Below, one piece after another: positions 1-64,000 of a DNA stretch of 64,000 bases; within the stretch, counting starts at the first letter, position 1; every line of letters starts with the position of its first letter. A model generated the notes under the pieces. That model made no database searches and was not told where the DNA came from. It worked only from the letters and a program-made list of their open reading frames with translations. Both the position numbers and the translations under genes were made by a program. The stretch lies in NCBI GenBank assembly GCA_963783385.1, contig CAWANJ010000009.1, positions 64,001 to 128,000 on the forward strand, written 5' to 3'. The DNA comes from an uncultured Gemmatimonadales bacterium. Its GTDB lineage: Bacteria; Gemmatimonadota; Gemmatimonadetes; Palauibacterales; Palauibacteraceae.

Positions 1-99
1 ACGGGCGGCCGTGGTGCCCTCGGGCACCGACCTCCGCACGCCCTCGGGCGTGATCTCGAACGCCCACGCGAGGATCAGAGCGACCGGGAACAGGATCCC
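1..99 (-). pseudogene. N-terminally truncated TolB-like/TPR membrane protein paralog, runs off the window edge
   Basis: The minus strand reads GILFPVALILAWAFEITPEGVRRSVPEG, 17/24 identical to FLPVSLVIAWAFEVTPEGVRRTVP in the 7435-9573 gene. The expected N-terminal TM segment is missing upstream of about 100. Confidence 0.7.
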
Positions 100-101
100 G
101 C

Positions 102-299
102 GTGCCGCCGGCCGACACGGCCATGCGGGCCATGGGGAAGACCTACGAGCCCCACGTGTTCGAGGGGGCGGGGCACGGGTTCCTGCGGGCGCAGGAGGGC
201 CGCGACGGGGCGAACATGAAGGCCACCGAGCAGGCGTGGCCGCTCACGGTCGGCTGGTTCAGGAAGTACCTGGAGGGCGGGGCGGCCGAGGGGGGCTGA
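102..299 (+). pseudogene. C-terminal fragment of a dienelactone hydrolase family protein
   Basis: GKTYEPHVFEGAGHGFLR...AWPLTVGWF is the C-terminal catalytic-His motif of this family. An in-frame TGA at 51-53 removes the N-terminal part. Confidence 0.75.
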
Positions 300-359
300 G
301 CTCCCGCAGCTTCCCCCGGGCGCAGAGGAGGATCGGCCGGCGGGCTCGCCCCCTCGCGG

Positions 360-779
360 CTACGAGCCCCGGCGGCCTCTCCGTCCGGACCCCGACCGCA
401 GGCCCTCGCCGATCCGGTAGCGCGCGGCGAAGTCCTGGTCCACTCGGAACAGGCCGCCGAAGTCCTCGATCCGGTCGTCGTCACCCAGGGAGACGGTGCC
501 GTACGCAACCAGCTCGGACACGATGCGGCCGATGTCCTCGGACGCGTGGATCCCCCAGCTCTCCAGCACCGCGTCTCCGAGGGACCCGAAGTGCCGGGCG
601 GCCAGCTCGAGCACGCCCTCGGCGCAATCACGGGCCGTCAGATTCCGGTGCTCCGGCAGGTGGGAGACGGTGACCGACAGGCTCTCGTTGACGAGGGCGT
701 AGGCACGGGGATCGTAGCGGTGACGCTCGACGCGTCGCCGCCGGGGCTGGCGCTTTCGCTTCGCGGTCTGCTCGTTCAT
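360..779 (-). CDS. Minf_1886 family protein
   Basis: RYDPRAY, HFGSLGDAVLESWGI, EDIGRIV and DDRIEDF motifs. ATG at 779 (MNEQ). Confidence 0.75.
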   Translation of the reverse strand: MNEQTAKRKRQPRRRRVERHRYDPRAYALVNESLSVTVSHLPEHRNLTARDCAEGVLELAARHFGSLGDAVLESWGIHASEDIGRIVSELVAYGTVSLGDDDRIEDFGGLFRVDQDFAARYRIGEGLRSGSGRRGRRGS

Positions 780-1059
780 GATCGCCCCGCGGTCGGGAGT
801 CGGTCCGGACGTGGCGAGGATCGCCCGTCCACGACGCCACGTGGATCGCATCCGGCGTTCCGACAGGCGGCGGACGGGCGGACGATGGGATAAGTGCAGG
901 AAAGGGCTAAGGTTGGGGAGCGGGCAGTCGAGGGAGGCCTGCGGGAGGTTAGGTCGCCGCTCCCCTCATTCTGCGGGAGACGTGCATTCTGCGGCGGGAG
1001 GGGCGGCGGGCGCGGCTTCCCGAATGCGGCCTCGCGAGCCCGTTGGCCGCCGTCTCCCC

Positions 1060-1915
1060 TCACACCCCCAGCGCCTCCAGCCACAGCCGCCGGACCTCGC
1101 TGGCCCCACGGGCCGCGGGCTCGATCACCAGGTGACGCCAGTACCAGCGGGCGGCCGGGTCGGGCTCGGTGAGGCCGTGGCCGAGGAAGTGGTCGTGGAT
1201 GGGGATGACGGTCGCCCGCGCTTCGCCTGCGACCGCCTCCACGCGGCGGTTGAAGGAGGCGAGCGCCTCGAGCTCGCGCGGGCGGCTCACGCCGTCTCCC
1301 AGGTCGCCAGTCCCGTCGCTCGGATCGTAGACCGTTCCGACGAGCAGCGTCGCGGCGGGGAAACGGGTGCGGAGGTCGGCCACCACCCGCTCCAGGGTGT
1401 GGGCCGCCTCCTCGACCAGCGCCGGCGGCCGGATCCCGGGCGCCGGGGGCGGGCCCGGCTGATCCCATGTCGAGGAGGCCCACCAGGTCGTTCCCCCCGG
1501 CCGTGAGCGTGACCAGGACGGGCCCCTCGATCTCCTCCGGGATGCGCGGGAGCTGGAGGCGGAGCACGCTGGCCGTGGTGGCGCCGTCCTCGGTCAGGTC
1601 CACGCGCCGGATCCCGGGGCACAGCGAGGTCAGGTCGCGGCCCGCGAACGCCGGCCAGCGCCGGTCGTCGTTCCGGTGGAGGAGGGAGGCGGCGCCGAGG
1701 CCCGGAGGCATGTTCGAGAGCCCCTCGCGCTCGGCGGCGTCCAGTCCCGGATACAGGTCGATGGACATGCTGTCCCCAAGGGACAGGTAGGTGTGGAAGG
1801 CGGGAAGGGGGCGGAGTTCCTCCGCGGCGTCCTGCCGCCGGCCGAACGCCTCCCGGCCGCCCTCGCGCACCTGCGCCAGGAGGTGGGTGACCGTGCTGGC
1901 GCGAGACTCAGCCAT
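1060..1915 (-). CDS. SGNH/GDSL hydrolase, frameshifted near 1425-1465, with an ECF-sigma-like N-terminal 33 aa
   Basis: LGDSMS (block I) and TAGGNDL (block III) lie in ORF 776-1915. The C-terminal half (TVYDPSDG, HFLGHG, IEP..RGASEVRRLW) is in ORF 1060-1386. Confidence 0.75.
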
Positions 1916-2209
1916 CGACCCGGGAAGGAATCAAGCGATCTCCTCCGTTTCGGCTCGCTCCTCGCCCCAAGCGAGCGCGCCGGGCCATGGCGGTCAAGCG
2001 CCGCGCCGGGTGGGAATCGAAAAGCTCGGTGCGGATCGTGGGCTTCCGGACCTGGCTCGCGACCGTTCGGCCCGGGACGTCCGGGGTTGACGCGACACAA
2101 TGCCGGAAGGTTAGGTGGGACTCAAGTCGTGCAGTAGCGATGGGATATCCACTGCACATCCGAGTGAACCAGGCCCCGCGAGGACGAGGCCGACTTCCGG
2201 GAGGAACCC

Positions 2210-2263
2210 ATGGCTACGGACTGGACGGTCGACGTCAAGAAGTACGCGAAGAAGCCCGACCCG
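2210..2263 (+). pseudogene. N-terminal remnant of a DUF2853-like protein
   Basis: GGAGG RBS followed by MATDWTVDVKKYAKKPD, which resembles DUF2853 N-termini. It is cut off by repeat R1 at 2264. Confidence 0.55.
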
Positions 2264-2337
2264 GGGATAGGAATTTCGAGCGGCCTTCTGCCTACGAGGC
2301 AGGCGCTTCAATGGCAGAGTAGAAGGGCGTGGTCCGC
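2264..2337 (-). repeat. Promoter-bearing repeat R1, copy a (degenerate, -35 lost)
   Basis: 67/74 identical and ungapped against 5660-5733. Confidence 0.9.
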
Positions 2338-2541
2338 AGTCCCGGAGGGGGGCTCCTCCACCGCCAAGCGGGGTAGAATGACCAACGCCGAGGGGTCGCC
2401 GCAGTCCTTCTCCAGCCTCCCGGCGGGGACGGCCCCCTGGAGGCGGATGTCCTGGAGGGGGCGGGCCTCCGCTATCATTCGCAGTCCACACACCTCGCGC
2501 CGCGACCCGGCCGTCGTCTCGACGGCCCTCCAGGAGAGCCC

Positions 2542-3156
2542 TTGGCCCCCGACGACTGCCCTACCCTCGATACGGCCCTGCGGACCAAGCTGGCGAAGCT
2601 CAGCGACGAGGGGCGGGAGACCTGGACCCGCTTCGATCGCGAAGTCCGCAGCCGCCGCTGGCACCCCTTCATGCCCGCCGACTACGAGAAGGTCCTCCAG
2701 GCGCTGATAGCCCTGAGGAGGCCGGGGCTCCGCTTCCTGGAGTGGGGATCGGCCACGGGCGTCGTCGCCATCATGGCCGACCTCCTGGGCTACGAAGCGT
2801 ACGGCATCGAGCTGGACGAGGACCTCGTGGCAATCTCTCTCGAGATGGCCCGCCAGTACGGCTCCGGCGCCCGCTTCGTCGCGGGCAGCCTCCTGCCCAC
2901 CGGCTACACGTGGCGGCCCCACGACGGCGACGGGCGGCTGGGGACGGTGGGCGAGGGCGCGTCGGGCTACCCGAGGCTCGGGCTCTCCCTGGACGACTTC
3001 GACGTGGTGTACGCGTATCCCTGGGGCGGGGAGGAGGCCATGATGCACGACCTCATGCGGGCCCGGGGCGCCCGAGATGCGGACCTCCTCCTGCAGAAGT
3101 CCTCGGGAGACGTCGAGTCCTTCAGGAACGGGAAGCCCCGCAGGTGGCCGGGTTAA
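2542..3156 (+). CDS. Class I SAM-dependent methyltransferase
   Basis: RFLEWGSATG (motif I), AYGIELD and FDVVYAYPW. Confidence 0.85.
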   Translation: MAPDDCPTLDTALRTKLAKLSDEGRETWTRFDREVRSRRWHPFMPADYEKVLQALIALRRPGLRFLEWGSATGVVAIMADLLGYEAYGIELDEDLVAISLEMARQYGSGARFVAGSLLPTGYTWRPHDGDGRLGTVGEGASGYPRLGLSLDDFDVVYAYPWGGEEAMMHDLMRARGARDADLLLQKSSGDVESFRNGKPRRWPG

Positions 3157-3186
3157 CCCTCGGGGGCCTGGCCCTCCAACGCGGCT

Positions 3187-3243
3187 GTCCCGGGTGATCC
3201 GCACCGCCTCCTCCGCGCCGAGCCGGGTCTGGCGGTCGAGCTC
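3187..3243 (-). pseudogene. Short remnant of a Ser/Thr kinase paralog
   Basis: ELDRQTRLGAEEAVRITRD is 9/19 identical to RLEREKRLPVEDAVKLGRD in the adjacent kinase. Confidence 0.45.
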
Positions 3244-3276
3244 ATGCGCGGCTCGCGATCAGGCTTCGTCCCCCAC

Positions 3277-5445
3277 CTACGAGAGCTTCTGCAGTACCGC
3301 CTGGAACCGGGGATCACCATGGAGCGAGGCCAGGTCGGCGTCGTTCTCGACCCACCCGCGCAATCCGAATCCCAGGTTCACCGCCTTCTCCAGGCAGTCG
3401 AGCGCCTCGTCCCGCTCGCCCTGTACGGCAAAGAAGCACGCGGTGTTGTAGAGCAGTCCCGAATCCTCGGGGTCGGCCGCCAGCGCCCGCCGAGCCCATT
3501 CAAGACCAAGCTCCTTCTGCCCTCGGCGGGCCAATGCGACCGCACCCAGGTTGAGCGCCCGTGCATCCTCGGGGTTGAGTTCGAGGTGACGCTCGGTCAA
3601 CTGGAGCGTTCGGACATAGATCGCATCGCTTTCCGACCTGCGGCCCAGGCCCTCGAGGCACATGGCGAGAAAGTTGTGGGCGAGATAGTCATCCGGGCGG
3701 AGCCGGCATGCTTCCTCGAACTCCGTGACCGCCCGCGCGAGCTTCCCTTGTTGCAGGAGCGCCCGGCCGTAGAAGTAGTGCGCCTCGAACAGCTTCGCGC
3801 TGAGGCGAATCGCGGTCTCGAACTCCCGGTTCGCCTCGTCGAACTGCTTGGCAAACGCGAGCGCCAGGCCGCGGGAGGCGTGTACCTCGGCCAGCTCCGG
3901 GTCCAGCTCGATCGCCTTCCGGCTGGCCGAGTCGGCCCGTTCCAGGTGCGCCGCGCTGGCGTCCCAGTAGGTGTAGATGAACGCGGAGCAATCGGCGATG
4001 CCCGCGTGGGCCAGCGCGTAGTCGGGGTCGATCTGGATGGCGCGCTCGAACATACGCCGCGCGTGTTCGACCCCTTTCCGCCGCCACTGATGGAAGAACT
4101 GCCGGCCCCGGAGGTAGAACTCGTAGGCCTCCACGTTGGCGGTCGGGGCCTTCTCGATGGCGCGCTTGGCCTTGTCACTCAGGACGACGCGCAACGCCTT
4201 GGCGATGCTCTGCGCGATTTCGTCCTGAATCGCGAAGACGTCCTCCATGTCGCGGTCGTACCGTTCGGACCAGACGTGGTAGCCGTCGGCGACGTTGATG
4301 AGCTGGGCGGTGATCCGGAGCTTGTTCCCCGCTTTGCGCACGCTGCCGCCGAGCACGCTGCCCACGTTGAGCTGGCGGCCGATCTCCTGAACGTCCTGTT
4401 CCTTGCCCTTGAAGCCGAACGCCGAGGTTCGCGATGCGACCTGCAGCTCCTCGATCTTCATCAGCGCGTTGATCAGCTCCTCGGCCATCCCCTCACAGAA
4501 GTACTCCTGGTCGCGCTGGGGGCTCATGTCGGCGAACGGGAGCACCGCGATGGACTTGGTTGAATGGGACGCCGGCGCCGCCACCGCGGTGGCGGTGGGT
4601 GGCGTGATCATCTTGGGCGACCCCAGCGCCCGCGCTACCAGCGCCGCGGAGTCGAACCGCTCCGCCGGCTCCCGGGCCAGGGACCTGGTCACCACCAGCT
4701 CCAACTCACCGGTCACCTCCGTCCGCGTCGCCCGCACCGACGGCACCGGGTCGGTGAACCGCTTGGTGATCGACGCCTGCGGCGTCGAGCCCGTGAACGG
4801 GGCGCCGCCGGTCAGCATCTCGAACAGAACGCAGCCCAGGCTGTAGACGTCACTCCGGCCGTCGGGCTCGCTCTCGCCCATGGCCTGCTCCGGACTCATG
4901 TACGCCGGCGTCCCCACCGCCATCCCGGTCTGCGTCATTCGCTGCCCGCCCGCCGCACTCACGGCCTTGGCGATCCCGAAGTCGGTGACGATGGCCTCGC
5001 CCTCGTTGAGCATGACGTTTTCGGGCTTGATGTCCCGGTGCATGACCCCGTGGCGGTGGGCGTAGTCGAGCGCGGCCGCAATGTCCCGGCCCAGCTTCAC
5101 CGCGTCTTCGACGGGGAGTCGCTTCTCCCGTTCGAGGCGGTCCCGCAGCGACTCGCCCTCGACGAAAGGCATGACGTAGTAGAGCAGGGTGTCGGCCTGG
5201 CCGGAGTCGTACAGCGGGAGAATGTGGGGGTGTTGTAGCCGAGCGGCGATCTGGATCTCGCGCAGGAACCGCTCGGACCCCAGGCTGGCGGCCAGCTCGG
5301 GGTGCAGGACCTTGAGGGCCACTTCGCGATTGTGCTTCAGGTCCCGGGCGAGGAACACCGTCGCCATGCCGCCCCGACCGACCTCGCGCTGGACCTCGTA
5401 GCGTCCCGCGAGGGCTGACTGGAGGCGATCCTGTATGGTGGACAT
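3277..5445 (-). CDS. Hanks-type Ser/Thr protein kinase with TolB-like domain and TPR repeats
   Basis: GRGGMATV, VALK, HRDIKPEN, DFG and GTPAYMSPEQ kinase motifs. SIAVLPF and EGMAEELINAL mark the TolB-like domain. The C-terminus is TPR-like. Confidence 0.95.
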   Translation of the reverse strand: MSTIQDRLQSALAGRYEVQREVGRGGMATVFLARDLKHNREVALKVLHPELAASLGSERFLREIQIAARLQHPHILPLYDSGQADTLLYYVMPFVEGESLRDRLEREKRLPVEDAVKLGRDIAAALDYAHRHGVMHRDIKPENVMLNEGEAIVTDFGIAKAVSAAGGQRMTQTGMAVGTPAYMSPEQAMGESEPDGRSDVYSLGCVLFEMLTGGAPFTGSTPQASITKRFTDPVPSVRATRTEVTGELELVVTRSLAREPAERFDSAALVARALGSPKMITPPTATAVAAPASHSTKSIAVLPFADMSPQRDQEYFCEGMAEELINALMKIEELQVASRTSAFGFKGKEQDVQEIGRQLNVGSVLGGSVRKAGNKLRITAQLINVADGYHVWSERYDRDMEDVFAIQDEIAQSIAKALRVVLSDKAKRAIEKAPTANVEAYEFYLRGRQFFHQWRRKGVEHARRMFERAIQIDPDYALAHAGIADCSAFIYTYWDASAAHLERADSASRKAIELDPELAEVHASRGLALAFAKQFDEANREFETAIRLSAKLFEAHYFYGRALLQQGKLARAVTEFEEACRLRPDDYLAHNFLAMCLEGLGRRSESDAIYVRTLQLTERHLELNPEDARALNLGAVALARRGQKELGLEWARRALAADPEDSGLLYNTACFFAVQGERDEALDCLEKAVNLGFGLRGWVENDADLASLHGDPRFQAVLQKLS

Positions 5446-5515
5446 GGACTGACAACCTATTCCCGGAAGTCCGGCATGGCGAGGAATGCGATCCTATACC
5501 GCTGAGCGGAGCCTC

Positions 5516-5605
5516 GAAGCGAGGATGCCCGTGCAGTGAGACCAGGTCCGGGTCGTTCCCGATCCAACCCTCGAGCCCGAATCCACCCTGCACGGCCCGT
5601 TCGAG
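5516..5605 (-). pseudogene. C-terminal remnant of an upstream TPR/kinase paralog
   Basis: LERAVQGGFGLEGWIGNDPDLVSLHGHPRF is 21/30 identical to the C-terminus of the 3277-5445 kinase. Confidence 0.8.
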
Positions 5606-5659
5606 AGCCCTGGCCCGTCCGGCGGTTCCATGCGCGGCGGTCTCGTGCATGGCGCCGAA

Positions 5660-5797
5660 GGGATAGGAACTTCAAGTGGCCTCCTGCCTCCGAGGCAGGC
5701 GCCTCGATGGCAGAGTAGAAGGGCGTGGTCCGCTCGACAAGAGGAAATGGAGAGCCCGAAACAGCCGGTCAGGGGTCATCTCGGCCGCGCGTGAGCG
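5660..5797 (-). repeat. Promoter-bearing repeat R1, copy b (most complete)
   Basis: Aligns with 2264-2337 and 7305-7404. Overlaps the symporter stop codon at 5769-5771. Confidence 0.9.
5673..5740 (-). promoter_or_regulatory. Sigma70-like promoter plus hairpin-overlapped RBS and TTG start inside R1b
   Basis: TTGTCG (5740-5735), 17-nt spacer, TACTCT (5717-5712). AGGAGG (5685-5680) overlaps the CCTGCCTC/GAGGCAGG hairpin. TTG at 5675. Confidence 0.65.
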
Positions 5798-7049
5798 CTG
5801 TCGCGACCTCCATCTCCTCCGCCCCCGCCCAGCGCGCCACCAGCGCGGCCGCCACCATGTCGCCCGTCGCATTCAGCGTCGTCGCGAACACGTCCGGGAT
5901 CGCGTCAACGGCAATGAGGAGGCCGATCCCCTCGATCGGGAGGCCGATGGCCAGGAAGAGGGGCGCCAGCATCAGGAAGCCGCCGCGTGGGACGCCCGGG
6001 CTGGCGGCGGCCAGGAACACAGCCGCCACCCCGACGATGGCCAGGTGGCCCGGGCCCACGGGGATGCCGTAGAACCACCCCACGAACAGCGCCCCCATCG
6101 TCCAGGAGACCGGCGCCGCGACGTGGAAGATGGAGACGGCGAGCGGCAGCACGAAGCCCGTGACGCGCTCGGAGATCCCGAGGCCATCCTCGCACCCCTC
6201 GACCATGACGGGCAGCGTCGCGATCGAGGAGCTGGTGCTGAGGGCGATGAGCTGGGCCGGGAGCGCGGCCCGCGTGAAGCCACCGAAGCCCGTCCGTCCC
6301 GCTCCCGCGGCCACGGGATAGAGGAGCGCGATGACCGTCACGCAGGCCGCCGAGTAGAGGACGATGAATCCGACCACCGCGCCGGCGAGACCCACCCCGG
6401 CGTGGGCCGCGAGGGGCAGGAGGAGCGCGAACACCCCGACCGGCGCGGCCGCCACCACCCAGCGCACCAGCACGAGCATGGCGTCGGCCAGCGCCTCGAA
6501 GAAACCGACGAGGGTGGCGCGGGACCTCGCCGGGCTCCGCGCGATGGCCAGGGCCAGTAGCAGCGTGAACACGATGAGAGGCAACATGGCCCCGTCGGCC
6601 GCCGAGGCCACGGGATTGGTCGGCACGAGCGACACGAGCCAGGCGCCGAAGCCGGTGGGCACCCGACTGGAGGTGACCTGCGCCGCGGCCTCGGCGGCGC
6701 CGGCCGGAAGCGGGGGCCGCGCGCCGATGGCGGGAAGGAGCTTCGCGAGCGCGCCGGCGGCCGGGATGAACACGACGGCGACCGCTGCCAGGAGGCCCAG
6801 GAAGACCAGGAGCGTCCGGCCGCCGATCCGGCCCACGTCGCGGAGATCGGAAACCGAGGCCACGCCCGTCACCAGGAGGGACACGACCAGCGGGATCACG
6901 GTCATACGGATGGCGTTCACCCACAGCGTCCCCACCGGCGCCACCCGGTCGGCGGCGTGGAGGAGGACCGGGCTCCCGGAGGCCGCGATGGCCGCGCCGC
7001 CGGCGATGCCGGCGACCACGGCCCCCGCGACCCAGCCGCTCGACTTCAC
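5769..7049 (-). CDS. Dicarboxylate/amino acid:cation symporter (DAACS/GltP family)
   Basis: IRMTVIPLV, STSSSIATLP, FVLPL and TTLNATGD motifs. Multi-TM. Confidence 0.92.
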   Translation of the reverse strand: MKSSGWVAGAVVAGIAGGAAIAASGSPVLLHAADRVAPVGTLWVNAIRMTVIPLVVSLLVTGVASVSDLRDVGRIGGRTLLVFLGLLAAVAVVFIPAAGALAKLLPAIGARPPLPAGAAEAAAQVTSSRVPTGFGAWLVSLVPTNPVASAADGAMLPLIVFTLLLALAIARSPARSRATLVGFFEALADAMLVLVRWVVAAAPVGVFALLLPLAAHAGVGLAGAVVGFIVLYSAACVTVIALLYPVAAGAGRTGFGGFTRAALPAQLIALSTSSSIATLPVMVEGCEDGLGISERVTGFVLPLAVSIFHVAAPVSWTMGALFVGWFYGIPVGPGHLAIVGVAAVFLAAASPGVPRGGFLMLAPLFLAIGLPIEGIGLLIAVDAIPDVFATTLNATGDMVAAALVARWAGAEEMEVATALTRGRDDP

Positions 7050-7053
7050 GCTG

Positions 7054-7251
7054 TCAGGTCGTCGTGAAGCCCGAGAAGACGAAATGGTACGCCTGGGTCT
7101 GAGCGTCCCAGTCGGCCCGGAAAGCGGTGGGATGCCGGCCCCTGAGCCCGGGCACGCTCGGGATCGGATAGCTGAAGGACTCTTTCTGCAATGGAAGGGC
7201 CTTCGTCAGCATCGGCTCGAGGAAGACGGGTTTGCCGGCGTAGTAGCCGCC
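7054..7251 (-). pseudogene. C-terminal remnant of a DUF5602/TTHB210-like protein
   Basis: Reads GYYAGKPVFLEPMLTKAL...HPTAFRADWDAQTQAYHFVFSGF*. There is an in-frame TAA upstream and no start. The stop lies 4 nt before the symporter GTG. Confidence 0.6.
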
Positions 7252-7304
7252 CGCCGGCCCAATGACAGGTCTGCCGATTTACATCGTGAGTCCAGCGGGC
7301 ATCA

Positions 7305-7404
7305 AGGCAGGCGCTCCGATGGCAGAGTAGATCGGCGTGGTCCGCTCGGCAAACGGAGAGCCCGAAAGAGCCGGTCAGGGGTCACCTCGGCCCCACGGGG
7401 GCGC
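7305..7404 (-). repeat. Promoter-bearing repeat R1, copy c
   Basis: Matches 5693-5797. Retains TTGCCG (7352-7347), 17-nt spacer, TACTCT (7329-7324). Confidence 0.85.
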
Positions 7405-7434
7405 AACGAGCGCGGGTCCCGTCGGGGAGGCGCC

Positions 7435-9573
7435 TCAGTCGCCCGCGGCCGCCGGGTCGGCGGGCGACGCCGGCCGGTTCAGCAGCGCCTGGAAGGCCGG
7501 CTCCTTCCGGAGCGGATCCCAGTTCGGGTCGAGTCGGAGCAACGCGGGAGAGATGTCGAGTCCGGCCGGCCTCTCCAGCAGGCTGCGCAGCAGCTCGAGC
7601 GCCTGCCCGGTCCGACCGACGCGGACGTACAGCCTGGCCAGCCAGCTCATGTAGGCGGTGCCGCTGAACGCGTCGCGGCTCGTCGGCATCAGGCCGGCCG
7701 CTCGCCGCCCCTCGGCCGCGGCCTCGTCCCCAAGACCCAGCCCGGCCAGCGCGAAGCCGAGCCCGAGGTGCAGCTCCGCGTCGTCCGGGCGTCCCGCGAC
7801 GGCGGCGGCCAGGGCAGACCGGACCGCAGCGTAGCTCACCTTCGCGCCCGCCGTGTCGCCGGCGGCTTCCTGGGCCCAGGCCAGGTAGAGCCGCCTGGGG
7901 AGGACGACGTTGCTCTGGTCGCTCCAGCCGTCCGACGCATCCGATCGGGCCTTCTCGATCGCGGCGGCGTAGTCGCGCGACCACCAGTCGAACCAGAAGA
8001 AGTCCCGGGCGTCGCCGGTGTAGCTGGGGCTGGCCCGCGTCACCGAGTCGAGGGCGGCGCCCAGCGGGGCGAGGTCTCCGGTCCATCGCACCGTGTTCTG
8101 GCCGCGCCCGACGCGCTCGTCGGCCGGGTCCCGGGCCAGGGCGGCCGCCTTCTGGTAGGCGCGGTCCGCCTCGGCGTAGCGGCGCAGGGACGCGTAGGTA
8201 AGGGCGAGCTGGTCGGGAGCCGCGGCGCTGCGCGGGTCCAGTACGGCCGCCTGCCCGAAGGCGGTCACGGCCCGGTCCCACTGGCCCCGGCGCCGCGCCA
8301 CCGCGGCCAGCAGCATCTCGACATCCGAGCTGTTGGGCAGGGTGCTCCGGGCCAGCTCCAGCTCCCGCAGCGCCCCGGCGTAGTCGCGGAAGCCCCAGTA
8401 ATCGTAGAGCGCCAGCGCGTAGTGGGCCTCTCCCAGGTCGGGCTGCTGGCCCAGGGCCAGCTGCGCCGCCGATCGGGCAGCGGCCAGGCGGGCGTCCGTG
8501 CGGTCGGCGCCGAACCAGTACATGTACATGTTGGCGCGGGCCAGCGCGGCGGCGGCGAGCGCGAAGCCCGGGTCCCGGGCCAGCGCCTGCTGGAGGAGCG
8601 GGATCGCGACCGTGAGCTCGACGCGGGACAGCGCGTTCTGGTCGTAGGCGCGCAGCGCGTGAGCATCGGCCCGCAGATAGAGGTCGAGGGCGGCCGTGTC
8701 GGTGGTGGCCGTCGCCGTGACGCGCTGCTCCTCGGCCGGGGTGAGCCTGGCATTGAGGGCCGCGGCGATCTTCTGCGCCACCTCGCTCTCGACGCCGAAG
8801 ATGTTGTCCAGGGTGCGCGTGTAGCTCGCGGCCCACAGATGATGGTCGGTGCGGGCGTCGATGAGCTGGACGTTGATGAGCACCTGGCGGCCGGCGCGCT
8901 GCACGCTGCCCTCGAGGACGTTCGCGACCCCGAGCTCGCGCCCCGCCGTTCGAAGATCGCCCGGGTGGCTCCCGTACGACTCCGTGGAGGAGCGGGACAC
9001 CACGGTGAGGTCGCCGATCCCGACGAGGCGGGTGAGGATCATGTCCTGGATGCCGCTGGCGAAGTAGGCGTTCGCCTTGTCCTCGCTGAGGCTCTCGAAC
9101 GGGAGCACGGCGATGGACCGGGGCGGCATCGTGGCCGGAGCGGAGAGCGGGAGGTCCGAGGGCGTCGGCAAGGTCCGGCCCGCGGCCGCCACGTGCGCGG
9201 GCTCGGCCGTGCTCCTGGTGAGCCTCCAGGCGAGCAGGCCGATGGCGGCCACGACCATGGCGATGATGACCCAGTCAATGGGGCGCAGCCGACCCCGGCC
9301 CGAGGGGGCGGCCCTGGCTCCCTCCACGCCGACCGGCACCGTGCGGCGCACACCCTCGGGCGTAACTTCGAACGCCCAGGCGATCACCAGCGACACCGGG
9401 AGGAAGAGAAGGAACAGGCCGATCACGGCCCTGAGGGCCTGGGGCGGGGCGCCATAGGCGGGCAACATGATCGAGGCGAGCTGCACGAGGAGCCCGCCCG
9501 TGACCACGTAGGCGACGGCGACCCAATGGACATGGCGGCGGCGAAGCTCACGCAGGAAGCTCGACAGGCTCAT
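7435..9573 (-). CDS. Membrane-anchored TolB-like domain/TPR protein (no kinase or cyclase domain)
   Basis: FLRELRRRHV..VAVAY TM region, AWAFEVTPEG, SIAVLPFE, LEGSVQR, TPR-like repeats and LRLDPNWDPLR. Confidence 0.88.
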   Translation of the reverse strand: MSLSSFLRELRRRHVHWVAVAYVVTGGLLVQLASIMLPAYGAPPQALRAVIGLFLLFLPVSLVIAWAFEVTPEGVRRTVPVGVEGARAAPSGRGRLRPIDWVIIAMVVAAIGLLAWRLTRSTAEPAHVAAAGRTLPTPSDLPLSAPATMPPRSIAVLPFESLSEDKANAYFASGIQDMILTRLVGIGDLTVVSRSSTESYGSHPGDLRTAGRELGVANVLEGSVQRAGRQVLINVQLIDARTDHHLWAASYTRTLDNIFGVESEVAQKIAAALNARLTPAEEQRVTATATTDTAALDLYLRADAHALRAYDQNALSRVELTVAIPLLQQALARDPGFALAAAALARANMYMYWFGADRTDARLAAARSAAQLALGQQPDLGEAHYALALYDYWGFRDYAGALRELELARSTLPNSSDVEMLLAAVARRRGQWDRAVTAFGQAAVLDPRSAAAPDQLALTYASLRRYAEADRAYQKAAALARDPADERVGRGQNTVRWTGDLAPLGAALDSVTRASPSYTGDARDFFWFDWWSRDYAAAIEKARSDASDGWSDQSNVVLPRRLYLAWAQEAAGDTAGAKVSYAAVRSALAAAVAGRPDDAELHLGLGFALAGLGLGDEAAAEGRRAAGLMPTSRDAFSGTAYMSWLARLYVRVGRTGQALELLRSLLERPAGLDISPALLRLDPNWDPLRKEPAFQALLNRPASPADPAAAGD

Positions 9574-9894
9574 GCGCGGGCGCATTCCCTGGAGGCGCGC
9601 CACGAGGCGGATCGAACCCAGGGGAGGAAGGCGTCCGTGCGGTTCTCCCGGCGTCGGGGGTGGCTCGTGTTGGCGCCTCCGGTCGCTCCCGGAGGACCGC
9701 CCCGCGGGAGCGCGAAACGGCGAGAAACTCTCGGTCGAAGCTAGCTGGGAAGACCGGGCCTCGCAACGAGTCGCGGGCCCCGGAGCGTCACAACGTCGGC
9801 CTCCATCCGGGGTGGATGTCCCGGCCCGGGAGAACGGTGGGGCGGCTTTGCGACACGGCCCGCACCCGGAACACGCGCTCCAGCAGCTCCGCCC

Positions 9895-12240
9895 TCACGG
9901 GGTGAAGGAGAGCCCAATGCTGCCGTAGTAGGTCGGGTCGTAGGGCGCGGGGATGATGTAGCCGTCGCCCGTGCCCCCGTCCTGCGGCTGGGCGATGGAG
10001 CCGTAGTCCGGTCCCACGAACACCCACGCGTAGTGCGCACTGCCGGTCAGGTTGTCGGCCCCGGCGGAGAGGTCCAGCTTCCAGTGCTCGTCCAGCTGCC
10101 GGCGGAAGCCGGCCTTGAGCCCGAGCAGCGAGTAGCTGCGCACGTAGGTCGAGTTGTCGAGGGTCACCGGCACCTTTCCCACGTAGCGGAAGGTGCCGTT
10201 CAGGTAGAGGCCCGTGCGGCTGGCCAGGTCGAGGCCGGCGCTGAGAACGTTTTTCGGCACCCGGGGCACCGCGCTGCCCGAGTAATCCGCCGAGCCCGGC
10301 CCGCCGCTGGCCGTGCTGAAGAAGCTCGGGAAGGTGGCGTCCGTGTAGGAGTAGGACACCCAGGGCCGGACCTGCGAGATCGGCTTCGTGGAGTCGGCCA
10401 CCAGCAGGTAGCTGAGCGAGGCCTCGAGGCCGCGGTTCCGCTGCTTGCCGGCGTTGGTCGTGAAGGTGACCGAGTTCGAGGTCTCCGACACCAGCTTGTT
10501 CGTGTTCTCGACGTCGTACAGGGCGATCCGGCCGGACAGGCGGTCGTTCAGCAGGTTCCCCTGCACGCCCACCTCGTACTGCACGGCCCGCTCCGGCTCG
10601 AGCTGCAGGTTCACCGAGCCGTCGCTGGCCACCACGCTGCTCAGGAGCGGCGGCGTGTAGCCGGAGCTCACGCTGGCGTAGACGGAGGCGTCTCCGCCCA
10701 GCTCCTTGTGGACCGCGATCCGCGGCGTGAGCACGAAGTCGAAGCTGCGGGTGTTCACCGTGGCCGTGTCGTTGATCACGCCGTTCTTGAGGAGGTTCCG
10801 CACCGAGAACTCGTTCCTCTGGAGCCCGGCGCCCACCGTGACCCGGAAGGCCTGCGGGAGCTGGAAGGACCAGTCGGTGAAGATCGACAGGTCGATCGCG
10901 TAGTCCTCGTGGTCGTTCGGGAACTGGATGCTGGGATTGGGCGGGAGGATGAACACGCCGTTCTGCTTGATGTCGGAGCGCTGGATCATGGCGCCCAGGT
11001 GTCCGCTCACGCCGAGGTTCTCGCCCAGCGGTCCAGAGTAGCCGAACACGGAGCGGGCGCCGTAGCTGATGGAGTTCGCGTCGTTGAACCCGTGCGCGAA
11101 CGGTCCGCGTGTCTTGACCCCCGTCCCGAACAGCGTCGTCTCGTTGGTGAAGTCGCCCGAGATCTGGATGCGGTCCCGCACGCCGCCGATGAACGCCGTG
11201 GCCGCCGTGTGGGAGTCGTTGGCCAGGTAGGCCGCGTTGCTCTCGGGCAGCCGGGCGTAGTAGGAGGCGCTGTCCACCTCGCCGGCGAGCGCCTCGTACG
11301 AGTTGTTGTAGGCGAAGAAGGTGGACAGCGTGTGCTTGTCGTCCACCCGGAAGTGGCCGCTGGCCCGCACGAAGTTCTTCCGAGAGTTCGAGTGCGGCCG
11401 AAACGCGTCGTACTCCTGGTAGCCATAGTTGACCGTGACGTCGGACCGGTCCGTGGCCGACTGGAAGGTCGAGTTGCTGCGCAGCAGCCCGTAGCGGCCC
11501 GAGGTCACCGACTGGCCGAAGGTGGTCCGGTCCGGGGGTGGCCGCTTCGTGGTGAGGAGCACCGTGCCGCCGATGAAGCTCCCGTACTCGCTGGAGGCCG
11601 GGCCCTTGATCACCTCGACGTTGCCCAGGGAGGCGTAGTCGATGTCGTCCATGAGGGTCACGCCGGCCGCGTTCGTGATCGGGATCCCGTCCAGGAAGAC
11701 CCGGTAGCCGAGGCCATTGAAGTTGGCGCTGTTCCCGACGCTCGGGTAGTAGCCGCGGATCGTGATGTGCGCGCCGCCGAAGGGCGTCCTCGACTGCATG
11801 AACACGCCCGGCAGGGTGTTGAGCGAGTTGGCCAGGTGGAGCTCGTCCCCGCGCTCCAGGTCCTGCTGGCTCAGCATGCTGACCGAGGGCGTCGGCCGGC
11901 TCCCCACGACCGAAATGCCCGGGAGCTGGACGGCCGTGGGGGCGAGCGCGATGTGCTGGGCGAGGCTCGGGTCCGAGACCGGCACGGTCTTCGTCGCGTA
12001 GCCCGCGGCCGAGACCGTGAGGCTGCTCAGGCTCCCCGGGACCGTCAGCGTGAAGGCGCCGGACTCGTTGGTGACCACGGCCACGCGCGTGCCGGTCGCC
12101 TCGACCCGGGCGCCGGGCAGCGGCTCGCCCGTGCGCTGGTCGACGACGGTGCCGCGCATTGTGGCCTGCGCGCGGGCCAGGGCGGGGAGGGCCAGGAGGA
12201 GCGCCGCCACGACGACGGCCGACCGACGGAGCAGGTGCAT
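9895..12240 (-). CDS. TonB-dependent receptor with N-terminal carboxypeptidase-regulatory-like domain
   Basis: Signal peptide, GTVVD..TGEPLPGA, plug motifs ITIRG and VEVIKGPASSEYG, LEPERA and ADNLTG. Confidence 0.93.
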   Translation of the reverse strand: MHLLRRSAVVVAALLLALPALARAQATMRGTVVDQRTGEPLPGARVEATGTRVAVVTNESGAFTLTVPGSLSSLTVSAAGYATKTVPVSDPSLAQHIALAPTAVQLPGISVVGSRPTPSVSMLSQQDLERGDELHLANSLNTLPGVFMQSRTPFGGAHITIRGYYPSVGNSANFNGLGYRVFLDGIPITNAAGVTLMDDIDYASLGNVEVIKGPASSEYGSFIGGTVLLTTKRPPPDRTTFGQSVTSGRYGLLRSNSTFQSATDRSDVTVNYGYQEYDAFRPHSNSRKNFVRASGHFRVDDKHTLSTFFAYNNSYEALAGEVDSASYYARLPESNAAYLANDSHTAATAFIGGVRDRIQISGDFTNETTLFGTGVKTRGPFAHGFNDANSISYGARSVFGYSGPLGENLGVSGHLGAMIQRSDIKQNGVFILPPNPSIQFPNDHEDYAIDLSIFTDWSFQLPQAFRVTVGAGLQRNEFSVRNLLKNGVINDTATVNTRSFDFVLTPRIAVHKELGGDASVYASVSSGYTPPLLSSVVASDGSVNLQLEPERAVQYEVGVQGNLLNDRLSGRIALYDVENTNKLVSETSNSVTFTTNAGKQRNRGLEASLSYLLVADSTKPISQVRPWVSYSYTDATFPSFFSTASGGPGSADYSGSAVPRVPKNVLSAGLDLASRTGLYLNGTFRYVGKVPVTLDNSTYVRSYSLLGLKAGFRRQLDEHWKLDLSAGADNLTGSAHYAWVFVGPDYGSIAQPQDGGTGDGYIIPAPYDPTYYGSIGLSFTP

Positions 12241-12302
12241 GGGGGATCCTCTCGCGGGCGTGCACAGGGGTCGCGCGGAGCGGTGGGCCGCGCCGCGGGC
12301 TC

Positions 12303-12322
12303 ATTCATGAAAAATTCATGAA
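12303..12322. promoter_or_regulatory. Putative OmpR/PhoB-family operator, ATTCATGAA x2 with an 11-bp period
   Basis: ATTCATGAA-aa-ATTCATGAA lies about 60 bp upstream of the receptor start, directly after the two-component genes. Confidence 0.6.
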
Positions 12323-12369
12323 CGGGAGGATAGAGGACGGGCGCAGGACGGGCAAGTCGGGGTCGACGG

Positions 12370-13827
12370 TCAGGCCGCCGGGGCGCCCTCCAGCGGCAGG
12401 GTGACGCGGAACTCGGTGCGGCCGGGCCGCGAGCCGGCCAGCTCGACGCGGCCCCCGTGCAGCCCGGCGATGCGGCGGCAGATGGACAGGCCGAGGCCGG
12501 CGCCGCTGGTCAGGGTGCTCGCCTCGCGGGAGCGCGCCGCGTCCACCCGGAAGAAGCGCTCGAACACGTGCTCGCGCGCCTCGGGCGGGATGCCCGGCCC
12601 GTGGTCGACCACCGACAGCTCGCAGGCGCCGTCCCGGGTCCCCAGCGACACCTCGACCGCGCTCCCCCCGGGCGCGTGCTTGATGGCGTTGTCCAGGAGG
12701 TTGAGGACGAGCCGGCCGAGCAGGTCGCCGTCGCCGACCACCGGGGCGGCCGCCAGCACCCCGAGCTCCACGCGCACGCCGCGCTCGTCGGCGATCGGCT
12801 TCACGGAGCGCGCCGTGTCCCGCACCAGGTCATCGAGGTCGAGGGGGGCCGGGCTCATGACGAGGTGGCCCGCGTCGGCGCGCGCGATGAGGAACAGGTC
12901 CTCGACGATACGGCCCAGGCGACGCGAGGCGTCCTGCACGATGGCCATGGAGGCCCGGTACTCCTCCTCCGGGCGTGCCTCGCGGGACAGGGTGACGTCG
13001 GCCTCGGTGCGCACGATGGCCGCCGGGGTGCGGAGCTCGTGGGACGCGTCGGTCATGAAGCGGCGCTGCTGCTCGAAGGAGCGCTCCAGGCGGTCCAGGA
13101 GGTCGTTGAGGACTCGGGCCAGCTCGCCGAGCTCGTCGTCGGCCACCACCGGGAGGCGCTCGTGCAGCGTGCTCGCCCCGATCTCCGCCGCGCGCGAGGC
13201 CAGGGCGGACACGGGCCGGAAGCTCCGGCGGGCCAGGAAGAGGCCGCCGGCCGCGGCGAACAGGATGATGAGCGGAATGGCGACCAGGAAGAGCCTGCGG
13301 ATGCGCCCCAGCATCGCCTCCACGTCGGCCAGCGAGTGGACGCCGGCCAGCCGGAAGCGGCGCCCTTCCTGGACCAGAGGCCGCACCAGGACGCGGTAGG
13401 CGCCCCCGCCGCGGCGCACGGTCGCCAGCCGCTCGCCGCCCGCCGGCGGAGCTCCCAGGGCCGAGGCCAGTGCGGCCGGCTCGGGCGGCGAGGGCGGCCC
13501 CCGGCGGGACCCGGCGCCGGCCAGGTGCGGGCTGGTGCCGACCACGTCACCGGCCCCGTCCAGGATGACGATGTCGACCTCGCGGAAGCGCACCTCGCGC
13601 AGCGTGCGCCGCATGGCCACGTCCAGGGACGGACCGGCTCGCCGCTCCGCTCCCAGCTCGCGCGCGAACACGGTGAGGGCGTCCGACATGAACGCGTCCG
13701 TCCGGGCCCGCACGGTGTGGGAGAAGATCAGGTAGGAGGCGACCGCGAAGGCGGCCAGCGGGAGGGCCAGGGCCAGCGTGTACCAGAGCGTGAGCCGCGT
13801 GCGGACCGAAGAGGGGAGGAGGCGCAC
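12370..13827 (-). CDS. HAMP-domain sensor histidine kinase (CusS-like)
   Basis: Two TMs, HAMP, DASHELRTP H-box, NLLDNAIK, DHGPGIP, FERFFR and GAGLGLSI. Confidence 0.95.
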   Translation of the reverse strand: MRLLPSSVRTRLTLWYTLALALPLAAFAVASYLIFSHTVRARTDAFMSDALTVFARELGAERRAGPSLDVAMRRTLREVRFREVDIVILDGAGDVVGTSPHLAGAGSRRGPPSPPEPAALASALGAPPAGGERLATVRRGGGAYRVLVRPLVQEGRRFRLAGVHSLADVEAMLGRIRRLFLVAIPLIILFAAAGGLFLARRSFRPVSALASRAAEIGASTLHERLPVVADDELGELARVLNDLLDRLERSFEQQRRFMTDASHELRTPAAIVRTEADVTLSREARPEEEYRASMAIVQDASRRLGRIVEDLFLIARADAGHLVMSPAPLDLDDLVRDTARSVKPIADERGVRVELGVLAAAPVVGDGDLLGRLVLNLLDNAIKHAPGGSAVEVSLGTRDGACELSVVDHGPGIPPEAREHVFERFFRVDAARSREASTLTSGAGLGLSICRRIAGLHGGRVELAGSRPGRTEFRVTLPLEGAPAA

Positions 13828-13831
13828 GGGA

Positions 13832-14539
13832 TCAGCGACCGGCGTGCGCGCCGCCCGGGCCCTCGCCGCCCGCTTCCAGCGCGTAGCCGACCCCGTGGTG
13901 GGTGACGAGCAGCGGCTCCTCCTCCCCCTCGTCGATCTTCCGGCGCAGTCGGCTGGCGTACACGTCGATGACGTTGGAGTGGGCCTGGCTGTCCTCCCAC
14001 ACGTGCGCCATGAGCTCGTCGCGGGTGACCACCCGCCCGGCGTGGCGCGCCAGGTAGAGGAGGAAGGCGAACTCGCGGGCCGTGAGCTCGATGGTACGGC
14101 CGCCCCGGCGCACCGAGCGGCCGGGCGCGTCGATCGTCAGGTCGCCGACCCGGAGCGCAGCGTCCGCGCCCGCCTCGTCGCCACGTCGCCGGGTGAGGGC
14201 GCGCAGACGGGCCACGAGCTCCCCGAAGTCGAACGGCTTGGGGAGGTAGTCGTCCGCGCCCGCGTCGAGGCCCGCGATGCGGTGCTCGACCGCGTCGAGG
14301 GCGGTGAGCATGAGGATCGGTACCCAGTTCCCGGCTTCCCGCAGCTCGCGGCACACCTCGAGGCCGTCCCGGCCGGGGAGGAGGATGTCGAGGACGACGC
14401 AGTCGTAGTCGACCGCGCCGGCCATGGCCACGGCCTCGTCCCCGTCGGCGGCCTCCTCGACCTCCCAGCCGGCCTCGCGCAGCCCCCGCGCCACGGAGGT
14501 GCGGAGCTGGCGGTCGTCCTCGACGAGCAGGATGCGCAT
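13832..14539 (-). CDS. OmpR-family response regulator
   Basis: MRILLVEDD, LDILLP, GADDYLPKPF and winged-helix motifs LTAREF and NVIDVY. Confidence 0.95.
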   Translation of the reverse strand: MRILLVEDDRQLRTSVARGLREAGWEVEEAADGDEAVAMAGAVDYDCVVLDILLPGRDGLEVCRELREAGNWVPILMLTALDAVEHRIAGLDAGADDYLPKPFDFGELVARLRALTRRRGDEAGADAALRVGDLTIDAPGRSVRRGGRTIELTAREFAFLLYLARHAGRVVTRDELMAHVWEDSQAHSNVIDVYASRLRRKIDEGEEEPLLVTHHGVGYALEAGGEGPGGAHAGR

Positions 14540-14601
14540 GAGGTGAAGGGTACGGAGCGGGGCGGGGCGTGTCGATCGTGCGACGCGCTCCGCGCCGGGT
14601 C

Positions 14602-17600
14602 TCACCCGCCCCGGCGGCCTCCGTCCGCCCGCATCTCCACGGTCTTCACCGGGGGAATCGGGTCGAGCCCCACGCCGCGGACCCGGTCCCGGAAGGGTCC
14701 GAAGGCCTCCCGCAGGACGCGGTTCGTCCGGCCGATCGCCTTCGACACGGCGCGCTGCCCCTGCTCGAGGCGCTTCCGCTCCTCGGGGTTGGGGGCGTAC
14801 CAGGCCACGTCGCTCATCCGGAAGGGCACGATCCCGATCTTGTTTCTCACGGTCACGCCTCCCGCGATCCCCTGGGGCGGGTGGATGGGACCCGTCCAGG
14901 CCTCCTCGACCGCCTCGAGACTGTCGATCACCGCCTTCCCGGCCTTCCGCAGCGAGTCCGCCGTCGAGCGGGACAACCCCGGCTGGTCGGGCAGGGCGCC
15001 CAGCACCTCGTTCACACGGATCCGCGCGGTGCGGAGGGCCTCGACGGCGTCGGCCGCGGCTCCATCCAGCCGGGCGACCTCGAGGAGCATGGCGCGCTTG
15101 GCCTCCCGCGCAGGCATGGGCGTGTCGATGCGCGGGTCGCCCTCCACCTTCAGCGTTCCGGTCGCCGTGTCGCCCCGGCTCACCACCCGGATCGTGAAGG
15201 TGCCGGGCAGCACGGCGGGACCCCGGCCCTTCGGGGGCACCGTGTCGGTGGGGGACTTCATCGCCTTCTCGAGCGCCGCCACCGAGCGCGGCTGGCGGGC
15301 GGGACCGTCGGTCGAGAAGTCCCACGTCCAGCGGCTCAGGCCCTCCCCGAGCTTCAGGCTGTCCTCGTACAGGACCGAGTCCCCCTGGAGGACCTGGACG
15401 GTGGCGCTCTTCGTGGGAACGGGCGGGACGGTGTCGCCGGCCGGGCCGACCTTCGTGTAGGCGTACGACGCGGTATCAGCGGACGCGGCGGCGCCCGACT
15501 TCGCGGAAGCGCCCTCGCGGGCCCCGTTCGCGCCGCCCTTCGCCGCCAGGCTGTCGGGCACGTGGGCCGCGATCGTGATCGTGGCGCCGTAGGGCGCGTT
15601 CTGTCCCTCGAACATCGAGCTCCCGGGCGAGTCGTAGCTCACGTTGAGGCCCTGCTGGTGCTCGATGGCCGTGCCCGGGTCGAACAGGTGGAGGTCGGCG
15701 TGGAGGAGGGACGGGTCGTCGGCGATGGCGCGCAGCGGCCGGACGTCGTCGATGACGTACACCGAGCGGCCGAAGGTGCCGATCACCAGGTCGCTCTCGC
15801 GTGAGTGGGTCGCGAGGGCATCCACCGGCACGCCATGTGGAAAGCCATATGTCCACTGGCTCCAAGTACTTCCACCGTTCAAGCTTAAGTAGAGTCCGAA
15901 CTCCGTGCCGAGCCACAGGAGCTTCGGGTTCACGGGGTCCTCGGCGATCGTGCGCGCCCAGCCGTCCACGCCCTCCGTCGGGAGCCGCTTCCAGCTCTTA
16001 CCGTAGTCGGTCGTCTCGTAGACGTAGGTCGTCCAGTCGCCCCGCATGTAGTCGTGGATGGCGGCGTAGGCGGTGCCGGCGGCGTGGCGCGAGGCCTCGA
16101 TGTGACTCACCCATGCGTTCCGCGGCTTGCCCGGCATGTTCCCCTGGACGTTGGTCCACGTCTTCCCGCCGTCTTGCGTGACCTGCACGTTCCCGTCGTC
16201 CGTGCCGGCCCAGATTACGCCCCGGCGCACCGGGCTCACGGCCAGGGTGAAGATGGTCGTGTAGCCCTCGGCACCCGTGACGTCGTAGGTGAGCCCGCCG
16301 CTCCTGTCCTGCTGCTGCCACGCGGGGTTGTCCGTGGTCAGGTCCGGACTGATCGGCTCCCAGCTGTTCCCGTCATCGGCCGAGCGGAAGACGAACTGCG
16401 CCCCCTGGTAGACCGTGTTCGAGTCGAACGGGCTGGTCACCACCGGGGCGTTCCAGTTGTAGCGGAGCTTCACCGAATCGGAGGGCGGCGCCGGCTTGAT
16501 CCAGTGCAGGTAGCCCGTCTCGAGGTCGTAGCGCATCAGGTTCCCCTGCTGCCACTCCGTGAAGCCGCGGCGGGGGTCGTTGGGATCGGGGATGGTGGCG
16601 AACCCGTCCCCGAAGCCGATCGACACCCACCGGTAGTTGCGGATCCCGCTCCCGCGCCACGTGTCCGCGGGGCCGCGCCAGTTCCCGTTGTCCTGGAGGC
16701 CGCCGTAAACGTGGTAGGGGACCTCGTCGTCCACGGCCACCTCGTAGTACTGGCCCAGCGGCAGGTTGGCGACGAAGCGCCACGTCTTCCCGCGGTCCTC
16801 GGAGATGTAGACGCCGCCGTCGTTGCTGTCGACCAGGTAGTCCGGGTCGTCGGGGTCGATCCACAGGGCGTGGTGGTCCACGTGGACGCCCTTGCCGCGC
16901 ACGATGCTCCGGAACGTCTTCCCTCCGTCGTCGCTGACGCTCAGGTCCCCGGCAATGTGGTAGACGCGGTCGGGGTTCTGCGGGTCGACCAGCAGCCGGT
17001 TGTAGTAGAAGGGACGGTTGCCCATGTCCCGGTTGTCGTTCACGGTCTTCCAGGTCTCGCCCCCGTCCTCCGAGCGGAGGAGCTGCGTCTTCCTGGCCTC
17101 CACGAGGGCGTAGACGATGGCAGGATTCGAGGGTGCGATGGCCACGTTGATCTTGCCTAGCGGGCCCTCGGGCAGGCCGTTCTTCGACGTCTCCCGCTTC
17201 CAGGTCTCGCCGCCGTCCCGGGAGCTGTACAGGCCGCTCCCCGGGCCGCCCGACTTGAAGAAGTAGGGCCACCGGCGGCGCTGCCACAGGGTGGCGATGA
17301 TCCTGTCCGGGTTGGACGGGTCCATGGCCAGATCCACCCCGCCCGTGGTGTCGTTGGCGGGGGCGAGGACGAGCGTCCAGTGCTGCCCGCCATCGGTGGT
17401 CTTGTAGATGCCGCGCTGGCCCCCCGCGTTCCAGAGCGGGCCGGTGGCCGCCACCCACGCCACCTTCGTGTCGTTCGGGTCCAGGAGGATCTGGGCGATG
17501 TGCTCGCTCTTCTCGAGCCCGACGTGCTTCCACGTCTTCCCGCCATCGATGCTCCGGAACATCCCCTTGCCCATGCCGACGGAGTTGCGCGGGTTGTCCT

Positions 17601-17953
17601 CCCCCGTGCCCACCCAGATCACGTCGTGGTTCTTCGGGTGGACGACGATTTCGCCCACCGAGAGGACCGGCTCCTCGTCGAAGATCGGGCCGGAAGGTGG
17701 TCCCGTTGTCGGTGCTCTCCCACACGCCGCCGGTGGCGGCGCCCACGAACAGCGTGTCGTGCATGCCCGGGATCCCCACCACGTCCCCGATGCGGCCGCT
17801 CATGGTGGCCGGCCCGATGGAGCGGGCCGCCATGGCGGAGAAGGCGACCGTGTCGGGCTTCGGCGCGGGCCGACGTCGGCCGAACATCTGGGCCGAGGCG
17901 GAGGCGGGGAACGAGGCGAGGACGAGGGCGAGGGTGAGCGTGCGCGGCTTCAT
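14602..17953 (-). CDS. Secreted VPS10/BNR-repeat beta-propeller protein (glycosyl hydrolase-like), +1 frameshift at about 17688
   Basis: Signal peptide and RSIGPATMSGRI are in ORF 16373-17953. SxDGGxTW Asp-boxes are in ORF 14602-17658. Removing one base of the GGG at 17687-17689 gives TFRPIFDEEPVLSVG. Confidence 0.9.
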
Positions 17954-18154
17954 ACGCGGCTCCCTTGAGGTACCGTAGATTGGCCGGGTCGGGTGGGGGC
18001 ACGATGCGGCCGAGAGGCCGAAGGGGGCAAGCGGCGAACCGCCGGCCTCCGCGGCTTCCGGAGGCCGCTTCGCGGCCGTAGCTTACGGCGGAGACCCACC
18101 TTCCTTCGCCCCGCCTCGACGGGGCTCGTCCGCACCACCGAACGGGAGCGCCGC

Positions 18155-19672
18155 ATGGACCGCATACTGATCGGCAAGGGCGAGGGGCCCGTCTACCTGC
18201 TGGCCCCGTACGGGAACCGGCACGGACTCGTGGCGGGCGCGACCGGGACCGGAAAGACCGTCTCCCTCCTGGTGATGGCCGAGGGCTTCTCGCGTCTGGG
18301 CGTCCCCGTGGTGATGGCGGACGTCAAGGGCGACGTGGCGGGTCTGGCGATGCCCGGCACGCCGAACCCGAAGATCGACGAGCGGGCGGCGAGCATTGGA
18401 ATGGAGGACTGGGCGCCCGAGGGGAGCCCGGTCCTGTTCTGGGACCTGTACGGGAAGGCGGGCCATCCCGTGCGCACGACGATCAGCGAGATCGGCCCCA
18501 CGCTCCTGGCCCGCATGCTGGAGCTCAACGACACGCAGGAGGGCGTGCTGGAGGTCATGTTCCGGCTGGCCGACGAGCAGGGGCTCCTCCTCCTGGACAT
18601 GGACGACCTCCGGGCCCTGCTCGGCTACGTGGCCGAGCACCGCAAGGAAGTCTCGGAGCACTACGGACTGGTGGCCGGCGCCTCGATCGCGGCCATCCAG
18701 CGGTCCCTCCTGGCCCTGGACCGGGAGGGCGGCACGGAGTTCTTCGGAGAGCCGGCGCTGGAGCTCGCCGACCTGATGCGCACGGACCTGTCGGGCCGCG
18801 GCGTGATCAGCGTCCTGTCGGCAGACCAACTCATCCTCAAGCCCCGGCTGTACTCGAGCTTCCTCCTGTGGCTCCTCTCCGAGCTGTTCGAGCAGCTCCC
18901 GGAAGTGGGCGACCAGGACCGGCCGAGGCTGGTGTTCGTGTTCGACGAGGCGCACCTGTTGTTCGACGACGCGCCGCCCGCCCTGCGTCAGCGGGTCGAG
19001 CAGGTGGTGCGGATCATCCGATCCAAGGGGCGTGGGCGTCTACTTCTGCTCCCAGTTCCCCGACGACGTGCCCGACGAGATCCTGGGACAGCTGGGGAAC
19101 CGGATCCAGCACGCGCTGCGCGCCTACACGCCGCGCGACCAGAAGGCGGTGAAGACGGCGGCCGAGACCTTCGTGGCCAATCCGAACTGGACGTGGCCGA
19201 AGCCATCGGACAGCTCGGCGTGGGGGAGGCGCTCGTCTCGACCCTACAGGAGAAGGGCGTGCCCATGCCCGTGCAGCGAACCCTCATCTGCCCGCCGCGC
19301 TGCCGCATGGGCGCGATCACCGACGAGGAGCGCGCCGCGGTCCGTACGCGGAGTCCGGTCGGGGCGAAATACGACACGCCCGTGAACCGCGAGTCGGCCT
19401 ACGAGAAGCTGGCGGAGCGGGCCGAGGAGAAGGCGGCGCAGGCGCCCCCGCCGGTGGCCGGGGGCCGCGCCGGGGCGGCTGGCGGCGAGGCGGCCCGGGC
19501 CGGGAAGGATCCGGCCCGGAGCTCGCTCGGCGACATGCTGTGGGGGACCACCCGCCGCCAGGGGATGGTCGAGACCATGGCCAAGCAGGCGGCGCGAACG
19601 GTGGGAAGCCAGGTCGGGCGGCAGATCCTGCGCGGGGTGCTGGGAGGGATCCTGGGAGGGTCCAGGCGCTAG
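18155..19672 (+). CDS. DUF853/YjgR-family HerA-like ATPase with two compensating indels (about 19028 and 19186)
   Basis: [15 protein letters not shown] (Walker A) and [10 protein letters not shown] (Walker B). The conserved GVYFCSQ..D and [11 protein letters not shown] segments lie in the alternate frame 19032-19185. Confidence 0.9.
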
Positions 19673-19708
19673 CGGGTCGAGGCGGAGCCGTTCCGCGGCG
19701 CTCGAACC

Positions 19709-22126
19709 TCACTTCCAGTGCATCCACTTTGTCGCCCACGAGGTGATCCCCAGGTGGCGCTTGGCCATGATGACCGGGCCTTCGATCCGGGCCGCCACGT
19801 TCTCGGGCACGCTGCCGAACACCAGCTGCTGCAGGATGCCCTCCCGGGTCGCGCCGAGCACGGTGAGGTCGTGCTGCCGGGCTTCGTCGATGAGAGCCTG
19901 GGCGATGTCGGCACCCTCGATCAGCCTCACCTTGACGGGGATCCCCGCCACCTGCTCCCGCGCCCGGTCCAGGCGCGCCGTGGCTTCGGCCCGGGCGTTC
20001 TGGTCCGCGTCGGGCGGAACCACGGTCACCAGATGGAGCATGGCCTCCCGCGAGCGGGCCACCGAGGCCGCCACCTCCGCTGCCAGGACCGCGTGCGGGC
20101 CCCCGGCCAGCGGCGCCAGGATCGAACGGACGTGCCCCTGGGCCCGTGAGGCGACCTTCTCGACGAGCACGTCGCAGCGGGCCCGGGTGATGATCCGATC
20201 CAGGTTGCTGCCCAGGACGAACTCGGTCCGCCGCGAACGGCCCCGCCAGCCCACGAGCACGGCGTCGGCCTCCGTCTGCTCGATCGTGTTGAGGATGGCC
20301 TGGGACACGTCGTGCCCGATCTTGACGGTCCCGCTCACCGGCACGTCGGGAGCTTCGCCCTCGGCGTACTCGGTGACTTCGTCCACCAGCGTCCAGTGCT
20401 CGTCGACGAACCTCCGCCCCTCCTCGAGCGGCGTCTGCCGGGGGACCGTGACGATCGCCATGAGAAGGATCTCCGCGTCCCGGTCTCGCGCCACGTCGAT
20501 GGCCGTGCGGACCAGCTGGCGCGCGTGGGCCGGGTTGGCGATCGGCACCAGCAACCGCCGCGCCCGACCCGCCATCGCCTGCTTGGTGACCACGCTGGGG
20601 GTCTCGGCCTCCATGCGGGCCAGCTCCCGGCCCTCCACGTACGCGTAGTAGACGGCCACCCCGAGGACGAACCAAGCCGCCATGACCGTCAGGGCGACGA
20701 AGCCTTCCGAGCCGGAACCGAGTCCCGGTGTGAGCCCGAGGGAGCTGAGGAGGAACGGCGTCAGGACGAGCTGGAGCAGGATGGCCAGCAGCGGCGTGAC
20801 CGGTACGAACGGGACCCGGAAGGGGCGCTCCAGCTCCGGCCGGTTCCGGCGCATGGCGATGAGCGCCACGTTCACCATCGAGAACAGGAGGATGAACATC
20901 ACCGACGAGGAGGCCGCCACGCTCTCGATCGGCAGCGTCATGGCCATCACGGCGATGAGGGCCGAGGAGGCGATGATGGCCACGTGGGGCGCCCGCGTGA
21001 GGGCGTGGATCGAGGACATCCCGTCCGGGAGGAGCTTGTCCCGGCTCATCGAGAAGGCGATGCGCGAGGACGCGTACAGGGTCGCGTTCAGGGCGCTCAT
21101 GGTGGCGGCCAGGCCGGCGATGAGGAGGAGGGGGAGCCCGTAGGGCATGAACTGCCCCGCCGCCTGGATGATTCCCATCTCGCCCAGGTAGCCCAGCACC
21201 TGCCACGTGGTGATGCCCACCTGTCCCGTGAGTCCCGCCAGCCCGAGGAGGTGCGGGTTCACTTCGATGCCGCCGATGGCGGCGAACGCCACCAGGACGT
21301 AGATGGGCACGACCACCACGAGGGAGTAGAAGATGGCCTTCGGGATGTTGCGGGCCGGGTCGATGATCTCTTCACCCGACTGGACGATGATGTCGTAGCC
21401 CTCGAAGGCGACGTAGGTGAAGCCCATCGCTGCGAGCACGCCGCCCATCCCGGTCGCGAAGAACCCGCCTCCCGCCAGGAACTTGGTCGTCCAGCCAGGC
21501 TCGCGGATCGTGGCCGCGGTGCCGAAGCCGATGAACAGGCCGAGGATGAGGATCTTGACGCTGGTGACGACGATGCCGGCCTTCCCGGTCTCCTCGGCCC
21601 CCCGGTAGTTCACGTAGGCGAAGAGCGCGACCACGAGACCGGCCAGGATCTTCTCCCAGGCGTGGCGGCTCATGCCCAGGAAGTGGAGGCCCTCCGTCCC
21701 CCCGAAGAACAGGATGCCGATGAAGGCCGTGAAGAAGGAGCCGAAGGTGACGGCGTACAGGGCGCAGGCCACGGCCTGGGCGAACCAGTTGGTCCAGCCG
21801 GTATAGAAGCCCAGCGGCCGGGGCAGGGACTCGGACACCCAGTTGTAGGCGCCCCCCGAGCGCGGGAAGCTGGCCCCGAGCTCCGCGTAGGCCATGGCCG
21901 TGAGGAAGGCCACGGCGGCGTTCAGGGCGAAGGCGACCAGGAGCGCCGGGCCCGCCAAACCCGCGGCGAAGCCGGTGAGGGCGAACACGCCCGCCCCGAT
22001 CATCGCCCCGATGCCGATGAACGTGACGCTGACCAGGCCCATGTCCCGGGAGAGCTCTCCCTCCCGGGGCGCCCCCGCTTCAGGGCGCTCGCCCGCCTCC
22101 CCGCCTGCTGCGTCCGGGCTCACCAT
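19709..22126 (-). CDS. APC amino-acid permease fused to two universal stress protein (USP) domains
   Basis: IGAMIGAGVF, YAELG, AFEG and ERPFRVP permease motifs. USP motifs LLVPIANP, VLGSNLD, ILAPLAGGPH and FGSVPE. Confidence 0.9.
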   Translation of the reverse strand: MVSPDAAGGEAGERPEAGAPREGELSRDMGLVSVTFIGIGAMIGAGVFALTGFAAGLAGPALLVAFALNAAVAFLTAMAYAELGASFPRSGGAYNWVSESLPRPLGFYTGWTNWFAQAVACALYAVTFGSFFTAFIGILFFGGTEGLHFLGMSRHAWEKILAGLVVALFAYVNYRGAEETGKAGIVVTSVKILILGLFIGFGTAATIREPGWTTKFLAGGGFFATGMGGVLAAMGFTYVAFEGYDIIVQSGEEIIDPARNIPKAIFYSLVVVVPIYVLVAFAAIGGIEVNPHLLGLAGLTGQVGITTWQVLGYLGEMGIIQAAGQFMPYGLPLLLIAGLAATMSALNATLYASSRIAFSMSRDKLLPDGMSSIHALTRAPHVAIIASSALIAVMAMTLPIESVAASSSVMFILLFSMVNVALIAMRRNRPELERPFRVPFVPVTPLLAILLQLVLTPFLLSSLGLTPGLGSGSEGFVALTVMAAWFVLGVAVYYAYVEGRELARMEAETPSVVTKQAMAGRARRLLVPIANPAHARQLVRTAIDVARDRDAEILLMAIVTVPRQTPLEEGRRFVDEHWTLVDEVTEYAEGEAPDVPVSGTVKIGHDVSQAILNTIEQTEADAVLVGWRGRSRRTEFVLGSNLDRIITRARCDVLVEKVASRAQGHVRSILAPLAGGPHAVLAAEVAASVARSREAMLHLVTVVPPDADQNARAEATARLDRAREQVAGIPVKVRLIEGADIAQALIDEARQHDLTVLGATREGILQQLVFGSVPENVAARIEGPVIMAKRHLGITSWATKWMHWK

Positions 22127-22250
22127 AGCCGCAACGATAGGCCCGTCGGACGCCTGCGGCCAGCGCGACGCGGGCCCGTCGACCTGGCCGCGCTCCCGAG
22201 GAGCGTCGCGAGCGTCCCGCCTCTCTGGCGTGGGGGGTCCGCACATTGGG

Positions 22251-22380
22251 GAGCGTACGATCCGTCGGTAGCGGAACGGGCCGGAGCGGACCCGCGTTGG
22301 TGCGGTGGGCGCCACCATGGCATCTTCGGCCACTTGCGAAGTGGCACCCGCACTCTGACGCGTGAGCGTCGGGCGGCGTG
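22251..22380 (+). repeat. Direct repeat R2, left copy
   Basis: 111/130 identical and ungapped against 33353-33482. Confidence 0.92.
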
Positions 22381-22663
22381 CCGACGACCCCGGCTGCTTG
22401 CACCCTTTCTCACAACCAAATTGTTCACACGTCTGCATTTAGTGACGCGGTCCCGCACCGATCGGCGCGCCGGCTCGGCGGAGGCCGGCGCGAGTGCCAA
22501 CCGCGCGCAGACTGGACTTTGCGGCCCTCAATCCCTTCCGGGCACGACTCTTCCACCCCACGACGCGCCTTTGCGGCTCTTGACGTCGCCGCGTACCGCC
22601 GGGCAGCGTCGCACGGGCGTCCGCGTGACACCCGTTTTTTCTAAATATCTGTTTGCATTCAGC

Positions 22664-22755
22664 TCGGGCGGCGTCCTCCGCCGCCCGACGCCTGCCGTCT
22701 GACGAACGCCGGTTCAAACCGGCGCCGTAGCCGCAGAGGTCGTCGGTCCTCTGCG
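22664..22755 (+). promoter_or_regulatory. Structured 5' leader with three tandem perfect inverted repeats
   Basis: Stems at 22664-22688 (10 bp), 22707-22724 (8 bp) and 22732-22755 (8 bp), between an AT-rich tract and the ATG at 22792. Confidence 0.5.
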
Positions 22756-22791
22756 AAAACGAACGATGTCCACCTTCGATGGGAGTCGTGC

Positions 22792-25377
22792 ATGCGTGGG
22801 TGTGTGGTTGAGAAGATCCGACTCGTGTCGCGGTGTGCGCTCATTGCGGGCGCCTCCCTCGCGTTCAGGGCCCCGCCCGCGCGGGCCCAGGGTGCGATCA
22901 CCGCCTCGCTGGTGACGCCCAACCCGACCCCGTACGTGTCCGACCTCCAGACCCGGCCGAGCTGGGTCATGCTCACGGTGACCAACTCGAGCGGGGAGGA
23001 CGTGCGGGCGCAGGTCACCGCCTCGCTGAGCCGCAGCGGCGGAGACGTGCTGGTGGCGACGCTCGGCCCGGCGCCGGCGCCGTTCATGACGATTCCGGGC
23101 AACGCGGCGGCCCCCGCGACGACGGTGATCACGGCGCCCCGGCTGGCCCCGTGGAGCCAGTTCGCCTATACGGGGGAGGCCGGCCAGCAGATCCACGACA
23201 CGGGCCGGCTGCCGGATGGGGACTGGACGCTGTGCGTCACCCTGACGGGCCTCGTGGGCACTCAGACCCAGCGGCCCCTGCCCGACGTGACGGCCTGCTC
23301 GACCTTCATCGTCCGCTACCCCGAGGCTCCCCAGCTCCTGCTTCCCACGAACGGCAGCGACCTCACGCTTTCGACGCCCGTGTTCCAGTGGGCCCCGGCC
23401 ACGGGCGTGGACGGGGCGTCCTATCGCTTCCGCGTCGTCGAGATGATCCGTGGGCAGACGCCGCGCGAGGCGGTGGAGGCCGACCGGCCCGTGCTGGAGA
23501 CGACCCTGTACCGGCAGACGGCGCTGGTGTATTCGCCGGCCGCCTACCCGCTGCGGGCCGGAGCCTGCTACGCGTGGCAGGTGCAGTCCGTCAAGCTCCA
23601 GGGGAGCGACGTGCAGCCGATCCTGGCCCCGGTGGGCACGAATCAGGGACGCAGCCAGATCTTCACGTTCTGCTACCGTCCGCCCCACGTGGCCCAGCTC
23701 CCCGACTCGCTGCCGTCCGACACGACCGCGGGGCCGGGTATCGCGCTCCGGCTGCCGGCGATGGGCGGATCCGGCGGCGGAGGGCCTCCGGCGTACGGCT
23801 CCCGAGCGCGCGGTCCGGGCGCGGGTCTCCAGGCGTCCCAGGGGGCGCCGGCGCCGATCACCGCCACGGGCGACATTACCGCGTACGGCGAGCTGTACGG
23901 CCTGTCCGGCACCGGGGGGCAGCCGGCCCGACCAGACCAGACCGGGCGGATCCAGGTCAACACCACCCTGTCCATGGCGAACGGCCTCGTGCAGGTCCCC
24001 CTCCAGGCCCTCGTCTCCACCGACCAGGTCAGCTTCCGCCAGGAGATCGACCGGCTCGGGGTCAGCCCGACCTGGCGCGATTACACCCTCCACGCGGGCT
24101 ACTACACGCCCCGCTTCACCGACCTGACGCTGTCCGACGCCACCCTGCTGGGCGGGGGCGTCGAGGGGCACCCGGGCGGACTCCGCTTCTCGGCCGGCTA
24201 CGGCCGCGCGCGCCGCTCCATCGCGCCCGACTCCGGTCAGCTCGTGCAGCCCGAATACAGCCGCGTCATGGGCGTGGGCCGGGTGGGCTGGGAGGCACCC
24301 TCGGGGCTCCTGGCCGAGTTCACGGTGGTGAGCGCCCGGGACGACCCGAGGTCCCTGGGGCTGTTCGGGGACACGACCTCGGCGGCCTCACCGCAGGAGA
24401 ACCTGGTCCTCGGCCTCCACGGCAAGGCGCCCATCGCCGAACGGCGCCTGTGGCTCGAGGTCGAGGGGACGCGCTCGACGTACAGGGCGGACCGGCGGGC
24501 TATGGGGGACGCGACGGCCGACGTGGCCGGCTCGGTGGGGCTCACCTGGCAGGTGCCGACGTGGTCGGCCGGCGGGAAGGTGACCTACGTCGGGCCGGGC
24601 TACCACGCGCTCGGCAACACCCAGCTCCAGTCGGACCAGGTGCGCTACGAGGCCACCGGGCAGCTCCACGAGGGGACGGTCTCCCTGGGGCTCCAGGCCG
24701 GGGTGCAGCAGAACAACCTGGACCACACGCTGCAGAGCACGACCAAGCTTCGCGGGATCTACAACTTCACCCTGAGCTGGCAGGCCACGCAGCAGTTCGG
24801 CCTGGACGGCAGCGCCAGCAACATCGTGAACGACGTGCAGAGCACCGACCCCATGCTGGCGCTCAAGAACGTGAACCGCTCCTTCGTGCTCACCCCCCAC
24901 GTGGCCTTCCAGACCGGGCAGGCGCAGAATGTCCTCACCGCATCGGGCACGTGGCAGACGGCCGACAACACGTCGCCCGGCATCACGGGGCTGGAGGACA
25001 CGCGCACGGGGAGCGCCATGCTCGCCTACACGGTGAGCTTCCCGTCCGGGGTGTCGCTCACCGCGACGGGTACCTTCACACAGGTCGAGGTGGACTCGCT
25101 GAAGACGAACCTGACCACGCTGTATCCGGCGCTCTCCTTCCCGCTCGTCCAGGGTCGCCTCAACACGATGCTCGGCCTGCAGTGGACGTGGAGCGGAATC
25201 GCGGGCTCGTCCTACGATCATGAGGTGTACCCGCAGCTCAACGCGTCCTTCGCGGTGTCGCCGCGCCAGCAGGTCACCCTGCAGCTCTCCCACCGGCACT
25301 ACGCCTACGGCGACGCCATGCCGGGCGCGACGTTCAACGAGAACCAGGGGAGCCTGACCTGGAAGTACACGTTCTGA
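22792..25377 (+). CDS. Secreted protein: TANFOR-like/Ig-like N-terminal module plus outer-membrane beta-barrel
   Basis: Signal peptide ending ARA-Q. Motifs LPDGDWTLCV, PVFQWAP, YAWQVQ and NQGRSQIFTF. About 500 aa of amphipathic beta-strands ending LTWKYTF (terminal Phe). Confidence 0.75.
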   Translation: MRGCVVEKIRLVSRCALIAGASLAFRAPPARAQGAITASLVTPNPTPYVSDLQTRPSWVMLTVTNSSGEDVRAQVTASLSRSGGDVLVATLGPAPAPFMTIPGNAAAPATTVITAPRLAPWSQFAYTGEAGQQIHDTGRLPDGDWTLCVTLTGLVGTQTQRPLPDVTACSTFIVRYPEAPQLLLPTNGSDLTLSTPVFQWAPATGVDGASYRFRVVEMIRGQTPREAVEADRPVLETTLYRQTALVYSPAAYPLRAGACYAWQVQSVKLQGSDVQPILAPVGTNQGRSQIFTFCYRPPHVAQLPDSLPSDTTAGPGIALRLPAMGGSGGGGPPAYGSRARGPGAGLQASQGAPAPITATGDITAYGELYGLSGTGGQPARPDQTGRIQVNTTLSMANGLVQVPLQALVSTDQVSFRQEIDRLGVSPTWRDYTLHAGYYTPRFTDLTLSDATLLGGGVEGHPGGLRFSAGYGRARRSIAPDSGQLVQPEYSRVMGVGRVGWEAPSGLLAEFTVVSARDDPRSLGLFGDTTSAASPQENLVLGLHGKAPIAERRLWLEVEGTRSTYRADRRAMGDATADVAGSVGLTWQVPTWSAGGKVTYVGPGYHALGNTQLQSDQVRYEATGQLHEGTVSLGLQAGVQQNNLDHTLQSTTKLRGIYNFTLSWQATQQFGLDGSASNIVNDVQSTDPMLALKNVNRSFVLTPHVAFQTGQAQNVLTASGTWQTADNTSPGITGLEDTRTGSAMLAYTVSFPSGVSLTATGTFTQVEVDSLKTNLTTLYPALSFPLVQGRLNTMLGLQWTWSGIAGSSYDHEVYPQLNASFAVSPRQQVTLQLSHRHYAYGDAMPGATFNENQGSLTWKYTF

Positions 25378-28300
25378 TGGGGGGGCGCGTGCTGATGGGG
25401 CTGATGGGACTGATGGGGCGGACGGCGGCGGGCGCGCGGGCGCGCGGGCGCACGATCGCCCCCGCGGGGCTCGCGTTGGTGGCGCTCGCGGCCGCGAGCG
25501 CACTCCCGGGCGGGCCGTCGACGCTGGAGGCCCAGCAGCCCACGATCACGGTGAGCGTGACCGTGCCGCAGCCCTCGGCCGACTGGCAGGCGTGGAGCAC
25601 GAGCCCGTCCATCGCCATGGTCGTGCTCCAGACCACCCTGCGGCAGCCGATCGCGGTGACCTCCTCCTTCAGGCTCCTCAAGGACGGTCAGCCGCTCGGC
25701 GAGGTGCCGGGCAACATCCAGCAGCTCCCCGCCGGGAGCCAGATCCTCAGGACACCGCAGCTCGCCGCATGGAGCCGCATGCGGTGGAGCGACATCGGGG
25801 CCTCCGTGCAGCGCAGCGGAACGCTGCCGGCCGGCGCCTACCAGCTGTGCCTGGACATCATCCCGCCACCGCCGAGCGCGGACATGTCCATTCGTCTCAT
25901 GACCATCCACCGGTGCGCGAGCTTCACGCTGACGGCTCCGAAGGTCCTGTCCACGCCGCCCATGACCGTCAACCTGCCGCCGCCCCACCTGATCGCGCCC
26001 GCCAGCCGATCCGAGTCGCGGCTGCCGCAGCCGACCTTCCAGTGGACGCCCGTGGTGTCGCGCGACCACCCGCGCCCGACCTACGTGCTGCGCATCGCCG
26101 AAATGCTCCCCGGGCAGACGCCCGAGCAGGCGCTGAACGCCGGTCGGCCCCTCCTGGACCGCGAGCTGATCGGGCGCACGACCTTCCCCTACCCGGCCTC
26201 GGCCCCGAAGCTCGAGCCCGGCAAGACGTACGCGTGGCAGGTGCAGGCGCTGGCCATGCCGAGGGCCGAGGCGGGCGGCGTGAAGCCGCTCGGCATGAAT
26301 CAGGGACGGAGCGAGATCTACACCTTCCGCCGACCGCCGGTGCGGGTGGCGCGGCAGAAGCCGCAGCCGACGGGTCCCACGGCGAAGCCCGGCCTCCTGT
26401 ACGACGCCGCGCTGTCCGGTCGGCTCCTGTATACGTTCCAGCCCAACGGCGTACCGAAGCCCCGGCGCGTGTCCACCTACCTGGGCCAGCCTCCGACGGG
26501 GACGATCTTCGAGATGCAGGGCCAGCCGGGCGGGGGGCACCCGGTCGGCGGCGGGAAGACGGGTGGCCAGCAGGGCGGCCAGGGGGCCGGCGACCAGTCG
26601 GCGCCGTCCGGCGGGCCGGTGCATCTCCAGGACGCTCCGCACACGGACCCCCTCGCGGGCGTGACCGTGCGCCTCCTCGTGCATTACCGGACGGGCGACC
26701 GGTGGGTGCGCGGCGGGACGCTGGCGGCGGGCGGCAAGACGTACACGGACAACGGCAAGGTGGTGGCCAGCGCCCGCACGGCGGATGACGGTCGGTTCAC
26801 CTTCTTCTTCCACGACGACCTGCCGACGGGCCTCATCGCCCTGCACACGACGGTGTCCAGCGGGAGCGGCGAGTTCGGCTTCCACGAGAGCGGCGCGAAC
26901 CTGGCCCGCTTCTACACCCTCGAGGTCGGGGACCCGCACTACGCGAGCCCCTCCGACGAGCTCGAGAAGGGGCAGGGGGGCACCGGCGACGTGGGCACGC
27001 TCGTGGCCCTGGTGCGGAGTTACCGGCTGCAGGTCCGGGTCACACGGGCGGGCACGAAGGCCACGAAGACGGGCCTGCGGGTGCAGCTCCTCCGCCCGTT
27101 CCGGGCCGCCGGCGTGCCCGCCAACGAGGGCGACGCGCCGACCCCTCGCGGGAAGTACGGACTGTTCGAGATCATCGGGCAGGGCGTCACGGGCAACGAC
27201 GGCACCGTGACCTTCCGCCACCTGGTCAAGAACGTGGGTCCCGCCGACCGTTACTCGGTGCGGGTGTCCAGCGACCCCAACAACGTCAACGCGCGCTACT
27301 ACCCGGCGTCCGTCCCGGTCAGCCATTCGATGCCGCTCGATGATCCCGAGGGTTGGGACGATGCCGTGTTCAACGAGGGCTACAGGTCCGACCGGGTCTA
27401 CCGGGCCGACGTGCCCGTGTCCCCGCAGCCCCCGGAGTACTTCGGGACGGTGATCCGGGCCGACACCAGGAAGCCGGTCCCCGAGGCGCTCATGGTCCTG
27501 GTGCAGCACGGCGTGGGAGGCTCGATGATTTTGCATGCCGTGAAGCCTTCGGACGACGGGCAGTTCGTCATCAAGGGCTTCCAGGTGAACCGGAAGTACG
27601 TGGTGTACGTGCACGCCCCCGGCTTCCGTCCCGACTCCAACGTGTTCATGCCGGACTCGGGGGTGGCCACCCACTTCGACCACCAGCTCCGGCCCGACGC
27701 CACCGTGACGCTCTCCCTGGTGGACGAGAACGGGGCGCCCGTGCCGGGGCGGGTGCGCGTGGGCAGCGGAGCCCAGGTCGAAGCACAGCCGGTGTACGGG
27801 AACGACCAGGGCCAGGAGCTGCGGGCGGGCGCCGGTGGAGTGGCGTGGTACACGCGCGGCTCCGGCGGCGCGACGGGTGGCCAGACATCGTCGTCCGGTC
27901 AGACTCCGACGTCCGGCCAGGCGCGACGGGCGGGGACGTCGACCTCGGCGGGCGGCATGACGCGGACCGGGAGCGCGGCGCAGGCCGCGAGCTCCGGCCT
28001 CGTGCACCTGCAGGCGTGGCGCGTCACCCTCCCGGCCAACTCGGGAACCCAGACCGTGCACGTGGACGCGGGGCCCGATTACTTCCCGACCGACACCACC
28101 CTGACGATCCCGAAGGGGGCCTCGGACCTCGGCCGGGCGGTCGTCTACCTGCGCATGCGGCGGCTGCACGTGAAGGTGGTCGCCCTCGAGAAGGCGCCCG
28201 CTCCGCCAGCGGGCCGGAGGCGGCCGACCCGGGGCGGCATGCGCATCGTGCACGTCACCAGCGGCGCCTCGGAGTCCCCGATCGAGGGGGCGGTCGTGAG

Positions 28301-31202
28301 CCTCCCGGACGAGCCCGGCCAGCTCTCGGCCACCACGGACGGCTCGGGAGACGTCACCTTCGAGTGGAAGGCGACCTCGCCCGACTCGATCGCGCAGGTG
28401 ACGGTCCGAATCGAGCCGCCGGCCGGCTCGGACTTCACGAACGCCTCCGCCCAGGTTCCGGTGCCCGAGAGCCGCACGCCCCGCACCTCGGTCCTGGGAC
28501 TGCTCCGGGGCGCCACCGTGCAGGGGACGGTGTACGCCGGCGCCGGCACGGACTCGATCGTGGCCGGGGCGCGGGTGTTCATCCCCGGGGCGGGCCCGGG
28601 CGGGACCGACCTGTCGGACTCGACGGACGCCAAGGGCCACTACGCCCTGCACGGAGCGCCGGCCGGGGCTCACTGGGTCCGGGCCGGGAAGGCGGGCTCG
28701 CACTTCACGGGTGACTCGGCCCGCGTGGCGGCGAAGGCGGGAGCGTCGGCGACGCAGGACTTCCACCTGACCGGGGTGGATGGCCTTCCCACGTCCCTCC
28801 TCGGCCTCGCGATCGAGGTGCAGAGCTACACGAAGACGGCGCAGGGCGCGGTCCTCAGCGGCCGGTTCACCGACGTGCCCGGCAACGACGCCTTCGCTCC
28901 CCGGACGCAGGGACTGACCCTGGCGTTCGACAGCGTGACCGTGACCGGCCAGGGCAAGGACGCCGCCCCGCCCGGCGGCACGGTGCACGTGGTCGACAGC
29001 GACCTGCCGCTCTCCCTGTATGGGACCTACCTGGTCCGGCAGCACGCGGAGGGCGGCCTGACGGTGGAGGACCGGGGGCAGGGGCAGGGCGCCGTGGTGG
29101 GTCCGGCGCAGCTCCTGTCGGGATCCTTCTCCCTGACCACGGCCGAGCTGACCTTCCGGGATTCACTCTTCCTCCTGTCACCCGGGGCGAGCGGCACGGC
29201 CGCCGCCCGGGTGGCCACGCTCGAGGCCGGCGGCGCCTCGCCGGCCCCTTCCGGCGGCTACGGGATCGGGACCTCGCAAGGGGGCGACGCCGGACTCACG
29301 CTGTACGGGTTCGGGGCCGACGCGGCGGCGGCCTCCTCGCGCCTGGCGCCCAAGGCGCTCACCCTCAATGCGACCCTCCACACGGCGATCCCGGGCGTGA
29401 AGGACCTGGCGATCCACGTGCCCGACCTCACGGTGACGCCCGGTCAGGGAGCGGGCGCCGGCCTGCAGCCGGCGAAGGGCGACCAGGCGCTGTCCCTGTC
29501 CCTGGGCGCGTGGACGCTGGAGTCGCCGAGCTGGTCCCTCGGCAAGGGGCGGCTGCACCTGGTGCAGGGCGTGGTGCGCGTGCCGATGATCCAGGGCCGC
29601 CCCAACAGCGACATCGACTTCCCGTTCACCGGCCTCGAGGTCACGCCCACCAGTCTCGAGGGCGGGAAGTTCGGAGGCGGCCCCCTCCTCCTGGGCGGGT
29701 TCGTGCCTCTCCAGGTGAAGGGCGGGGTCACCTTCGTGCGCGACACGCCGACGGGCCCATGGAAGCTATTCGGGGACGGCGGCACGATCGCGGCGCTCCC
29801 GGGCATGGCGTCCACCGACGAGATCCACGTGCAGAGCTTCGACTTCCTCTCCAACGGGAAGAAGAGCTTCTCGATGGAGCCGGGGACGTCGGTGCGGCTG
29901 TACGGCACGGGGGACCTGGCGATCTCGAACCTGGGGATCACCGAGTCGTCCGTGAGCTTCGCGGGTGGGCTCGACCTCCACGTCCCGGGCCTGGACCCGC
30001 AGGCCGTGGTCGTCGACTACACGCGTCCCGCGTCCGGCCACGCGCCGACCTTCAAGTTCAACCCGATCGACATCCAGCCCTTCGACATCGGTGGCGCGAA
30101 GGTGTCGGTGCACCAGGGGACCCTCGACGCCTCCGGCTTCCAGGGCAATGGGACCGTGTCGGTGCCGGGCAAGTTCACCGTCGCCTCGCACTTCACTCGC
30201 TCGCCGCTCGGTCCGAACCAGAAGATCGAGGCGCTCCCGCTCCCGCACGCGACCCTCGATGTGGGACAGGTGGCCATCTCGAAGCTCCAGGGCGGGGCGA
30301 AGGTGGCGGCAGGCAAGTGGGCCACGGACTACCAGGGCCACATGGACGTGGGCGGCCAGGTGTCCGGCGACGTCACGATCGGCGTGGAGGGGACCGACGT
30401 CACCGCGGGGACGGGCGGGCTGGCGGTCAAGAACATTCCGACCCCGTTCGGGAACATGGCGATCACCATGAACTTCCCTGAGCAGCGGCTCGAGGGCTCG
30501 GTCCAGATGGACAAGGACATCGCCGCCGGCGCGCACGTGAAGGGCACCACCGAGATGGTCATCAGCGGCAAGCCTTCCGACCGCTATTGGTACCTGTTCA
30601 CCGGAGCCGCGTTCTCGCTGAAGACGCCACACATGTCGGGCACGGCGGCCCTCCTGATCGGCTCGGCGACCCTGAAGGCGGATCTCCTGGCCCGCTACGC
30701 CAAGTACGGCCGCCGGCCGGTGCCGGCCCAGTTCCACGTGATCAACGGATTCTTCATGGAGGGCGAGGTGTCGATCCCGGTGCCGATCTGTCCCAACGGC
30801 GCCTTCGACATCGGGGTGGCTAGCGTCGAGGTGTGGTGCAACGTGTGGGGCGACGTACGGCTGGGGGCCAATTTCCAGCAGGCCAACACCTACTTCGTGG
30901 GCGTCGGGGCGGGGATCGACGCGGGCATCAAGGGCGGGGTGGGCATGGGGCTGTGCGTGCACGTGGCGGCGGAGGTGAAGGCGGGCCTGGACGGGGAGGG
31001 CGCCTACCGGAGCGATGGCGCCTGGTACGCCCGGGGCGACGCCAACCTGGACCTGAACGGGAGCGCCTCCTACGGGGTCGGCCTGGACGACGTGTGCCTG
31101 GACCACACGACCAGCGTCCACATCGGGCTGGGCGCGGAGGCCCAGCTCGGCTACGACTGGGCCCGGAACGTGGGGCCGCACGCGAAGGTGTACTTCCGAT
31201 GA
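25377..31202 (+). CDS. 1941-aa secreted protein: TANFOR-like module, carboxypeptidase-regulatory-like beta-sandwich domains and a long beta-rich C-terminus
   Basis: TGATG overlap with the upstream gene. Motifs LPAGAYQLCL, PTFQWTP, YAWQVQA and NQGRSEIYTF. Repeats of the type TADDGRF, SDDGQF, TDGSGDV and TDAKGHY. Strong GC3 bias. Confidence 0.8.
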   Translation: MGGRVLMGLMGLMGRTAAGARARGRTIAPAGLALVALAAASALPGGPSTLEAQQPTITVSVTVPQPSADWQAWSTSPSIAMVVLQTTLRQPIAVTSSFRLLKDGQPLGEVPGNIQQLPAGSQILRTPQLAAWSRMRWSDIGASVQRSGTLPAGAYQLCLDIIPPPPSADMSIRLMTIHRCASFTLTAPKVLSTPPMTVNLPPPHLIAPASRSESRLPQPTFQWTPVVSRDHPRPTYVLRIAEMLPGQTPEQALNAGRPLLDRELIGRTTFPYPASAPKLEPGKTYAWQVQALAMPRAEAGGVKPLGMNQGRSEIYTFRRPPVRVARQKPQPTGPTAKPGLLYDAALSGRLLYTFQPNGVPKPRRVSTYLGQPPTGTIFEMQGQPGGGHPVGGGKTGGQQGGQGAGDQSAPSGGPVHLQDAPHTDPLAGVTVRLLVHYRTGDRWVRGGTLAAGGKTYTDNGKVVASARTADDGRFTFFFHDDLPTGLIALHTTVSSGSGEFGFHESGANLARFYTLEVGDPHYASPSDELEKGQGGTGDVGTLVALVRSYRLQVRVTRAGTKATKTGLRVQLLRPFRAAGVPANEGDAPTPRGKYGLFEIIGQGVTGNDGTVTFRHLVKNVGPADRYSVRVSSDPNNVNARYYPASVPVSHSMPLDDPEGWDDAVFNEGYRSDRVYRADVPVSPQPPEYFGTVIRADTRKPVPEALMVLVQHGVGGSMILHAVKPSDDGQFVIKGFQVNRKYVVYVHAPGFRPDSNVFMPDSGVATHFDHQLRPDATVTLSLVDENGAPVPGRVRVGSGAQVEAQPVYGNDQGQELRAGAGGVAWYTRGSGGATGGQTSSSGQTPTSGQARRAGTSTSAGGMTRTGSAAQAASSGLVHLQAWRVTLPANSGTQTVHVDAGPDYFPTDTTLTIPKGASDLGRAVVYLRMRRLHVKVVALEKAPAPPAGRRRPTRGGMRIVHVTSGASESPIEGAVVSLPDEPGQLSATTDGSGDVTFEWKATSPDSIAQVTVRIEPPAGSDFTNASAQVPVPESRTPRTSVLGLLRGATVQGTVYAGAGTDSIVAGARVFIPGAGPGGTDLSDSTDAKGHYALHGAPAGAHWVRAGKAGSHFTGDSARVAAKAGASATQDFHLTGVDGLPTSLLGLAIEVQSYTKTAQGAVLSGRFTDVPGNDAFAPRTQGLTLAFDSVTVTGQGKDAAPPGGTVHVVDSDLPLSLYGTYLVRQHAEGGLTVEDRGQGQGAVVGPAQLLSGSFSLTTAELTFRDSLFLLSPGASGTAAARVATLEAGGASPAPSGGYGIGTSQGGDAGLTLYGFGADAAAASSRLAPKALTLNATLHTAIPGVKDLAIHVPDLTVTPGQGAGAGLQPAKGDQALSLSLGAWTLESPSWSLGKGRLHLVQGVVRVPMIQGRPNSDIDFPFTGLEVTPTSLEGGKFGGGPLLLGGFVPLQVKGGVTFVRDTPTGPWKLFGDGGTIAALPGMASTDEIHVQSFDFLSNGKKSFSMEPGTSVRLYGTGDLAISNLGITESSVSFAGGLDLHVPGLDPQAVVVDYTRPASGHAPTFKFNPIDIQPFDIGGAKVSVHQGTLDASGFQGNGTVSVPGKFTVASHFTRSPLGPNQKIEALPLPHATLDVGQVAISKLQGGAKVAAGKWATDYQGHMDVGGQVSGDVTIGVEGTDVTAGTGGLAVKNIPTPFGNMAITMNFPEQRLEGSVQMDKDIAAGAHVKGTTEMVISGKPSDRYWYLFTGAAFSLKTPHMSGTAALLIGSATLKADLLARYAKYGRRPVPAQFHVINGFFMEGEVSIPVPICPNGAFDIGVASVEVWCNVWGDVRLGANFQQANTYFVGVGAGIDAGIKGGVGMGLCVHVAAEVKAGLDGEGAYRSDGAWYARGDANLDLNGSASYGVGLDDVCLDHTTSVHIGLGAEAQLGYDWARNVGPHAKVYFR

Positions 31203-33373
31203 GGACAGGGCGGGGGTCAGCGCGGGGGATCGGCGTGTCGCACGCGGCCGGGCGCGGAGCAGGGCGCACGGCCGCGCGCCGCAGGCGCGTGACCGCGGCG
31301 GGGATTGCCCTCGTCGGGGCCCTGGCCGCGGGCGCGGCGGCCCCGGCCCGACTCGCCGCCCAGAGCGCCACGGCCGCGCGGGCGGGCGACACGATCGCGT
31401 TCGCGAGCCCGCGTGGCGCGTACGTGTGGATGAAGGGCACCGTGGTGTCGGCGGCCCACCCCGTGGGCGGGGTGGTGGCGCACCGGCTGGAGCGCTCGCG
31501 TCCGGGGGCATCCTGGGGAAAGGTGGCCGACGTGAGCGCCGTGCCCGACGCGCGCAGCTTGTTCGCGCGGCTCGACTCGGCCACGAGCCGCGCCGTCGTC
31601 CGATCGCTGGGCCAGAAGGACGAGGCGAGCGCCTGGAACTACATCGTCCGGAACCCCAGGGCCGACTCCCTGGCGGCGATCCTCGGAAACGACGACGTGC
31701 GTCTGGCGCTCGGCCTCTACGGTCTCGATCCGTCGCCCCGGAACGGCGAGACGTGGCGCTACCGGGTGAGCGACGTGGACGCGGACGGGGCCGTCTCCCA
31801 CCCCGTGGTGTCGAACCCGGTGAGCTTCCCGGCCCGGGCGAGCTTCGATTCCGTACATGTGGCCGACAGCCGGGGCGCCGACTCGGTGGTCGTGGTCCGC
31901 TGGTACGTGGGCGACGTGGGAACCCGCGCCAAGACGGTCGAGATCTGGCGGCGCGCGGGACGGACGGGCGAGTTCGAGGAGGTCGACTCCGTGGCGGTCA
32001 GCATCCTGGCCGGGGACTCGCTCCTGGCGCGGAGCGAGGACCGCGACGTGACGCCGGGCGCGATGTACCAGTACTACGCGGTGCCGAGAGACCTGTTCTT
32101 CAACGTTGGCGCCCCCAGCGACACCGTGAGCGTGTACACGGTGCCGCTGGCGGGGGCCGTGCTCCCCGACTCGATCGAGGCTCGCGGCGTGGACACGCTC
32201 GGGATCGTGCTCACCTGGCGCGTGGCCGACCCGGACCGTATCCGCACCGTGCAGCTGTTCCGCTCGACCTCCCAGGACACGGGCTACGTCCAGATCGCCG
32301 AGCTCCCGCCCGCGACCGACCGGTTCGTGGATGCGCAGGTCGAGCCGATGAAGATGTACTACTACCGCCTCGGCATGACCGGCCTGCGCGGCACGGTTTC
32401 GCCGCGGACCGCGGCCGTTTTCGGCTACTACCGGCCCGCGCTCGCCCCGTCGCCGCCCCTGGCCGTGCGGGCCGACACCACGGCCGGAGGATTCCGGGTC
32501 GCATGGACCCCGGCGGGGGACCCCGACCTGTCGGGATACCGGGTGTACCGCACCGACGCCCCGGTGGACACGCTCACCGACGCGACGGCCATGCGGCTAG
32601 TCAGTCCCCTGCTCCCGCCCACCGACACCCTCTTCGTGGACAGCGCAGCCGGGCTCGGATCCGGACGCCAGTACACGTGGGCCGTGCGGGCCGTGGGCCC
32701 GGGGGGACTCGAGAGTGGCTACTCCAACCCCGCCTCCGCCTCGCGAACGTCCGTGGCGCCCGTCGCGGCTCCGACCGGACTGTCCGGCTACGCCGACGCC
32801 CGGGGGGTGGTCCTGGCGTGGACCGACGTGTCCCGGACGGACCCCCTGGTGGACGGCTACCTGGTGCTGCGGGAGGCGGCCGGCGCGGGCCGGGGCGAGC
32901 CGGACACGGCGCGGACCGGATCCGCCGGCAAAGCCGTGTCGAGCTGGGACACGCTCAACTCCCGGCCGCTGGGCCGGCTGGAGAACGGGTACCGGGACAC
33001 CACGGCCGTGCGGGGCGCGTGGCGCTATGCCGTCGTGTCCGTGCGCGTGGATGGCCAGCGGAGCGGTCCCTCCGCACCCGTGCGCGTGAGCCGGGAGCCC
33101 GCCCCGCCCCCGCCGCCGCCGGGCTTCCGCGTGCAGGCGGACAGCGACGGCATCGTCCTGGCCTGGGACCCGATGGCCGACAGCGCCGCCAGGGTGCGGG
33201 TGTACCGCTACGAGCGCGGTGGTCGGCCGGCGCGCGTGGCCGAGGTCGGCGCCGCCGCGCTCGAGTACCTGGACCGGGACGCGCGGCCGGGCCACCGGTA
33301 CTGGTACTACGTGGCCACGGTGTCCGCCGGCCTGGAGGGGCCGCGCAGCGAGGAGCGCACGATCCGGAGGTAG
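31199..33373 (+). CDS. Secreted multi-fibronectin type III domain protein
   Basis: ATGA overlap at 31199-31202 and a signal peptide ending LAA-Q. About five FN3 units with W...Y(R/K)xYR...D...YxYxV patterns. Confidence 0.85.
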   Translation: MRTGRGSARGIGVSHAAGRGAGRTAARRRRVTAAGIALVGALAAGAAAPARLAAQSATAARAGDTIAFASPRGAYVWMKGTVVSAAHPVGGVVAHRLERSRPGASWGKVADVSAVPDARSLFARLDSATSRAVVRSLGQKDEASAWNYIVRNPRADSLAAILGNDDVRLALGLYGLDPSPRNGETWRYRVSDVDADGAVSHPVVSNPVSFPARASFDSVHVADSRGADSVVVVRWYVGDVGTRAKTVEIWRRAGRTGEFEEVDSVAVSILAGDSLLARSEDRDVTPGAMYQYYAVPRDLFFNVGAPSDTVSVYTVPLAGAVLPDSIEARGVDTLGIVLTWRVADPDRIRTVQLFRSTSQDTGYVQIAELPPATDRFVDAQVEPMKMYYYRLGMTGLRGTVSPRTAAVFGYYRPALAPSPPLAVRADTTAGGFRVAWTPAGDPDLSGYRVYRTDAPVDTLTDATAMRLVSPLLPPTDTLFVDSAAGLGSGRQYTWAVRAVGPGGLESGYSNPASASRTSVAPVAAPTGLSGYADARGVVLAWTDVSRTDPLVDGYLVLREAAGAGRGEPDTARTGSAGKAVSSWDTLNSRPLGRLENGYRDTTAVRGAWRYAVVSVRVDGQRSGPSAPVRVSREPAPPPPPPGFRVQADSDGIVLAWDPMADSAARVRVYRYERGGRPARVAEVGAAALEYLDRDARPGHRYWYYVATVSAGLEGPRSEERTIRR

Positions 33374-33482
33374 CGGACCGGGACGGACCGGACCCGCGTT
33401 GGCGCGGCGGGCGCTGCCATGGCATCTTCGCCCACTCGCGAGGTGGCACCGGGACCCTGACGCGTGAGCGCCGGCCGACGTG
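33353..33482 (+). repeat. Direct repeat R2, right copy (FN3 3' end, promoter, MATE start codon)
   Basis: Contains ERTIRR-TAG, TTGGCG-N18-CATCTT with an extended TG, and the GTG at 33480. Confidence 0.92.
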
Positions 33483-34949
33483 AACGACACCAACCCTCCC
33501 ACGCCCTCGCCCGGTCCCGGGCCCGCCGGCGGGGAGCCCCTCGTCCCACCCGCGCCGCGCCGTCGGGCGAGCTACGACCGCTCCATCGTGAAGGGCCCCC
33601 TGACGCCGGCCGTGTGGCGGCTGGCGTGGCCCACGATCCTCCAGAACATGATCGGCGGGATGCAGGGGATCGTCGATCACGTCATGGTCGGCCACTACGT
33701 GGGCTACACGGGCAACGCGGCCATCGGGGTGAGCTGGCAGATCTACCTGGTTGTGGTCGTGTTCATCTCGTCGCTGTTCATGGGGATGAGCGTTCTGGTG
33801 GCGCGCTTCGCCGGGCGCGGCGACCACGACATGGTGGACCGCACGGTCTACCAGGCCTTCCTGCTCGCGGCAGGACTGGCGGTCGGGGTGCTGGCGCCGA
33901 TCGGGTACTTCCTGGCTCCCAAGCTCCTCGTGCTGGTCAACGCCGCCCCCGAGGTGCAGGTCGAGGCGCTGCCCTACCTGCGCATCATGTTCGTGTTCAG
34001 CTTCGGCATGCTGATCTTCTTCATGCTGGGCGGGGCGCTGCGCTCGGCGGGCGACGCACGCACGCCGCTCCGGCTGGGCGTGGTGCTCACGGTCATCAAC
34101 ATCGTTCTCAACGTGATCCTCATCGCCGGGCTGGGTCCGGTGCCCGCGTTCGGAACGGCTGGCGCCGCCATGGGCACGGTGATCGCGTCCGGCGGCGTGG
34201 CCGCGTTCGCGCTGTGGCGGCTGGCGAAGGGCGGGTGGGTGGTCGGGTTCCCGAGCGGCGGCTGGAAGGGGCCGGACCGGGCCATCATCCGCGAGTTGTT
34301 CCGGTTCGGGCTGCCGGCGGGGATCCAGGGCATCGCCATGAACATCGGCGGCCTGATCTTGCTGGCGTTCATCGGCTCCCTGCCCGAGAGCGCGGCCGCC
34401 CAGGCGGCGTACGCGGTCTCCTACACGCAGCTGTTCTCGTTCATCACCTGGACCTCGTTCGGACTCCGGGGCGCCGCCGCCGCCGTGGCGGGCCAGAACC
34501 TGGGTGCCGGCCAGCCCGATCGCTCGGCGGCCGCCGTGCACGTGGCCGCCCGGATCGGGGTCGCCGGAGCCCTGATCTTCGGCTCCATGTTCCTGCTCAT
34601 TCCGCGCGAGCTCCTGGGCTTGTTCGGACTGAACCAGCCGGAGGTGGTGCGGCTCGGCGTGCAGCTCCTCCACGTGCTGAGCGTGTCCGGCCTGTTCATC
34701 GCCGTGGCGCTCACCTACACGGGCGGCCTGCAGGGCACGGGGGACACCAAGAGCCCGCTGTACATCTCGATCGCCTCACAGCTGGTGATGCCGCTCGGCA
34801 TCTGCCTGGTTCTCCAGCAGATGGGCATCCTGTCCGCGCTGCACATCTGGTACGCGATCCTGGCCGGGCACATCACGCGCTGCGTGCTCAGCGTGGCGCG
34901 CTTCCGGCAGGGGAAGTGGCGCACCATCGCGGTGAGGGTCGGGGACTAG
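33480..34949 (+). CDS. MATE family efflux transporter
   Basis: LAWPTIL, VDHVMVG, LRSAGDARTP, GLQGTGDTKSP and about 12 TMs. Confidence 0.95.
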   Translation: MNDTNPPTPSPGPGPAGGEPLVPPAPRRRASYDRSIVKGPLTPAVWRLAWPTILQNMIGGMQGIVDHVMVGHYVGYTGNAAIGVSWQIYLVVVVFISSLFMGMSVLVARFAGRGDHDMVDRTVYQAFLLAAGLAVGVLAPIGYFLAPKLLVLVNAAPEVQVEALPYLRIMFVFSFGMLIFFMLGGALRSAGDARTPLRLGVVLTVINIVLNVILIAGLGPVPAFGTAGAAMGTVIASGGVAAFALWRLAKGGWVVGFPSGGWKGPDRAIIRELFRFGLPAGIQGIAMNIGGLILLAFIGSLPESAAAQAAYAVSYTQLFSFITWTSFGLRGAAAAVAGQNLGAGQPDRSAAAVHVAARIGVAGALIFGSMFLLIPRELLGLFGLNQPEVVRLGVQLLHVLSVSGLFIAVALTYTGGLQGTGDTKSPLYISIASQLVMPLGICLVLQQMGILSALHIWYAILAGHITRCVLSVARFRQGKWRTIAVRVGD

Positions 34950-35021
34950 GGGGGGCGAAGAACCACGAGCCCGAGCCGCATCGTCGAGTCGATCCGGCGG
35001 GCGCGGGCGGCGCGCCCGGAC

Positions 35022-36125
35022 CTAGAGCTCCACGGCGGCGCTGGCGCGGGCGAAGCGTGGATCCTCCAGCCTGAACCCGTCCGGATCCGTGCCTCGCACG
35101 AGCGCCAGGTGGTAGGTGAACAGCTGGAGCGCCACGATGCAGGCCAGCGCTCCGAGCGGCTCCGGCAGGGTCGGCACGGCGATGCACGGCGCATCGGCAC
35201 CGGCCACCGTCTCCGCCGTCTCGTCCCCGACCACCAGGAGGGAAGCGCCGATCGCCCGGACGGCATCGGCCAGCTCGCGGGTCCGCGCCTGTCCCGGGCC
35301 CGAGGGCGCGACGAGGACGAACAGGTCCTCCGCCTCGGCGCACTGGAAGGGCCCGTGCAGCAGGGTCTCGGTCGCCATACCCTCGGCCTGGAGATAGGAG
35401 GTCTCCTTGATCTTGAGGGCGATCTCCCGGGCGGCGGTGGCCGCCGGCCCCCCGCCGGCCAGCCAGATCCTGCGTCGGCCGGCGTGCGCACGGGCCATGG
35501 CGTCCATTCGGTCCTCCAGGCCGAGAGCCGCTTCGAGTGCGGCGGGAACACTGCGCTCGGGCAGGTCGTCGGCGACGCCGCCGAACCTGGACGCCAGCGC
35601 GGCCAGAGCCGCGACCGAACCGATGAAGCTCACCGTGTGCGCGGAGGATCGCTCCCCGGGCACGGTCCGAAACACCACGTCCGCGTCCGCATCGTCCCCG
35701 CCGTTCTCTCCGGTGATGAGCGCGGTGGGAGCGGCGGCTCGCCTGGCCCGGGCCAGGGCGGCGCGCGAGTAGCGCTTCGTGCCCCGGTGACTCACCACGA
35801 TCACCGCGTCCGCCGGTGACAGGTCGGGGCCGTACAGCGCGAAGTCGAAGGCGCGCCACGCCCGTACCGACGCTCCGACGCCGGCCTCGCGCAGCAGGTG
35901 CTCCCCGAGCTCGGCCGCGTGGAAGGAGGTCCCGGTGCCGGCCAGGTGCAGGCGTTCGCAGCCGCTGGCGATCTCCGCAAAGCGCTCCGCCGGCTGCGGG
36001 GCCTCCCGCGCGACCCGGGCGAAGATGGCCGGCTGGGCCCGGATCGCGTCATACATGTGATAGGGGTGGGACGACCGTGGATCCCGGTCACCCGGCCCGG
36101 CCCGACCTCCGTCCTGGGCAGACAT
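35022..36125 (-). CDS. Double SIS-domain sugar-phosphate isomerase/deaminase (GlmS C-terminal-like)
   Basis: MYDAIRAQP, GTGTSFHAA, VSHRG, EIALKIKET, LHGP and RGTDPD. GGAGG RBS before ATG 36125. Confidence 0.88.
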   Translation of the reverse strand: MSAQDGGRAGPGDRDPRSSHPYHMYDAIRAQPAIFARVAREAPQPAERFAEIASGCERLHLAGTGTSFHAAELGEHLLREAGVGASVRAWRAFDFALYGPDLSPADAVIVVSHRGTKRYSRAALARARRAAAPTALITGENGGDDADADVVFRTVPGERSSAHTVSFIGSVAALAALASRFGGVADDLPERSVPAALEAALGLEDRMDAMARAHAGRRRIWLAGGGPAATAAREIALKIKETSYLQAEGMATETLLHGPFQCAEAEDLFVLVAPSGPGQARTRELADAVRAIGASLLVVGDETAETVAGADAPCIAVPTLPEPLGALACIVALQLFTYHLALVRGTDPDGFRLEDPRFARASAAVEL

Positions 36126-36306
36126 GCTCGCTCCTCCCGGTCGCTCTCCGGTCTGTCTTCGCCACGCGGGCACCGACGCAGGACCATAGCGCGGCGAGGG
36201 GCGGGCGTCATGGGGTGCGTCGGGATGCGGTGGACCTCAGGCGCCCGCTCGCCTACCGTGGGAACATGCTACCGGACCGCCGGCCCGTGTCGCCAGGTGA
36301 CCTGGC

Positions 36307-37563
36307 GTGAGCCTGTTCGAGATCATCGGAGCGCTCCTCGCGCTCACGGCCGCGCTCGCCTACGTGAACGAGCGCCACTTCCACCTCCCGATCTCGATCG
36401 GGGTCACGCTGGGCGGCCTGGTGACCTCGCTGGTGCTCCTCCTGGTGGCCGGCCTGGCGCCGGAGCGCCAGTGGCTCACCGGTCTCCTGGCGCACATCGA
36501 CTTCGAGAAGGTGTTCCTGGAGGGACTCCTCGGCATCCTCCTGTTCGCGGGCGCCCTCGAGGTGGACCTCGAGGAGCTGATGCGGGTGCGGACGCCGGTG
36601 CTCGTCCTGTCGATCGTGGGGACGCTGCTCTCCACCCTGGTCGTGGGCACGGCGGCCTGGGAGCTCCTGCGGATCCTCGGTCTCGGCATCCCCTTCCTGT
36701 GGGCGCTCCTGTTCGGGGCCCTCATCTCGCCCACCGATCCGATCGCGGTCATGGGACTCCTCTCCGACGCGGGGGCGCCGAGCGAGCTCTCGACGCTCAT
36801 CACCGGGGAGTCCCTGTTCAACGACGGGGTGGCGGTGGTGCTGTTCACGATCGTCCTGGGCCTGGTCACCGGCGAGCACGGCGCCTCGGTCCTGGCGGCG
36901 GGCCGGCTCTTCCTGGAGGAGGCGGTGGGCGGGGTGATCTACGGTCTGGGCCTCGGGTGGGCAGCTTACTACTTCCTGCGGCGGGTGGACGAACCCACCA
37001 CCGAGATCCTGGTCACCGTGGCCGTCACCACGGCTGGCTACGCGCTGGCCAACCGAATCGGGACCTCGGGACCGCTGGCCATGGTGGTGGCCGGGCTCCT
37101 GGTCGGGAACCACGGGCGCATGTTCGCCATGTCGGAAGGGACGCGCGAGCGGCTCGACAACTTCTGGATCGTCCTGGACCAGATCCTGAACGCCCTCCTG
37201 TTCGTCCTCATCGGCCTCGAGGTGCTGATCCTTCCTGTGCGGGCCTCGTGGCTCGTGGCGGGCGCGCTCGCGATCCCGCTCATCCTGGGGGCGAGACTCC
37301 TGTCCGTATACGTGCCCATGCGCTTTCTGCCCATCCGGCCGGAGCTCGGGCCCTACGCGATCCGCGTCCTGACCTGGGGAGGACTCCGCGGCGGCATCGC
37401 CATCGCCCTGGCGCTGTCCCTGCCGGTCGGTGGGGAGCGGGGGCTCCTCCTCCTCATCACCTACGTGGTCGTGGTCTTCTCCATCCTCGTCCAGGGGCTC
37501 ACCATCAAGCGGGTGGCGCGCGGGGCGAGTCTCCTGCCCTCTCGCGTTCTGGAGGATGGGTAA
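36307..37563 (+). CDS. nhaP: CPA1 Na+/H+ antiporter
   Basis: LFGALISPTDPIAV, GESLFNDG, WGGLRGG and VQGLT. Confidence 0.93.
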   Translation: MSLFEIIGALLALTAALAYVNERHFHLPISIGVTLGGLVTSLVLLLVAGLAPERQWLTGLLAHIDFEKVFLEGLLGILLFAGALEVDLEELMRVRTPVLVLSIVGTLLSTLVVGTAAWELLRILGLGIPFLWALLFGALISPTDPIAVMGLLSDAGAPSELSTLITGESLFNDGVAVVLFTIVLGLVTGEHGASVLAAGRLFLEEAVGGVIYGLGLGWAAYYFLRRVDEPTTEILVTVAVTTAGYALANRIGTSGPLAMVVAGLLVGNHGRMFAMSEGTRERLDNFWIVLDQILNALLFVLIGLEVLILPVRASWLVAGALAIPLILGARLLSVYVPMRFLPIRPELGPYAIRVLTWGGLRGGIAIALALSLPVGGERGLLLLITYVVVVFSILVQGLTIKRVARGASLLPSRVLEDG

Positions 37564-37795
37564 GGCGGGACGGTCCGCGGCCGGGTCGCCGGACCAAGCG
37601 GCGCCGACTCTCGCGAATCACACGATGCGTGGTGATCTTCGACATCTTGCGAGGCCAACGCGAAGGGGCGAGACTTCGCGATCCCCGTGACGCAGGGGGT
37701 TCCGGCCCTCCCCTCACAGGCACGGAAGCTGAATTCCCTTCGCGTTCGATGCCCGGTTGCCGCCGTTCCAGCGTCTTCGATTCCGGAGTTCGTTC

Positions 37796-40384
37796 ATGAG
37801 GCGACGGATCCCCCGCCGACAGGTGCTGCTCCTCGCGTTGCTCGCTCCCGCGGCCGCCGCGTGCAGCGGCGGCAAGTCTGTCACCGGCACCGGCGCGGCG
37901 AGCAACCCGCCCGCCGAGCCGCAGGTGGCCTCGGTCACCGTGAGCCCGGCCGTCGACACGCTCGTCTCGATCAATGACTCCGTGACCTTCTCGACCACGT
38001 TGAGGGACCCGGCGGGGAACGTGATCTCGGGAGGGAGCGTCGCCTGGTCGTCCACGGAGGCCGCCGTGGCCACCGTTTCCTCCAGGGGCACGGCCACCGC
38101 GAAGCAAAACGGCACCACCCGCATCGTCGCGTCGATCTCCGGGAAGGCGGACACCGCGGTGCTGGTGGTCGAGCAGCGGACCGCGCGGGTCGCGGTGAGC
38201 CCCGACAGCGCGCGCGTCTCGGCCCCGGGCGACACGGTACGCTTCACGGCCGAGCCGCAGGACGCGAACGGCCACGCGGTGGGCGAGGTGAAGGTCGACT
38301 GGTCGGCCTCGGACACGAGCGTGGCCACGGTCGACAGCACCGGACTGGCGACGGCGAAGGCCCTGGGCCGGGTCGAGGTGACGGCGGCCGCGGCCGGAAG
38401 CGGAGTCTCCGGGACGGGAGTGTTCCGCGTGGCGTCGCTCGGCACTCCGCAGGTCCAGTCCGTGAGCCCCTCTCCCATCCAGGAAGGCCAGACGGTCACG
38501 ATCACGGGCCAGAACTTCGACCCGGTGGCCGCGGGTGACAGCGTGAGCATCGACGGCGTGACGGCAGTGGTGACGTCCGCGTCCTCGACATCGCTCCAGG
38601 TCACGGTGCCCACCTACGACTGCCTGCCGGCCCGCTCGGTCGACGTGCGCGTGGCGACGGACGGAGGCGCCTCGCAGGCGACCAGCGGCCTCGAGCCGGC
38701 GCAGGCGTCGGTGTCGCTGGCAGTGGGCCAGCAGACCGTGCTCACCGACCCGGCGAGCTTCTGCCTGCAGTTCGGGGCCTCCGCGGCGTCGGAGCGCTAC
38801 ATCGTCGGCGTCCAGTCTCTCTCCTCGTCGGTCTCGAGCCTCACGAGCGTGCGGATCACCGGCGAGGCCGCCGACGGCATCGGGGCCGCCAGCGTGGCCC
38901 GCGCCTCGGTGGCCACGAGGGTGGTGCCGGGGCGGACGAGCGGTGGGTCGTGGCCCCGGCCTCCTTCCTGGCTCGCGGCGCAGCGCCGGGCCGAGATGCA
39001 GATCCGAGCGTGGGAGCGGACCCACCTGGATCCGCACCTGTCGATCCCCGCTCTGGGAGCGTCGTCGGGCGCACCGCCGGCCCGCTTCTCGGTGAGCGGG
39101 AGCGTCGCGGTGGGCGACACCGTGGCCCTGCGCGTGCCGGACTTCAGCGGAGACGGCTGCAGCGGCTACACGGCCGTCGGCGCGACCGTGCGGGTCATCG
39201 GACAGAAGGCGATCATCGTCGCCGACACCTCCAATCCGGCCAACGGCTTCACCCGGGCCGATTACCAGAACCTGTCCGACCAGCTCGACGCCCAGATCTT
39301 CTCCACCGACGAGCAGTATTTCGGGAACCCCGGGGACATCGACCACAACGGCCACATCGTCGTCCTGTTCACCAGGGCGGTGAACAACGAGGACATCGGC
39401 GTCGCCGGCTCCTACCTGCTCGGCTTCGTGTTCTCGGGCGACTGGTATCCGCGCGCCTCGGCCACCGGAGGCTCGTGCGCCTCCAGCGACGAGGGGGAGA
39501 TCTACTACGGCCGCGTGCCGGACCCGACCGGCACCGCCGGCGACAGCGTGGTCAAGTCGACGCGGGAGCAGGAGCTGTCGCGGGCCCCGCAGATCATGGG
39601 GCACGAGCTCACGCACCTGATCCAGTTCGGGCGCCGCTTCGCGGCGGGCCTGGGCTGGATGGGATCGATCGTCATGGAGGCGCAGGCCACCCTGGGCGAG
39701 GAGGTGGTGGGGCACGCCGAGACGGGCCACATGCCCTACCAGAACCTCGGAGCGGACGTGATCTTCGCCACGACGGGGGCGGACTCGGTGGCCTGGTACC
39801 TGAACAAGTTCGCCGACCTGGCCGACTACTTCGGATTCGCGGGCTCGGCCGGCCGCACGGGCGGCGCGCCGGAGCAGTGCGGCTGGTGGCAGAGCGACCC
39901 CTCGCCGTGTGCGGCCCGGTCGCTGTGGTACGGGGTCGGCTGGAGCTTCCTGCGCTGGGTGTCCGACCAGTACGGGCCCGGCTATCCGGGCGGGGAGCAG
40001 GGCCTCCAGCAGAGCCTGATCGCCGACCCGGGCACCGACCTCCAGACCGTGGCCGCCGTGGTGGGAGTCCCGGTACCGAGCCTGATGGCGCGGTGGTCGG
40101 CGGCCCTGTATGTGGACGACCGCATACCGTCGCCCGATCCGGCCCTCACCTTCTCGAGCTGGAACCTGTACGACTTCGAGCAGCACACGGTCGCGACCGC
40201 GAACCTGCAGCCAACGCCCGAGACGTTCGGGGACTGGACGACGACCGCCGACGTCCGGGCGAGCTCGGCCGCCTACGTGGCGGTGGACGGGAGCGGGCGG
40301 CCCGCCACGGCGGTCCGGGTGCGGGACCCATCGGGGAACCCGCTCCCGGCCTACATGCAGGTGTGGGTGGTGCGGATGCGGTGA
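37796..40384 (+). CDS. Lipoprotein with Big_2 Ig-like and IPT/TIG domains and a zinc metallopeptidase domain (M30-like)
   Basis: Lipobox AAA-C. Two WS(S/A)....VATV Big_2 repeats, VTITGQNF (IPT), DIDHNGHIVVLFT and HELTHLI. Confidence 0.82.
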   Translation: MRRRIPRRQVLLLALLAPAAAACSGGKSVTGTGAASNPPAEPQVASVTVSPAVDTLVSINDSVTFSTTLRDPAGNVISGGSVAWSSTEAAVATVSSRGTATAKQNGTTRIVASISGKADTAVLVVEQRTARVAVSPDSARVSAPGDTVRFTAEPQDANGHAVGEVKVDWSASDTSVATVDSTGLATAKALGRVEVTAAAAGSGVSGTGVFRVASLGTPQVQSVSPSPIQEGQTVTITGQNFDPVAAGDSVSIDGVTAVVTSASSTSLQVTVPTYDCLPARSVDVRVATDGGASQATSGLEPAQASVSLAVGQQTVLTDPASFCLQFGASAASERYIVGVQSLSSSVSSLTSVRITGEAADGIGAASVARASVATRVVPGRTSGGSWPRPPSWLAAQRRAEMQIRAWERTHLDPHLSIPALGASSGAPPARFSVSGSVAVGDTVALRVPDFSGDGCSGYTAVGATVRVIGQKAIIVADTSNPANGFTRADYQNLSDQLDAQIFSTDEQYFGNPGDIDHNGHIVVLFTRAVNNEDIGVAGSYLLGFVFSGDWYPRASATGGSCASSDEGEIYYGRVPDPTGTAGDSVVKSTREQELSRAPQIMGHELTHLIQFGRRFAAGLGWMGSIVMEAQATLGEEVVGHAETGHMPYQNLGADVIFATTGADSVAWYLNKFADLADYFGFAGSAGRTGGAPEQCGWWQSDPSPCAARSLWYGVGWSFLRWVSDQYGPGYPGGEQGLQQSLIADPGTDLQTVAAVVGVPVPSLMARWSAALYVDDRIPSPDPALTFSSWNLYDFEQHTVATANLQPTPETFGDWTTTADVRASSAAYVAVDGSGRPATAVRVRDPSGNPLPAYMQVWVVRMR

Positions 40385-40455
40385 CGCGGGCGGAAACCCG
40401 GGCGCGCTGTCGGCCGTAAGGAGGGCACAGCTCACCCGGACGGAGGTCGCCCGAC

Positions 40456-41301
40456 ATGCGTGTACTCCCGTTCCTGGCCCTCGCCTCGGTCCTCGCCTGC
40501 CTGCCCATCCCGGGGCGGGGCCCGTCGCCGTCCCGACCGAGCGCCGGCACGACCATCGACACGATGGTCGACGTCGGGGGGCGCCGGCTCCACCTCAGGA
40601 TCCGACGTGGGAGCGATCCCGTCACGGTCCTGTTCGAGGCCGGGGGCGCGGCCGACCTGAGCGCCTGGGCCGACGTACCGGAGCGCCTGGCGGTGCGCAC
40701 CGGCGCGACCATCGTCGCCTACGATCGCGCGGGCCTCGGCTCCAGCGAACTCGGGCCGGACAGCCTCACGCCCCGTGCGGAGGTCGCGGACATCCGCCGG
40801 GCGCTGGACGAGGTGGGCGCGCCCTCCCGTACCGTCGTCGTGGGTCACTCCTACGGAGCCATGCTCGCCCTGGCACACGCCGCCCTGTTCGCCGGCCGCG
40901 TCTCGGGCCTGGTCCTGGTGGACCCGATGAACCCCCGGTTCGTGGCGCGGGAACGGGCCTTCCTGCGCGGCACGGTTCCCGACACGACCGATCCGCAGAC
41001 GGACCGGAGACGCGTGATCCGCCGCATGAGCCGTACACTCTCGGCCTTCTCCGCGTGGCTGGGTGACCGGGAGCCGGCGCTGGCGGTGTCGATGGTCATC
41101 GTGAGCGCGGGGAAGGACTGGTGGGGGACCCCGGCGGTCGACGCGGCGTGGCGTCGAAGCCACCGGGCCATGGCGGCGGCCTCGTCCGATCGGCAGCGCG
41201 TCGTGTCCGAGGGCTCCGACCACGACATTCCCCACGAGGACCCCGGCATCGTCGTCTCGGCCATCCTCGGTGTGCTGACCGGGACGGCCGCGGCGCCCTG
41301 A
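40456..41301 (+). CDS. Exported alpha/beta-fold hydrolase
   Basis: YDRAGLGSS, GHSYG nucleophile elbow, LVLVD and SDHDI. Confidence 0.9.
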   Translation: MRVLPFLALASVLACLPIPGRGPSPSRPSAGTTIDTMVDVGGRRLHLRIRRGSDPVTVLFEAGGAADLSAWADVPERLAVRTGATIVAYDRAGLGSSELGPDSLTPRAEVADIRRALDEVGAPSRTVVVGHSYGAMLALAHAALFAGRVSGLVLVDPMNPRFVARERAFLRGTVPDTTDPQTDRRRVIRRMSRTLSAFSAWLGDREPALAVSMVIVSAGKDWWGTPAVDAAWRRSHRAMAAASSDRQRVVSEGSDHDIPHEDPGIVVSAILGVLTGTAAAP

Positions 41302-41386
41302 CCCCGGCCGCGCCGCCCGCTCTTGCCTCGCGGCAGCGCCCGCCCCCACGATGCCGGCCCATTTCCCCGGACCGGAGGCGCGAGGC

Positions 41387-43030
41387 GTGCGAGTGGCCGA
41401 GGCGGTCGGCAGGGCGCTGGTCGGGCTCGGCGTCGAGCACGTGTTCGGGGTCGTAGGGAGCGGCAACTTCGAGGTCACCGAGGCGCTTCGGGCGGCCGGC
41501 GCCACCTTCGTGGCCGCCCGCCACGAGTGCTCCGCCGTGTGCATGGCGGACGGCTACGCCCGGGTCTCCGGACGGCCGGGGGTGGCCAGCGTGCACCAGG
41601 GCCCCGGCCTCACCAACGCCGCCACGGGCCTCGCGGAGGCCGCCAAGTCCCGGACGCCCCTTCTCCTCCTGGCCGGCGACACGTCGGCGGCCGCCGTGCG
41701 CTCCAACTTCCGCATCGACCAGGACGCGCTGGCGCGCTCGGTGGACGCCGTGCCGGAGCGGCTCCACTCGGCGGGCAGCGCCCTGGAAGACGTGGCGCGC
41801 GCCTGGCGGCGGGCCGTCGAAGGGCGGCGGGCGGTGCTCCTCAGCCTCCCCCTGGACGTGCAGCGGGCCGAGGTCCCGCCGGGAGCGACGCTCCCGGCGT
41901 GGCGGTCTTCGGCGCCGACCGCGGCTTCGGCGCCGGCCGTGCAGGCGGCGGCGGACCTGGTCGAGGCGGCGGAGCGGCCGGTCCTCCTCGGCGGCCGGGG
42001 CGCCGTGCTGGCGTCCGCCCGCGGGCCCCTCGAGGCGCTGGGTGACCGAATCGGCGCCCTCCTGGCCACCTCGGCCAACGGCAACGGCCTGTTCGCCGGG
42101 AACCCGTGGTCGGCCGGCATCTCGGGCGGATTCGCCTCCCCGCCGGCCGCCCGCCTCCTGTCGGAGGCCGATCTCGTCCTGGCCTTCGGCGCCTCGCTCA
42201 ACATGTGGACGACACGACACGGCACCCTGATCGACGAGGGCGCCCGCGTCGTGCAGGTGGACCTGGACGCCGGCGCCATTGGTGCCCAACGCTCCGTGGA
42301 CCTGGGTCTGGTGGGCGACGCGGCCGAGGCCGCCCGGGCGCTGGAGGCCGAGCTCGAGGCGCGCGGCTACCGGGGCGAGGGCTTCCGGACCGGTAACCTG
42401 GCCGACCGCCTGGCCGCGGGCGGTTGGGCCGCCGAGCCTTACGAGGACCGCTCCACCTCCGAGACGATCGACCCCCGTACCCTGACGATCGCGCTCGAGG
42501 CGATGCTGCCCGCGGAGCGCACCGTGGCCGTGGACTCGGGGCACTTCATGGGCTGGCCCGCCATGTACCTGTCCGTCCCGGACCCGGCCGGGTTCGTGTT
42601 CAACCAGGCTTACCAGTCGATCGGCCTGGGCCTGGGGGCCGCGATCGGCGCCGCGGTGGCCCGGCCGGACCGGCTCACGGTGGCGGCCCTGGGGGACGGC
42701 GGCGCGTTCATGGCGCTGGCCGAGCTCGAGACGGCCGTCCGCCTCGGGCTCCTGCTCCTGGTTCTCGTCTACGACGACGCGGCCTACGGGGCCGAGGTGC
42801 ATCACTTCGGGCCGCAGGGCCACCCGGTCGACATCGTCCGTTTCCCCGACGCCGACCTGGCCGCTTTCGGCCGGGCCGCGGGCGGGGAAGGGGTCACCGT
42901 GCGCCGGAGGGAGGACCTGGCCGGCGTGGAGGCGTGGCTCGAGCGCCCCAAGGGGCTCCTGGTGGTGGACGCCAAGGTCACGCCCACGGTGGTGGCCGAG
43001 TGGCTCGAGGACGCGTTCCGGGCACACTGA
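41387..43030 (+). CDS. Thiamine-diphosphate-dependent enzyme (acetolactate synthase large subunit-like)
   Basis: ARHE, QGPGLTN and GDGG...DDAAYG. GTG start with GGAGG upstream. Confidence 0.9.
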   Translation: MRVAEAVGRALVGLGVEHVFGVVGSGNFEVTEALRAAGATFVAARHECSAVCMADGYARVSGRPGVASVHQGPGLTNAATGLAEAAKSRTPLLLLAGDTSAAAVRSNFRIDQDALARSVDAVPERLHSAGSALEDVARAWRRAVEGRRAVLLSLPLDVQRAEVPPGATLPAWRSSAPTAASAPAVQAAADLVEAAERPVLLGGRGAVLASARGPLEALGDRIGALLATSANGNGLFAGNPWSAGISGGFASPPAARLLSEADLVLAFGASLNMWTTRHGTLIDEGARVVQVDLDAGAIGAQRSVDLGLVGDAAEAARALEAELEARGYRGEGFRTGNLADRLAAGGWAAEPYEDRSTSETIDPRTLTIALEAMLPAERTVAVDSGHFMGWPAMYLSVPDPAGFVFNQAYQSIGLGLGAAIGAAVARPDRLTVAALGDGGAFMALAELETAVRLGLLLLVLVYDDAAYGAEVHHFGPQGHPVDIVRFPDADLAAFGRAAGGEGVTVRRREDLAGVEAWLERPKGLLVVDAKVTPTVVAEWLEDAFRAH

Positions 43031-43044
43031 ACCCAGGAGATAGC

Positions 43045-43818
43045 ATGTCGGTACTGTCGGATCTCGTCGCCGGACTCGGAGGCGGCTCGGTGGAGGTGGT
43101 GGACCTCACGGCCACCCTCTCCGGGCGCACGCCCGTCATCCAGTTGCCGGAGCCCTTCGCCAATACGCCGGCGTTCTCGCTCGAGCTGCTGAGCCGCTAC
43201 GACGACGCGGGCCCGGCCTGGTACTGGAACGTCATGCGCCTCGGGGAGCATACCGGGACCCACTTCGACGCGCCCGTGCACTGGGTGACGGGGCGGGACG
43301 GCCTCGACGTGTCGCAGGTGCCGCCCGCGCACCTGGTGGGTCCGGTCGCGGTCATCGACAAGAGCGCCGAGGCGGCGGCCGACCCCGACTTCCTGCTCGA
43401 GGTCGAGCACGTTCGGGCGTGGGAGGACGAGCACGGCCCGCTCCCCGATGGCGGCTGGCTCCTGTTCCGGACCGGGTGGGACGCCCGATCCGACGACCAG
43501 GCGGCGTTCCTCAACGCCGACGAACGCGGGCCCCACACGCCCGGCCTGTCCGCGGCGTGCGCCTGCTGGCTGGCCCAGGAGACGTCCATCGTGGGCTTCG
43601 GCGTGGAGACGGTGGGGACCGACGCGGGGGCCGCGGCGTCCTTCGACCCGCCGTTCCCGGCCCACTCCTACCTGCTGGGCGCTGGCAAGTACGGCCTCAC
43701 CCAGCTCCAGAACGTGGGCCGCCTGCCCGCCACCGGGAGCGTGCTGATCGTGGCGCCGCTTCCCATCGAGGACGGGTCGGGAAGCCCGTGCCGGGTGCTG
43801 GCGCTGGTGGGGAGGTAG
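43045..43818 (+). CDS. Cyclase family metal-dependent hydrolase (kynurenine formamidase/isatin hydrolase-like)
   Basis: GEHTGTHFDAPVH, LFRTGW and GSGSPCR. AGGAG RBS. Confidence 0.9.
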   Translation: MSVLSDLVAGLGGGSVEVVDLTATLSGRTPVIQLPEPFANTPAFSLELLSRYDDAGPAWYWNVMRLGEHTGTHFDAPVHWVTGRDGLDVSQVPPAHLVGPVAVIDKSAEAAADPDFLLEVEHVRAWEDEHGPLPDGGWLLFRTGWDARSDDQAAFLNADERGPHTPGLSAACACWLAQETSIVGFGVETVGTDAGAAASFDPPFPAHSYLLGAGKYGLTQLQNVGRLPATGSVLIVAPLPIEDGSGSPCRVLALVGR

Positions 43819-43912
43819 GGAGCCGGTTCGGGGTCGCCGGCGGCTCGGCGGCCGGCAAGAGGAGAGGGGCGGCGCGGCCTCGCGACCGGCCGCCCCCGTG
43901 GCGCTTCCCCGT

Positions 43913-46456
43913 TCAGCTGTTCGGGTTGAGGATGTCCTCGATGCGATCCTGGGCTCCGATGAGGTGGTAGCGCGTCGCCGTGTCGGCGGCCCGCGGGATG
44001 GCCCGCTTGATGTCCGCCTGGAGCGCCGTGAGCTCGCCCCGGATCTGGGCCTTCGCCTCCTCGCTGAGAGGCGGCGGCGGTCGGAAGCCCGGGAACCGTC
44101 GTGCCGGGCTCTCGCTCGGCTTCGGGTTGAGCTTGCCGTCCAGCAGCGACAGGTACCCCATCTGCAGGCCGCGCCGGTAGGCGTCGATCGACACCCTCGA
44201 TGCCGACAGCTCCGACCAGATCCCGTGCCGGACGTCACCCAGCATGGCGTCGAGCGAGTAGATGTCGGACGGGTGGTCGGCCAGGGCGCGCGTGTCGATG
44301 AGCCGATCCATGCGCTGGTCGTTGAGCAGGGACCCGAGCACGCGCTCCTGCGCCTGGTTGATGCGCCGGATCATGGCGTCGGGCTCGATGCGGCGTTCGA
44401 TCTCGGGCCGGATGAGGTAGGTCGGCGTCCGGAACACGTGCTGGTTCAGGAACTTGACGGCCGCCACCTGGCGCGCGCGCGGCAGGGGCCGATACACCGG
44501 GCCGGGCTGGCTGCCCGACTTGTACCGGACCGTGGCCCCGCCCACGAGCGTGGTGACGTGCGCCGCCTCGCGGGTCCACTGGCCGATCACCGCGTCGTAG
44601 AGATCCTCGAGGTCCGAGTTGTCCTTCATCGGCTGGATCGCCGCCCCGGACACGTAGCCGACCACCCGCTCGAGGTTCTTGAAGCCGAGACCGGTGGACT
44701 TCACCGGGTCGGCGTCGCCGACCGCCTCCGTCATGGTCCCGTAGTCACCGAACGCGTTCCGTTCGGAGAAGCGGTACCAGGGGATCGTGTCCTGCATGGC
44801 CAGCCACTTCTCGAGCGTGGGTCGCTCCGCGTCGGGCGTGGTCGCGCCCGGGATCGGCCGGTAGCCCCACATGATCGCGTACTTGTCGTAGGGGCCGATG
44901 CGCGGGATGATGTCGCCGAGCGCGATACCGTCGCCCGGCTGCGCCACGTAGTTGAAGCGTGAGTAGTCCATGATGCTGGGCGAAGAGCCCATCGTGTGGA
45001 CCCAGGTCGGGCTGCGCACGCTGTCGGCCGGATAGGTCGAGCTCCCGATCTGGTCGTGCCGGAGGCCGATCGTGTGCCCGATCTCGTGGGCGACCACGAA
45101 CTCCAGCAGCCGACCCATGAGCGAGTCCGGCATCGGGAGCCGCCGGGCGCGCGGGTCCAGCTGCGAGGCCTGCGCGAAATACCAGTCGCGCGCCAGCTGC
45201 ACCACGTTCTGGAAGATGCGCACCGACCCGTTCAGCACCTCACCGGTGCGCGGGTCGCTCACGTGCGGACCGACCGCGTTCTCGATCGTGGACGGCAGCC
45301 ACCGGATCATGGTGTGCCGGATGTCCTCGGCCGACCAGGTGGTGTCGTCGGCAGGCGGGTCCTTGGCCAGGATCGCATCCTTGAAGCCCGCCGCTTCGAA
45401 CGCCGGCTGCCAGTCGGTGATCGCCTTGCGGATCCAGGGCTTCCACACGTCCGGCGTGGCCGGGTCCACGTAGTAGACCAGGGGCTTCTCGGGGTAGCAC
45501 AGGTCGCCGTCGTGACGGTCCGAGCACTCCAGCCGCCAGCGCGTGATGTACTGACGCGGAGCGGAGCCCTGCTCGGCGCCGAAGTCGACCTGGCGGATCG
45601 AGAAGAAGCCGACGCGCTCGTCCCAGCGGCGCCGCTGCATGGGATGCGCGGGGAGCCGCACCAGGCTCCAGTGAGCCAGGACGCTCTTCGCTGGCGTCTG
45701 CTGGCCACGCCCCGGCGGTCCGCCGCGCCCGTTGCCGGTCGCGGTGGGCGTGCCGGTCTGTGTGGCCTCGACCTCCACGTTGTCGGGGAAGGCCAGGGTC
45801 CGCCCCACGTAGGAGCGCTTCGCGTCAATGGTGCCGTGTATGGCCTCGAACTGGGGCACGGAGGACGTATACAGCTTGGTCACGTCGACCACGGCCGCGC
45901 TGTCGGGACCCCACGCCTCGACCGGAAGGATGGCCACCACGGGAGCGTAGTTCGAGTTCTGTACGGCCCTGTAGACCGAGAGCGAGCTGTCGGCCGTGAT
46001 CGAGAACGAGGGGGAGGTGAGGATGATGCGGTTGCCCTCCCGCTCCCAGCGCAAGGTGCTCTCTGTGAACTCGTCCCCGCCGTACTGGCCGAAGCCCCCG
46101 GTGGGGTTGTTGGGGTCCTGCGCGGCGGCTCGCGCGTAGCGGCCCACGAGAAGCATGTCTCGGCCCAGCTCGGCGCGGGGGATCTCGAAGTACAGCTTCT
46201 CGCCCACCTGGTGGGTGATGAGCATGCCGCGATGGGTCACCGCGTCGGCGGGGATGACCTTACGGTAGGGCTTGGGTCCCTGCTGGCCCTCGCCGCGCGG
46301 TCCGTGGGCGGCCGTGTCGGCCTCCTGCCCGGCGGACGGAGTCTCGTGGTTATCGTGGTTCGCGGCCATGGGGCCGGTGGCCGGAGGCGTCGCGCCCGCA
46401 TGGGCGCAGGCCGTCAGGAAGAGAGCGGACAGCGTGACGACGAGAGGCTTTCTCAT
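43913..46456 (-). CDS. Lipoprotein zinc metalloprotease (DUF5118/DUF5117/DUF4953, EcxA-like)
   Basis: Lipobox [34 protein letters not shown] and the SIMDY Met-turn. Confidence 0.92.
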
Positions 46457-46627
46457 GCCAGTAATCCTGGACGGAGTGCGGGAGGGATCGCACCGGGCCG
46501 GTGGGACGCGGCCCGAGTCGGAAAAAGCGCGCGGAATATGGCCGGAGTCTCGGTGGTGGGCAAGCAATGCGGGCCCTGTTCGGGGGCCGGAGCGCGCCCG
46601 GGGCGTACCCGAGATTCCGAAACGGAC

Positions 46628-46661
46628 CGACCGCGGCGGGCGCGGGACGCCGCCGCGGTCG
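46628..46661. terminator. GC-rich 12-bp hairpin, possible terminator
   Basis: CGACCGCGGCGG/CCGCCGCGGTCG downstream of the minus-strand DUF2203 gene and EEP remnant. No U-tract. Confidence 0.35.
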
Positions 46662-46696
46662 ATGGTGGGTCGTGGGAAGGCGCACGGGCGCGGTGG

Positions 46697-46895
46697 TCAG
46701 CGTCCGGCGACCGGGGTCGAGAGGAAGCTGGCCACGCGGCCCGCGTGATCCGAGGGCCAGATCCGGTACTCGGGATCCTGCACCCGGTCGGACGGCACGT
46801 CTCCCAGCCGGGCGATCGTCCCCTGGAGTCCGGGTCCCGAACGACCGAGGCCCCGGGTGAAGACGTAGTCGATCCGGTGGTCGAGCTGGCCGACC
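46697..46895 (-). pseudogene. C-terminal remnant of an endonuclease/exonuclease/phosphatase (EEP) family gene
   Basis: HRIDYVFTRG and WPSDHAG motifs with no N-terminal part. Abuts the DUF2203 stop. Confidence 0.7.
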
Positions 46896-46913
46896 CGGTC
46901 CGGCAGGCCCGCC

Positions 46914-47402
46914 TCAGAAGTCCAGCGCGGAGTCGTCCAGTGATTCGGGGTCGTCCTCGCGGCCCATGCGCTCGGCCTGCTCGTCCGTGATGGGTCGGCG
47001 GCCGCGGTAGCCCGCGTCGACCTCGTGCCAGTAGCGCACGCGGTCCTCGCCCGCGTGCCAGCACAGGTAGACCCAGCGGCCCTCCCAGCTCGTGGGGAAG
47101 TCCAGCAGACCGTGCTCCAGCCCGCCGGCGGGGAAGCGGACGCCGCACGCGCGGATCTCGGTCTCCACCGACGCCTGCACGGACCGGGCGGCATCGGCGA
47201 GCCGGCCCCGCAGGTCCGCGTATTCTTCGTGGTCGGGGTTTCCGGTCCGTGTCACCTCTTCGCCCCAGAGGGCGTCGAGGATCTGCAGCCGCTCGTAGAG
47301 CTCCGACGCTTCCTCCTGCGTCTCGCGTATGGTACGCAGGACCCGGCGCAGGCGAGGCAGGAGCTCGTTGGCCTCCTCGACGGTGAATGCGTGGTGTGTC
47401 AC
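46914..47402 (-). CDS. DUF2203 family protein
   Basis: FTVEEANELLP, GLLDFP, VYLCWHAGE and YWHEVDAGYRGRRP. Confidence 0.88.
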   Translation of the reverse strand: MTHHAFTVEEANELLPRLRRVLRTIRETQEEASELYERLQILDALWGEEVTRTGNPDHEEYADLRGRLADAARSVQASVETEIRACGVRFPAGGLEHGLLDFPTSWEGRWVYLCWHAGEDRVRYWHEVDAGYRGRRPITDEQAERMGREDDPESLDDSALDF

Positions 47403-47583
47403 CCCGGCTCCCTCCAAGGTCCTCGGGCGTGCATGGGTCGAAGCACGCGCGCGTTTGGCCCGGTCGGGCTGGTGGCCGGTGCGCGTCGTGCGAAGCACAC
47501 TGGCGAACACGACCGACGGATGCCAGATGCACACCGAGGCCCGCGCCCTCGCGGGCCGGCTCCTCTCTCACGCTGGAGGCGCG

Positions 47584-48558
47584 ATGGCGGACGCACACGA
47601 GAGCATGGAAGCGGTGCGCGATCTCGGGTTCGGAGCCCGGGTGGCCAACGAGCCGTGGGTGCGGCTCCTGGACCGGGACGGCTCCTACAACCTGGTCCGC
47701 AAGGGCTTCTCACGCTTCGGCTCGGTCAGTGCCTACGGTCTCCTCCACCGCATCGACTGGTGGCAGTTCTACCTGCTCGTGGCCGCCGCCTACCTCGGCG
47801 TGAACCTCCTGTTCGCCGGGGCCTACCTGGCCTGCGGACCGGACGCTCTGCGAGGGGCCGAGGCCGCCACCCTGGCCGGGCACTTCCTGGAGGCCTTCTT
47901 CTTCAGCGTGCAGACGCTCACCACGGTGGGGTATGGAACCCTGGCGCCCGCGGGGGTCGCCGCCAACGCGGTCGCCAGTGGCGAGGCGCTCCTCGGCCTG
48001 GGCGGCTTCGCGGTCGTGGCCGCGCTCTTCTTCGCGCGCCTGGCCCGTCCGCAGGCGCGGATCGGCTTCAGCGACCGGGCCGTCATCGCGCCGTATGAGG
48101 GGACCGATGCGTTCGAGTTCCGGCTGGTCAACGCGTCCAGGGACGAGCTCCTGGAGGTGGAGGTCGAGGTGGTCTACACCTTCCTCGAGGACAGGGAGGG
48201 ACGCGTGGCGCGGCGCTTCCGCCGACTGCCCCTCGAGCGCGGCCGGATCGTCTTCTTCCCCCTGCACTGGACGGTCGTCCATCCCATCGATGCCGCGAGC
48301 CCCCTGCACGGGAAGGGACACGAGGACCTGATCGGGGAGGCCGCCGAGTTCCTGGTCCAGGTCCGGGCCATCGACGAGGCCCACGCGGCTCCCGTCCTCG
48401 TGCGGACTTCCTACCGGGCCGACGAAGTCGCCTGCGGCGCTCGCTTCACGGACATCTACGAGCGTACCGCCGAAGGCGTGGTCGGAATCGACGTGCGCCG
48501 CATCCACGAGATCGAGCGGGTGTCGGCGGGAGAGGGGGAAGGGGAGGGAGTGGGCTAG
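47584..48558 (+). CDS. KirBac-like inward-rectifier K+ channel
   Basis: AFFFSVQTLTTVGYG filter, two TMs, FSDRAVI and WTVVHPIDAASPL. Confidence 0.93.
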   Translation: MADAHESMEAVRDLGFGARVANEPWVRLLDRDGSYNLVRKGFSRFGSVSAYGLLHRIDWWQFYLLVAAAYLGVNLLFAGAYLACGPDALRGAEAATLAGHFLEAFFFSVQTLTTVGYGTLAPAGVAANAVASGEALLGLGGFAVVAALFFARLARPQARIGFSDRAVIAPYEGTDAFEFRLVNASRDELLEVEVEVVYTFLEDREGRVARRFRRLPLERGRIVFFPLHWTVVHPIDAASPLHGKGHEDLIGEAAEFLVQVRAIDEAHAAPVLVRTSYRADEVACGARFTDIYERTAEGVVGIDVRRIHEIERVSAGEGEGEGVG

Positions 48559-48735
48559 AGGGTCCCGATGCGGGCGATCCCCCGGACCGGGCCACTGGCG
48601 GCGGGCTCCCTACCGCCCGACGGCCGAGCCGTTTATCCTGCTGATCTGGTCCAGTGTCATCCCGGCGTGCGTAGCCGTGCGCATCGCCGGCCTCTCTCCG
48701 GGCCGGCCGCGACTCTCCCCTGACTGGAGGCCGTC

Positions 48736-49296
48736 ATGACGACCCTCGCCGCGCTGTGGCTCCCGATCCTCGTCTCGGCCGTGATCGTGTTCGTGGCCAG
48801 CTCCCTCCTCCACATGGCCACGCCCTGGCACAAGGGCGACTACCCGGCCCTGCCCGAGCAGGACCGGATCCAGGAGGCCCTGCGACCCTTCTCGATCCCG
48901 CCCGGCGACTACATGATGCCGAGGGCCCAGAGCATGGAGGAGATGCGCACCCCCGAGTTCGCCGAAAAGATGAGCCGGGGGCCGGTCCTCGTGATGACCG
49001 TGATGCCGAGCGGTCCCATGAACATGACCCGGAGCCTCGGCCTGTGGTTCGTCTATTCGGCCGTCGTGAGCCTGTTCGCGGCCTACATCGCGGGCCGGGC
49101 GCTCGCTCCCGGGACGGACTACCTGCAGGTCTTCCGCTTCGTCGGGGCGACGGCCTTCATCGGTTACTCGGTGGCCCTGTGGCAGATGACCATCTGGTAT
49201 CACCGGGGCTGGAGCCTGACGATCAAGGCCACGATCGACGGACTCATCTACGGGTTGCTGACGGCCGGGACGTTCGGCTGGTTGTGGCCCAGGTAG
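48736..49296 (+). CDS. Conserved hypothetical membrane protein (about 4 TM)
   Basis: GGAGG RBS, strong GC3 bias and hydrophobic segments. Motifs PWHKGDY and [18 protein letters not shown]. Confidence 0.8.
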
Positions 49297-49391
49297 GGTA
49301 GGGGTCGGCCACGAGGCTGGCTCCGGCCTCCCGCCGTGCGGTAGTTTCAAAACCGTTCCCAGGGACGGACAGTCACACGCGGAGCGTGGCC

Positions 49392-49904
49392 ATGCGCATC
49401 GCACTGCAGGTGAACGGGCGGCGGCACACCGTCGACGTGGATCCCTCGCGCAGCCTTCTCGACGTCTTGCGCGAGGAGCTCGGGCTCACCGGCACCCACT
49501 ACGGGTGCGGCGAGAGCCAGTGCGGAGCTTGCACCGTCCACCTGGGAGGCCGGGCCGTGCACGCGTGCGTCACGCCGGTGTCGGACGCGGCCGGGAAGCC
49601 CGTCACGACGATCGAGGGCCTGGCCACTGGTGGCCGGCTGCACCCGGTCCAGCGGGCGTTCCTGGACGAGGAAGCGTTCCAGTGCGCCTACTGCACACCG
49701 GGCATGATCATGGCCGGCGCCGCGCTCCTCGCCGGGAATCCCCGCCCGACCGACGCCGAGATCGTGCGCGGGATGGAGGGCAACGTCTGCCGGTGCGGGA
49801 CGCAACCTCGCATCGTGGCGGCGATCCGCCGGGCCGCCGGGCTGTCCTCGGGAGGTGGCGCCGCGGCGAAGGCCCGGGCCTCCATGACGGAGAGCCGGCC
49901 GTGA
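49392..49904 (+). CDS. iorA: (2Fe-2S) small subunit, isoquinoline 1-oxidoreductase alpha/CoxS family
   Basis: CGESQCGAC, QCAYCTPG and NVCRCG. Confidence 0.88.
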   Translation: MRIALQVNGRRHTVDVDPSRSLLDVLREELGLTGTHYGCGESQCGACTVHLGGRAVHACVTPVSDAAGKPVTTIEGLATGGRLHPVQRAFLDEEAFQCAYCTPGMIMAGAALLAGNPRPTDAEIVRGMEGNVCRCGTQPRIVAAIRRAAGLSSGGGAAAKARASMTESRP

Positions 49905-52105
49905 GCGGGCCGCGGGGAGAGGGCGAGCTCCGGGAGGTGCTCCTCCCGGGCGAGGAGGCGAGCACGACGCGTCGCCGTTTCCTGAAGGTGGTGGGCGGCG
50001 GCCTGGTCGTGGTCCTGGTGGCGCCGCGCGCCCTGGCGTGGCCGGAGGCCGCGACGGAAGGGGCCGGCGCCGGCGGCCCGGGCGGCGACCCGCGCCCGGC
50101 GGCCGGGACGCCCCGGGAGATCGCGGCCTGGCTTCAGATCGGCCCGGACGGGGTCGTCACGGTCTACACGGGCAAGGTCGAGTTCGGCCAGGGCATCCGC
50201 ACGTCCCTGGCGCAGGAGCTGGCCGAGGAGCTCCGGGTCCCGCTCGAGGCGGTGTGCATGGTCATGGGCGACACGGACCTCACGCCGTACGACATGGGGA
50301 CGTTCGGGAGCCGCTCCACCCCCCAGATGGGGACGCAGCTCCGCAAGGTCGGGGCGGCGGCGCGCCAGCTGCTGGTCCGGATGGCGGCCGAGCACTGGGC
50401 GGCCGAGCCGGGGTCGCTGACCGCGGCGGAGGGGCGCGTCACCGATCCGGCGTCGGGGCGGTCGGTCACGTACGGGGAGCTGGCCGGGGGCGAGGAGCTC
50501 ACCGAGGTCCTCGAGGATGACGTGGAGCTCACGCCACCCGCCCGCTGGAGCGTGGCCGGACGGTCCGTGCCGCGGGTGGGCGGAGCGGACCTGGTCACGG
50601 GGGCGCACCACTACACCTCGGACGTGACACGGCCCGGCATGCTGTACGGGAAGGTGCTGCGGCCGGCGTCGATCGGCGCGGCGCTCTCGGGGCTGGACAC
50701 GAGCGCGGCCGAGGGGATGGACGGGGTCGTCGTGGTGCACGACGGGGACTTCGTCGGGGTGACGGCGCCGGACACGCACGCGGCCGAGCGCGCGCTGGGG
50801 TCCATCCAGGCCATGTGGAAGCCGGCGCCGGGCCCCCGGCCCTCGTCGAAGACGATCTACGACTACCTGCGCCGGACGAGGGCGTCCTCGCGCGGCGAGC
50901 GCGAGGACGGCCGCGGTCGGGGCGCCTTCACGAAGGGCGATCCCACGGCCGCGCTCGCCGCGGCGGCCCATCGGGTGGAGCGGACCTTCACGGTGGCCTA
51001 CATCGCCCACACGCCGCTCGAGCCCCGCGCGGCGGTGGCGGGGTGGTCGAAGGGGGAGGACGGCCCCCGCCTCACGGTGTGGACCGGGACCCAGCGCCCG
51101 TTCGCCGTCCGCGAGCAGCTCGCGCACGCGTTCGGGATGCCCGTCCCGCACGTGCGCGTCATCGTTCCCGACACGGGCTCGGGCTACGGCGGAAAGCACA
51201 CGGGCGAGTGCGCGGTCGAGGCGGCGCGGCTGGCGCGGGCGGCATCGAAGCCCGTCAAGCTGGTGTGGACCCGGGAGGAGGAGTTCCGGTGGGCCTACTT
51301 CCGGCCCGCGGGCGTGATCGACGTGCGCGCCGGCGCGAGCGCGGAGGGGACGATCACCGCCTGGACCTTCGACAACTACAACTCGGGCGCTGCGGCCATC
51401 CGGCCCATGTACGACATCGCCCATCAGCGGATCGAGTTCCATGCCTCGGACTCGCCGCTGCGGCAGGGCTCCTACCGGGGGCTGGCGGCGACGGCGAACC
51501 ACTTCGCCCGGGAGATGGCCGTCGACGAGCTGACGCGCGAGGTCGGCCAGGACCCCCTCGCCTTCCGGCTGCGGAACCTGTCGGACGCACGCCTGAAGGC
51601 GGTCTTCCAGGCGGCGGCCGACCGATTCGGCTGGGGCCGCACGCCGCCCGAAGGCCACGGCGTGGGGATCGCGGGCGGGTTCGAGAAGGGAGGCTACATG
51701 GCGACCTGCGCCGAGGTGGCCGCCGACAAGGGCACCGGGTCCGTCCGGATCGTCCGGGCGGTGAACGCGTTCGACTGCGGCGCCATCGTCAACCCGGACA
51801 TCCTGAGGAACCAGGTGGAGGGCGGCCTCATCCAGGGGATCGGCGGCGCGCTGTTCGAGGCGATCGACTTCCGCGACGGCGTGATCACGAACGCGCACCT
51901 GGCCGACTACCGGGTGCCGCGCTTCTCGGACATCCCCGAGATCGAGATCGTGCTCATCGACCGGAAGGACCAGGCCTCCTACGGCGCCGGCGAGACGCCG
52001 CTCATGGGAATCGCTCCGGCGGTGGGCGCGGCCATCTTCGAGGCCACCGGCGTGCGGCCGGCCTCCCTCCCCATGGCGCGGGGCGGGCTGAGCGCGTCGG
52101 CGTAG
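49901..52105 (+). CDS. iorB: Molybdopterin-binding subunit, isoquinoline 1-oxidoreductase beta family, Tat-exported
   Basis: GTGA overlap, TRRRFLK Tat motif, GKVEFGQG, GSGYGGK, QVEGG and GAGE. Confidence 0.88.
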   Translation: MSGPRGEGELREVLLPGEEASTTRRRFLKVVGGGLVVVLVAPRALAWPEAATEGAGAGGPGGDPRPAAGTPREIAAWLQIGPDGVVTVYTGKVEFGQGIRTSLAQELAEELRVPLEAVCMVMGDTDLTPYDMGTFGSRSTPQMGTQLRKVGAAARQLLVRMAAEHWAAEPGSLTAAEGRVTDPASGRSVTYGELAGGEELTEVLEDDVELTPPARWSVAGRSVPRVGGADLVTGAHHYTSDVTRPGMLYGKVLRPASIGAALSGLDTSAAEGMDGVVVVHDGDFVGVTAPDTHAAERALGSIQAMWKPAPGPRPSSKTIYDYLRRTRASSRGEREDGRGRGAFTKGDPTAALAAAAHRVERTFTVAYIAHTPLEPRAAVAGWSKGEDGPRLTVWTGTQRPFAVREQLAHAFGMPVPHVRVIVPDTGSGYGGKHTGECAVEAARLARAASKPVKLVWTREEEFRWAYFRPAGVIDVRAGASAEGTITAWTFDNYNSGAAAIRPMYDIAHQRIEFHASDSPLRQGSYRGLAATANHFAREMAVDELTREVGQDPLAFRLRNLSDARLKAVFQAAADRFGWGRTPPEGHGVGIAGGFEKGGYMATCAEVAADKGTGSVRIVRAVNAFDCGAIVNPDILRNQVEGGLIQGIGGALFEAIDFRDGVITNAHLADYRVPRFSDIPEIEIVLIDRKDQASYGAGETPLMGIAPAVGAAIFEATGVRPASLPMARGGLSASA

Positions 52106-52138
52106 GAACGACGACGCCCTCGGCCCGTACCAGCCCCC

Positions 52139-52390
52139 GTGATCCTCGATCTCCTGTTCGGCTTCGGTGGTCTCCTCATCCTCGCCGCCGGCCTCCTGGT
52201 CCGCTGGCGGATCCGGGAGGCCACGCGTCGCCGCCCGCCCGAGGTCACCGACGAAGCGCTTCGCCGAATCGTGGAGGAGGGCGTGCTCCGCAATGACGAT
52301 CCGGGCCCGCTGGACGAGGAGACGATCCGCGAGGAGGAGGACCGCTTCTGGTCCGAGACCTGGGATCGCCCCGAGAACCTGTGGGAGTAG
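52139..52390 (+). CDS. Small hypothetical membrane protein
   Basis: N-terminal TM and acidic tail (IREEEDRFWSETWD). Coding-like GC3. Confidence 0.65.
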   Translation: MILDLLFGFGGLLILAAGLLVRWRIREATRRRPPEVTDEALRRIVEEGVLRNDDPGPLDEETIREEEDRFWSETWDRPENLWE

Positions 52391-52408
52391 GCGATCGGCC
52401 GCGGACCT

Positions 52409-53038
52409 CTATCCGAGTCGCCCGCTGAACCTCCGCCACGGTAGGCACCAGCCCGCTTCCCGCTCCGAGTCGTCCGCGTCGCGGGCGCGGGCGATCCCGC
52501 CGTCCACCGTACGCGTGACGACCGGCGGCGGGGCGGGCGCCAGCAGGCTGCGGCCCGTCGGGTCGGCGAAGCCCCGCTGGCGCGCCTCGTCCCGGGTGAG
52601 GGGGATGAAGCGCCCGTCCGTCGCCCCCACCCGAAGGGCCTCGCTGAGGTCCGACAGGTACGTCCCGTGCCGCGCCTGCAGCCATGCGGCGATGCGGGCC
52701 AGCTCGGACTCCACGGCGCCCGGCAGGCCCGGGTCGTCCGGGCGGGGCCGGTCGCGCGTGTGGAGGCGTCCGTCGGGGCGAAGGTAGGCCCGGGGCACCG
52801 CCCAGCGAGGGTCGCCGCGGCCCAGCAGGCTGGACGCCTCGTCCAGGTAGGCCACCGCCAGGAGCCGGGCCAGGGGTTCGAGCCCCCCGTGCGAGCGGCC
52901 CGCCATCAGGAGCCAGTGGTAGCTGTGCCGCGAGGCGTGCTTGGCGATGAGCGCCACGGTCCGCGGCGTGGGCGGATTGAGCCGCATGAGGACGAGCTCG
53001 AACCGACGCCCCGCGCCCGATGTGCGCGGGGCGCTCAC
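52409..53038 (-). CDS. Hypothetical protein
   Basis: 209-aa ORF with a GGAGG-like RBS and coding-like GC3. No family recognised. Confidence 0.55.
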   Translation of the reverse strand: MSAPRTSGAGRRFELVLMRLNPPTPRTVALIAKHASRHSYHWLLMAGRSHGGLEPLARLLAVAYLDEASSLLGRGDPRWAVPRAYLRPDGRLHTRDRPRPDDPGLPGAVESELARIAAWLQARHGTYLSDLSEALRVGATDGRFIPLTRDEARQRGFADPTGRSLLAPAPPPVVTRTVDGGIARARDADDSEREAGWCLPWRRFSGRLG

Positions 53039-53102
53039 GCCGCCCCTCCCGTGTCCCGTCTCGACCTCACCGCGCCGTCTCCCCGCGTCCGTCGACCGCC
53101 CG

Positions 53103-54900
53103 CTAACGACTCCCGTCCGCCCGTCGATACACCACCCGGCCGCCCACGATCGTGAGGTCGACCTTCGCGGTCGGAATCGAGTCGGCGGGGATGGTCATGA
53201 GGTCCTTCGAGAGGACGACCACGTCGCCCAGCTTCCCGGGCGTGAGCGAGCCGAGCTCGTGCTCCTCGAACAGCGCGTAGGCCGCGTTGATCGTGTAGGA
53301 GCGAAGCGCCTCCTCACGGGTCATCTTCTCTTCGGGGAAGAAGAGCTTCCCGTTCGACAGCCTGCGCGTGACCGCGCAGTAGAAGTTGGGGATCGGGTCC
53401 AGCCGCTCCACCGGGGCGTCGGTGCCATTGGCGATGATGGCGCCCGCGTCCATGAGCTTCCGCCACGCGTAGGCGCCAGCCTTCGCCCGCTCCTCGCCCA
53501 GTCGTGTCACCACGTAGGGGCCGTCGGAGCAGGCGTGCAGTGTCTGCATGGAGGCGATCACGTGCATCTCGCCGAACCGGGGGATGTCGGCGGGGTCCAG
53601 GTGCTGGGCGTGCTCGATCCTCCAGCGGAGGTCCTTCGCTCCGGGGTGCTCCCGCGAAGATCTGCTGGAAGGTGTCCAGCACCTCGCGGTTGGCCCGGTC
53701 CCCGATGGCGTGCACGGTGACCTGGAAGCCGTTCCTCAGCGCGACCTCCGCCTCGCCCCGTATTCGGGCAATGGGCGTGACGTTGAGGCCCGACGTGGAG
53801 GGAAGGTCCGCATATGGCTTCAGGAACCAGGCGCTGTGCGTGCCGAGCGCCCCGTCCGAGAGGACCTCGCCCACGGCGCGCACGGTGAGGTGGTCGTCGC
53901 CGTAGCCCACCAGCCAGTGGTCGGGGAGGTGGCGGGCCAGACTGTCCGGTGACATGGACTCGACCTCCACGTACAGCCGGATCGGCACCTTCCCGGCGGC
54001 CACCTGCTGCTTGAGGAAGTCGAGGGTCGCGAACGACTCGCCCTGGTCGTCGAAGCCGGTGACGCCGGTGGAGACCGCGTCGTGCGAGGCCAGTCGCACC
54101 GTCTCGGCCATGTCCGCCCGGACCTGCTCGGGCGTGCGGCGGTCCAGGTCGCGCTGGTAGACGCGCCGCACGAGGCCCTGGGCGTTGTCCCGCAGCATTC
54201 CGATGGCGTGCCCGTTCGCATCCCGGACGATCTCGCCCCCCTCCGGGCTGGGCGTGGCGTCGGTGATCCCGGCCAGCTCGAGCGCCTTGCCGTTCACGAA
54301 GGAGGCGTGGCCGCTGGCGTGCTCGAGCAGCACCGGGTTGTCGGGCGAGACCGAGTCCAGGCTGGCGTGGAGGGGAAGCCCCTCGACGTTCGGATGCGGG
54401 GGATGCTCCCACTTGGCCTGGTGCCATCCCTGGCCGAGGATCCACTCGCCGGGCTCGGCCTTCCTGGCCGCCTCGGCCACCTTCGCCACGATGTCACTCC
54501 AGGTGGGGACGCCCATGAGGTCGAGCTGCTTGAGGGATTCTCCCAGTCCCATGAAGTGGGCGTGCGCGTCGATGAAGCCGGGAATGGCCAGTCGGCCGCG
54601 GAGGTCGACGACCTTCGTGTCAGGGCCCACAAAGCGCTGAATGGCCGCGTCGCTCCCCACGGCCAGGATGCGGTGGTCCCGGATGGCCAGGGCCTCGGCG
54701 CGGGGCTGCGCCGAATCGACGGTCACGATCTTCCCGTGCTCGAGCACGAGGTCGGCCGGGCCCCGCTCCCAGTACCAGTCGCCGTGGGCCGTCCGGATGG
54801 CGGGGGGCGGTCCCTGCTGGGCGCGCAGGCTCGAGGTGAGGACGGCGACGGCGACCACGGCGAGCCCGAAAACCTGCGGTGGGTAGCTACACGGCCTCAT
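53103..54900 (-). CDS. Exported amidohydrolase (Amidohydro_3/YtcJ-like), +1 frameshift at about 53652
   Basis: PGFIDAHAH, DGALG and HAIGDRAN in one frame. RWRIEHAQ, GTDAPVE and GKLGD in the next frame. Confidence 0.9.
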
Positions 54901-54987
54901 GCTGCTATCTCCTTGCCTCCATCGAATCGTAGGCTGCGGCCGGGACGGGGTGACGCGTGCCCCGGCCGGCGCGGCTCGTGGTGACTC

Positions 54988-56382
54988 TCAAGTCACCTCG
55001 GCCAGGCACTCCCGCAGGATGGCCAGGCCCGCGTCCACGTCCCCCTCGTCCACCACCAGAGGTGGTGCCAGCCTCAGGGTGCTGCGCCCGCAACCCAGGA
55101 TGAGGAGCCCCCGGCCGAAGGCGGCCTTCTCCAGCGCCGAGACGAGCTCGGGCGCGGGCTCGCGGGTGTCCCGGTCCCGGACGAACTCGACCCCGATCAT
55201 GAGGCCGAGGCCGCGCACGTCGCCGATCGCGTCGAACTCTCCCTGCAGCTCGCGCACGCCCTGCATGAGCCGCTCGCCCATGTGCGCCGCGTTGTCGCAC
55301 AGCCCCTCCTCGACCAGGTCGAGAGTGGCCAGCGCCGCCGCGCAGCATACCGGGTTGCCCCCGAACGTGGACCCGTGGGAGCCCGACTCCCAGCCCGTGG
55401 CAGCCTCGGTGGCGACGATGGCGCCGATCGGCATGCCGGAGCCGAGGCCCTTGGCGGTGAGGAGGATGTCCGGCTCGACCCCCGTGTGCTCGATCGCGAA
55501 CATCTTGCCCGTGCGCCCGATCCCCGACTGGATCTCGTCGGCGACCAGCAGGATGCCGTGCCGGTCGCACAGGTCGCGCAGGGCGGGGAGCCAGTCCGGG
55601 GGCGGCAGCACGTAGCCGCCCTCGCCCTGCAGGGGCTCCACGAAGATCGCGGCGACGTCCTCCGGCGCCAGCTCCCGGCGGAACAGGTCCTCCTCCAGGG
55701 TGCGCACGCAGTACAGCGCGCACCCGGGGTAGGTCTTCCCGTAGTCGCACCGGTAGCAGTAGCCGTAGGGGACGTGATGGACGCCCGGCAGGAAGGGCCC
55801 GAACCCGGCCCGCTGCTTCACCTTGCTCGAGGTGAGACTCATGCCGCCGTAGGTGCGGCCGTGGAAGGCGCCCTTGAAGGCGATGATGTCGGTGCGTCCC
55901 GTCGTCCGCCGCGCCAGCTTGATGGCGCCCTCCACGGCTTCGGTGCCCGAGTTGCTGACGAAGACGCGCTTGGGACTCGGGCCCGGCGCCACTCGGGCCA
56001 GCCGCTCGCACAGGTCCGCGAGGCCCGGGTAGTGGAAGTCGCTTCCGCAGATGTGGAGGAAGTCCTCCGCCGCCTCCTGGATGGCCTTCACGACCTTCGG
56101 ATGGGAGTGGCCGGTGGCCGCGACCGCGATCCCGGCCATGAAGTCCAGGAAGCGGTTCCCGTCCACGTCCTCGATCATGGCGCCCCGGCCCCGGGCCACG
56201 ACGAGGGGGTACTCCTTGATGTAGCAGGAGGACGCGAAGCGGGCGTCGCGCTCGACCACCTCCCGGGCGCGCGGGCCCGGAGGAGGCACGACGATCCTGG
56301 GATAGTCGTGGTCGCGCGTGGCCGTCCCCGTCGAGGACGCGGCCCCCGCGCCGGAGCCGCCGGCGCCGCTCGCGGGGCTCAC
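54988..56382 (-). CDS. Class III PLP aminotransferase (4-aminobutyrate/ornithine-type)
   Basis: NSGTEAVE, AFHGRT, EPLQGEGG, DEIQSGIGRTG and AKGLGSG. GTGA overlap with the upstream gene. Confidence 0.93.
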   Translation of the reverse strand: MSPASGAGGSGAGAASSTGTATRDHDYPRIVVPPPGPRAREVVERDARFASSCYIKEYPLVVARGRGAMIEDVDGNRFLDFMAGIAVAATGHSHPKVVKAIQEAAEDFLHICGSDFHYPGLADLCERLARVAPGPSPKRVFVSNSGTEAVEGAIKLARRTTGRTDIIAFKGAFHGRTYGGMSLTSSKVKQRAGFGPFLPGVHHVPYGYCYRCDYGKTYPGCALYCVRTLEEDLFRRELAPEDVAAIFVEPLQGEGGYVLPPPDWLPALRDLCDRHGILLVADEIQSGIGRTGKMFAIEHTGVEPDILLTAKGLGSGMPIGAIVATEAATGWESGSHGSTFGGNPVCCAAALATLDLVEEGLCDNAAHMGERLMQGVRELQGEFDAIGDVRGLGLMIGVEFVRDRDTREPAPELVSALEKAAFGRGLLILGCGRSTLRLAPPLVVDEGDVDAGLAILRECLAEVT

Positions 56383-57971
56383 GCGTCGCCTCCGATCACC
56401 GTGCGGCTCTGCTCGCGCATGAACTGGGCGACGTAGTACGGTCCGCAGCCGCCCTTGCCCGTCGAGCCGGAGCCCTTCCAGCCGCAGAACGGCTGGGCGC
56501 CCGGCCAGGCGCCCGTGGTCGCCCCCGTGCGCTTGTTGGCGTAACACACGCCCGCCTCGATCTCGTCGAAGAAGCGCTCGATCTCCTCTTCGCGGCCCGT
56601 GAAGATGCCGCTGGTGAGGCCGTAGGGCGCCCGGTTGGTCTCGCGGATCGCCTCGTCGAGGCCGGAGACCTCGCCCACGGCCAGGAAGGGGACGAACAGC
56701 TCCTCGGTGAACAGGGCGCTGGACAGGGGCAGGGTGGCCACGGTGGGCGCCACGTACAGTCCCTTCGCCAGATCCCCTTCTTTGAGCCGGTGGCCGCCGG
56801 TGAGGACCTCTCCTTCCTCGCGGGCCCGGGCCACGGCGCGCTCGTAGCGCTCCACCGAGGAGGGCTCGATGAGCGGGCCGAAGTTGACGTCGCGCTCGGT
56901 GGGATCCCCGATCACGACCTCGGCGGTCTTCTCGAGCAGGAGCCGGACGAACTCCTCGGCCACGTCACGGTGCACGTACACGCGGGAGGTGGCGCTGCAC
57001 TTCTGGTTCTGGAGCCCCCAGGCTCCGCGCGCCACACCCTCCGCCGCGGCCTCGAGGTCGGCGGTGTCCATGACGAGGGCGGCGTTCTTGCCGCCCAGCT
57101 CCATGAGGCAGGGCTTGATCCACTCACGGCCGAGGCCGTGGTGGATCTTCATCCCGACCTCGCGCGAGCCGGTGAACACGACGCCATCCACGCCGGGGTG
57201 CCGCCACAGCGGCTCGCCGGCCTCCTCGCCGCGCCCGGAAACGTACGAGAAGGCGTCGGCGGGGACGCCGGCCTCCATGTAGATGTCGTACAGCCGGAGC
57301 CCCGTCCAGGGCGTCTGCTCGGCCGGCTTGTAGATCACCGTGTTGCCGGTGGCCAGGGCGGCCGCGGACATGCCGGTCGACAGCGCCATGGGGAAGTTGA
57401 ACGGCGAGATGCAGGCGAACACGCCGTACGGGCGCAGCACGTCGATGTTGCGCTCGTGGGGCGTCACCCGGGCCATCTCCCGGACGAAGCCGTCCGCTTC
57501 CTCCACCTGGGAGCAGTAGTAGTCGACCAGGTCGGCGGCCTCTTCCGCGTCCCCCATGGACTCCAGCCGGCTCTTCCCGACCTCGAGGCTCATGGTGGCC
57601 GCCAGGAGGTACTTGCGCTCACGGATGAGCGCCGCGGCCGCGCGCAGGATCTCGAGGCGTTCGCGCCACGGGAGGCGCGCCCACTCCGCCCGTCCGCGCC
57701 GCGCCGCGGTCACCGCCTCGGAGACCTCGTCCTGGCCGGCGGCGGCGAAGCGCCCGAGCACGAACGAGGTGTCGATCGGGGTCACGTCCTCGATCGGGTC
57801 GTGCGAGCCCGGCACCTCACGTCCCCCGATGAACAGGGGATGCTCCTGTCCCGAGGCGCCGCGCACGGTCTCCAGGGCCTGGTCGAACCGGACGTGGAAC
57901 GCCTCCATGTCGACGTTCGCGCTCGTGTAGGTCACCTTCTCGCTTCCGCCGTCGCCTGGGTTCGGCGCCAT
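56379..57971 (-). CDS. Aldehyde dehydrogenase, 1-pyrroline-5-carboxylate dehydrogenase-like
   Basis: ISPFNFP, FTGS, ELGGKN, NQKCSATSR, EELFVP and GWKGSG. Confidence 0.9.
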   Translation of the reverse strand: MAPNPGDGGSEKVTYTSANVDMEAFHVRFDQALETVRGASGQEHPLFIGGREVPGSHDPIEDVTPIDTSFVLGRFAAAGQDEVSEAVTAARRGRAEWARLPWRERLEILRAAAALIRERKYLLAATMSLEVGKSRLESMGDAEEAADLVDYYCSQVEEADGFVREMARVTPHERNIDVLRPYGVFACISPFNFPMALSTGMSAAALATGNTVIYKPAEQTPWTGLRLYDIYMEAGVPADAFSYVSGRGEEAGEPLWRHPGVDGVVFTGSREVGMKIHHGLGREWIKPCLMELGGKNAALVMDTADLEAAAEGVARGAWGLQNQKCSATSRVYVHRDVAEEFVRLLLEKTAEVVIGDPTERDVNFGPLIEPSSVERYERAVARAREEGEVLTGGHRLKEGDLAKGLYVAPTVATLPLSSALFTEELFVPFLAVGEVSGLDEAIRETNRAPYGLTSGIFTGREEEIERFFDEIEAGVCYANKRTGATTGAWPGAQPFCGWKGSGSTGKGGCGPYYVAQFMREQSRTVIGGDA

Positions 57972-58229
57972 GAACCGTCCTCCCGCCCGAGGGCCCTGAA
58001 TGCGTGGCGACTCGTCCGCCCGGGGGTGCGAGCCGCGAAGGGCGAGAGTATAGTGGCGCACGGTATACCAAGGCCAGACGAGGGCGAGCTCGGTCGCCCG
58101 TCGCCGGGCCGAGGCCCCTGGTGTGGGCCGGCCGCGCCCCGGCGCGGCGGCGATCGAGAGCGCGACGCACGCACGGCGGAACGCCGGCGGGCGCGCGAAC
58201 AGAGTGGATCTCCGTGGGAGCCGGACCCG

Positions 58230-59021
58230 ATGAGCGCAGATGACGCACCGCTGCTCGTGAGGCGCGAGGACGACCTCCTCGTGCTCACCCTGAACCGACC
58301 CGATCGACTGAACGCCGTGAGTCTCCCCCTGTACCGGGCCCTGGTCGAGGCGCTGCGCGGAGCGGGGGAGGATCCTGGCGTGCGGGCCGTGGTGCTCACG
58401 GGCGCCGGCCGGGCGTTCTCGGTGGGGGCGGACCTCAAGGCGCACGCGTCCGATCCCCTGGCCGAAGCGGCGAGGCGGGAGTACGTGAGCCTGGCCCAGG
58501 AGGCCAACGAGCTCCTCCAGTCCCTTCCGCGGCCCGTGGTCGCGGCCGTGAACGGGCACGCCATCGGGGGCGGCCTCGAGATGGCGCTGTCCTCGGACTT
58601 CATCGTGGTGGCGGAGGCGGCCAAGCTCCGCTTCCCCGAGGTCACGCTCGGGACGTTCCTGGGCGGCGGGGTCACCCGGACCCTTCCCGCGCGCGTCGGG
58701 CTGGCGAAGGCCCGGGAGCTCCTCTACCTGGGCGAGTTCTTCTCGGGGGCCGAGGCCGCCGCGATGGGCGTGGCCGACCGGGCGCTGCCCACGGAGCGCG
58801 TGCTCCCCGAGGCGTTGGATCTGGCCGGGCGGCTGGCCAGGAAGGCGCCCCGGTCGCTGGCGCACGCCAAGCGGCTCCTGGGCCTGGCGCCGGGCCTCGA
58901 CCGTCGGCGACTGCTGGACCTCGAGGCCGAGGCGCTCCTGGACATCATGGGCACGCGCGACTGGCAGGAGGGGCTGGACGCGTTCCACGAGGGCCGCGAG
59001 CCGGAGTATACGGGTGAGTGA
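58230..59021 (+). CDS. Enoyl-CoA hydratase/isomerase family protein
   Basis: LNRPDRLNA, FSVGADL, GHAIGGGLE and PEVTLG. Confidence 0.92.
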   Translation: MSADDAPLLVRREDDLLVLTLNRPDRLNAVSLPLYRALVEALRGAGEDPGVRAVVLTGAGRAFSVGADLKAHASDPLAEAARREYVSLAQEANELLQSLPRPVVAAVNGHAIGGGLEMALSSDFIVVAEAAKLRFPEVTLGTFLGGGVTRTLPARVGLAKARELLYLGEFFSGAEAAAMGVADRALPTERVLPEALDLAGRLARKAPRSLAHAKRLLGLAPGLDRRRLLDLEAEALLDIMGTRDWQEGLDAFHEGREPEYTGE

Positions 59022-61149
59022 GCTCGACGCGCTGCTCCGGCCGCGCTCGGTCGTGGTGGTCGGGGCCTCGTCGGACCCGAGCAAGCGCGGTTACCAGGTG
59101 ATCCCGGCCCTGCGAGGGGCGGGCTTCCGGGGGGAGGTCCACCTGGTGAACCCCAGGGGCGGCGAGATCCTCGGGCTTCCCGTGGCGCCGTCGATCGAGG
59201 CGCTGCCGTCCGCGGCGGACCTGGCCCTGGTGTGCACGCCGGCGCCCACCGTGCCGGAGATCCTGGAGGAGTGCGCCGCGGGCGGCGTGCGGGGCGCGGT
59301 CGTCCTGGCCACCGGTTTCCGGGAGGCCGGGAAGGACGGGGCGGCGCTCGAGGAGCGCCTGCGGGACGTCATCCGGCGCACCGGCGTGCGGGTCATCGGG
59401 CCCAACACCTCCGGGATCCTCAACATGACCCACGGGCTCAACCTGATCGGCGCCCGCGACGTGCGCTCCGGCTCGATCGCCCTCCTGCTCCAGTCCGGGA
59501 ACGTGGCGCTCCAGTTGATGACCGAGATCACCGAGCGCACCTCGGCCGGGATCTCCGTGTGCGTCGGAGTCGGAAACGAGGTCGACGTGGGCTTCCACGA
59601 AGTGCTGGACTGGCTGGGCCGTGACCCCGACACGGGCGCCGTGCTCATGTACGCCGACGCTTTCCGGGAGCCGCGCGCCCTGCTGGAGACGGCCTCGCGG
59701 GTCAGCCGGCACAAGCCGGTGGTGCTGCTGGGGGCCGGGCGCACCGGGGAAGGGGCGACCGCGGCGCGCTCGCATACCGGCGCCCTGTCGGGTCCGCACG
59801 ACGTGCTGGCCGCGGGGCTGGCGCAGGCGGGGATCACGGAGGTCCGGCGCTCGGACGAGCTCCTCCCCGTGGGACTCGCCCTCGCCACGCAGGCCGCGGC
59901 CTCCCGGGGCGGCGTGGCCATCCTGTCCGATGGCGGCGGTCACGGGGTGCTGGCCGCCGATGCCCTCATCGAGGGGGGCACGCCGCTCTCCGAGCTCGCC
60001 GGGGCCACCCGCGACGCGCTTCGCGAGGTCCTCGGCCCCAGGGCCGCGGTGGGCAATCCCGTCGACGTCGGCGGTCCGGCGGACGCCGACCCCATCGTGT
60101 TCGCCCGGGTGACGGAGACGCTGGCGGCCGATCCCGATGTGGCCACGATCCTGGTCATAGGGCTGTTCGGAGGCTACCACATTCGCTTCGACCCGGCCCT
60201 GGAGGATGCGGAGCGCGCCGCGGCCCGCGGCATGGCGGAGGCGGCGCGCCGGGCCGGGAAGGGACTGGTGGTGCACTCCATGTACGCGCTCCGCCGGCCC
60301 TCGCCGCTCCGGGCCCTGGAAGAGGAGGGCGTGCCGGTCGTCGCGTCGCTCGACGCCGCGTGCACGGCCGCCACGGCACTCGTGCGGCGCGCGGCGGGGC
60401 GGGCAGCCTGGCCGCCGCCGGCCGCGCCGGAGCCCGCGGGGCGGGCGGATGAGGCGGACGTGGCGGAGGCGGCCGGTCGGACGCGCGAGGCGGCCGCCGC
60501 CGGGCGCACGGCCCTCACCGAGCCCGAGGCGCGGCGGCTCCTGGCCGCTTTCGGCGTGCCGATGGTCGAGGCCGAGCTGTGCGCCTCGGCGGAGGAGGCC
60601 GTGGCGGCGTCGGAGCGGTTCGGCGGGGCGGTGGCCGTGAAGGTCGTGGCCCGCGAAGTCCTCCACAAGACGGAGGCGGGCGGGGTGGTGCTCGGCGTCC
60701 GGGGGCCGGAGGCGGTCCGTGAGGCGTTCGACGCCATCCGGGCCCGGACGCCGGGGCTCGAGGGCGTGCTCGTGTCACCCATGCTCCCCGAGCCCGTGGC
60801 CGAGGTCCTGGTCGGAGCCAGGCGCGACCCGGGGCTCGGTCCCGTCCTCACGCTCGGGGCCGGCGGCGTGGCCGTCGAGCTCCTGCACGACGTCGTCCAC
60901 CGGGTGCTGCCCGTGGGTCCCGGGGAGGTTCCGTCGATGGCGCGGGCGCTGCGGACGTCGGCCCTCCTCCTCGGGCACCGCGGCGCCCCGCCCGCCGACC
61001 TGTCCGCTCTCGAGGCCGCCGCGGCGGGCGTGGCCCGCTGCCTCGCCGAAGTGACCGTGGTGACCGACGTCGAGGTCAACCCCCTGTTCCTGTATCCGGA
61101 GGGTGCCCGGGCGGTGGACGCCCGGGTCCTCCTGGAAGGAGACTCATGA
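59014..61149 (+). CDS. ADP-forming acyl-CoA synthetase (acetate-CoA ligase family, fused alpha/beta)
   Basis: PRSVVVVGAS, GPN, QSG, SHTGAL (phospho-His), HKTEAGGV and EVNPL. Confidence 0.92.
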   Translation: MSELDALLRPRSVVVVGASSDPSKRGYQVIPALRGAGFRGEVHLVNPRGGEILGLPVAPSIEALPSAADLALVCTPAPTVPEILEECAAGGVRGAVVLATGFREAGKDGAALEERLRDVIRRTGVRVIGPNTSGILNMTHGLNLIGARDVRSGSIALLLQSGNVALQLMTEITERTSAGISVCVGVGNEVDVGFHEVLDWLGRDPDTGAVLMYADAFREPRALLETASRVSRHKPVVLLGAGRTGEGATAARSHTGALSGPHDVLAAGLAQAGITEVRRSDELLPVGLALATQAAASRGGVAILSDGGGHGVLAADALIEGGTPLSELAGATRDALREVLGPRAAVGNPVDVGGPADADPIVFARVTETLAADPDVATILVIGLFGGYHIRFDPALEDAERAAARGMAEAARRAGKGLVVHSMYALRRPSPLRALEEEGVPVVASLDAACTAATALVRRAAGRAAWPPPAAPEPAGRADEADVAEAAGRTREAAAAGRTALTEPEARRLLAAFGVPMVEAELCASAEEAVAASERFGGAVAVKVVAREVLHKTEAGGVVLGVRGPEAVREAFDAIRARTPGLEGVLVSPMLPEPVAEVLVGARRDPGLGPVLTLGAGGVAVELLHDVVHRVLPVGPGEVPSMARALRTSALLLGHRGAPPADLSALEAAAAGVARCLAEVTVVTDVEVNPLFLYPEGARAVDARVLLEGDS

Positions 61150-62306
61150 CTGCTGCGAGATCGGATGCCGTGAACGTCATCGTGCTGGGGGCCGGACGCG
61201 TGGGAGCCGCCATGGCCAGGGACCTGGCCGCAAGCTCCCGGTTCGAGACCACCGTCGTGGACGTGTCGGAGGAGGCGCTGAACCGCCTCCAGGACGTCCC
61301 GCGCCTGGAGATGGCGCAAGCCGACCTGTCCGATGCCTCGGTCCTGCGGAATCTCGTCGAGGGCCACGACCTGGTGGTCAGCGCCGTGCCGGGGCCCATG
61401 GGCTTCCGCACCGTGTGGACGGTCCTGGAGGCCGGGCGGAGCGTGGTCGACATCTCCTTCTTCGATGAAGACCCGTTCGAGCTCGACAGCCTGGCCCGGG
61501 AGAAGGGCTGCACCGCCGTGGTCGACTGCGGCGTGGTCCCGGGCTTCTCCAACATCCTCGCCGGCCGCTACGAGCAGGAGCTCGATCCGCTGAGGCGCGT
61601 CCGTTGCCTGTGCGGGGGCGTTCCCACCGTGCGTTACTGGCCGTACGAGTACCGGGCCACCTTCTCTCCCATCGACGTCATCGCGGAATACACGCGACCC
61701 GCGCGCCTGCGGAGGGGAGGCCGGGACCTCACCCTGCCGGCGCTCTCGGAGGTCGAGCCGGTGGAGTTCGAGGGCGTGGGCACCCTGGAGGCCTTCAACA
61801 CGGACGGTCTACGCACCCTTCTCCGGACCGTGGACGTGGAGGAGATGGTGGACAAGACGGTCCGCTATCCGGGGCACGCGGACAAGATGCGGCTGCTGCG
61901 CGAGACCGGGTACTTGTCGGAGGAGCCGGTCCGGATCGGCGACGGCGAGGTCCGGCCCATCGACCTCACGGCGGCGCTCCTGTTCGAGGAGTGGCAGTTC
62001 CGGGAGGGCGAGGAGGATCTCACGGTCATGCGGGTCGAGCTGGAGGGCGGCAGCGAGGGACGGGAGGTGCGCCACACCTGGAGCCTGGTGGACCGGTACG
62101 ACCGCCAGCAGGGGATCTCCTCCATGGCGCGGGCCACGGGCTACACCTGCACGGCGGCCGTCCACCTGGTCGCCGATGGGCGCTACCCGGCTCCCGGGAT
62201 GTCTCCGCCGGAGTTCCTGGGCCGGGACGCGGACTGCTTCGAGTTCATCGTGGGCTACCTGCGCGAACGGGGCGTGGACTGGCGCCACGACGTCGAGGCG
62301 TCGTGA
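61146..62306 (+). CDS. Saccharopine dehydrogenase/lysine 6-dehydrogenase family protein
   Basis: VLGAGRVG, DCGVVPG, LEAFNTDGL, KTVRYPGH and SMARATG. Confidence 0.88.
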   Translation: MTAARSDAVNVIVLGAGRVGAAMARDLAASSRFETTVVDVSEEALNRLQDVPRLEMAQADLSDASVLRNLVEGHDLVVSAVPGPMGFRTVWTVLEAGRSVVDISFFDEDPFELDSLAREKGCTAVVDCGVVPGFSNILAGRYEQELDPLRRVRCLCGGVPTVRYWPYEYRATFSPIDVIAEYTRPARLRRGGRDLTLPALSEVEPVEFEGVGTLEAFNTDGLRTLLRTVDVEEMVDKTVRYPGHADKMRLLRETGYLSEEPVRIGDGEVRPIDLTAALLFEEWQFREGEEDLTVMRVELEGGSEGREVRHTWSLVDRYDRQQGISSMARATGYTCTAAVHLVADGRYPAPGMSPPEFLGRDADCFEFIVGYLRERGVDWRHDVEAS

Positions 62307-62505
62307 GGACCCGGCCGGGCGAAGGCCGACGGCCGGCACCGCCGTGCGTCCCGGTTGGACGGGCCGGGCCGGGCCCGGTAGGTTGGCCGGCCGTCGAACC
62401 GTCCGTCCATCGGCCCCGGTCGGTGCGCCGCTGCGCACCCGCTCCCGGGGATGCATCGACAGGCAGGACGGAACGGGTCACCCGCCGTAAGCCAGTGGAG
62501 GTCGC

Positions 62506-63747
62506 GTGAGCTCCTTCGACCGTGGTGGGCGTCCTCGTGGCGCCTCGCTCCCCCTCGTCCGGACGCTACCGGCGGTCGCCGGGATCCTCCTGGCGCTCGC
62601 TCTCACCCTCGCCCTCCGGACCGCTCCGGCGGCCGCCCAATCGGCCCCCCGCGCCCGGGACCTCGGCATCCCGTTCGAGGGGACGCCCGGGCACTTCGAC
62701 GCGATCACCGACGTGCCCGGCGTCGAGGTCGGGGAGAAGACGGTCATCGAGGGGAGCGGCGAGCTCGTGGTCGGGAAGGGGCCGGCCCGGACGGGCGTGA
62801 CGGCCGTCTTCCCGCTCGGCAAGGAGGCTACGGATGGGGTCGCCGCGGGCATGTTCACGCTCAACGGCGACGGGGAGATGACCGGCTCCCATTACGTCAA
62901 CGAGTTCGGGGAGCTGTACGGACCGGTCATGATCACCAACACGGTGAGCGTGGGCACGGTGTCGGCCGCGACCATCGAGTGGGATCGCCGGCACATCCAC
63001 GTGCCGCCCGCCCTGTACGCCCGCGTGCTCCCGGTGGTCGCGGAGACGTGGGACGGGTTCCTCAACGACATCTACGGGCAGCACGTGACCCGGGCGGACG
63101 TGTTCGCGGCGCTGGACAGCGCGCACGGCGGCCCGGTCGCCGAGGGCGACGTCGGCGGCGGCACCGGGATGAACTGCTACAGCTTCAAGTGCGGCACCGG
63201 CACGGCCTCCCGGATCGTCGAGACCGAGCACGGCCAGTACACCGTGGGCGTCCTGGTGCAGGCCAACTACGGGAGCCGTGACGAGCTGCGCGTGGCGGGC
63301 GTCCCGGTGGGGCGCGAGATCACCGACCTCATGCCCGAGCGGGGCGAGGACGCCCGGAAGCGGCAGCAGGGCGGCCACTCCATCATCGTCGTGGTGGCCA
63401 CCGACGCTCCGCTCATCCCCAAGCAGTGTGAGCGCCTGGCCCGCCGCGTGTCTCTCGGCCTGGGCCGCAACGGCAGCATCTCCGAGAACGGCTCCGGCGA
63501 CATGTTCATCGCCTTCTCCACCGCGAACCACGTGCGGCACTGGGGCGCCGACATCAAGCACCTGGGAATGGTCACCGACATCACGCCCATCTTCCGGGGC
63601 GTGGTGGACGCGACCGAGGAGGCGGTCATCAACGCGCTCGTGGCCGGCAAGACGATGGTGGGACGGGACGGCAACACCGTCTACAACATCCCCCACGACC
63701 GGCTGCGGGCGATCCTGAAGAAGTACGGCCGGCTGAACGACCAGTGA
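62506..63747 (+). CDS. dmpA: DmpA/BapA-family (peptidase S58/P1) aminopeptidase with signal peptide
   Basis: RARDLGI, AITDVPGVEVG, LPVVAETWDG, SIIVVVATDAP and SGDMFIAFST. Start codon uncertain. Confidence 0.88.
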   Translation: MSSFDRGGRPRGASLPLVRTLPAVAGILLALALTLALRTAPAAAQSAPRARDLGIPFEGTPGHFDAITDVPGVEVGEKTVIEGSGELVVGKGPARTGVTAVFPLGKEATDGVAAGMFTLNGDGEMTGSHYVNEFGELYGPVMITNTVSVGTVSAATIEWDRRHIHVPPALYARVLPVVAETWDGFLNDIYGQHVTRADVFAALDSAHGGPVAEGDVGGGTGMNCYSFKCGTGTASRIVETEHGQYTVGVLVQANYGSRDELRVAGVPVGREITDLMPERGEDARKRQQGGHSIIVVVATDAPLIPKQCERLARRVSLGLGRNGSISENGSGDMFIAFSTANHVRHWGADIKHLGMVTDITPIFRGVVDATEEAVINALVAGKTMVGRDGNTVYNIPHDRLRAILKKYGRLNDQ

Positions 63748-64000
63748 GTCCGGCCGCCGCGCGGGACTCCGGGGCGGGGACGGTCCGGGGAATCGGCCTG
63801 TGGACGGCGGGCGCGCTCGTCGTCGGCAACATGATCGGCTCCGGGGTCTACCTCCTGCCCGCCGCGCTCGGGCCCTTCGGGGGGATCAGCCTGGTCGGGT
63901 GGCTGTTCTCGGCCGCGGGCGCCATGCTGCTCGGGGTCGTGTTCGCCCGGCTGTCGCGCAGGGTGTCGGGGGCGGGAGGACCCTACGCCTACAGCCGGGC
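63744..64000 (+). CDS. APC family amino-acid permease (PotE/CadB/AdiC-like), partial
   Basis: GTGA overlap. IGLWTAGALVVGNMIGSGVYLLP and GGPYAY. Confidence 0.88.
   Translation, partial: MSPAAARDSGAGTVRGIGLWTAGALVVGNMIGSGVYLLPAALGPFGGISLVGWLFSAAGAMLLGVVFARLSRRVSGAGGPYAYSR

Follow-up and report, generated by a model that had tools for sequence, protein, structure and literature searches.

Three overlapping genes in a 64,000-nucleotide stretch of Gemmatimonadota DNA (the window) encode a large predicted outer-membrane barrel, an exported giant and an exported FN3-type protein. We propose, with moderate confidence, that they form a self-contained, two-partner-like system that exports or displays a protein at the outer membrane and is built from uncharacterised parts. 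In this model, gene 1 would supply an outer-membrane barrel of about 24-26 strands, and gene 2 would be a Sec-exported client that is recognised through, or held by, its N-terminal two-domain module. Gene 3 would be an exported FN3-type accessory protein made along with genes 1-2. Here the barrel would bear a flexibly tethered module copy of its own; in sister lineages it would bear half a copy or none, and the client would have the module throughout. The parts, their folds at the level of models and their linkage across phyla are established, and RefSeq annotation makes one Bacteroidota client a nuclease toxin, followed by an SMI1/KNR4-family gene.

All features described here lie on the + strand. 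Gene 1 (22792..25377; 861 aa) encodes a signal peptide, a two-domain N-terminal module, a disordered linker and the predicted barrel. Gene 2 (25377..31202; 1941 aa) encodes a signal peptide, an N-terminal module and an Ig-like stalk with Gly/Ser-rich linkers, and ends in a conserved 790-aa beta domain. Gene 3 (31199..33373; 724 aa from its ATG) encodes a predicted exported protein with four FN3-like domains in its C-terminal half. The original prediction, made from the letters of the window, described three open reading frames joined by two translational overlaps in a Gemmatimonadota-like genome. Both overlaps are present, as TGATG at 25375-25379 (genes 1 and 2) and ATGA at 31199-31202 (genes 2 and 3), and the source is indeed a member of the Gemmatimonadota. 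Because third-position GC is 0.87-0.94 in all three frames, as is typical in a window of 72% GC, we regard all three as coding sequence. Read by eye, each N-terminus is a hydrophobic, signal-peptide-like segment ending in A-x-A/AQ. Where genes 2 and 3 start is uncertain: the first 13 codons of gene 2 include four in-frame ATGs, the longest reading frame of gene 3 opens at a GTG (30833) upstream of the ATG at 31199, and the alignment of gene 3 homologues begins only at residue 30-64. A consensus scan, which is uninformative for the host phylum, returned no promoters and no terminators.

Genes 1 and 2 had been predicted to share an N-terminal module, and a BLASTP alignment of residues 33-317 of gene 1 with residues 54-340 of gene 2 confirms it (29% identity over 302 columns, E 1e-29). 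The module is about 270 aa long and takes up aa 33-297 in gene 1 and aa 54-325 in gene 2. It comprises two sub-domains, which in gene 1 are D1 (22888..23322; aa ~33-177), a modelled beta-sandwich with remote likeness to TANFOR, and D2 (23323..23682; aa ~178-297), which is weakly Ig/FN3-like. D2 bears the motif PxLxxP...PxFxWxP...YAWxVQ...GxNxGxS, made up of the invariant columns in an alignment of 19 module sequences. A pair of cysteines in D1 is conserved in ten of the 19 (the window and loci L002, L003, L007-L009, L011 and L015), and the other nine lack it. The module of gene 2 (25536..26351; aa ~54-325) is a paralogue of that in gene 1, and in a tree the Gemmatimonadota modules from both genes form one clade with support of 98/97. 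A PDB sequence search with the module alignment gave a single match, at E 1.2.

The module had been likened to a TANFOR domain followed by an Ig-like domain, and both parts of that reading survive in weaker form. Against TIGR02542 (T_forsyth_147, the NCBIfam TANFOR domain, curated cutoff 67 bits), the gene 1 module scores 11.8 bits (E 0.16), with the match spanning profile positions 10-126 of 145 and falling in D1 only. The whole proteins of genes 1-3 do not match this profile at E<=1. At E<0.01 it matches four of the 19 module sequences (best E 2.3e-4) and eight of 65 module relatives (7/52 plus 1/13; best 28 bits, E 1.7e-6), and no protein tested reached the curated score. Judged by profile scores, then, the TANFOR likeness is a sub-threshold resemblance confined to the first sub-domain. 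D2 in turn gives weak matches to Ig_Rha78A_N (8/19), DUF928 (5/19) and fn3 (4/19), so its Ig-like character holds only weakly; a search of the DUF928 literature found nothing relevant.

At 50% identity, the module family falls into 7,242 clusters. The best 150 of these contain 130 near-complete copies, on proteins of 247-6580 aa, and since 128 of these begin within the first 80 residues, the module to all appearances behaves like a leader. One module protein carries a SusE domain and another a subtilase domain, and one shows weak likeness to an S-layer glycoprotein.

In gene 1, the module is followed by a Gly/Pro/Ala-rich linker (23683..23856; aa ~298-355) that is predicted to be disordered, with pLDDT below 50 for residues 299-353 in an AlphaFold2 model. 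Its length varies among homologues, which show long insertions at this point (alignment A1). Beyond the linker lies the barrel domain (23857..25374; aa 356-861), which ends in WKYTF. The original prediction had singled out this beta-strand C-terminus with its terminal Phe as testable as a membrane barrel, and it does model as a large one: residues 356-860 form about 25 long beta strands, with pLDDT mostly 80-94 across the C-terminal two thirds and an overall pTM of 0.48. A Foldseek search with the barrel returned 279 matches at E<=0.001, with outer-membrane barrels making up nearly all of the top-ranked targets. The best targets are MtrB (6r2q_B, E 1.4e-9), FimD/PapC, LptD, SlpA and SprA, in matches that are generic (TM 0.2-0.49, identity 8-12%). 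MtrB, FimD/PapC, LptD and SprA are large translocon or sheath barrels. The terminal aromatic residue (F/W) is conserved across phyla (alignment A7). Model, structural matches and terminal F/W together point to a predicted outer-membrane beta-barrel fold.

By sequence, the barrel has few relatives with names. A word index of 5.8e9 proteins yielded 21 homologues of gene 1, and those with a product name are called hypothetical protein; a PDB sequence search with the gene 1 alignment gave no matches. Searches of genes 1 and 2 against Pfam and NCBIfam found no POTRA, autotransporter, usher, type IX secretion (T9SS) or other secretion-component match at E<=1, in agreement with the original prediction, which had seen no such signature. 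The 12-strand autotransporter and intimin-type barrels (types Va and Ve) are likewise unmatched at E<=1, and the model has about 25 strands. In the ESM Atlas, 30 clusters of unnamed look-alikes of about 545 aa, most commonly from Bacteroidota, include a top three at 0.97-0.98, and DUF6029 scores 0.92; we treat both as leads only. As modelled, the barrel belongs to a family without a name, large and with about 24-26 strands.

The stalk of gene 2 includes a CarboxypepD_reg domain (28515..28772; aa 1047-1132; PF13620, E 6e-14, 52.6 bits), and PF13620 matches three stretches within the protein. The C-terminal domain (28824..31199; aa 1150-1941) is all-beta and matches no known family. It is 44-47% identical in relatives of the L007-L011 type and 30% identical in the most divergent, and it recurs in about 30 further clusters of proteins of 1,700-2,380 aa. 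Four cysteines lie in its last ~140 aa, two of them invariant and two conserved at at least 90% (alignment A3). Its model has a pLDDT of 67.8, and the ESM Atlas offers unnamed look-alikes as leads only (best score 0.91). A PDB sequence search with gene 2 gave a single match at E 0.71, and BLAST found no internal repeats in gene 2 or gene 3.

Gene 3 had been described as an FN3 chain. This description holds for its C-terminal 410 aa (aa 316-724; 32144..33370), where Pfam fn3 and hhalign together indicate four FN3-like repeats, and residues 56-315 are without assignment. Pfam fn3 matches two of the six segments into which we divided the protein (aa 413-517 and aa 635-724). Among the four C-terminal segments, S3 to S6, hhalign gives probabilities of 74-97% for four of the six pairs (S3-S6, S4-S5, S4-S6 and S5-S6); S3-S4 (32%) and S3-S5 (1.3%) are weak.

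The three families travel together. The original prediction called for co-occurrence of the triad in other genomes, and the barrel, the gene 2 family and the gene 3 family stand side by side in all 11 Gemmatimonadota loci, in the order of the window in six (L001-L006) and with the barrel last, after genes 2 and 3, in five (L007-L011). The start/stop overlaps are kept in L007. Flanking genes are common only within close subgroups and are otherwise unrelated. The fusion of module to barrel varies: the full module is fused in the window, in L001-L003 and in all eight non-Gemmatimonadota loci that have the barrel N-terminus on the contig; L004-L006 have D2 alone; and in L007-L011 the barrel lacks a module and the neighbouring gene 2 homologue carries one. 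From this linkage we infer that the barrel may be a pore for gene 2 and gene 3 a scaffold or chaperone.

Nine further loci (L012-L020), labelled Eisenbacteria and similar, place a module-barrel fusion after a giant and lack genes 2 and 3; the gene 3 profile finds no match in them even at E<=10. In six of the seven assessable loci the giant is a CARDB protein without a module, and therefore the module is not universal on the client. We also considered the CARDB giants as relatives of gene 2, and a profile-profile probability of 0.35% marks them as unrelated.

Among 72,556 plasmids, the barrel matches four records and the module matches the identical four, all from Bacteroidota; here modules, barrels and gene 3-like proteins were assigned with profiles built in this work and with RefSeq product names. 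In Emticicia, the barrel gene is followed by a 2,719-aa 'HNH endonuclease' whose module spans aa 42-288, and then by an SMI1/KNR4-family gene, both identities coming from RefSeq annotation only. We read the SMI1/KNR4-family gene, by this annotation, as a putative immunity gene; no gene 3-like gene was found at this locus at E<=0.01. The order in Runella is barrel, module giant and gene 3-like protein, and a giant with a T9SS sorting domain lies downstream. Persicobacter has barrel, giant, gene 3-like protein and module giant. In Bergeyella, where the plasmid is fragmented, about 23 kb separates the module from a barrel fragment. A gene 3-like gene stands beside the barrel in three of these four loci, extending the co-occurrence beyond the Gemmatimonadota. 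We further infer that the barrel translocates or anchors its client and that the module engages the barrel, and we assign the membrane side of each part and the role of gene 3 with the same caution.

How do these loci relate to published TANFOR loci? Jana, Salomon and Bosis (2020) described TANFOR proteins as polymorphic toxins that are exported by Sec and have Fn3 enriched in their neighbourhood (PMC7073777). Their export route is not established; the T9SS was proposed, as a guess, and that paper says nothing of a barrel (PMC7073777). The window resembles these loci in its large Sec-exported proteins, in an N-terminal domain set right after the signal peptide and in an adjoining FN3 gene, and the Emticicia module protein, annotated as a nuclease and followed by SMI1/KNR4, resembles them as well. 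One TANFOR protein listed in that paper has a CarboxypepD_reg domain (PMC7073777).

The operon tables of that study allow a closer comparison. We used 48 rows from parts 1, 7 and 12 of the 20 parts of its Supplemental Data 1 (PMC7073777). In these rows, a protein of 547-564 aa without recognised domains is encoded operon-upstream of the TANFOR gene in 17 cases, 16 of the 17 with a signal peptide, and the other 31 rows have no such upstream gene (PMC7073777). All 15 rows of part 12 have the upstream protein, and in 12 of them a protein of 641-671 aa, often FN3, is encoded downstream as well (PMC7073777). The order in part 12, an exported domain-less protein of about 550 aa, a giant and mostly a protein of about 650 aa, is like that of the window (PMC7073777). 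The 31 rows that have no such upstream gene count against our model, as does Persicobacter sp. CCB-QB2, which has no TANFOR proteins by the criterion of that paper (PMC7073777). The window differs from the TANFOR loci in its score below the cutoff, its phylum, the second, Ig-like sub-domain of its module, the conserved C-terminal domain of gene 2, the absence of an immunity gene and the module copy on the barrel. In the literature that uses "TANFOR" as a whole word, titles and abstract openings name no barrel partner, and by title nothing on Gemmatimonadota and the T9SS was relevant.

It is possible, though we put it forward only tentatively, that the barrel family is a dedicated outer-membrane translocon of an unrecognised pathway in Bacteroidota, Gemmatimonadota and Eisenbacteria, with substrates marked by a TANFOR-type module. 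Such a translocon could be the export route of TANFOR toxins, replacing or alongside the T9SS, and the upstream genes of about 550 aa would encode its barrels. The pathway would be analogous, not homologous, to two-partner secretion.

Two-partner secretion and CDI (type Vb) pair a TpsB/CdiB barrel with a TpsA/CdiA giant and, in CDI, the CdiI immunity protein. Our loci share with them a barrel followed by a giant with a candidate N-terminal recognition domain and, in Emticicia, by an immunity-type gene, as well as a Sec-dependent client and a small, self-contained operon. They differ in that the barrel model has about 25 strands rather than 16, the leader is a pair of beta-sandwiches rather than a beta-helix and is duplicated onto the barrel, and an extra FN3 gene is present here. 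Genes 1 and 2 match no POTRA/Omp85 or haemagglutination-activity (TPS) domain in Pfam or NCBIfam at E<=1. Chaperone-usher systems, whose FimD/PapC usher handles Ig-like substrates, are similar in having a large barrel with attached beta-sandwich domains, and the ushers are among the best barrel matches (TM 0.31-0.49 on target length); in contrast to them, genes 1-3 give no usher match (E<=1), no plug in the barrel sequence and no chaperone or pilin genes nearby. The best single structural match is the MtrB sheath of MtrCAB, a barrel of 26 strands around a partner protein from an adjacent gene, but there are no haem motifs or cytochrome genes here, identity is 8% and the match is by barrel size only. 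Type IX sorting domains (TIGR04183 or related) were found neither on genes 1-3 (E<=1) nor on the 65 module relatives (E<=0.01). The original prediction had staked itself on three points and stands on each, because the C-terminus of gene 1 models as a barrel, the triad co-occurs elsewhere and no characterised system fits.

Could the complex be structural, with the barrel as outer-membrane anchor, the module and gene 2 as a fibrous layer or adhesin, gene 3 as an FN3 strut and no translocation? Several observations speak for this: gene 2 consists of beta structure throughout, its domains being Ig-like, CarboxypepD_reg and bMG3-like, and its C-terminal domain is conserved and not polymorphic; the structural matches to the barrel include SlpA, an outer-membrane anchor in Deinococcus; partners in other phyla bear CARDB adhesion-type repeats; and there is the weakly S-layer-glycoprotein-like module protein. 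We nonetheless consider a purely structural complex rather unlikely, given that the Emticicia partner is annotated as a nuclease toxin with SMI1/KNR4, and a toxin must leave the cell to act. The module also lies at the very start of proteins of great diversity, as a leader would, and genes 1-3 match no SLH or peptidoglycan-binding domain.

Sus-like nutrient capture, with the barrel as substrate channel and genes 2 and 3 as surface binding proteins, appears improbable. SusC/TonB-type receptors commonly begin with CarboxypepD_reg, as does the window's own receptor at 9895-12240; the module proteins with SusE and subtilase domains, and porins and chitoporin far down the barrel's Foldseek list, also lean this way. 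Against this, neither a plug nor a TonB box nor a match to TonB-dependent receptors appears in genes 1-3, the linked genes include no glycoside hydrolase, SusD or regulator, and the toxin-immunity partner in Emticicia is out of keeping with nutrient capture.

That gene 2 is itself a polymorphic toxin of the TANFOR class, and gene 3 an immunity or helper protein for it, is very improbable, despite its remotely TANFOR-like module, the annotated endonuclease of the Emticicia relative and the Fn3 genes enriched beside TANFOR genes in the published loci (PMC7073777). Gene 2 is probably not a toxin, because its 790-aa C-terminal domain is not polymorphic but conserved (30-47% identity, about 30 further clusters) and because it has no immunity-like gene after it; the next gene encodes the predicted exported FN3 protein, which at 724 aa is unlike small cytoplasmic immunity proteins. 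Gene 2 matches no toxin family in Pfam or NCBIfam at E<=1, and the combination of a variable C-terminal toxin with an immunity gene is absent from gene 2 and present, by annotation only, in the Emticicia relative. Similarly improbable is LptD/TamB-like envelope-spanning transport of lipid or LPS, with the C-terminal beta domain of gene 2 as a groove docking on the barrel: LptD tops the Foldseek list for that domain (E 1.3e-7, probability 1.0) and also matches gene 1, but we rejected this fold at TM 0.13-0.15, which is no real superposition, and genes 1-3 give no LptD, AsmA or DUF490 match, gene 2 starts with what looks like a cleavable signal peptide, not an inner-membrane anchor, and carries Ig-like domains, and the toxin linkage in Emticicia is unfitting.

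Overall, our favored model, an outer-membrane export or display system, gives names to three large 'dark' protein families. It brings out a nameless barrel family that is genetically linked to TANFOR-like leaders, either fused or adjacent to them depending on the lineage, and it makes the question of TANFOR export addressable by knockout in culturable, harmless Cytophagales. In the Gemmatimonadota, the same hardware serves a conserved giant that is apparently no toxin, a hint that it may contribute more broadly to construction of the cell surface.

The operon consists of three overlapping ORFs on the same strand, as the original prediction had it: gene 1 (22792-25377, 861 aa), gene 2 (25377-31202, 1941 aa) and gene 3 (31199-33373, 724 aa counted from ATG), joined by TGATG at 25375-25379 and ATGA at 31199-31202. 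GC content at the third codon position is 0.87-0.94 across the three genes, in a window of ~72% GC. The start codons of genes 2 and 3 are ambiguous (25377-25415; 30833-31400), with gene 2 carrying in-frame ATGs at codons 1, 7, 10 and 13 (25377-25415), and the longest gene 3 ORF beginning at a GTG at 30833 and aligning with homologues only from residue 30-64 onward. Since the signal region of gene 3 contains RRRR, its export via the Tat pathway is possible.

Each of the three families occurs once in the window, whose remainder comprises ordinary chromosomal housekeeping genes with no secretion machinery elsewhere. Divergent from the operon and upstream of it is a 909-aa fusion of an amino-acid permease with two universal-stress-protein (Usp) domains (19709-22438, minus strand), only 138 aa of which match in the close relative L001; two genes upstream lies a solitary HerA-like ATPase (17993-19672, plus strand; PF05872, E 3.4e-178), and 107 bases downstream a MatE gene. 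Two other exported proteins, an 875-aa protein with Big_2/TIG/Big_1 matches (37757-40384, plus strand) and an 884-aa DUF5117/DUF4953 Met-zincin (43913-46567, minus strand), show no relation to the operon families.

The N-terminal module proposed for genes 1 and 2 is indeed common to both (E 1e-29, with 29% identity across 302 columns), and an alignment of 19 modules reveals two sub-domains, D1 and D2. D1 carries the motif W...G...TGxLPDGxYxL, flanked by a Cys pair that is kept in 10 modules (Gemmatimonadota and locus L015) and not in the other nine. The proposed resemblance of the module to TANFOR proved real but weak and remote. Against gene 1 D1, TIGR02542 scores 11.8 bits (E 0.16), where the cutoff is 67, in an alignment that spans positions 10-126 of the 145 in the profile. 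It matches 4/19 modules (best E 2.3e-4), and detects 7/52 module-bearing relatives in one set and 1/13 in another (28 bits, E 1.7e-6, the best relative); none of the modules or relatives scored reaches the cutoff. The matches in relatives fall on the same part of D1 every time. D1 is thus probably a distant TANFOR homologue, and by these scores the module proteins lie outside TIGR02542 as curated. D2, with the pattern PxLxxP...PxFxWxP...YAWxVQ...GxNxGxS, appears weakly Ig/FN3/DUF928-like (weak matches to Ig_Rha78A_N in 8/19, DUF928 in 5/19 and fn3 in 4/19 modules), in the place where the original prediction had an Ig-like domain.

Beyond the module, gene 1 continues through a disordered Gly/Pro-rich linker into ~25 long modelled beta strands (residues 356-860) ending in WKYTF, in agreement with the predicted beta-strand region and terminal Phe. 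Its AlphaFold2 model (19 sequences) has a mean pLDDT of 71.8 and pTM of 0.48, with pLDDT 80-94 across most of the C-terminal two thirds. In the PDB it comes closest to barrels of the large outer-membrane kind, namely MtrB (E 1.4e-9), the ushers FimD/PapC, LptD, SlpA and SprA; because identity is 8-12% and TM 0.2-0.49, the model places the barrel in a fold class, not a family. Several motifs and the terminal aromatic are kept in the cross-phylum barrel alignment. The most conserved stretch of the family, …STDQVSFRQ…SP.W…DATLLGGG.E (gene 1 aa 356-460; 23857-24160), is modelled at pLDDT 40-87, below the less conserved C-terminal strands, and may line the lumen or form a plug instead of barrel wall.

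Gene 2 contains a CarboxypepD_reg domain (aa 1047-1132), Gly/Ser-rich linkers and an all-beta C-terminal domain of 790 aa, whose last ~140 residues hold four Cys, two invariant and two at ≥90% in the family alignment. The model of this domain (pLDDT 67.8) gave no convincing structural match, the top one being LptD at TM 0.13. Gene 3, originally described as an FN3 chain, has four mutually related FN3-like domains in residues 316-724, and its FN3 resemblance is confined to this C-terminal part; Pfam fn3 matches just 2/6 segments; profile-profile probabilities among the four C-terminal segments are 74-97% for 4/6 pairs, 32% for S3-S4 and 1.3% for S3-S5.

Assignment to a known export system finds no footing in sequence: genes 1-3 have no Pfam or NCBIfam match (E≤1) to POTRA, Omp85, TPS, autotransporter, usher, LptD, plug or T9SS sorting domains, as predicted for POTRA, autotransporter, usher and T9SS, and PDB sequence searches with gene 1, the module and gene 2 gave no significant hit.

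A word-index search returned 21 relatives of gene 1, 18 of the gene 2 C-terminus and 30 of the barrel; the few bearing names are entered as 'hypothetical protein', except that one relative of gene 2 is a 'carboxypeptidase-like regulatory domain-containing protein'. In a full profile search with the module, 7,242 clusters passed E≤0.001, of which 541 passed E≤1e-30. The module is near-complete in 130 of the best 150 clusters, on proteins of 247-6580 aa, and 36 of 50 clusters scanned from these 150 lack any Pfam family at E≤1e-5. The barrel occurs in six more of the best 150 and the gene 2 C-terminal domain in ~30 more. Because the module starts ≤80 residues from the N-terminus in 128/130 copies, on such varied proteins, it behaves like an N-terminal leader of very diverse exported proteins.

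One scan of species-representative genomes yielded 20 loci (L001-L020), and the triad recurs among them. Gene order is g1-g2-g3 in L001-L006 (Gemmatimonadales and relatives) and g2-g3-barrel in L007-L011, where the barrel lacks the module; the barrel of L004-L006 retains D2 alone. In L004 (10001-19810) the three homologues are split over several frames, which may reflect assembly indel error or real decay. Because flanking genes are common to the window and the 94%-identical L001, and otherwise only within close subgroups, comparison of these loci indicates that the trio is the conserved unit.

Neither g2 nor g3 is present in L012-L020, whose contigs bear the labels Eisenbacteria, Binatia, Limnocylindrales and Dormiibacterota. 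These loci encode a module-barrel fusion, at times in tandem, downstream of a conserved CARDB giant (1,170-1,390 aa) in 6/7 assessable loci; this giant was rejected as a gene 2 homologue, being unrelated by comparison. Judging from 75-83% identical proteins or very short branches to Eisenbacteria L018, L013 and L020, contigs L012, L015 and L019 may be mislabelled as Binatia, Limnocylindrales (Chloroflexota) and Dormiibacterota, and the whole group may be Eisenbacteria. In an unrooted module tree, the g1 and g2 modules of Gemmatimonadota group together in a separate clade (98/97). Duplication of the module within the phylum, in either direction, is likely.

Among 72,556 plasmids, tblastn with gene 1 matched one record (Persicobacter); the Persicobacter barrel matched four (Persicobacter, Emticicia, Runella and Bergeyella, the last only as fragments), and the Runella module identified the same four. 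Our own barrel, module and g3 profiles assigned families there; product names are from annotation. The Persicobacter locus (CP012852.1, 1290391-1321389) opens with a barrel (E 2.6e-46) and a giant of 1,560 aa; next come a g3-like protein (5e-35) and a pair of small ORFs, followed by a module giant (7e-23). Its record is a 1.58-Mb 'plasmid' with just 2 annotated features; further giants (1,809+, 1,892 and 1,560 aa) have no detectable module, and the 1,560-aa giant resembles bodies of module-bearing proteins. In Runella the barrel (6e-29) is followed by a module giant (4.5e-15), a g3-like protein (3e-32) and, last, a protein with an annotated T9SS sorting domain. In Emticicia (pEMTOL03), a barrel (1.5e-39) precedes a 2,719-aa 'HNH endonuclease' with a module at residues 42-288 (E 9e-16) and an SMI1/KNR4-family gene, by annotation a classic polymorphic-toxin/immunity pair. 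Two giant hypothetical genes (7834-14955 and 26688-31800) flank this unit, with no module detected by our profiles, and an IS1 transposase separates the SMI1/KNR4 gene from the downstream giant.

TANFOR proteins were defined as Sec-exported polymorphic toxins of Bacteroidetes; their surroundings are enriched for Fn3, PKD, SprB and T9SS tails, and export by T9SS is offered as speculation (Jana, Salomon and Bosis, 2020; PMC7073777). Sections 6 and 9 and some further passages of that paper do not mention a barrel, and none of the nine papers found to contain "TANFOR" as a whole word has an export barrel as its subject, judged by title and abstract opening. Parts 1, 7 and 12 of the 20 parts of its Supplemental Data 1 (48 rows) list a 547-564-aa protein without conserved domains upstream in the operon in 17/48 rows: 15/15 in part 12 (signal peptide in 14/15; downstream 641-671-aa protein, often FN3, in 12/15), 2/18 in part 7 and 0/15 in part 1, where a PKD lipoprotein lies upstream instead. 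Rows 1-13 show a second recurring type, with a ~450-aa PKD-repeat lipoprotein upstream and a 745-801-aa domain-less exported protein downstream. Compared by size alone, the 547-564-aa proteins fit our barrel-only members (503-578 aa in Gemmatimonadota, 565-614 aa at plasmid loci) and unnamed Bacteroidota look-alikes in the ESM Atlas (~545 aa), a lead from the parts covered.

The link between module and barrel has two independent supports: the fusion-versus-adjacency pattern, and their joint occurrence in several phyla and on plasmids. In its gene logic the Emticicia operon resembles contact-dependent inhibition, combining a barrel, a giant that has a leader at its N-terminus and a toxin at its C-terminus, and an immunity gene, although its parts are non-homologous. 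The chief alternative to an export system is a surface complex with a structural role alone. Given the module-barrel ties and the Emticicia gene logic, our reading of the window operon, a plausible one, is a two-partner-like export or display system. Gene 1 would supply the barrel, presumably contacted by the module, in a membrane topology that we infer; gene 2 would be a conserved, non-toxin client, which may be released or anchored; and gene 3 would be an FN3 accessory protein. With the anatomy originally predicted, the operon represents a genuine system, conserved and so far uncharacterised.
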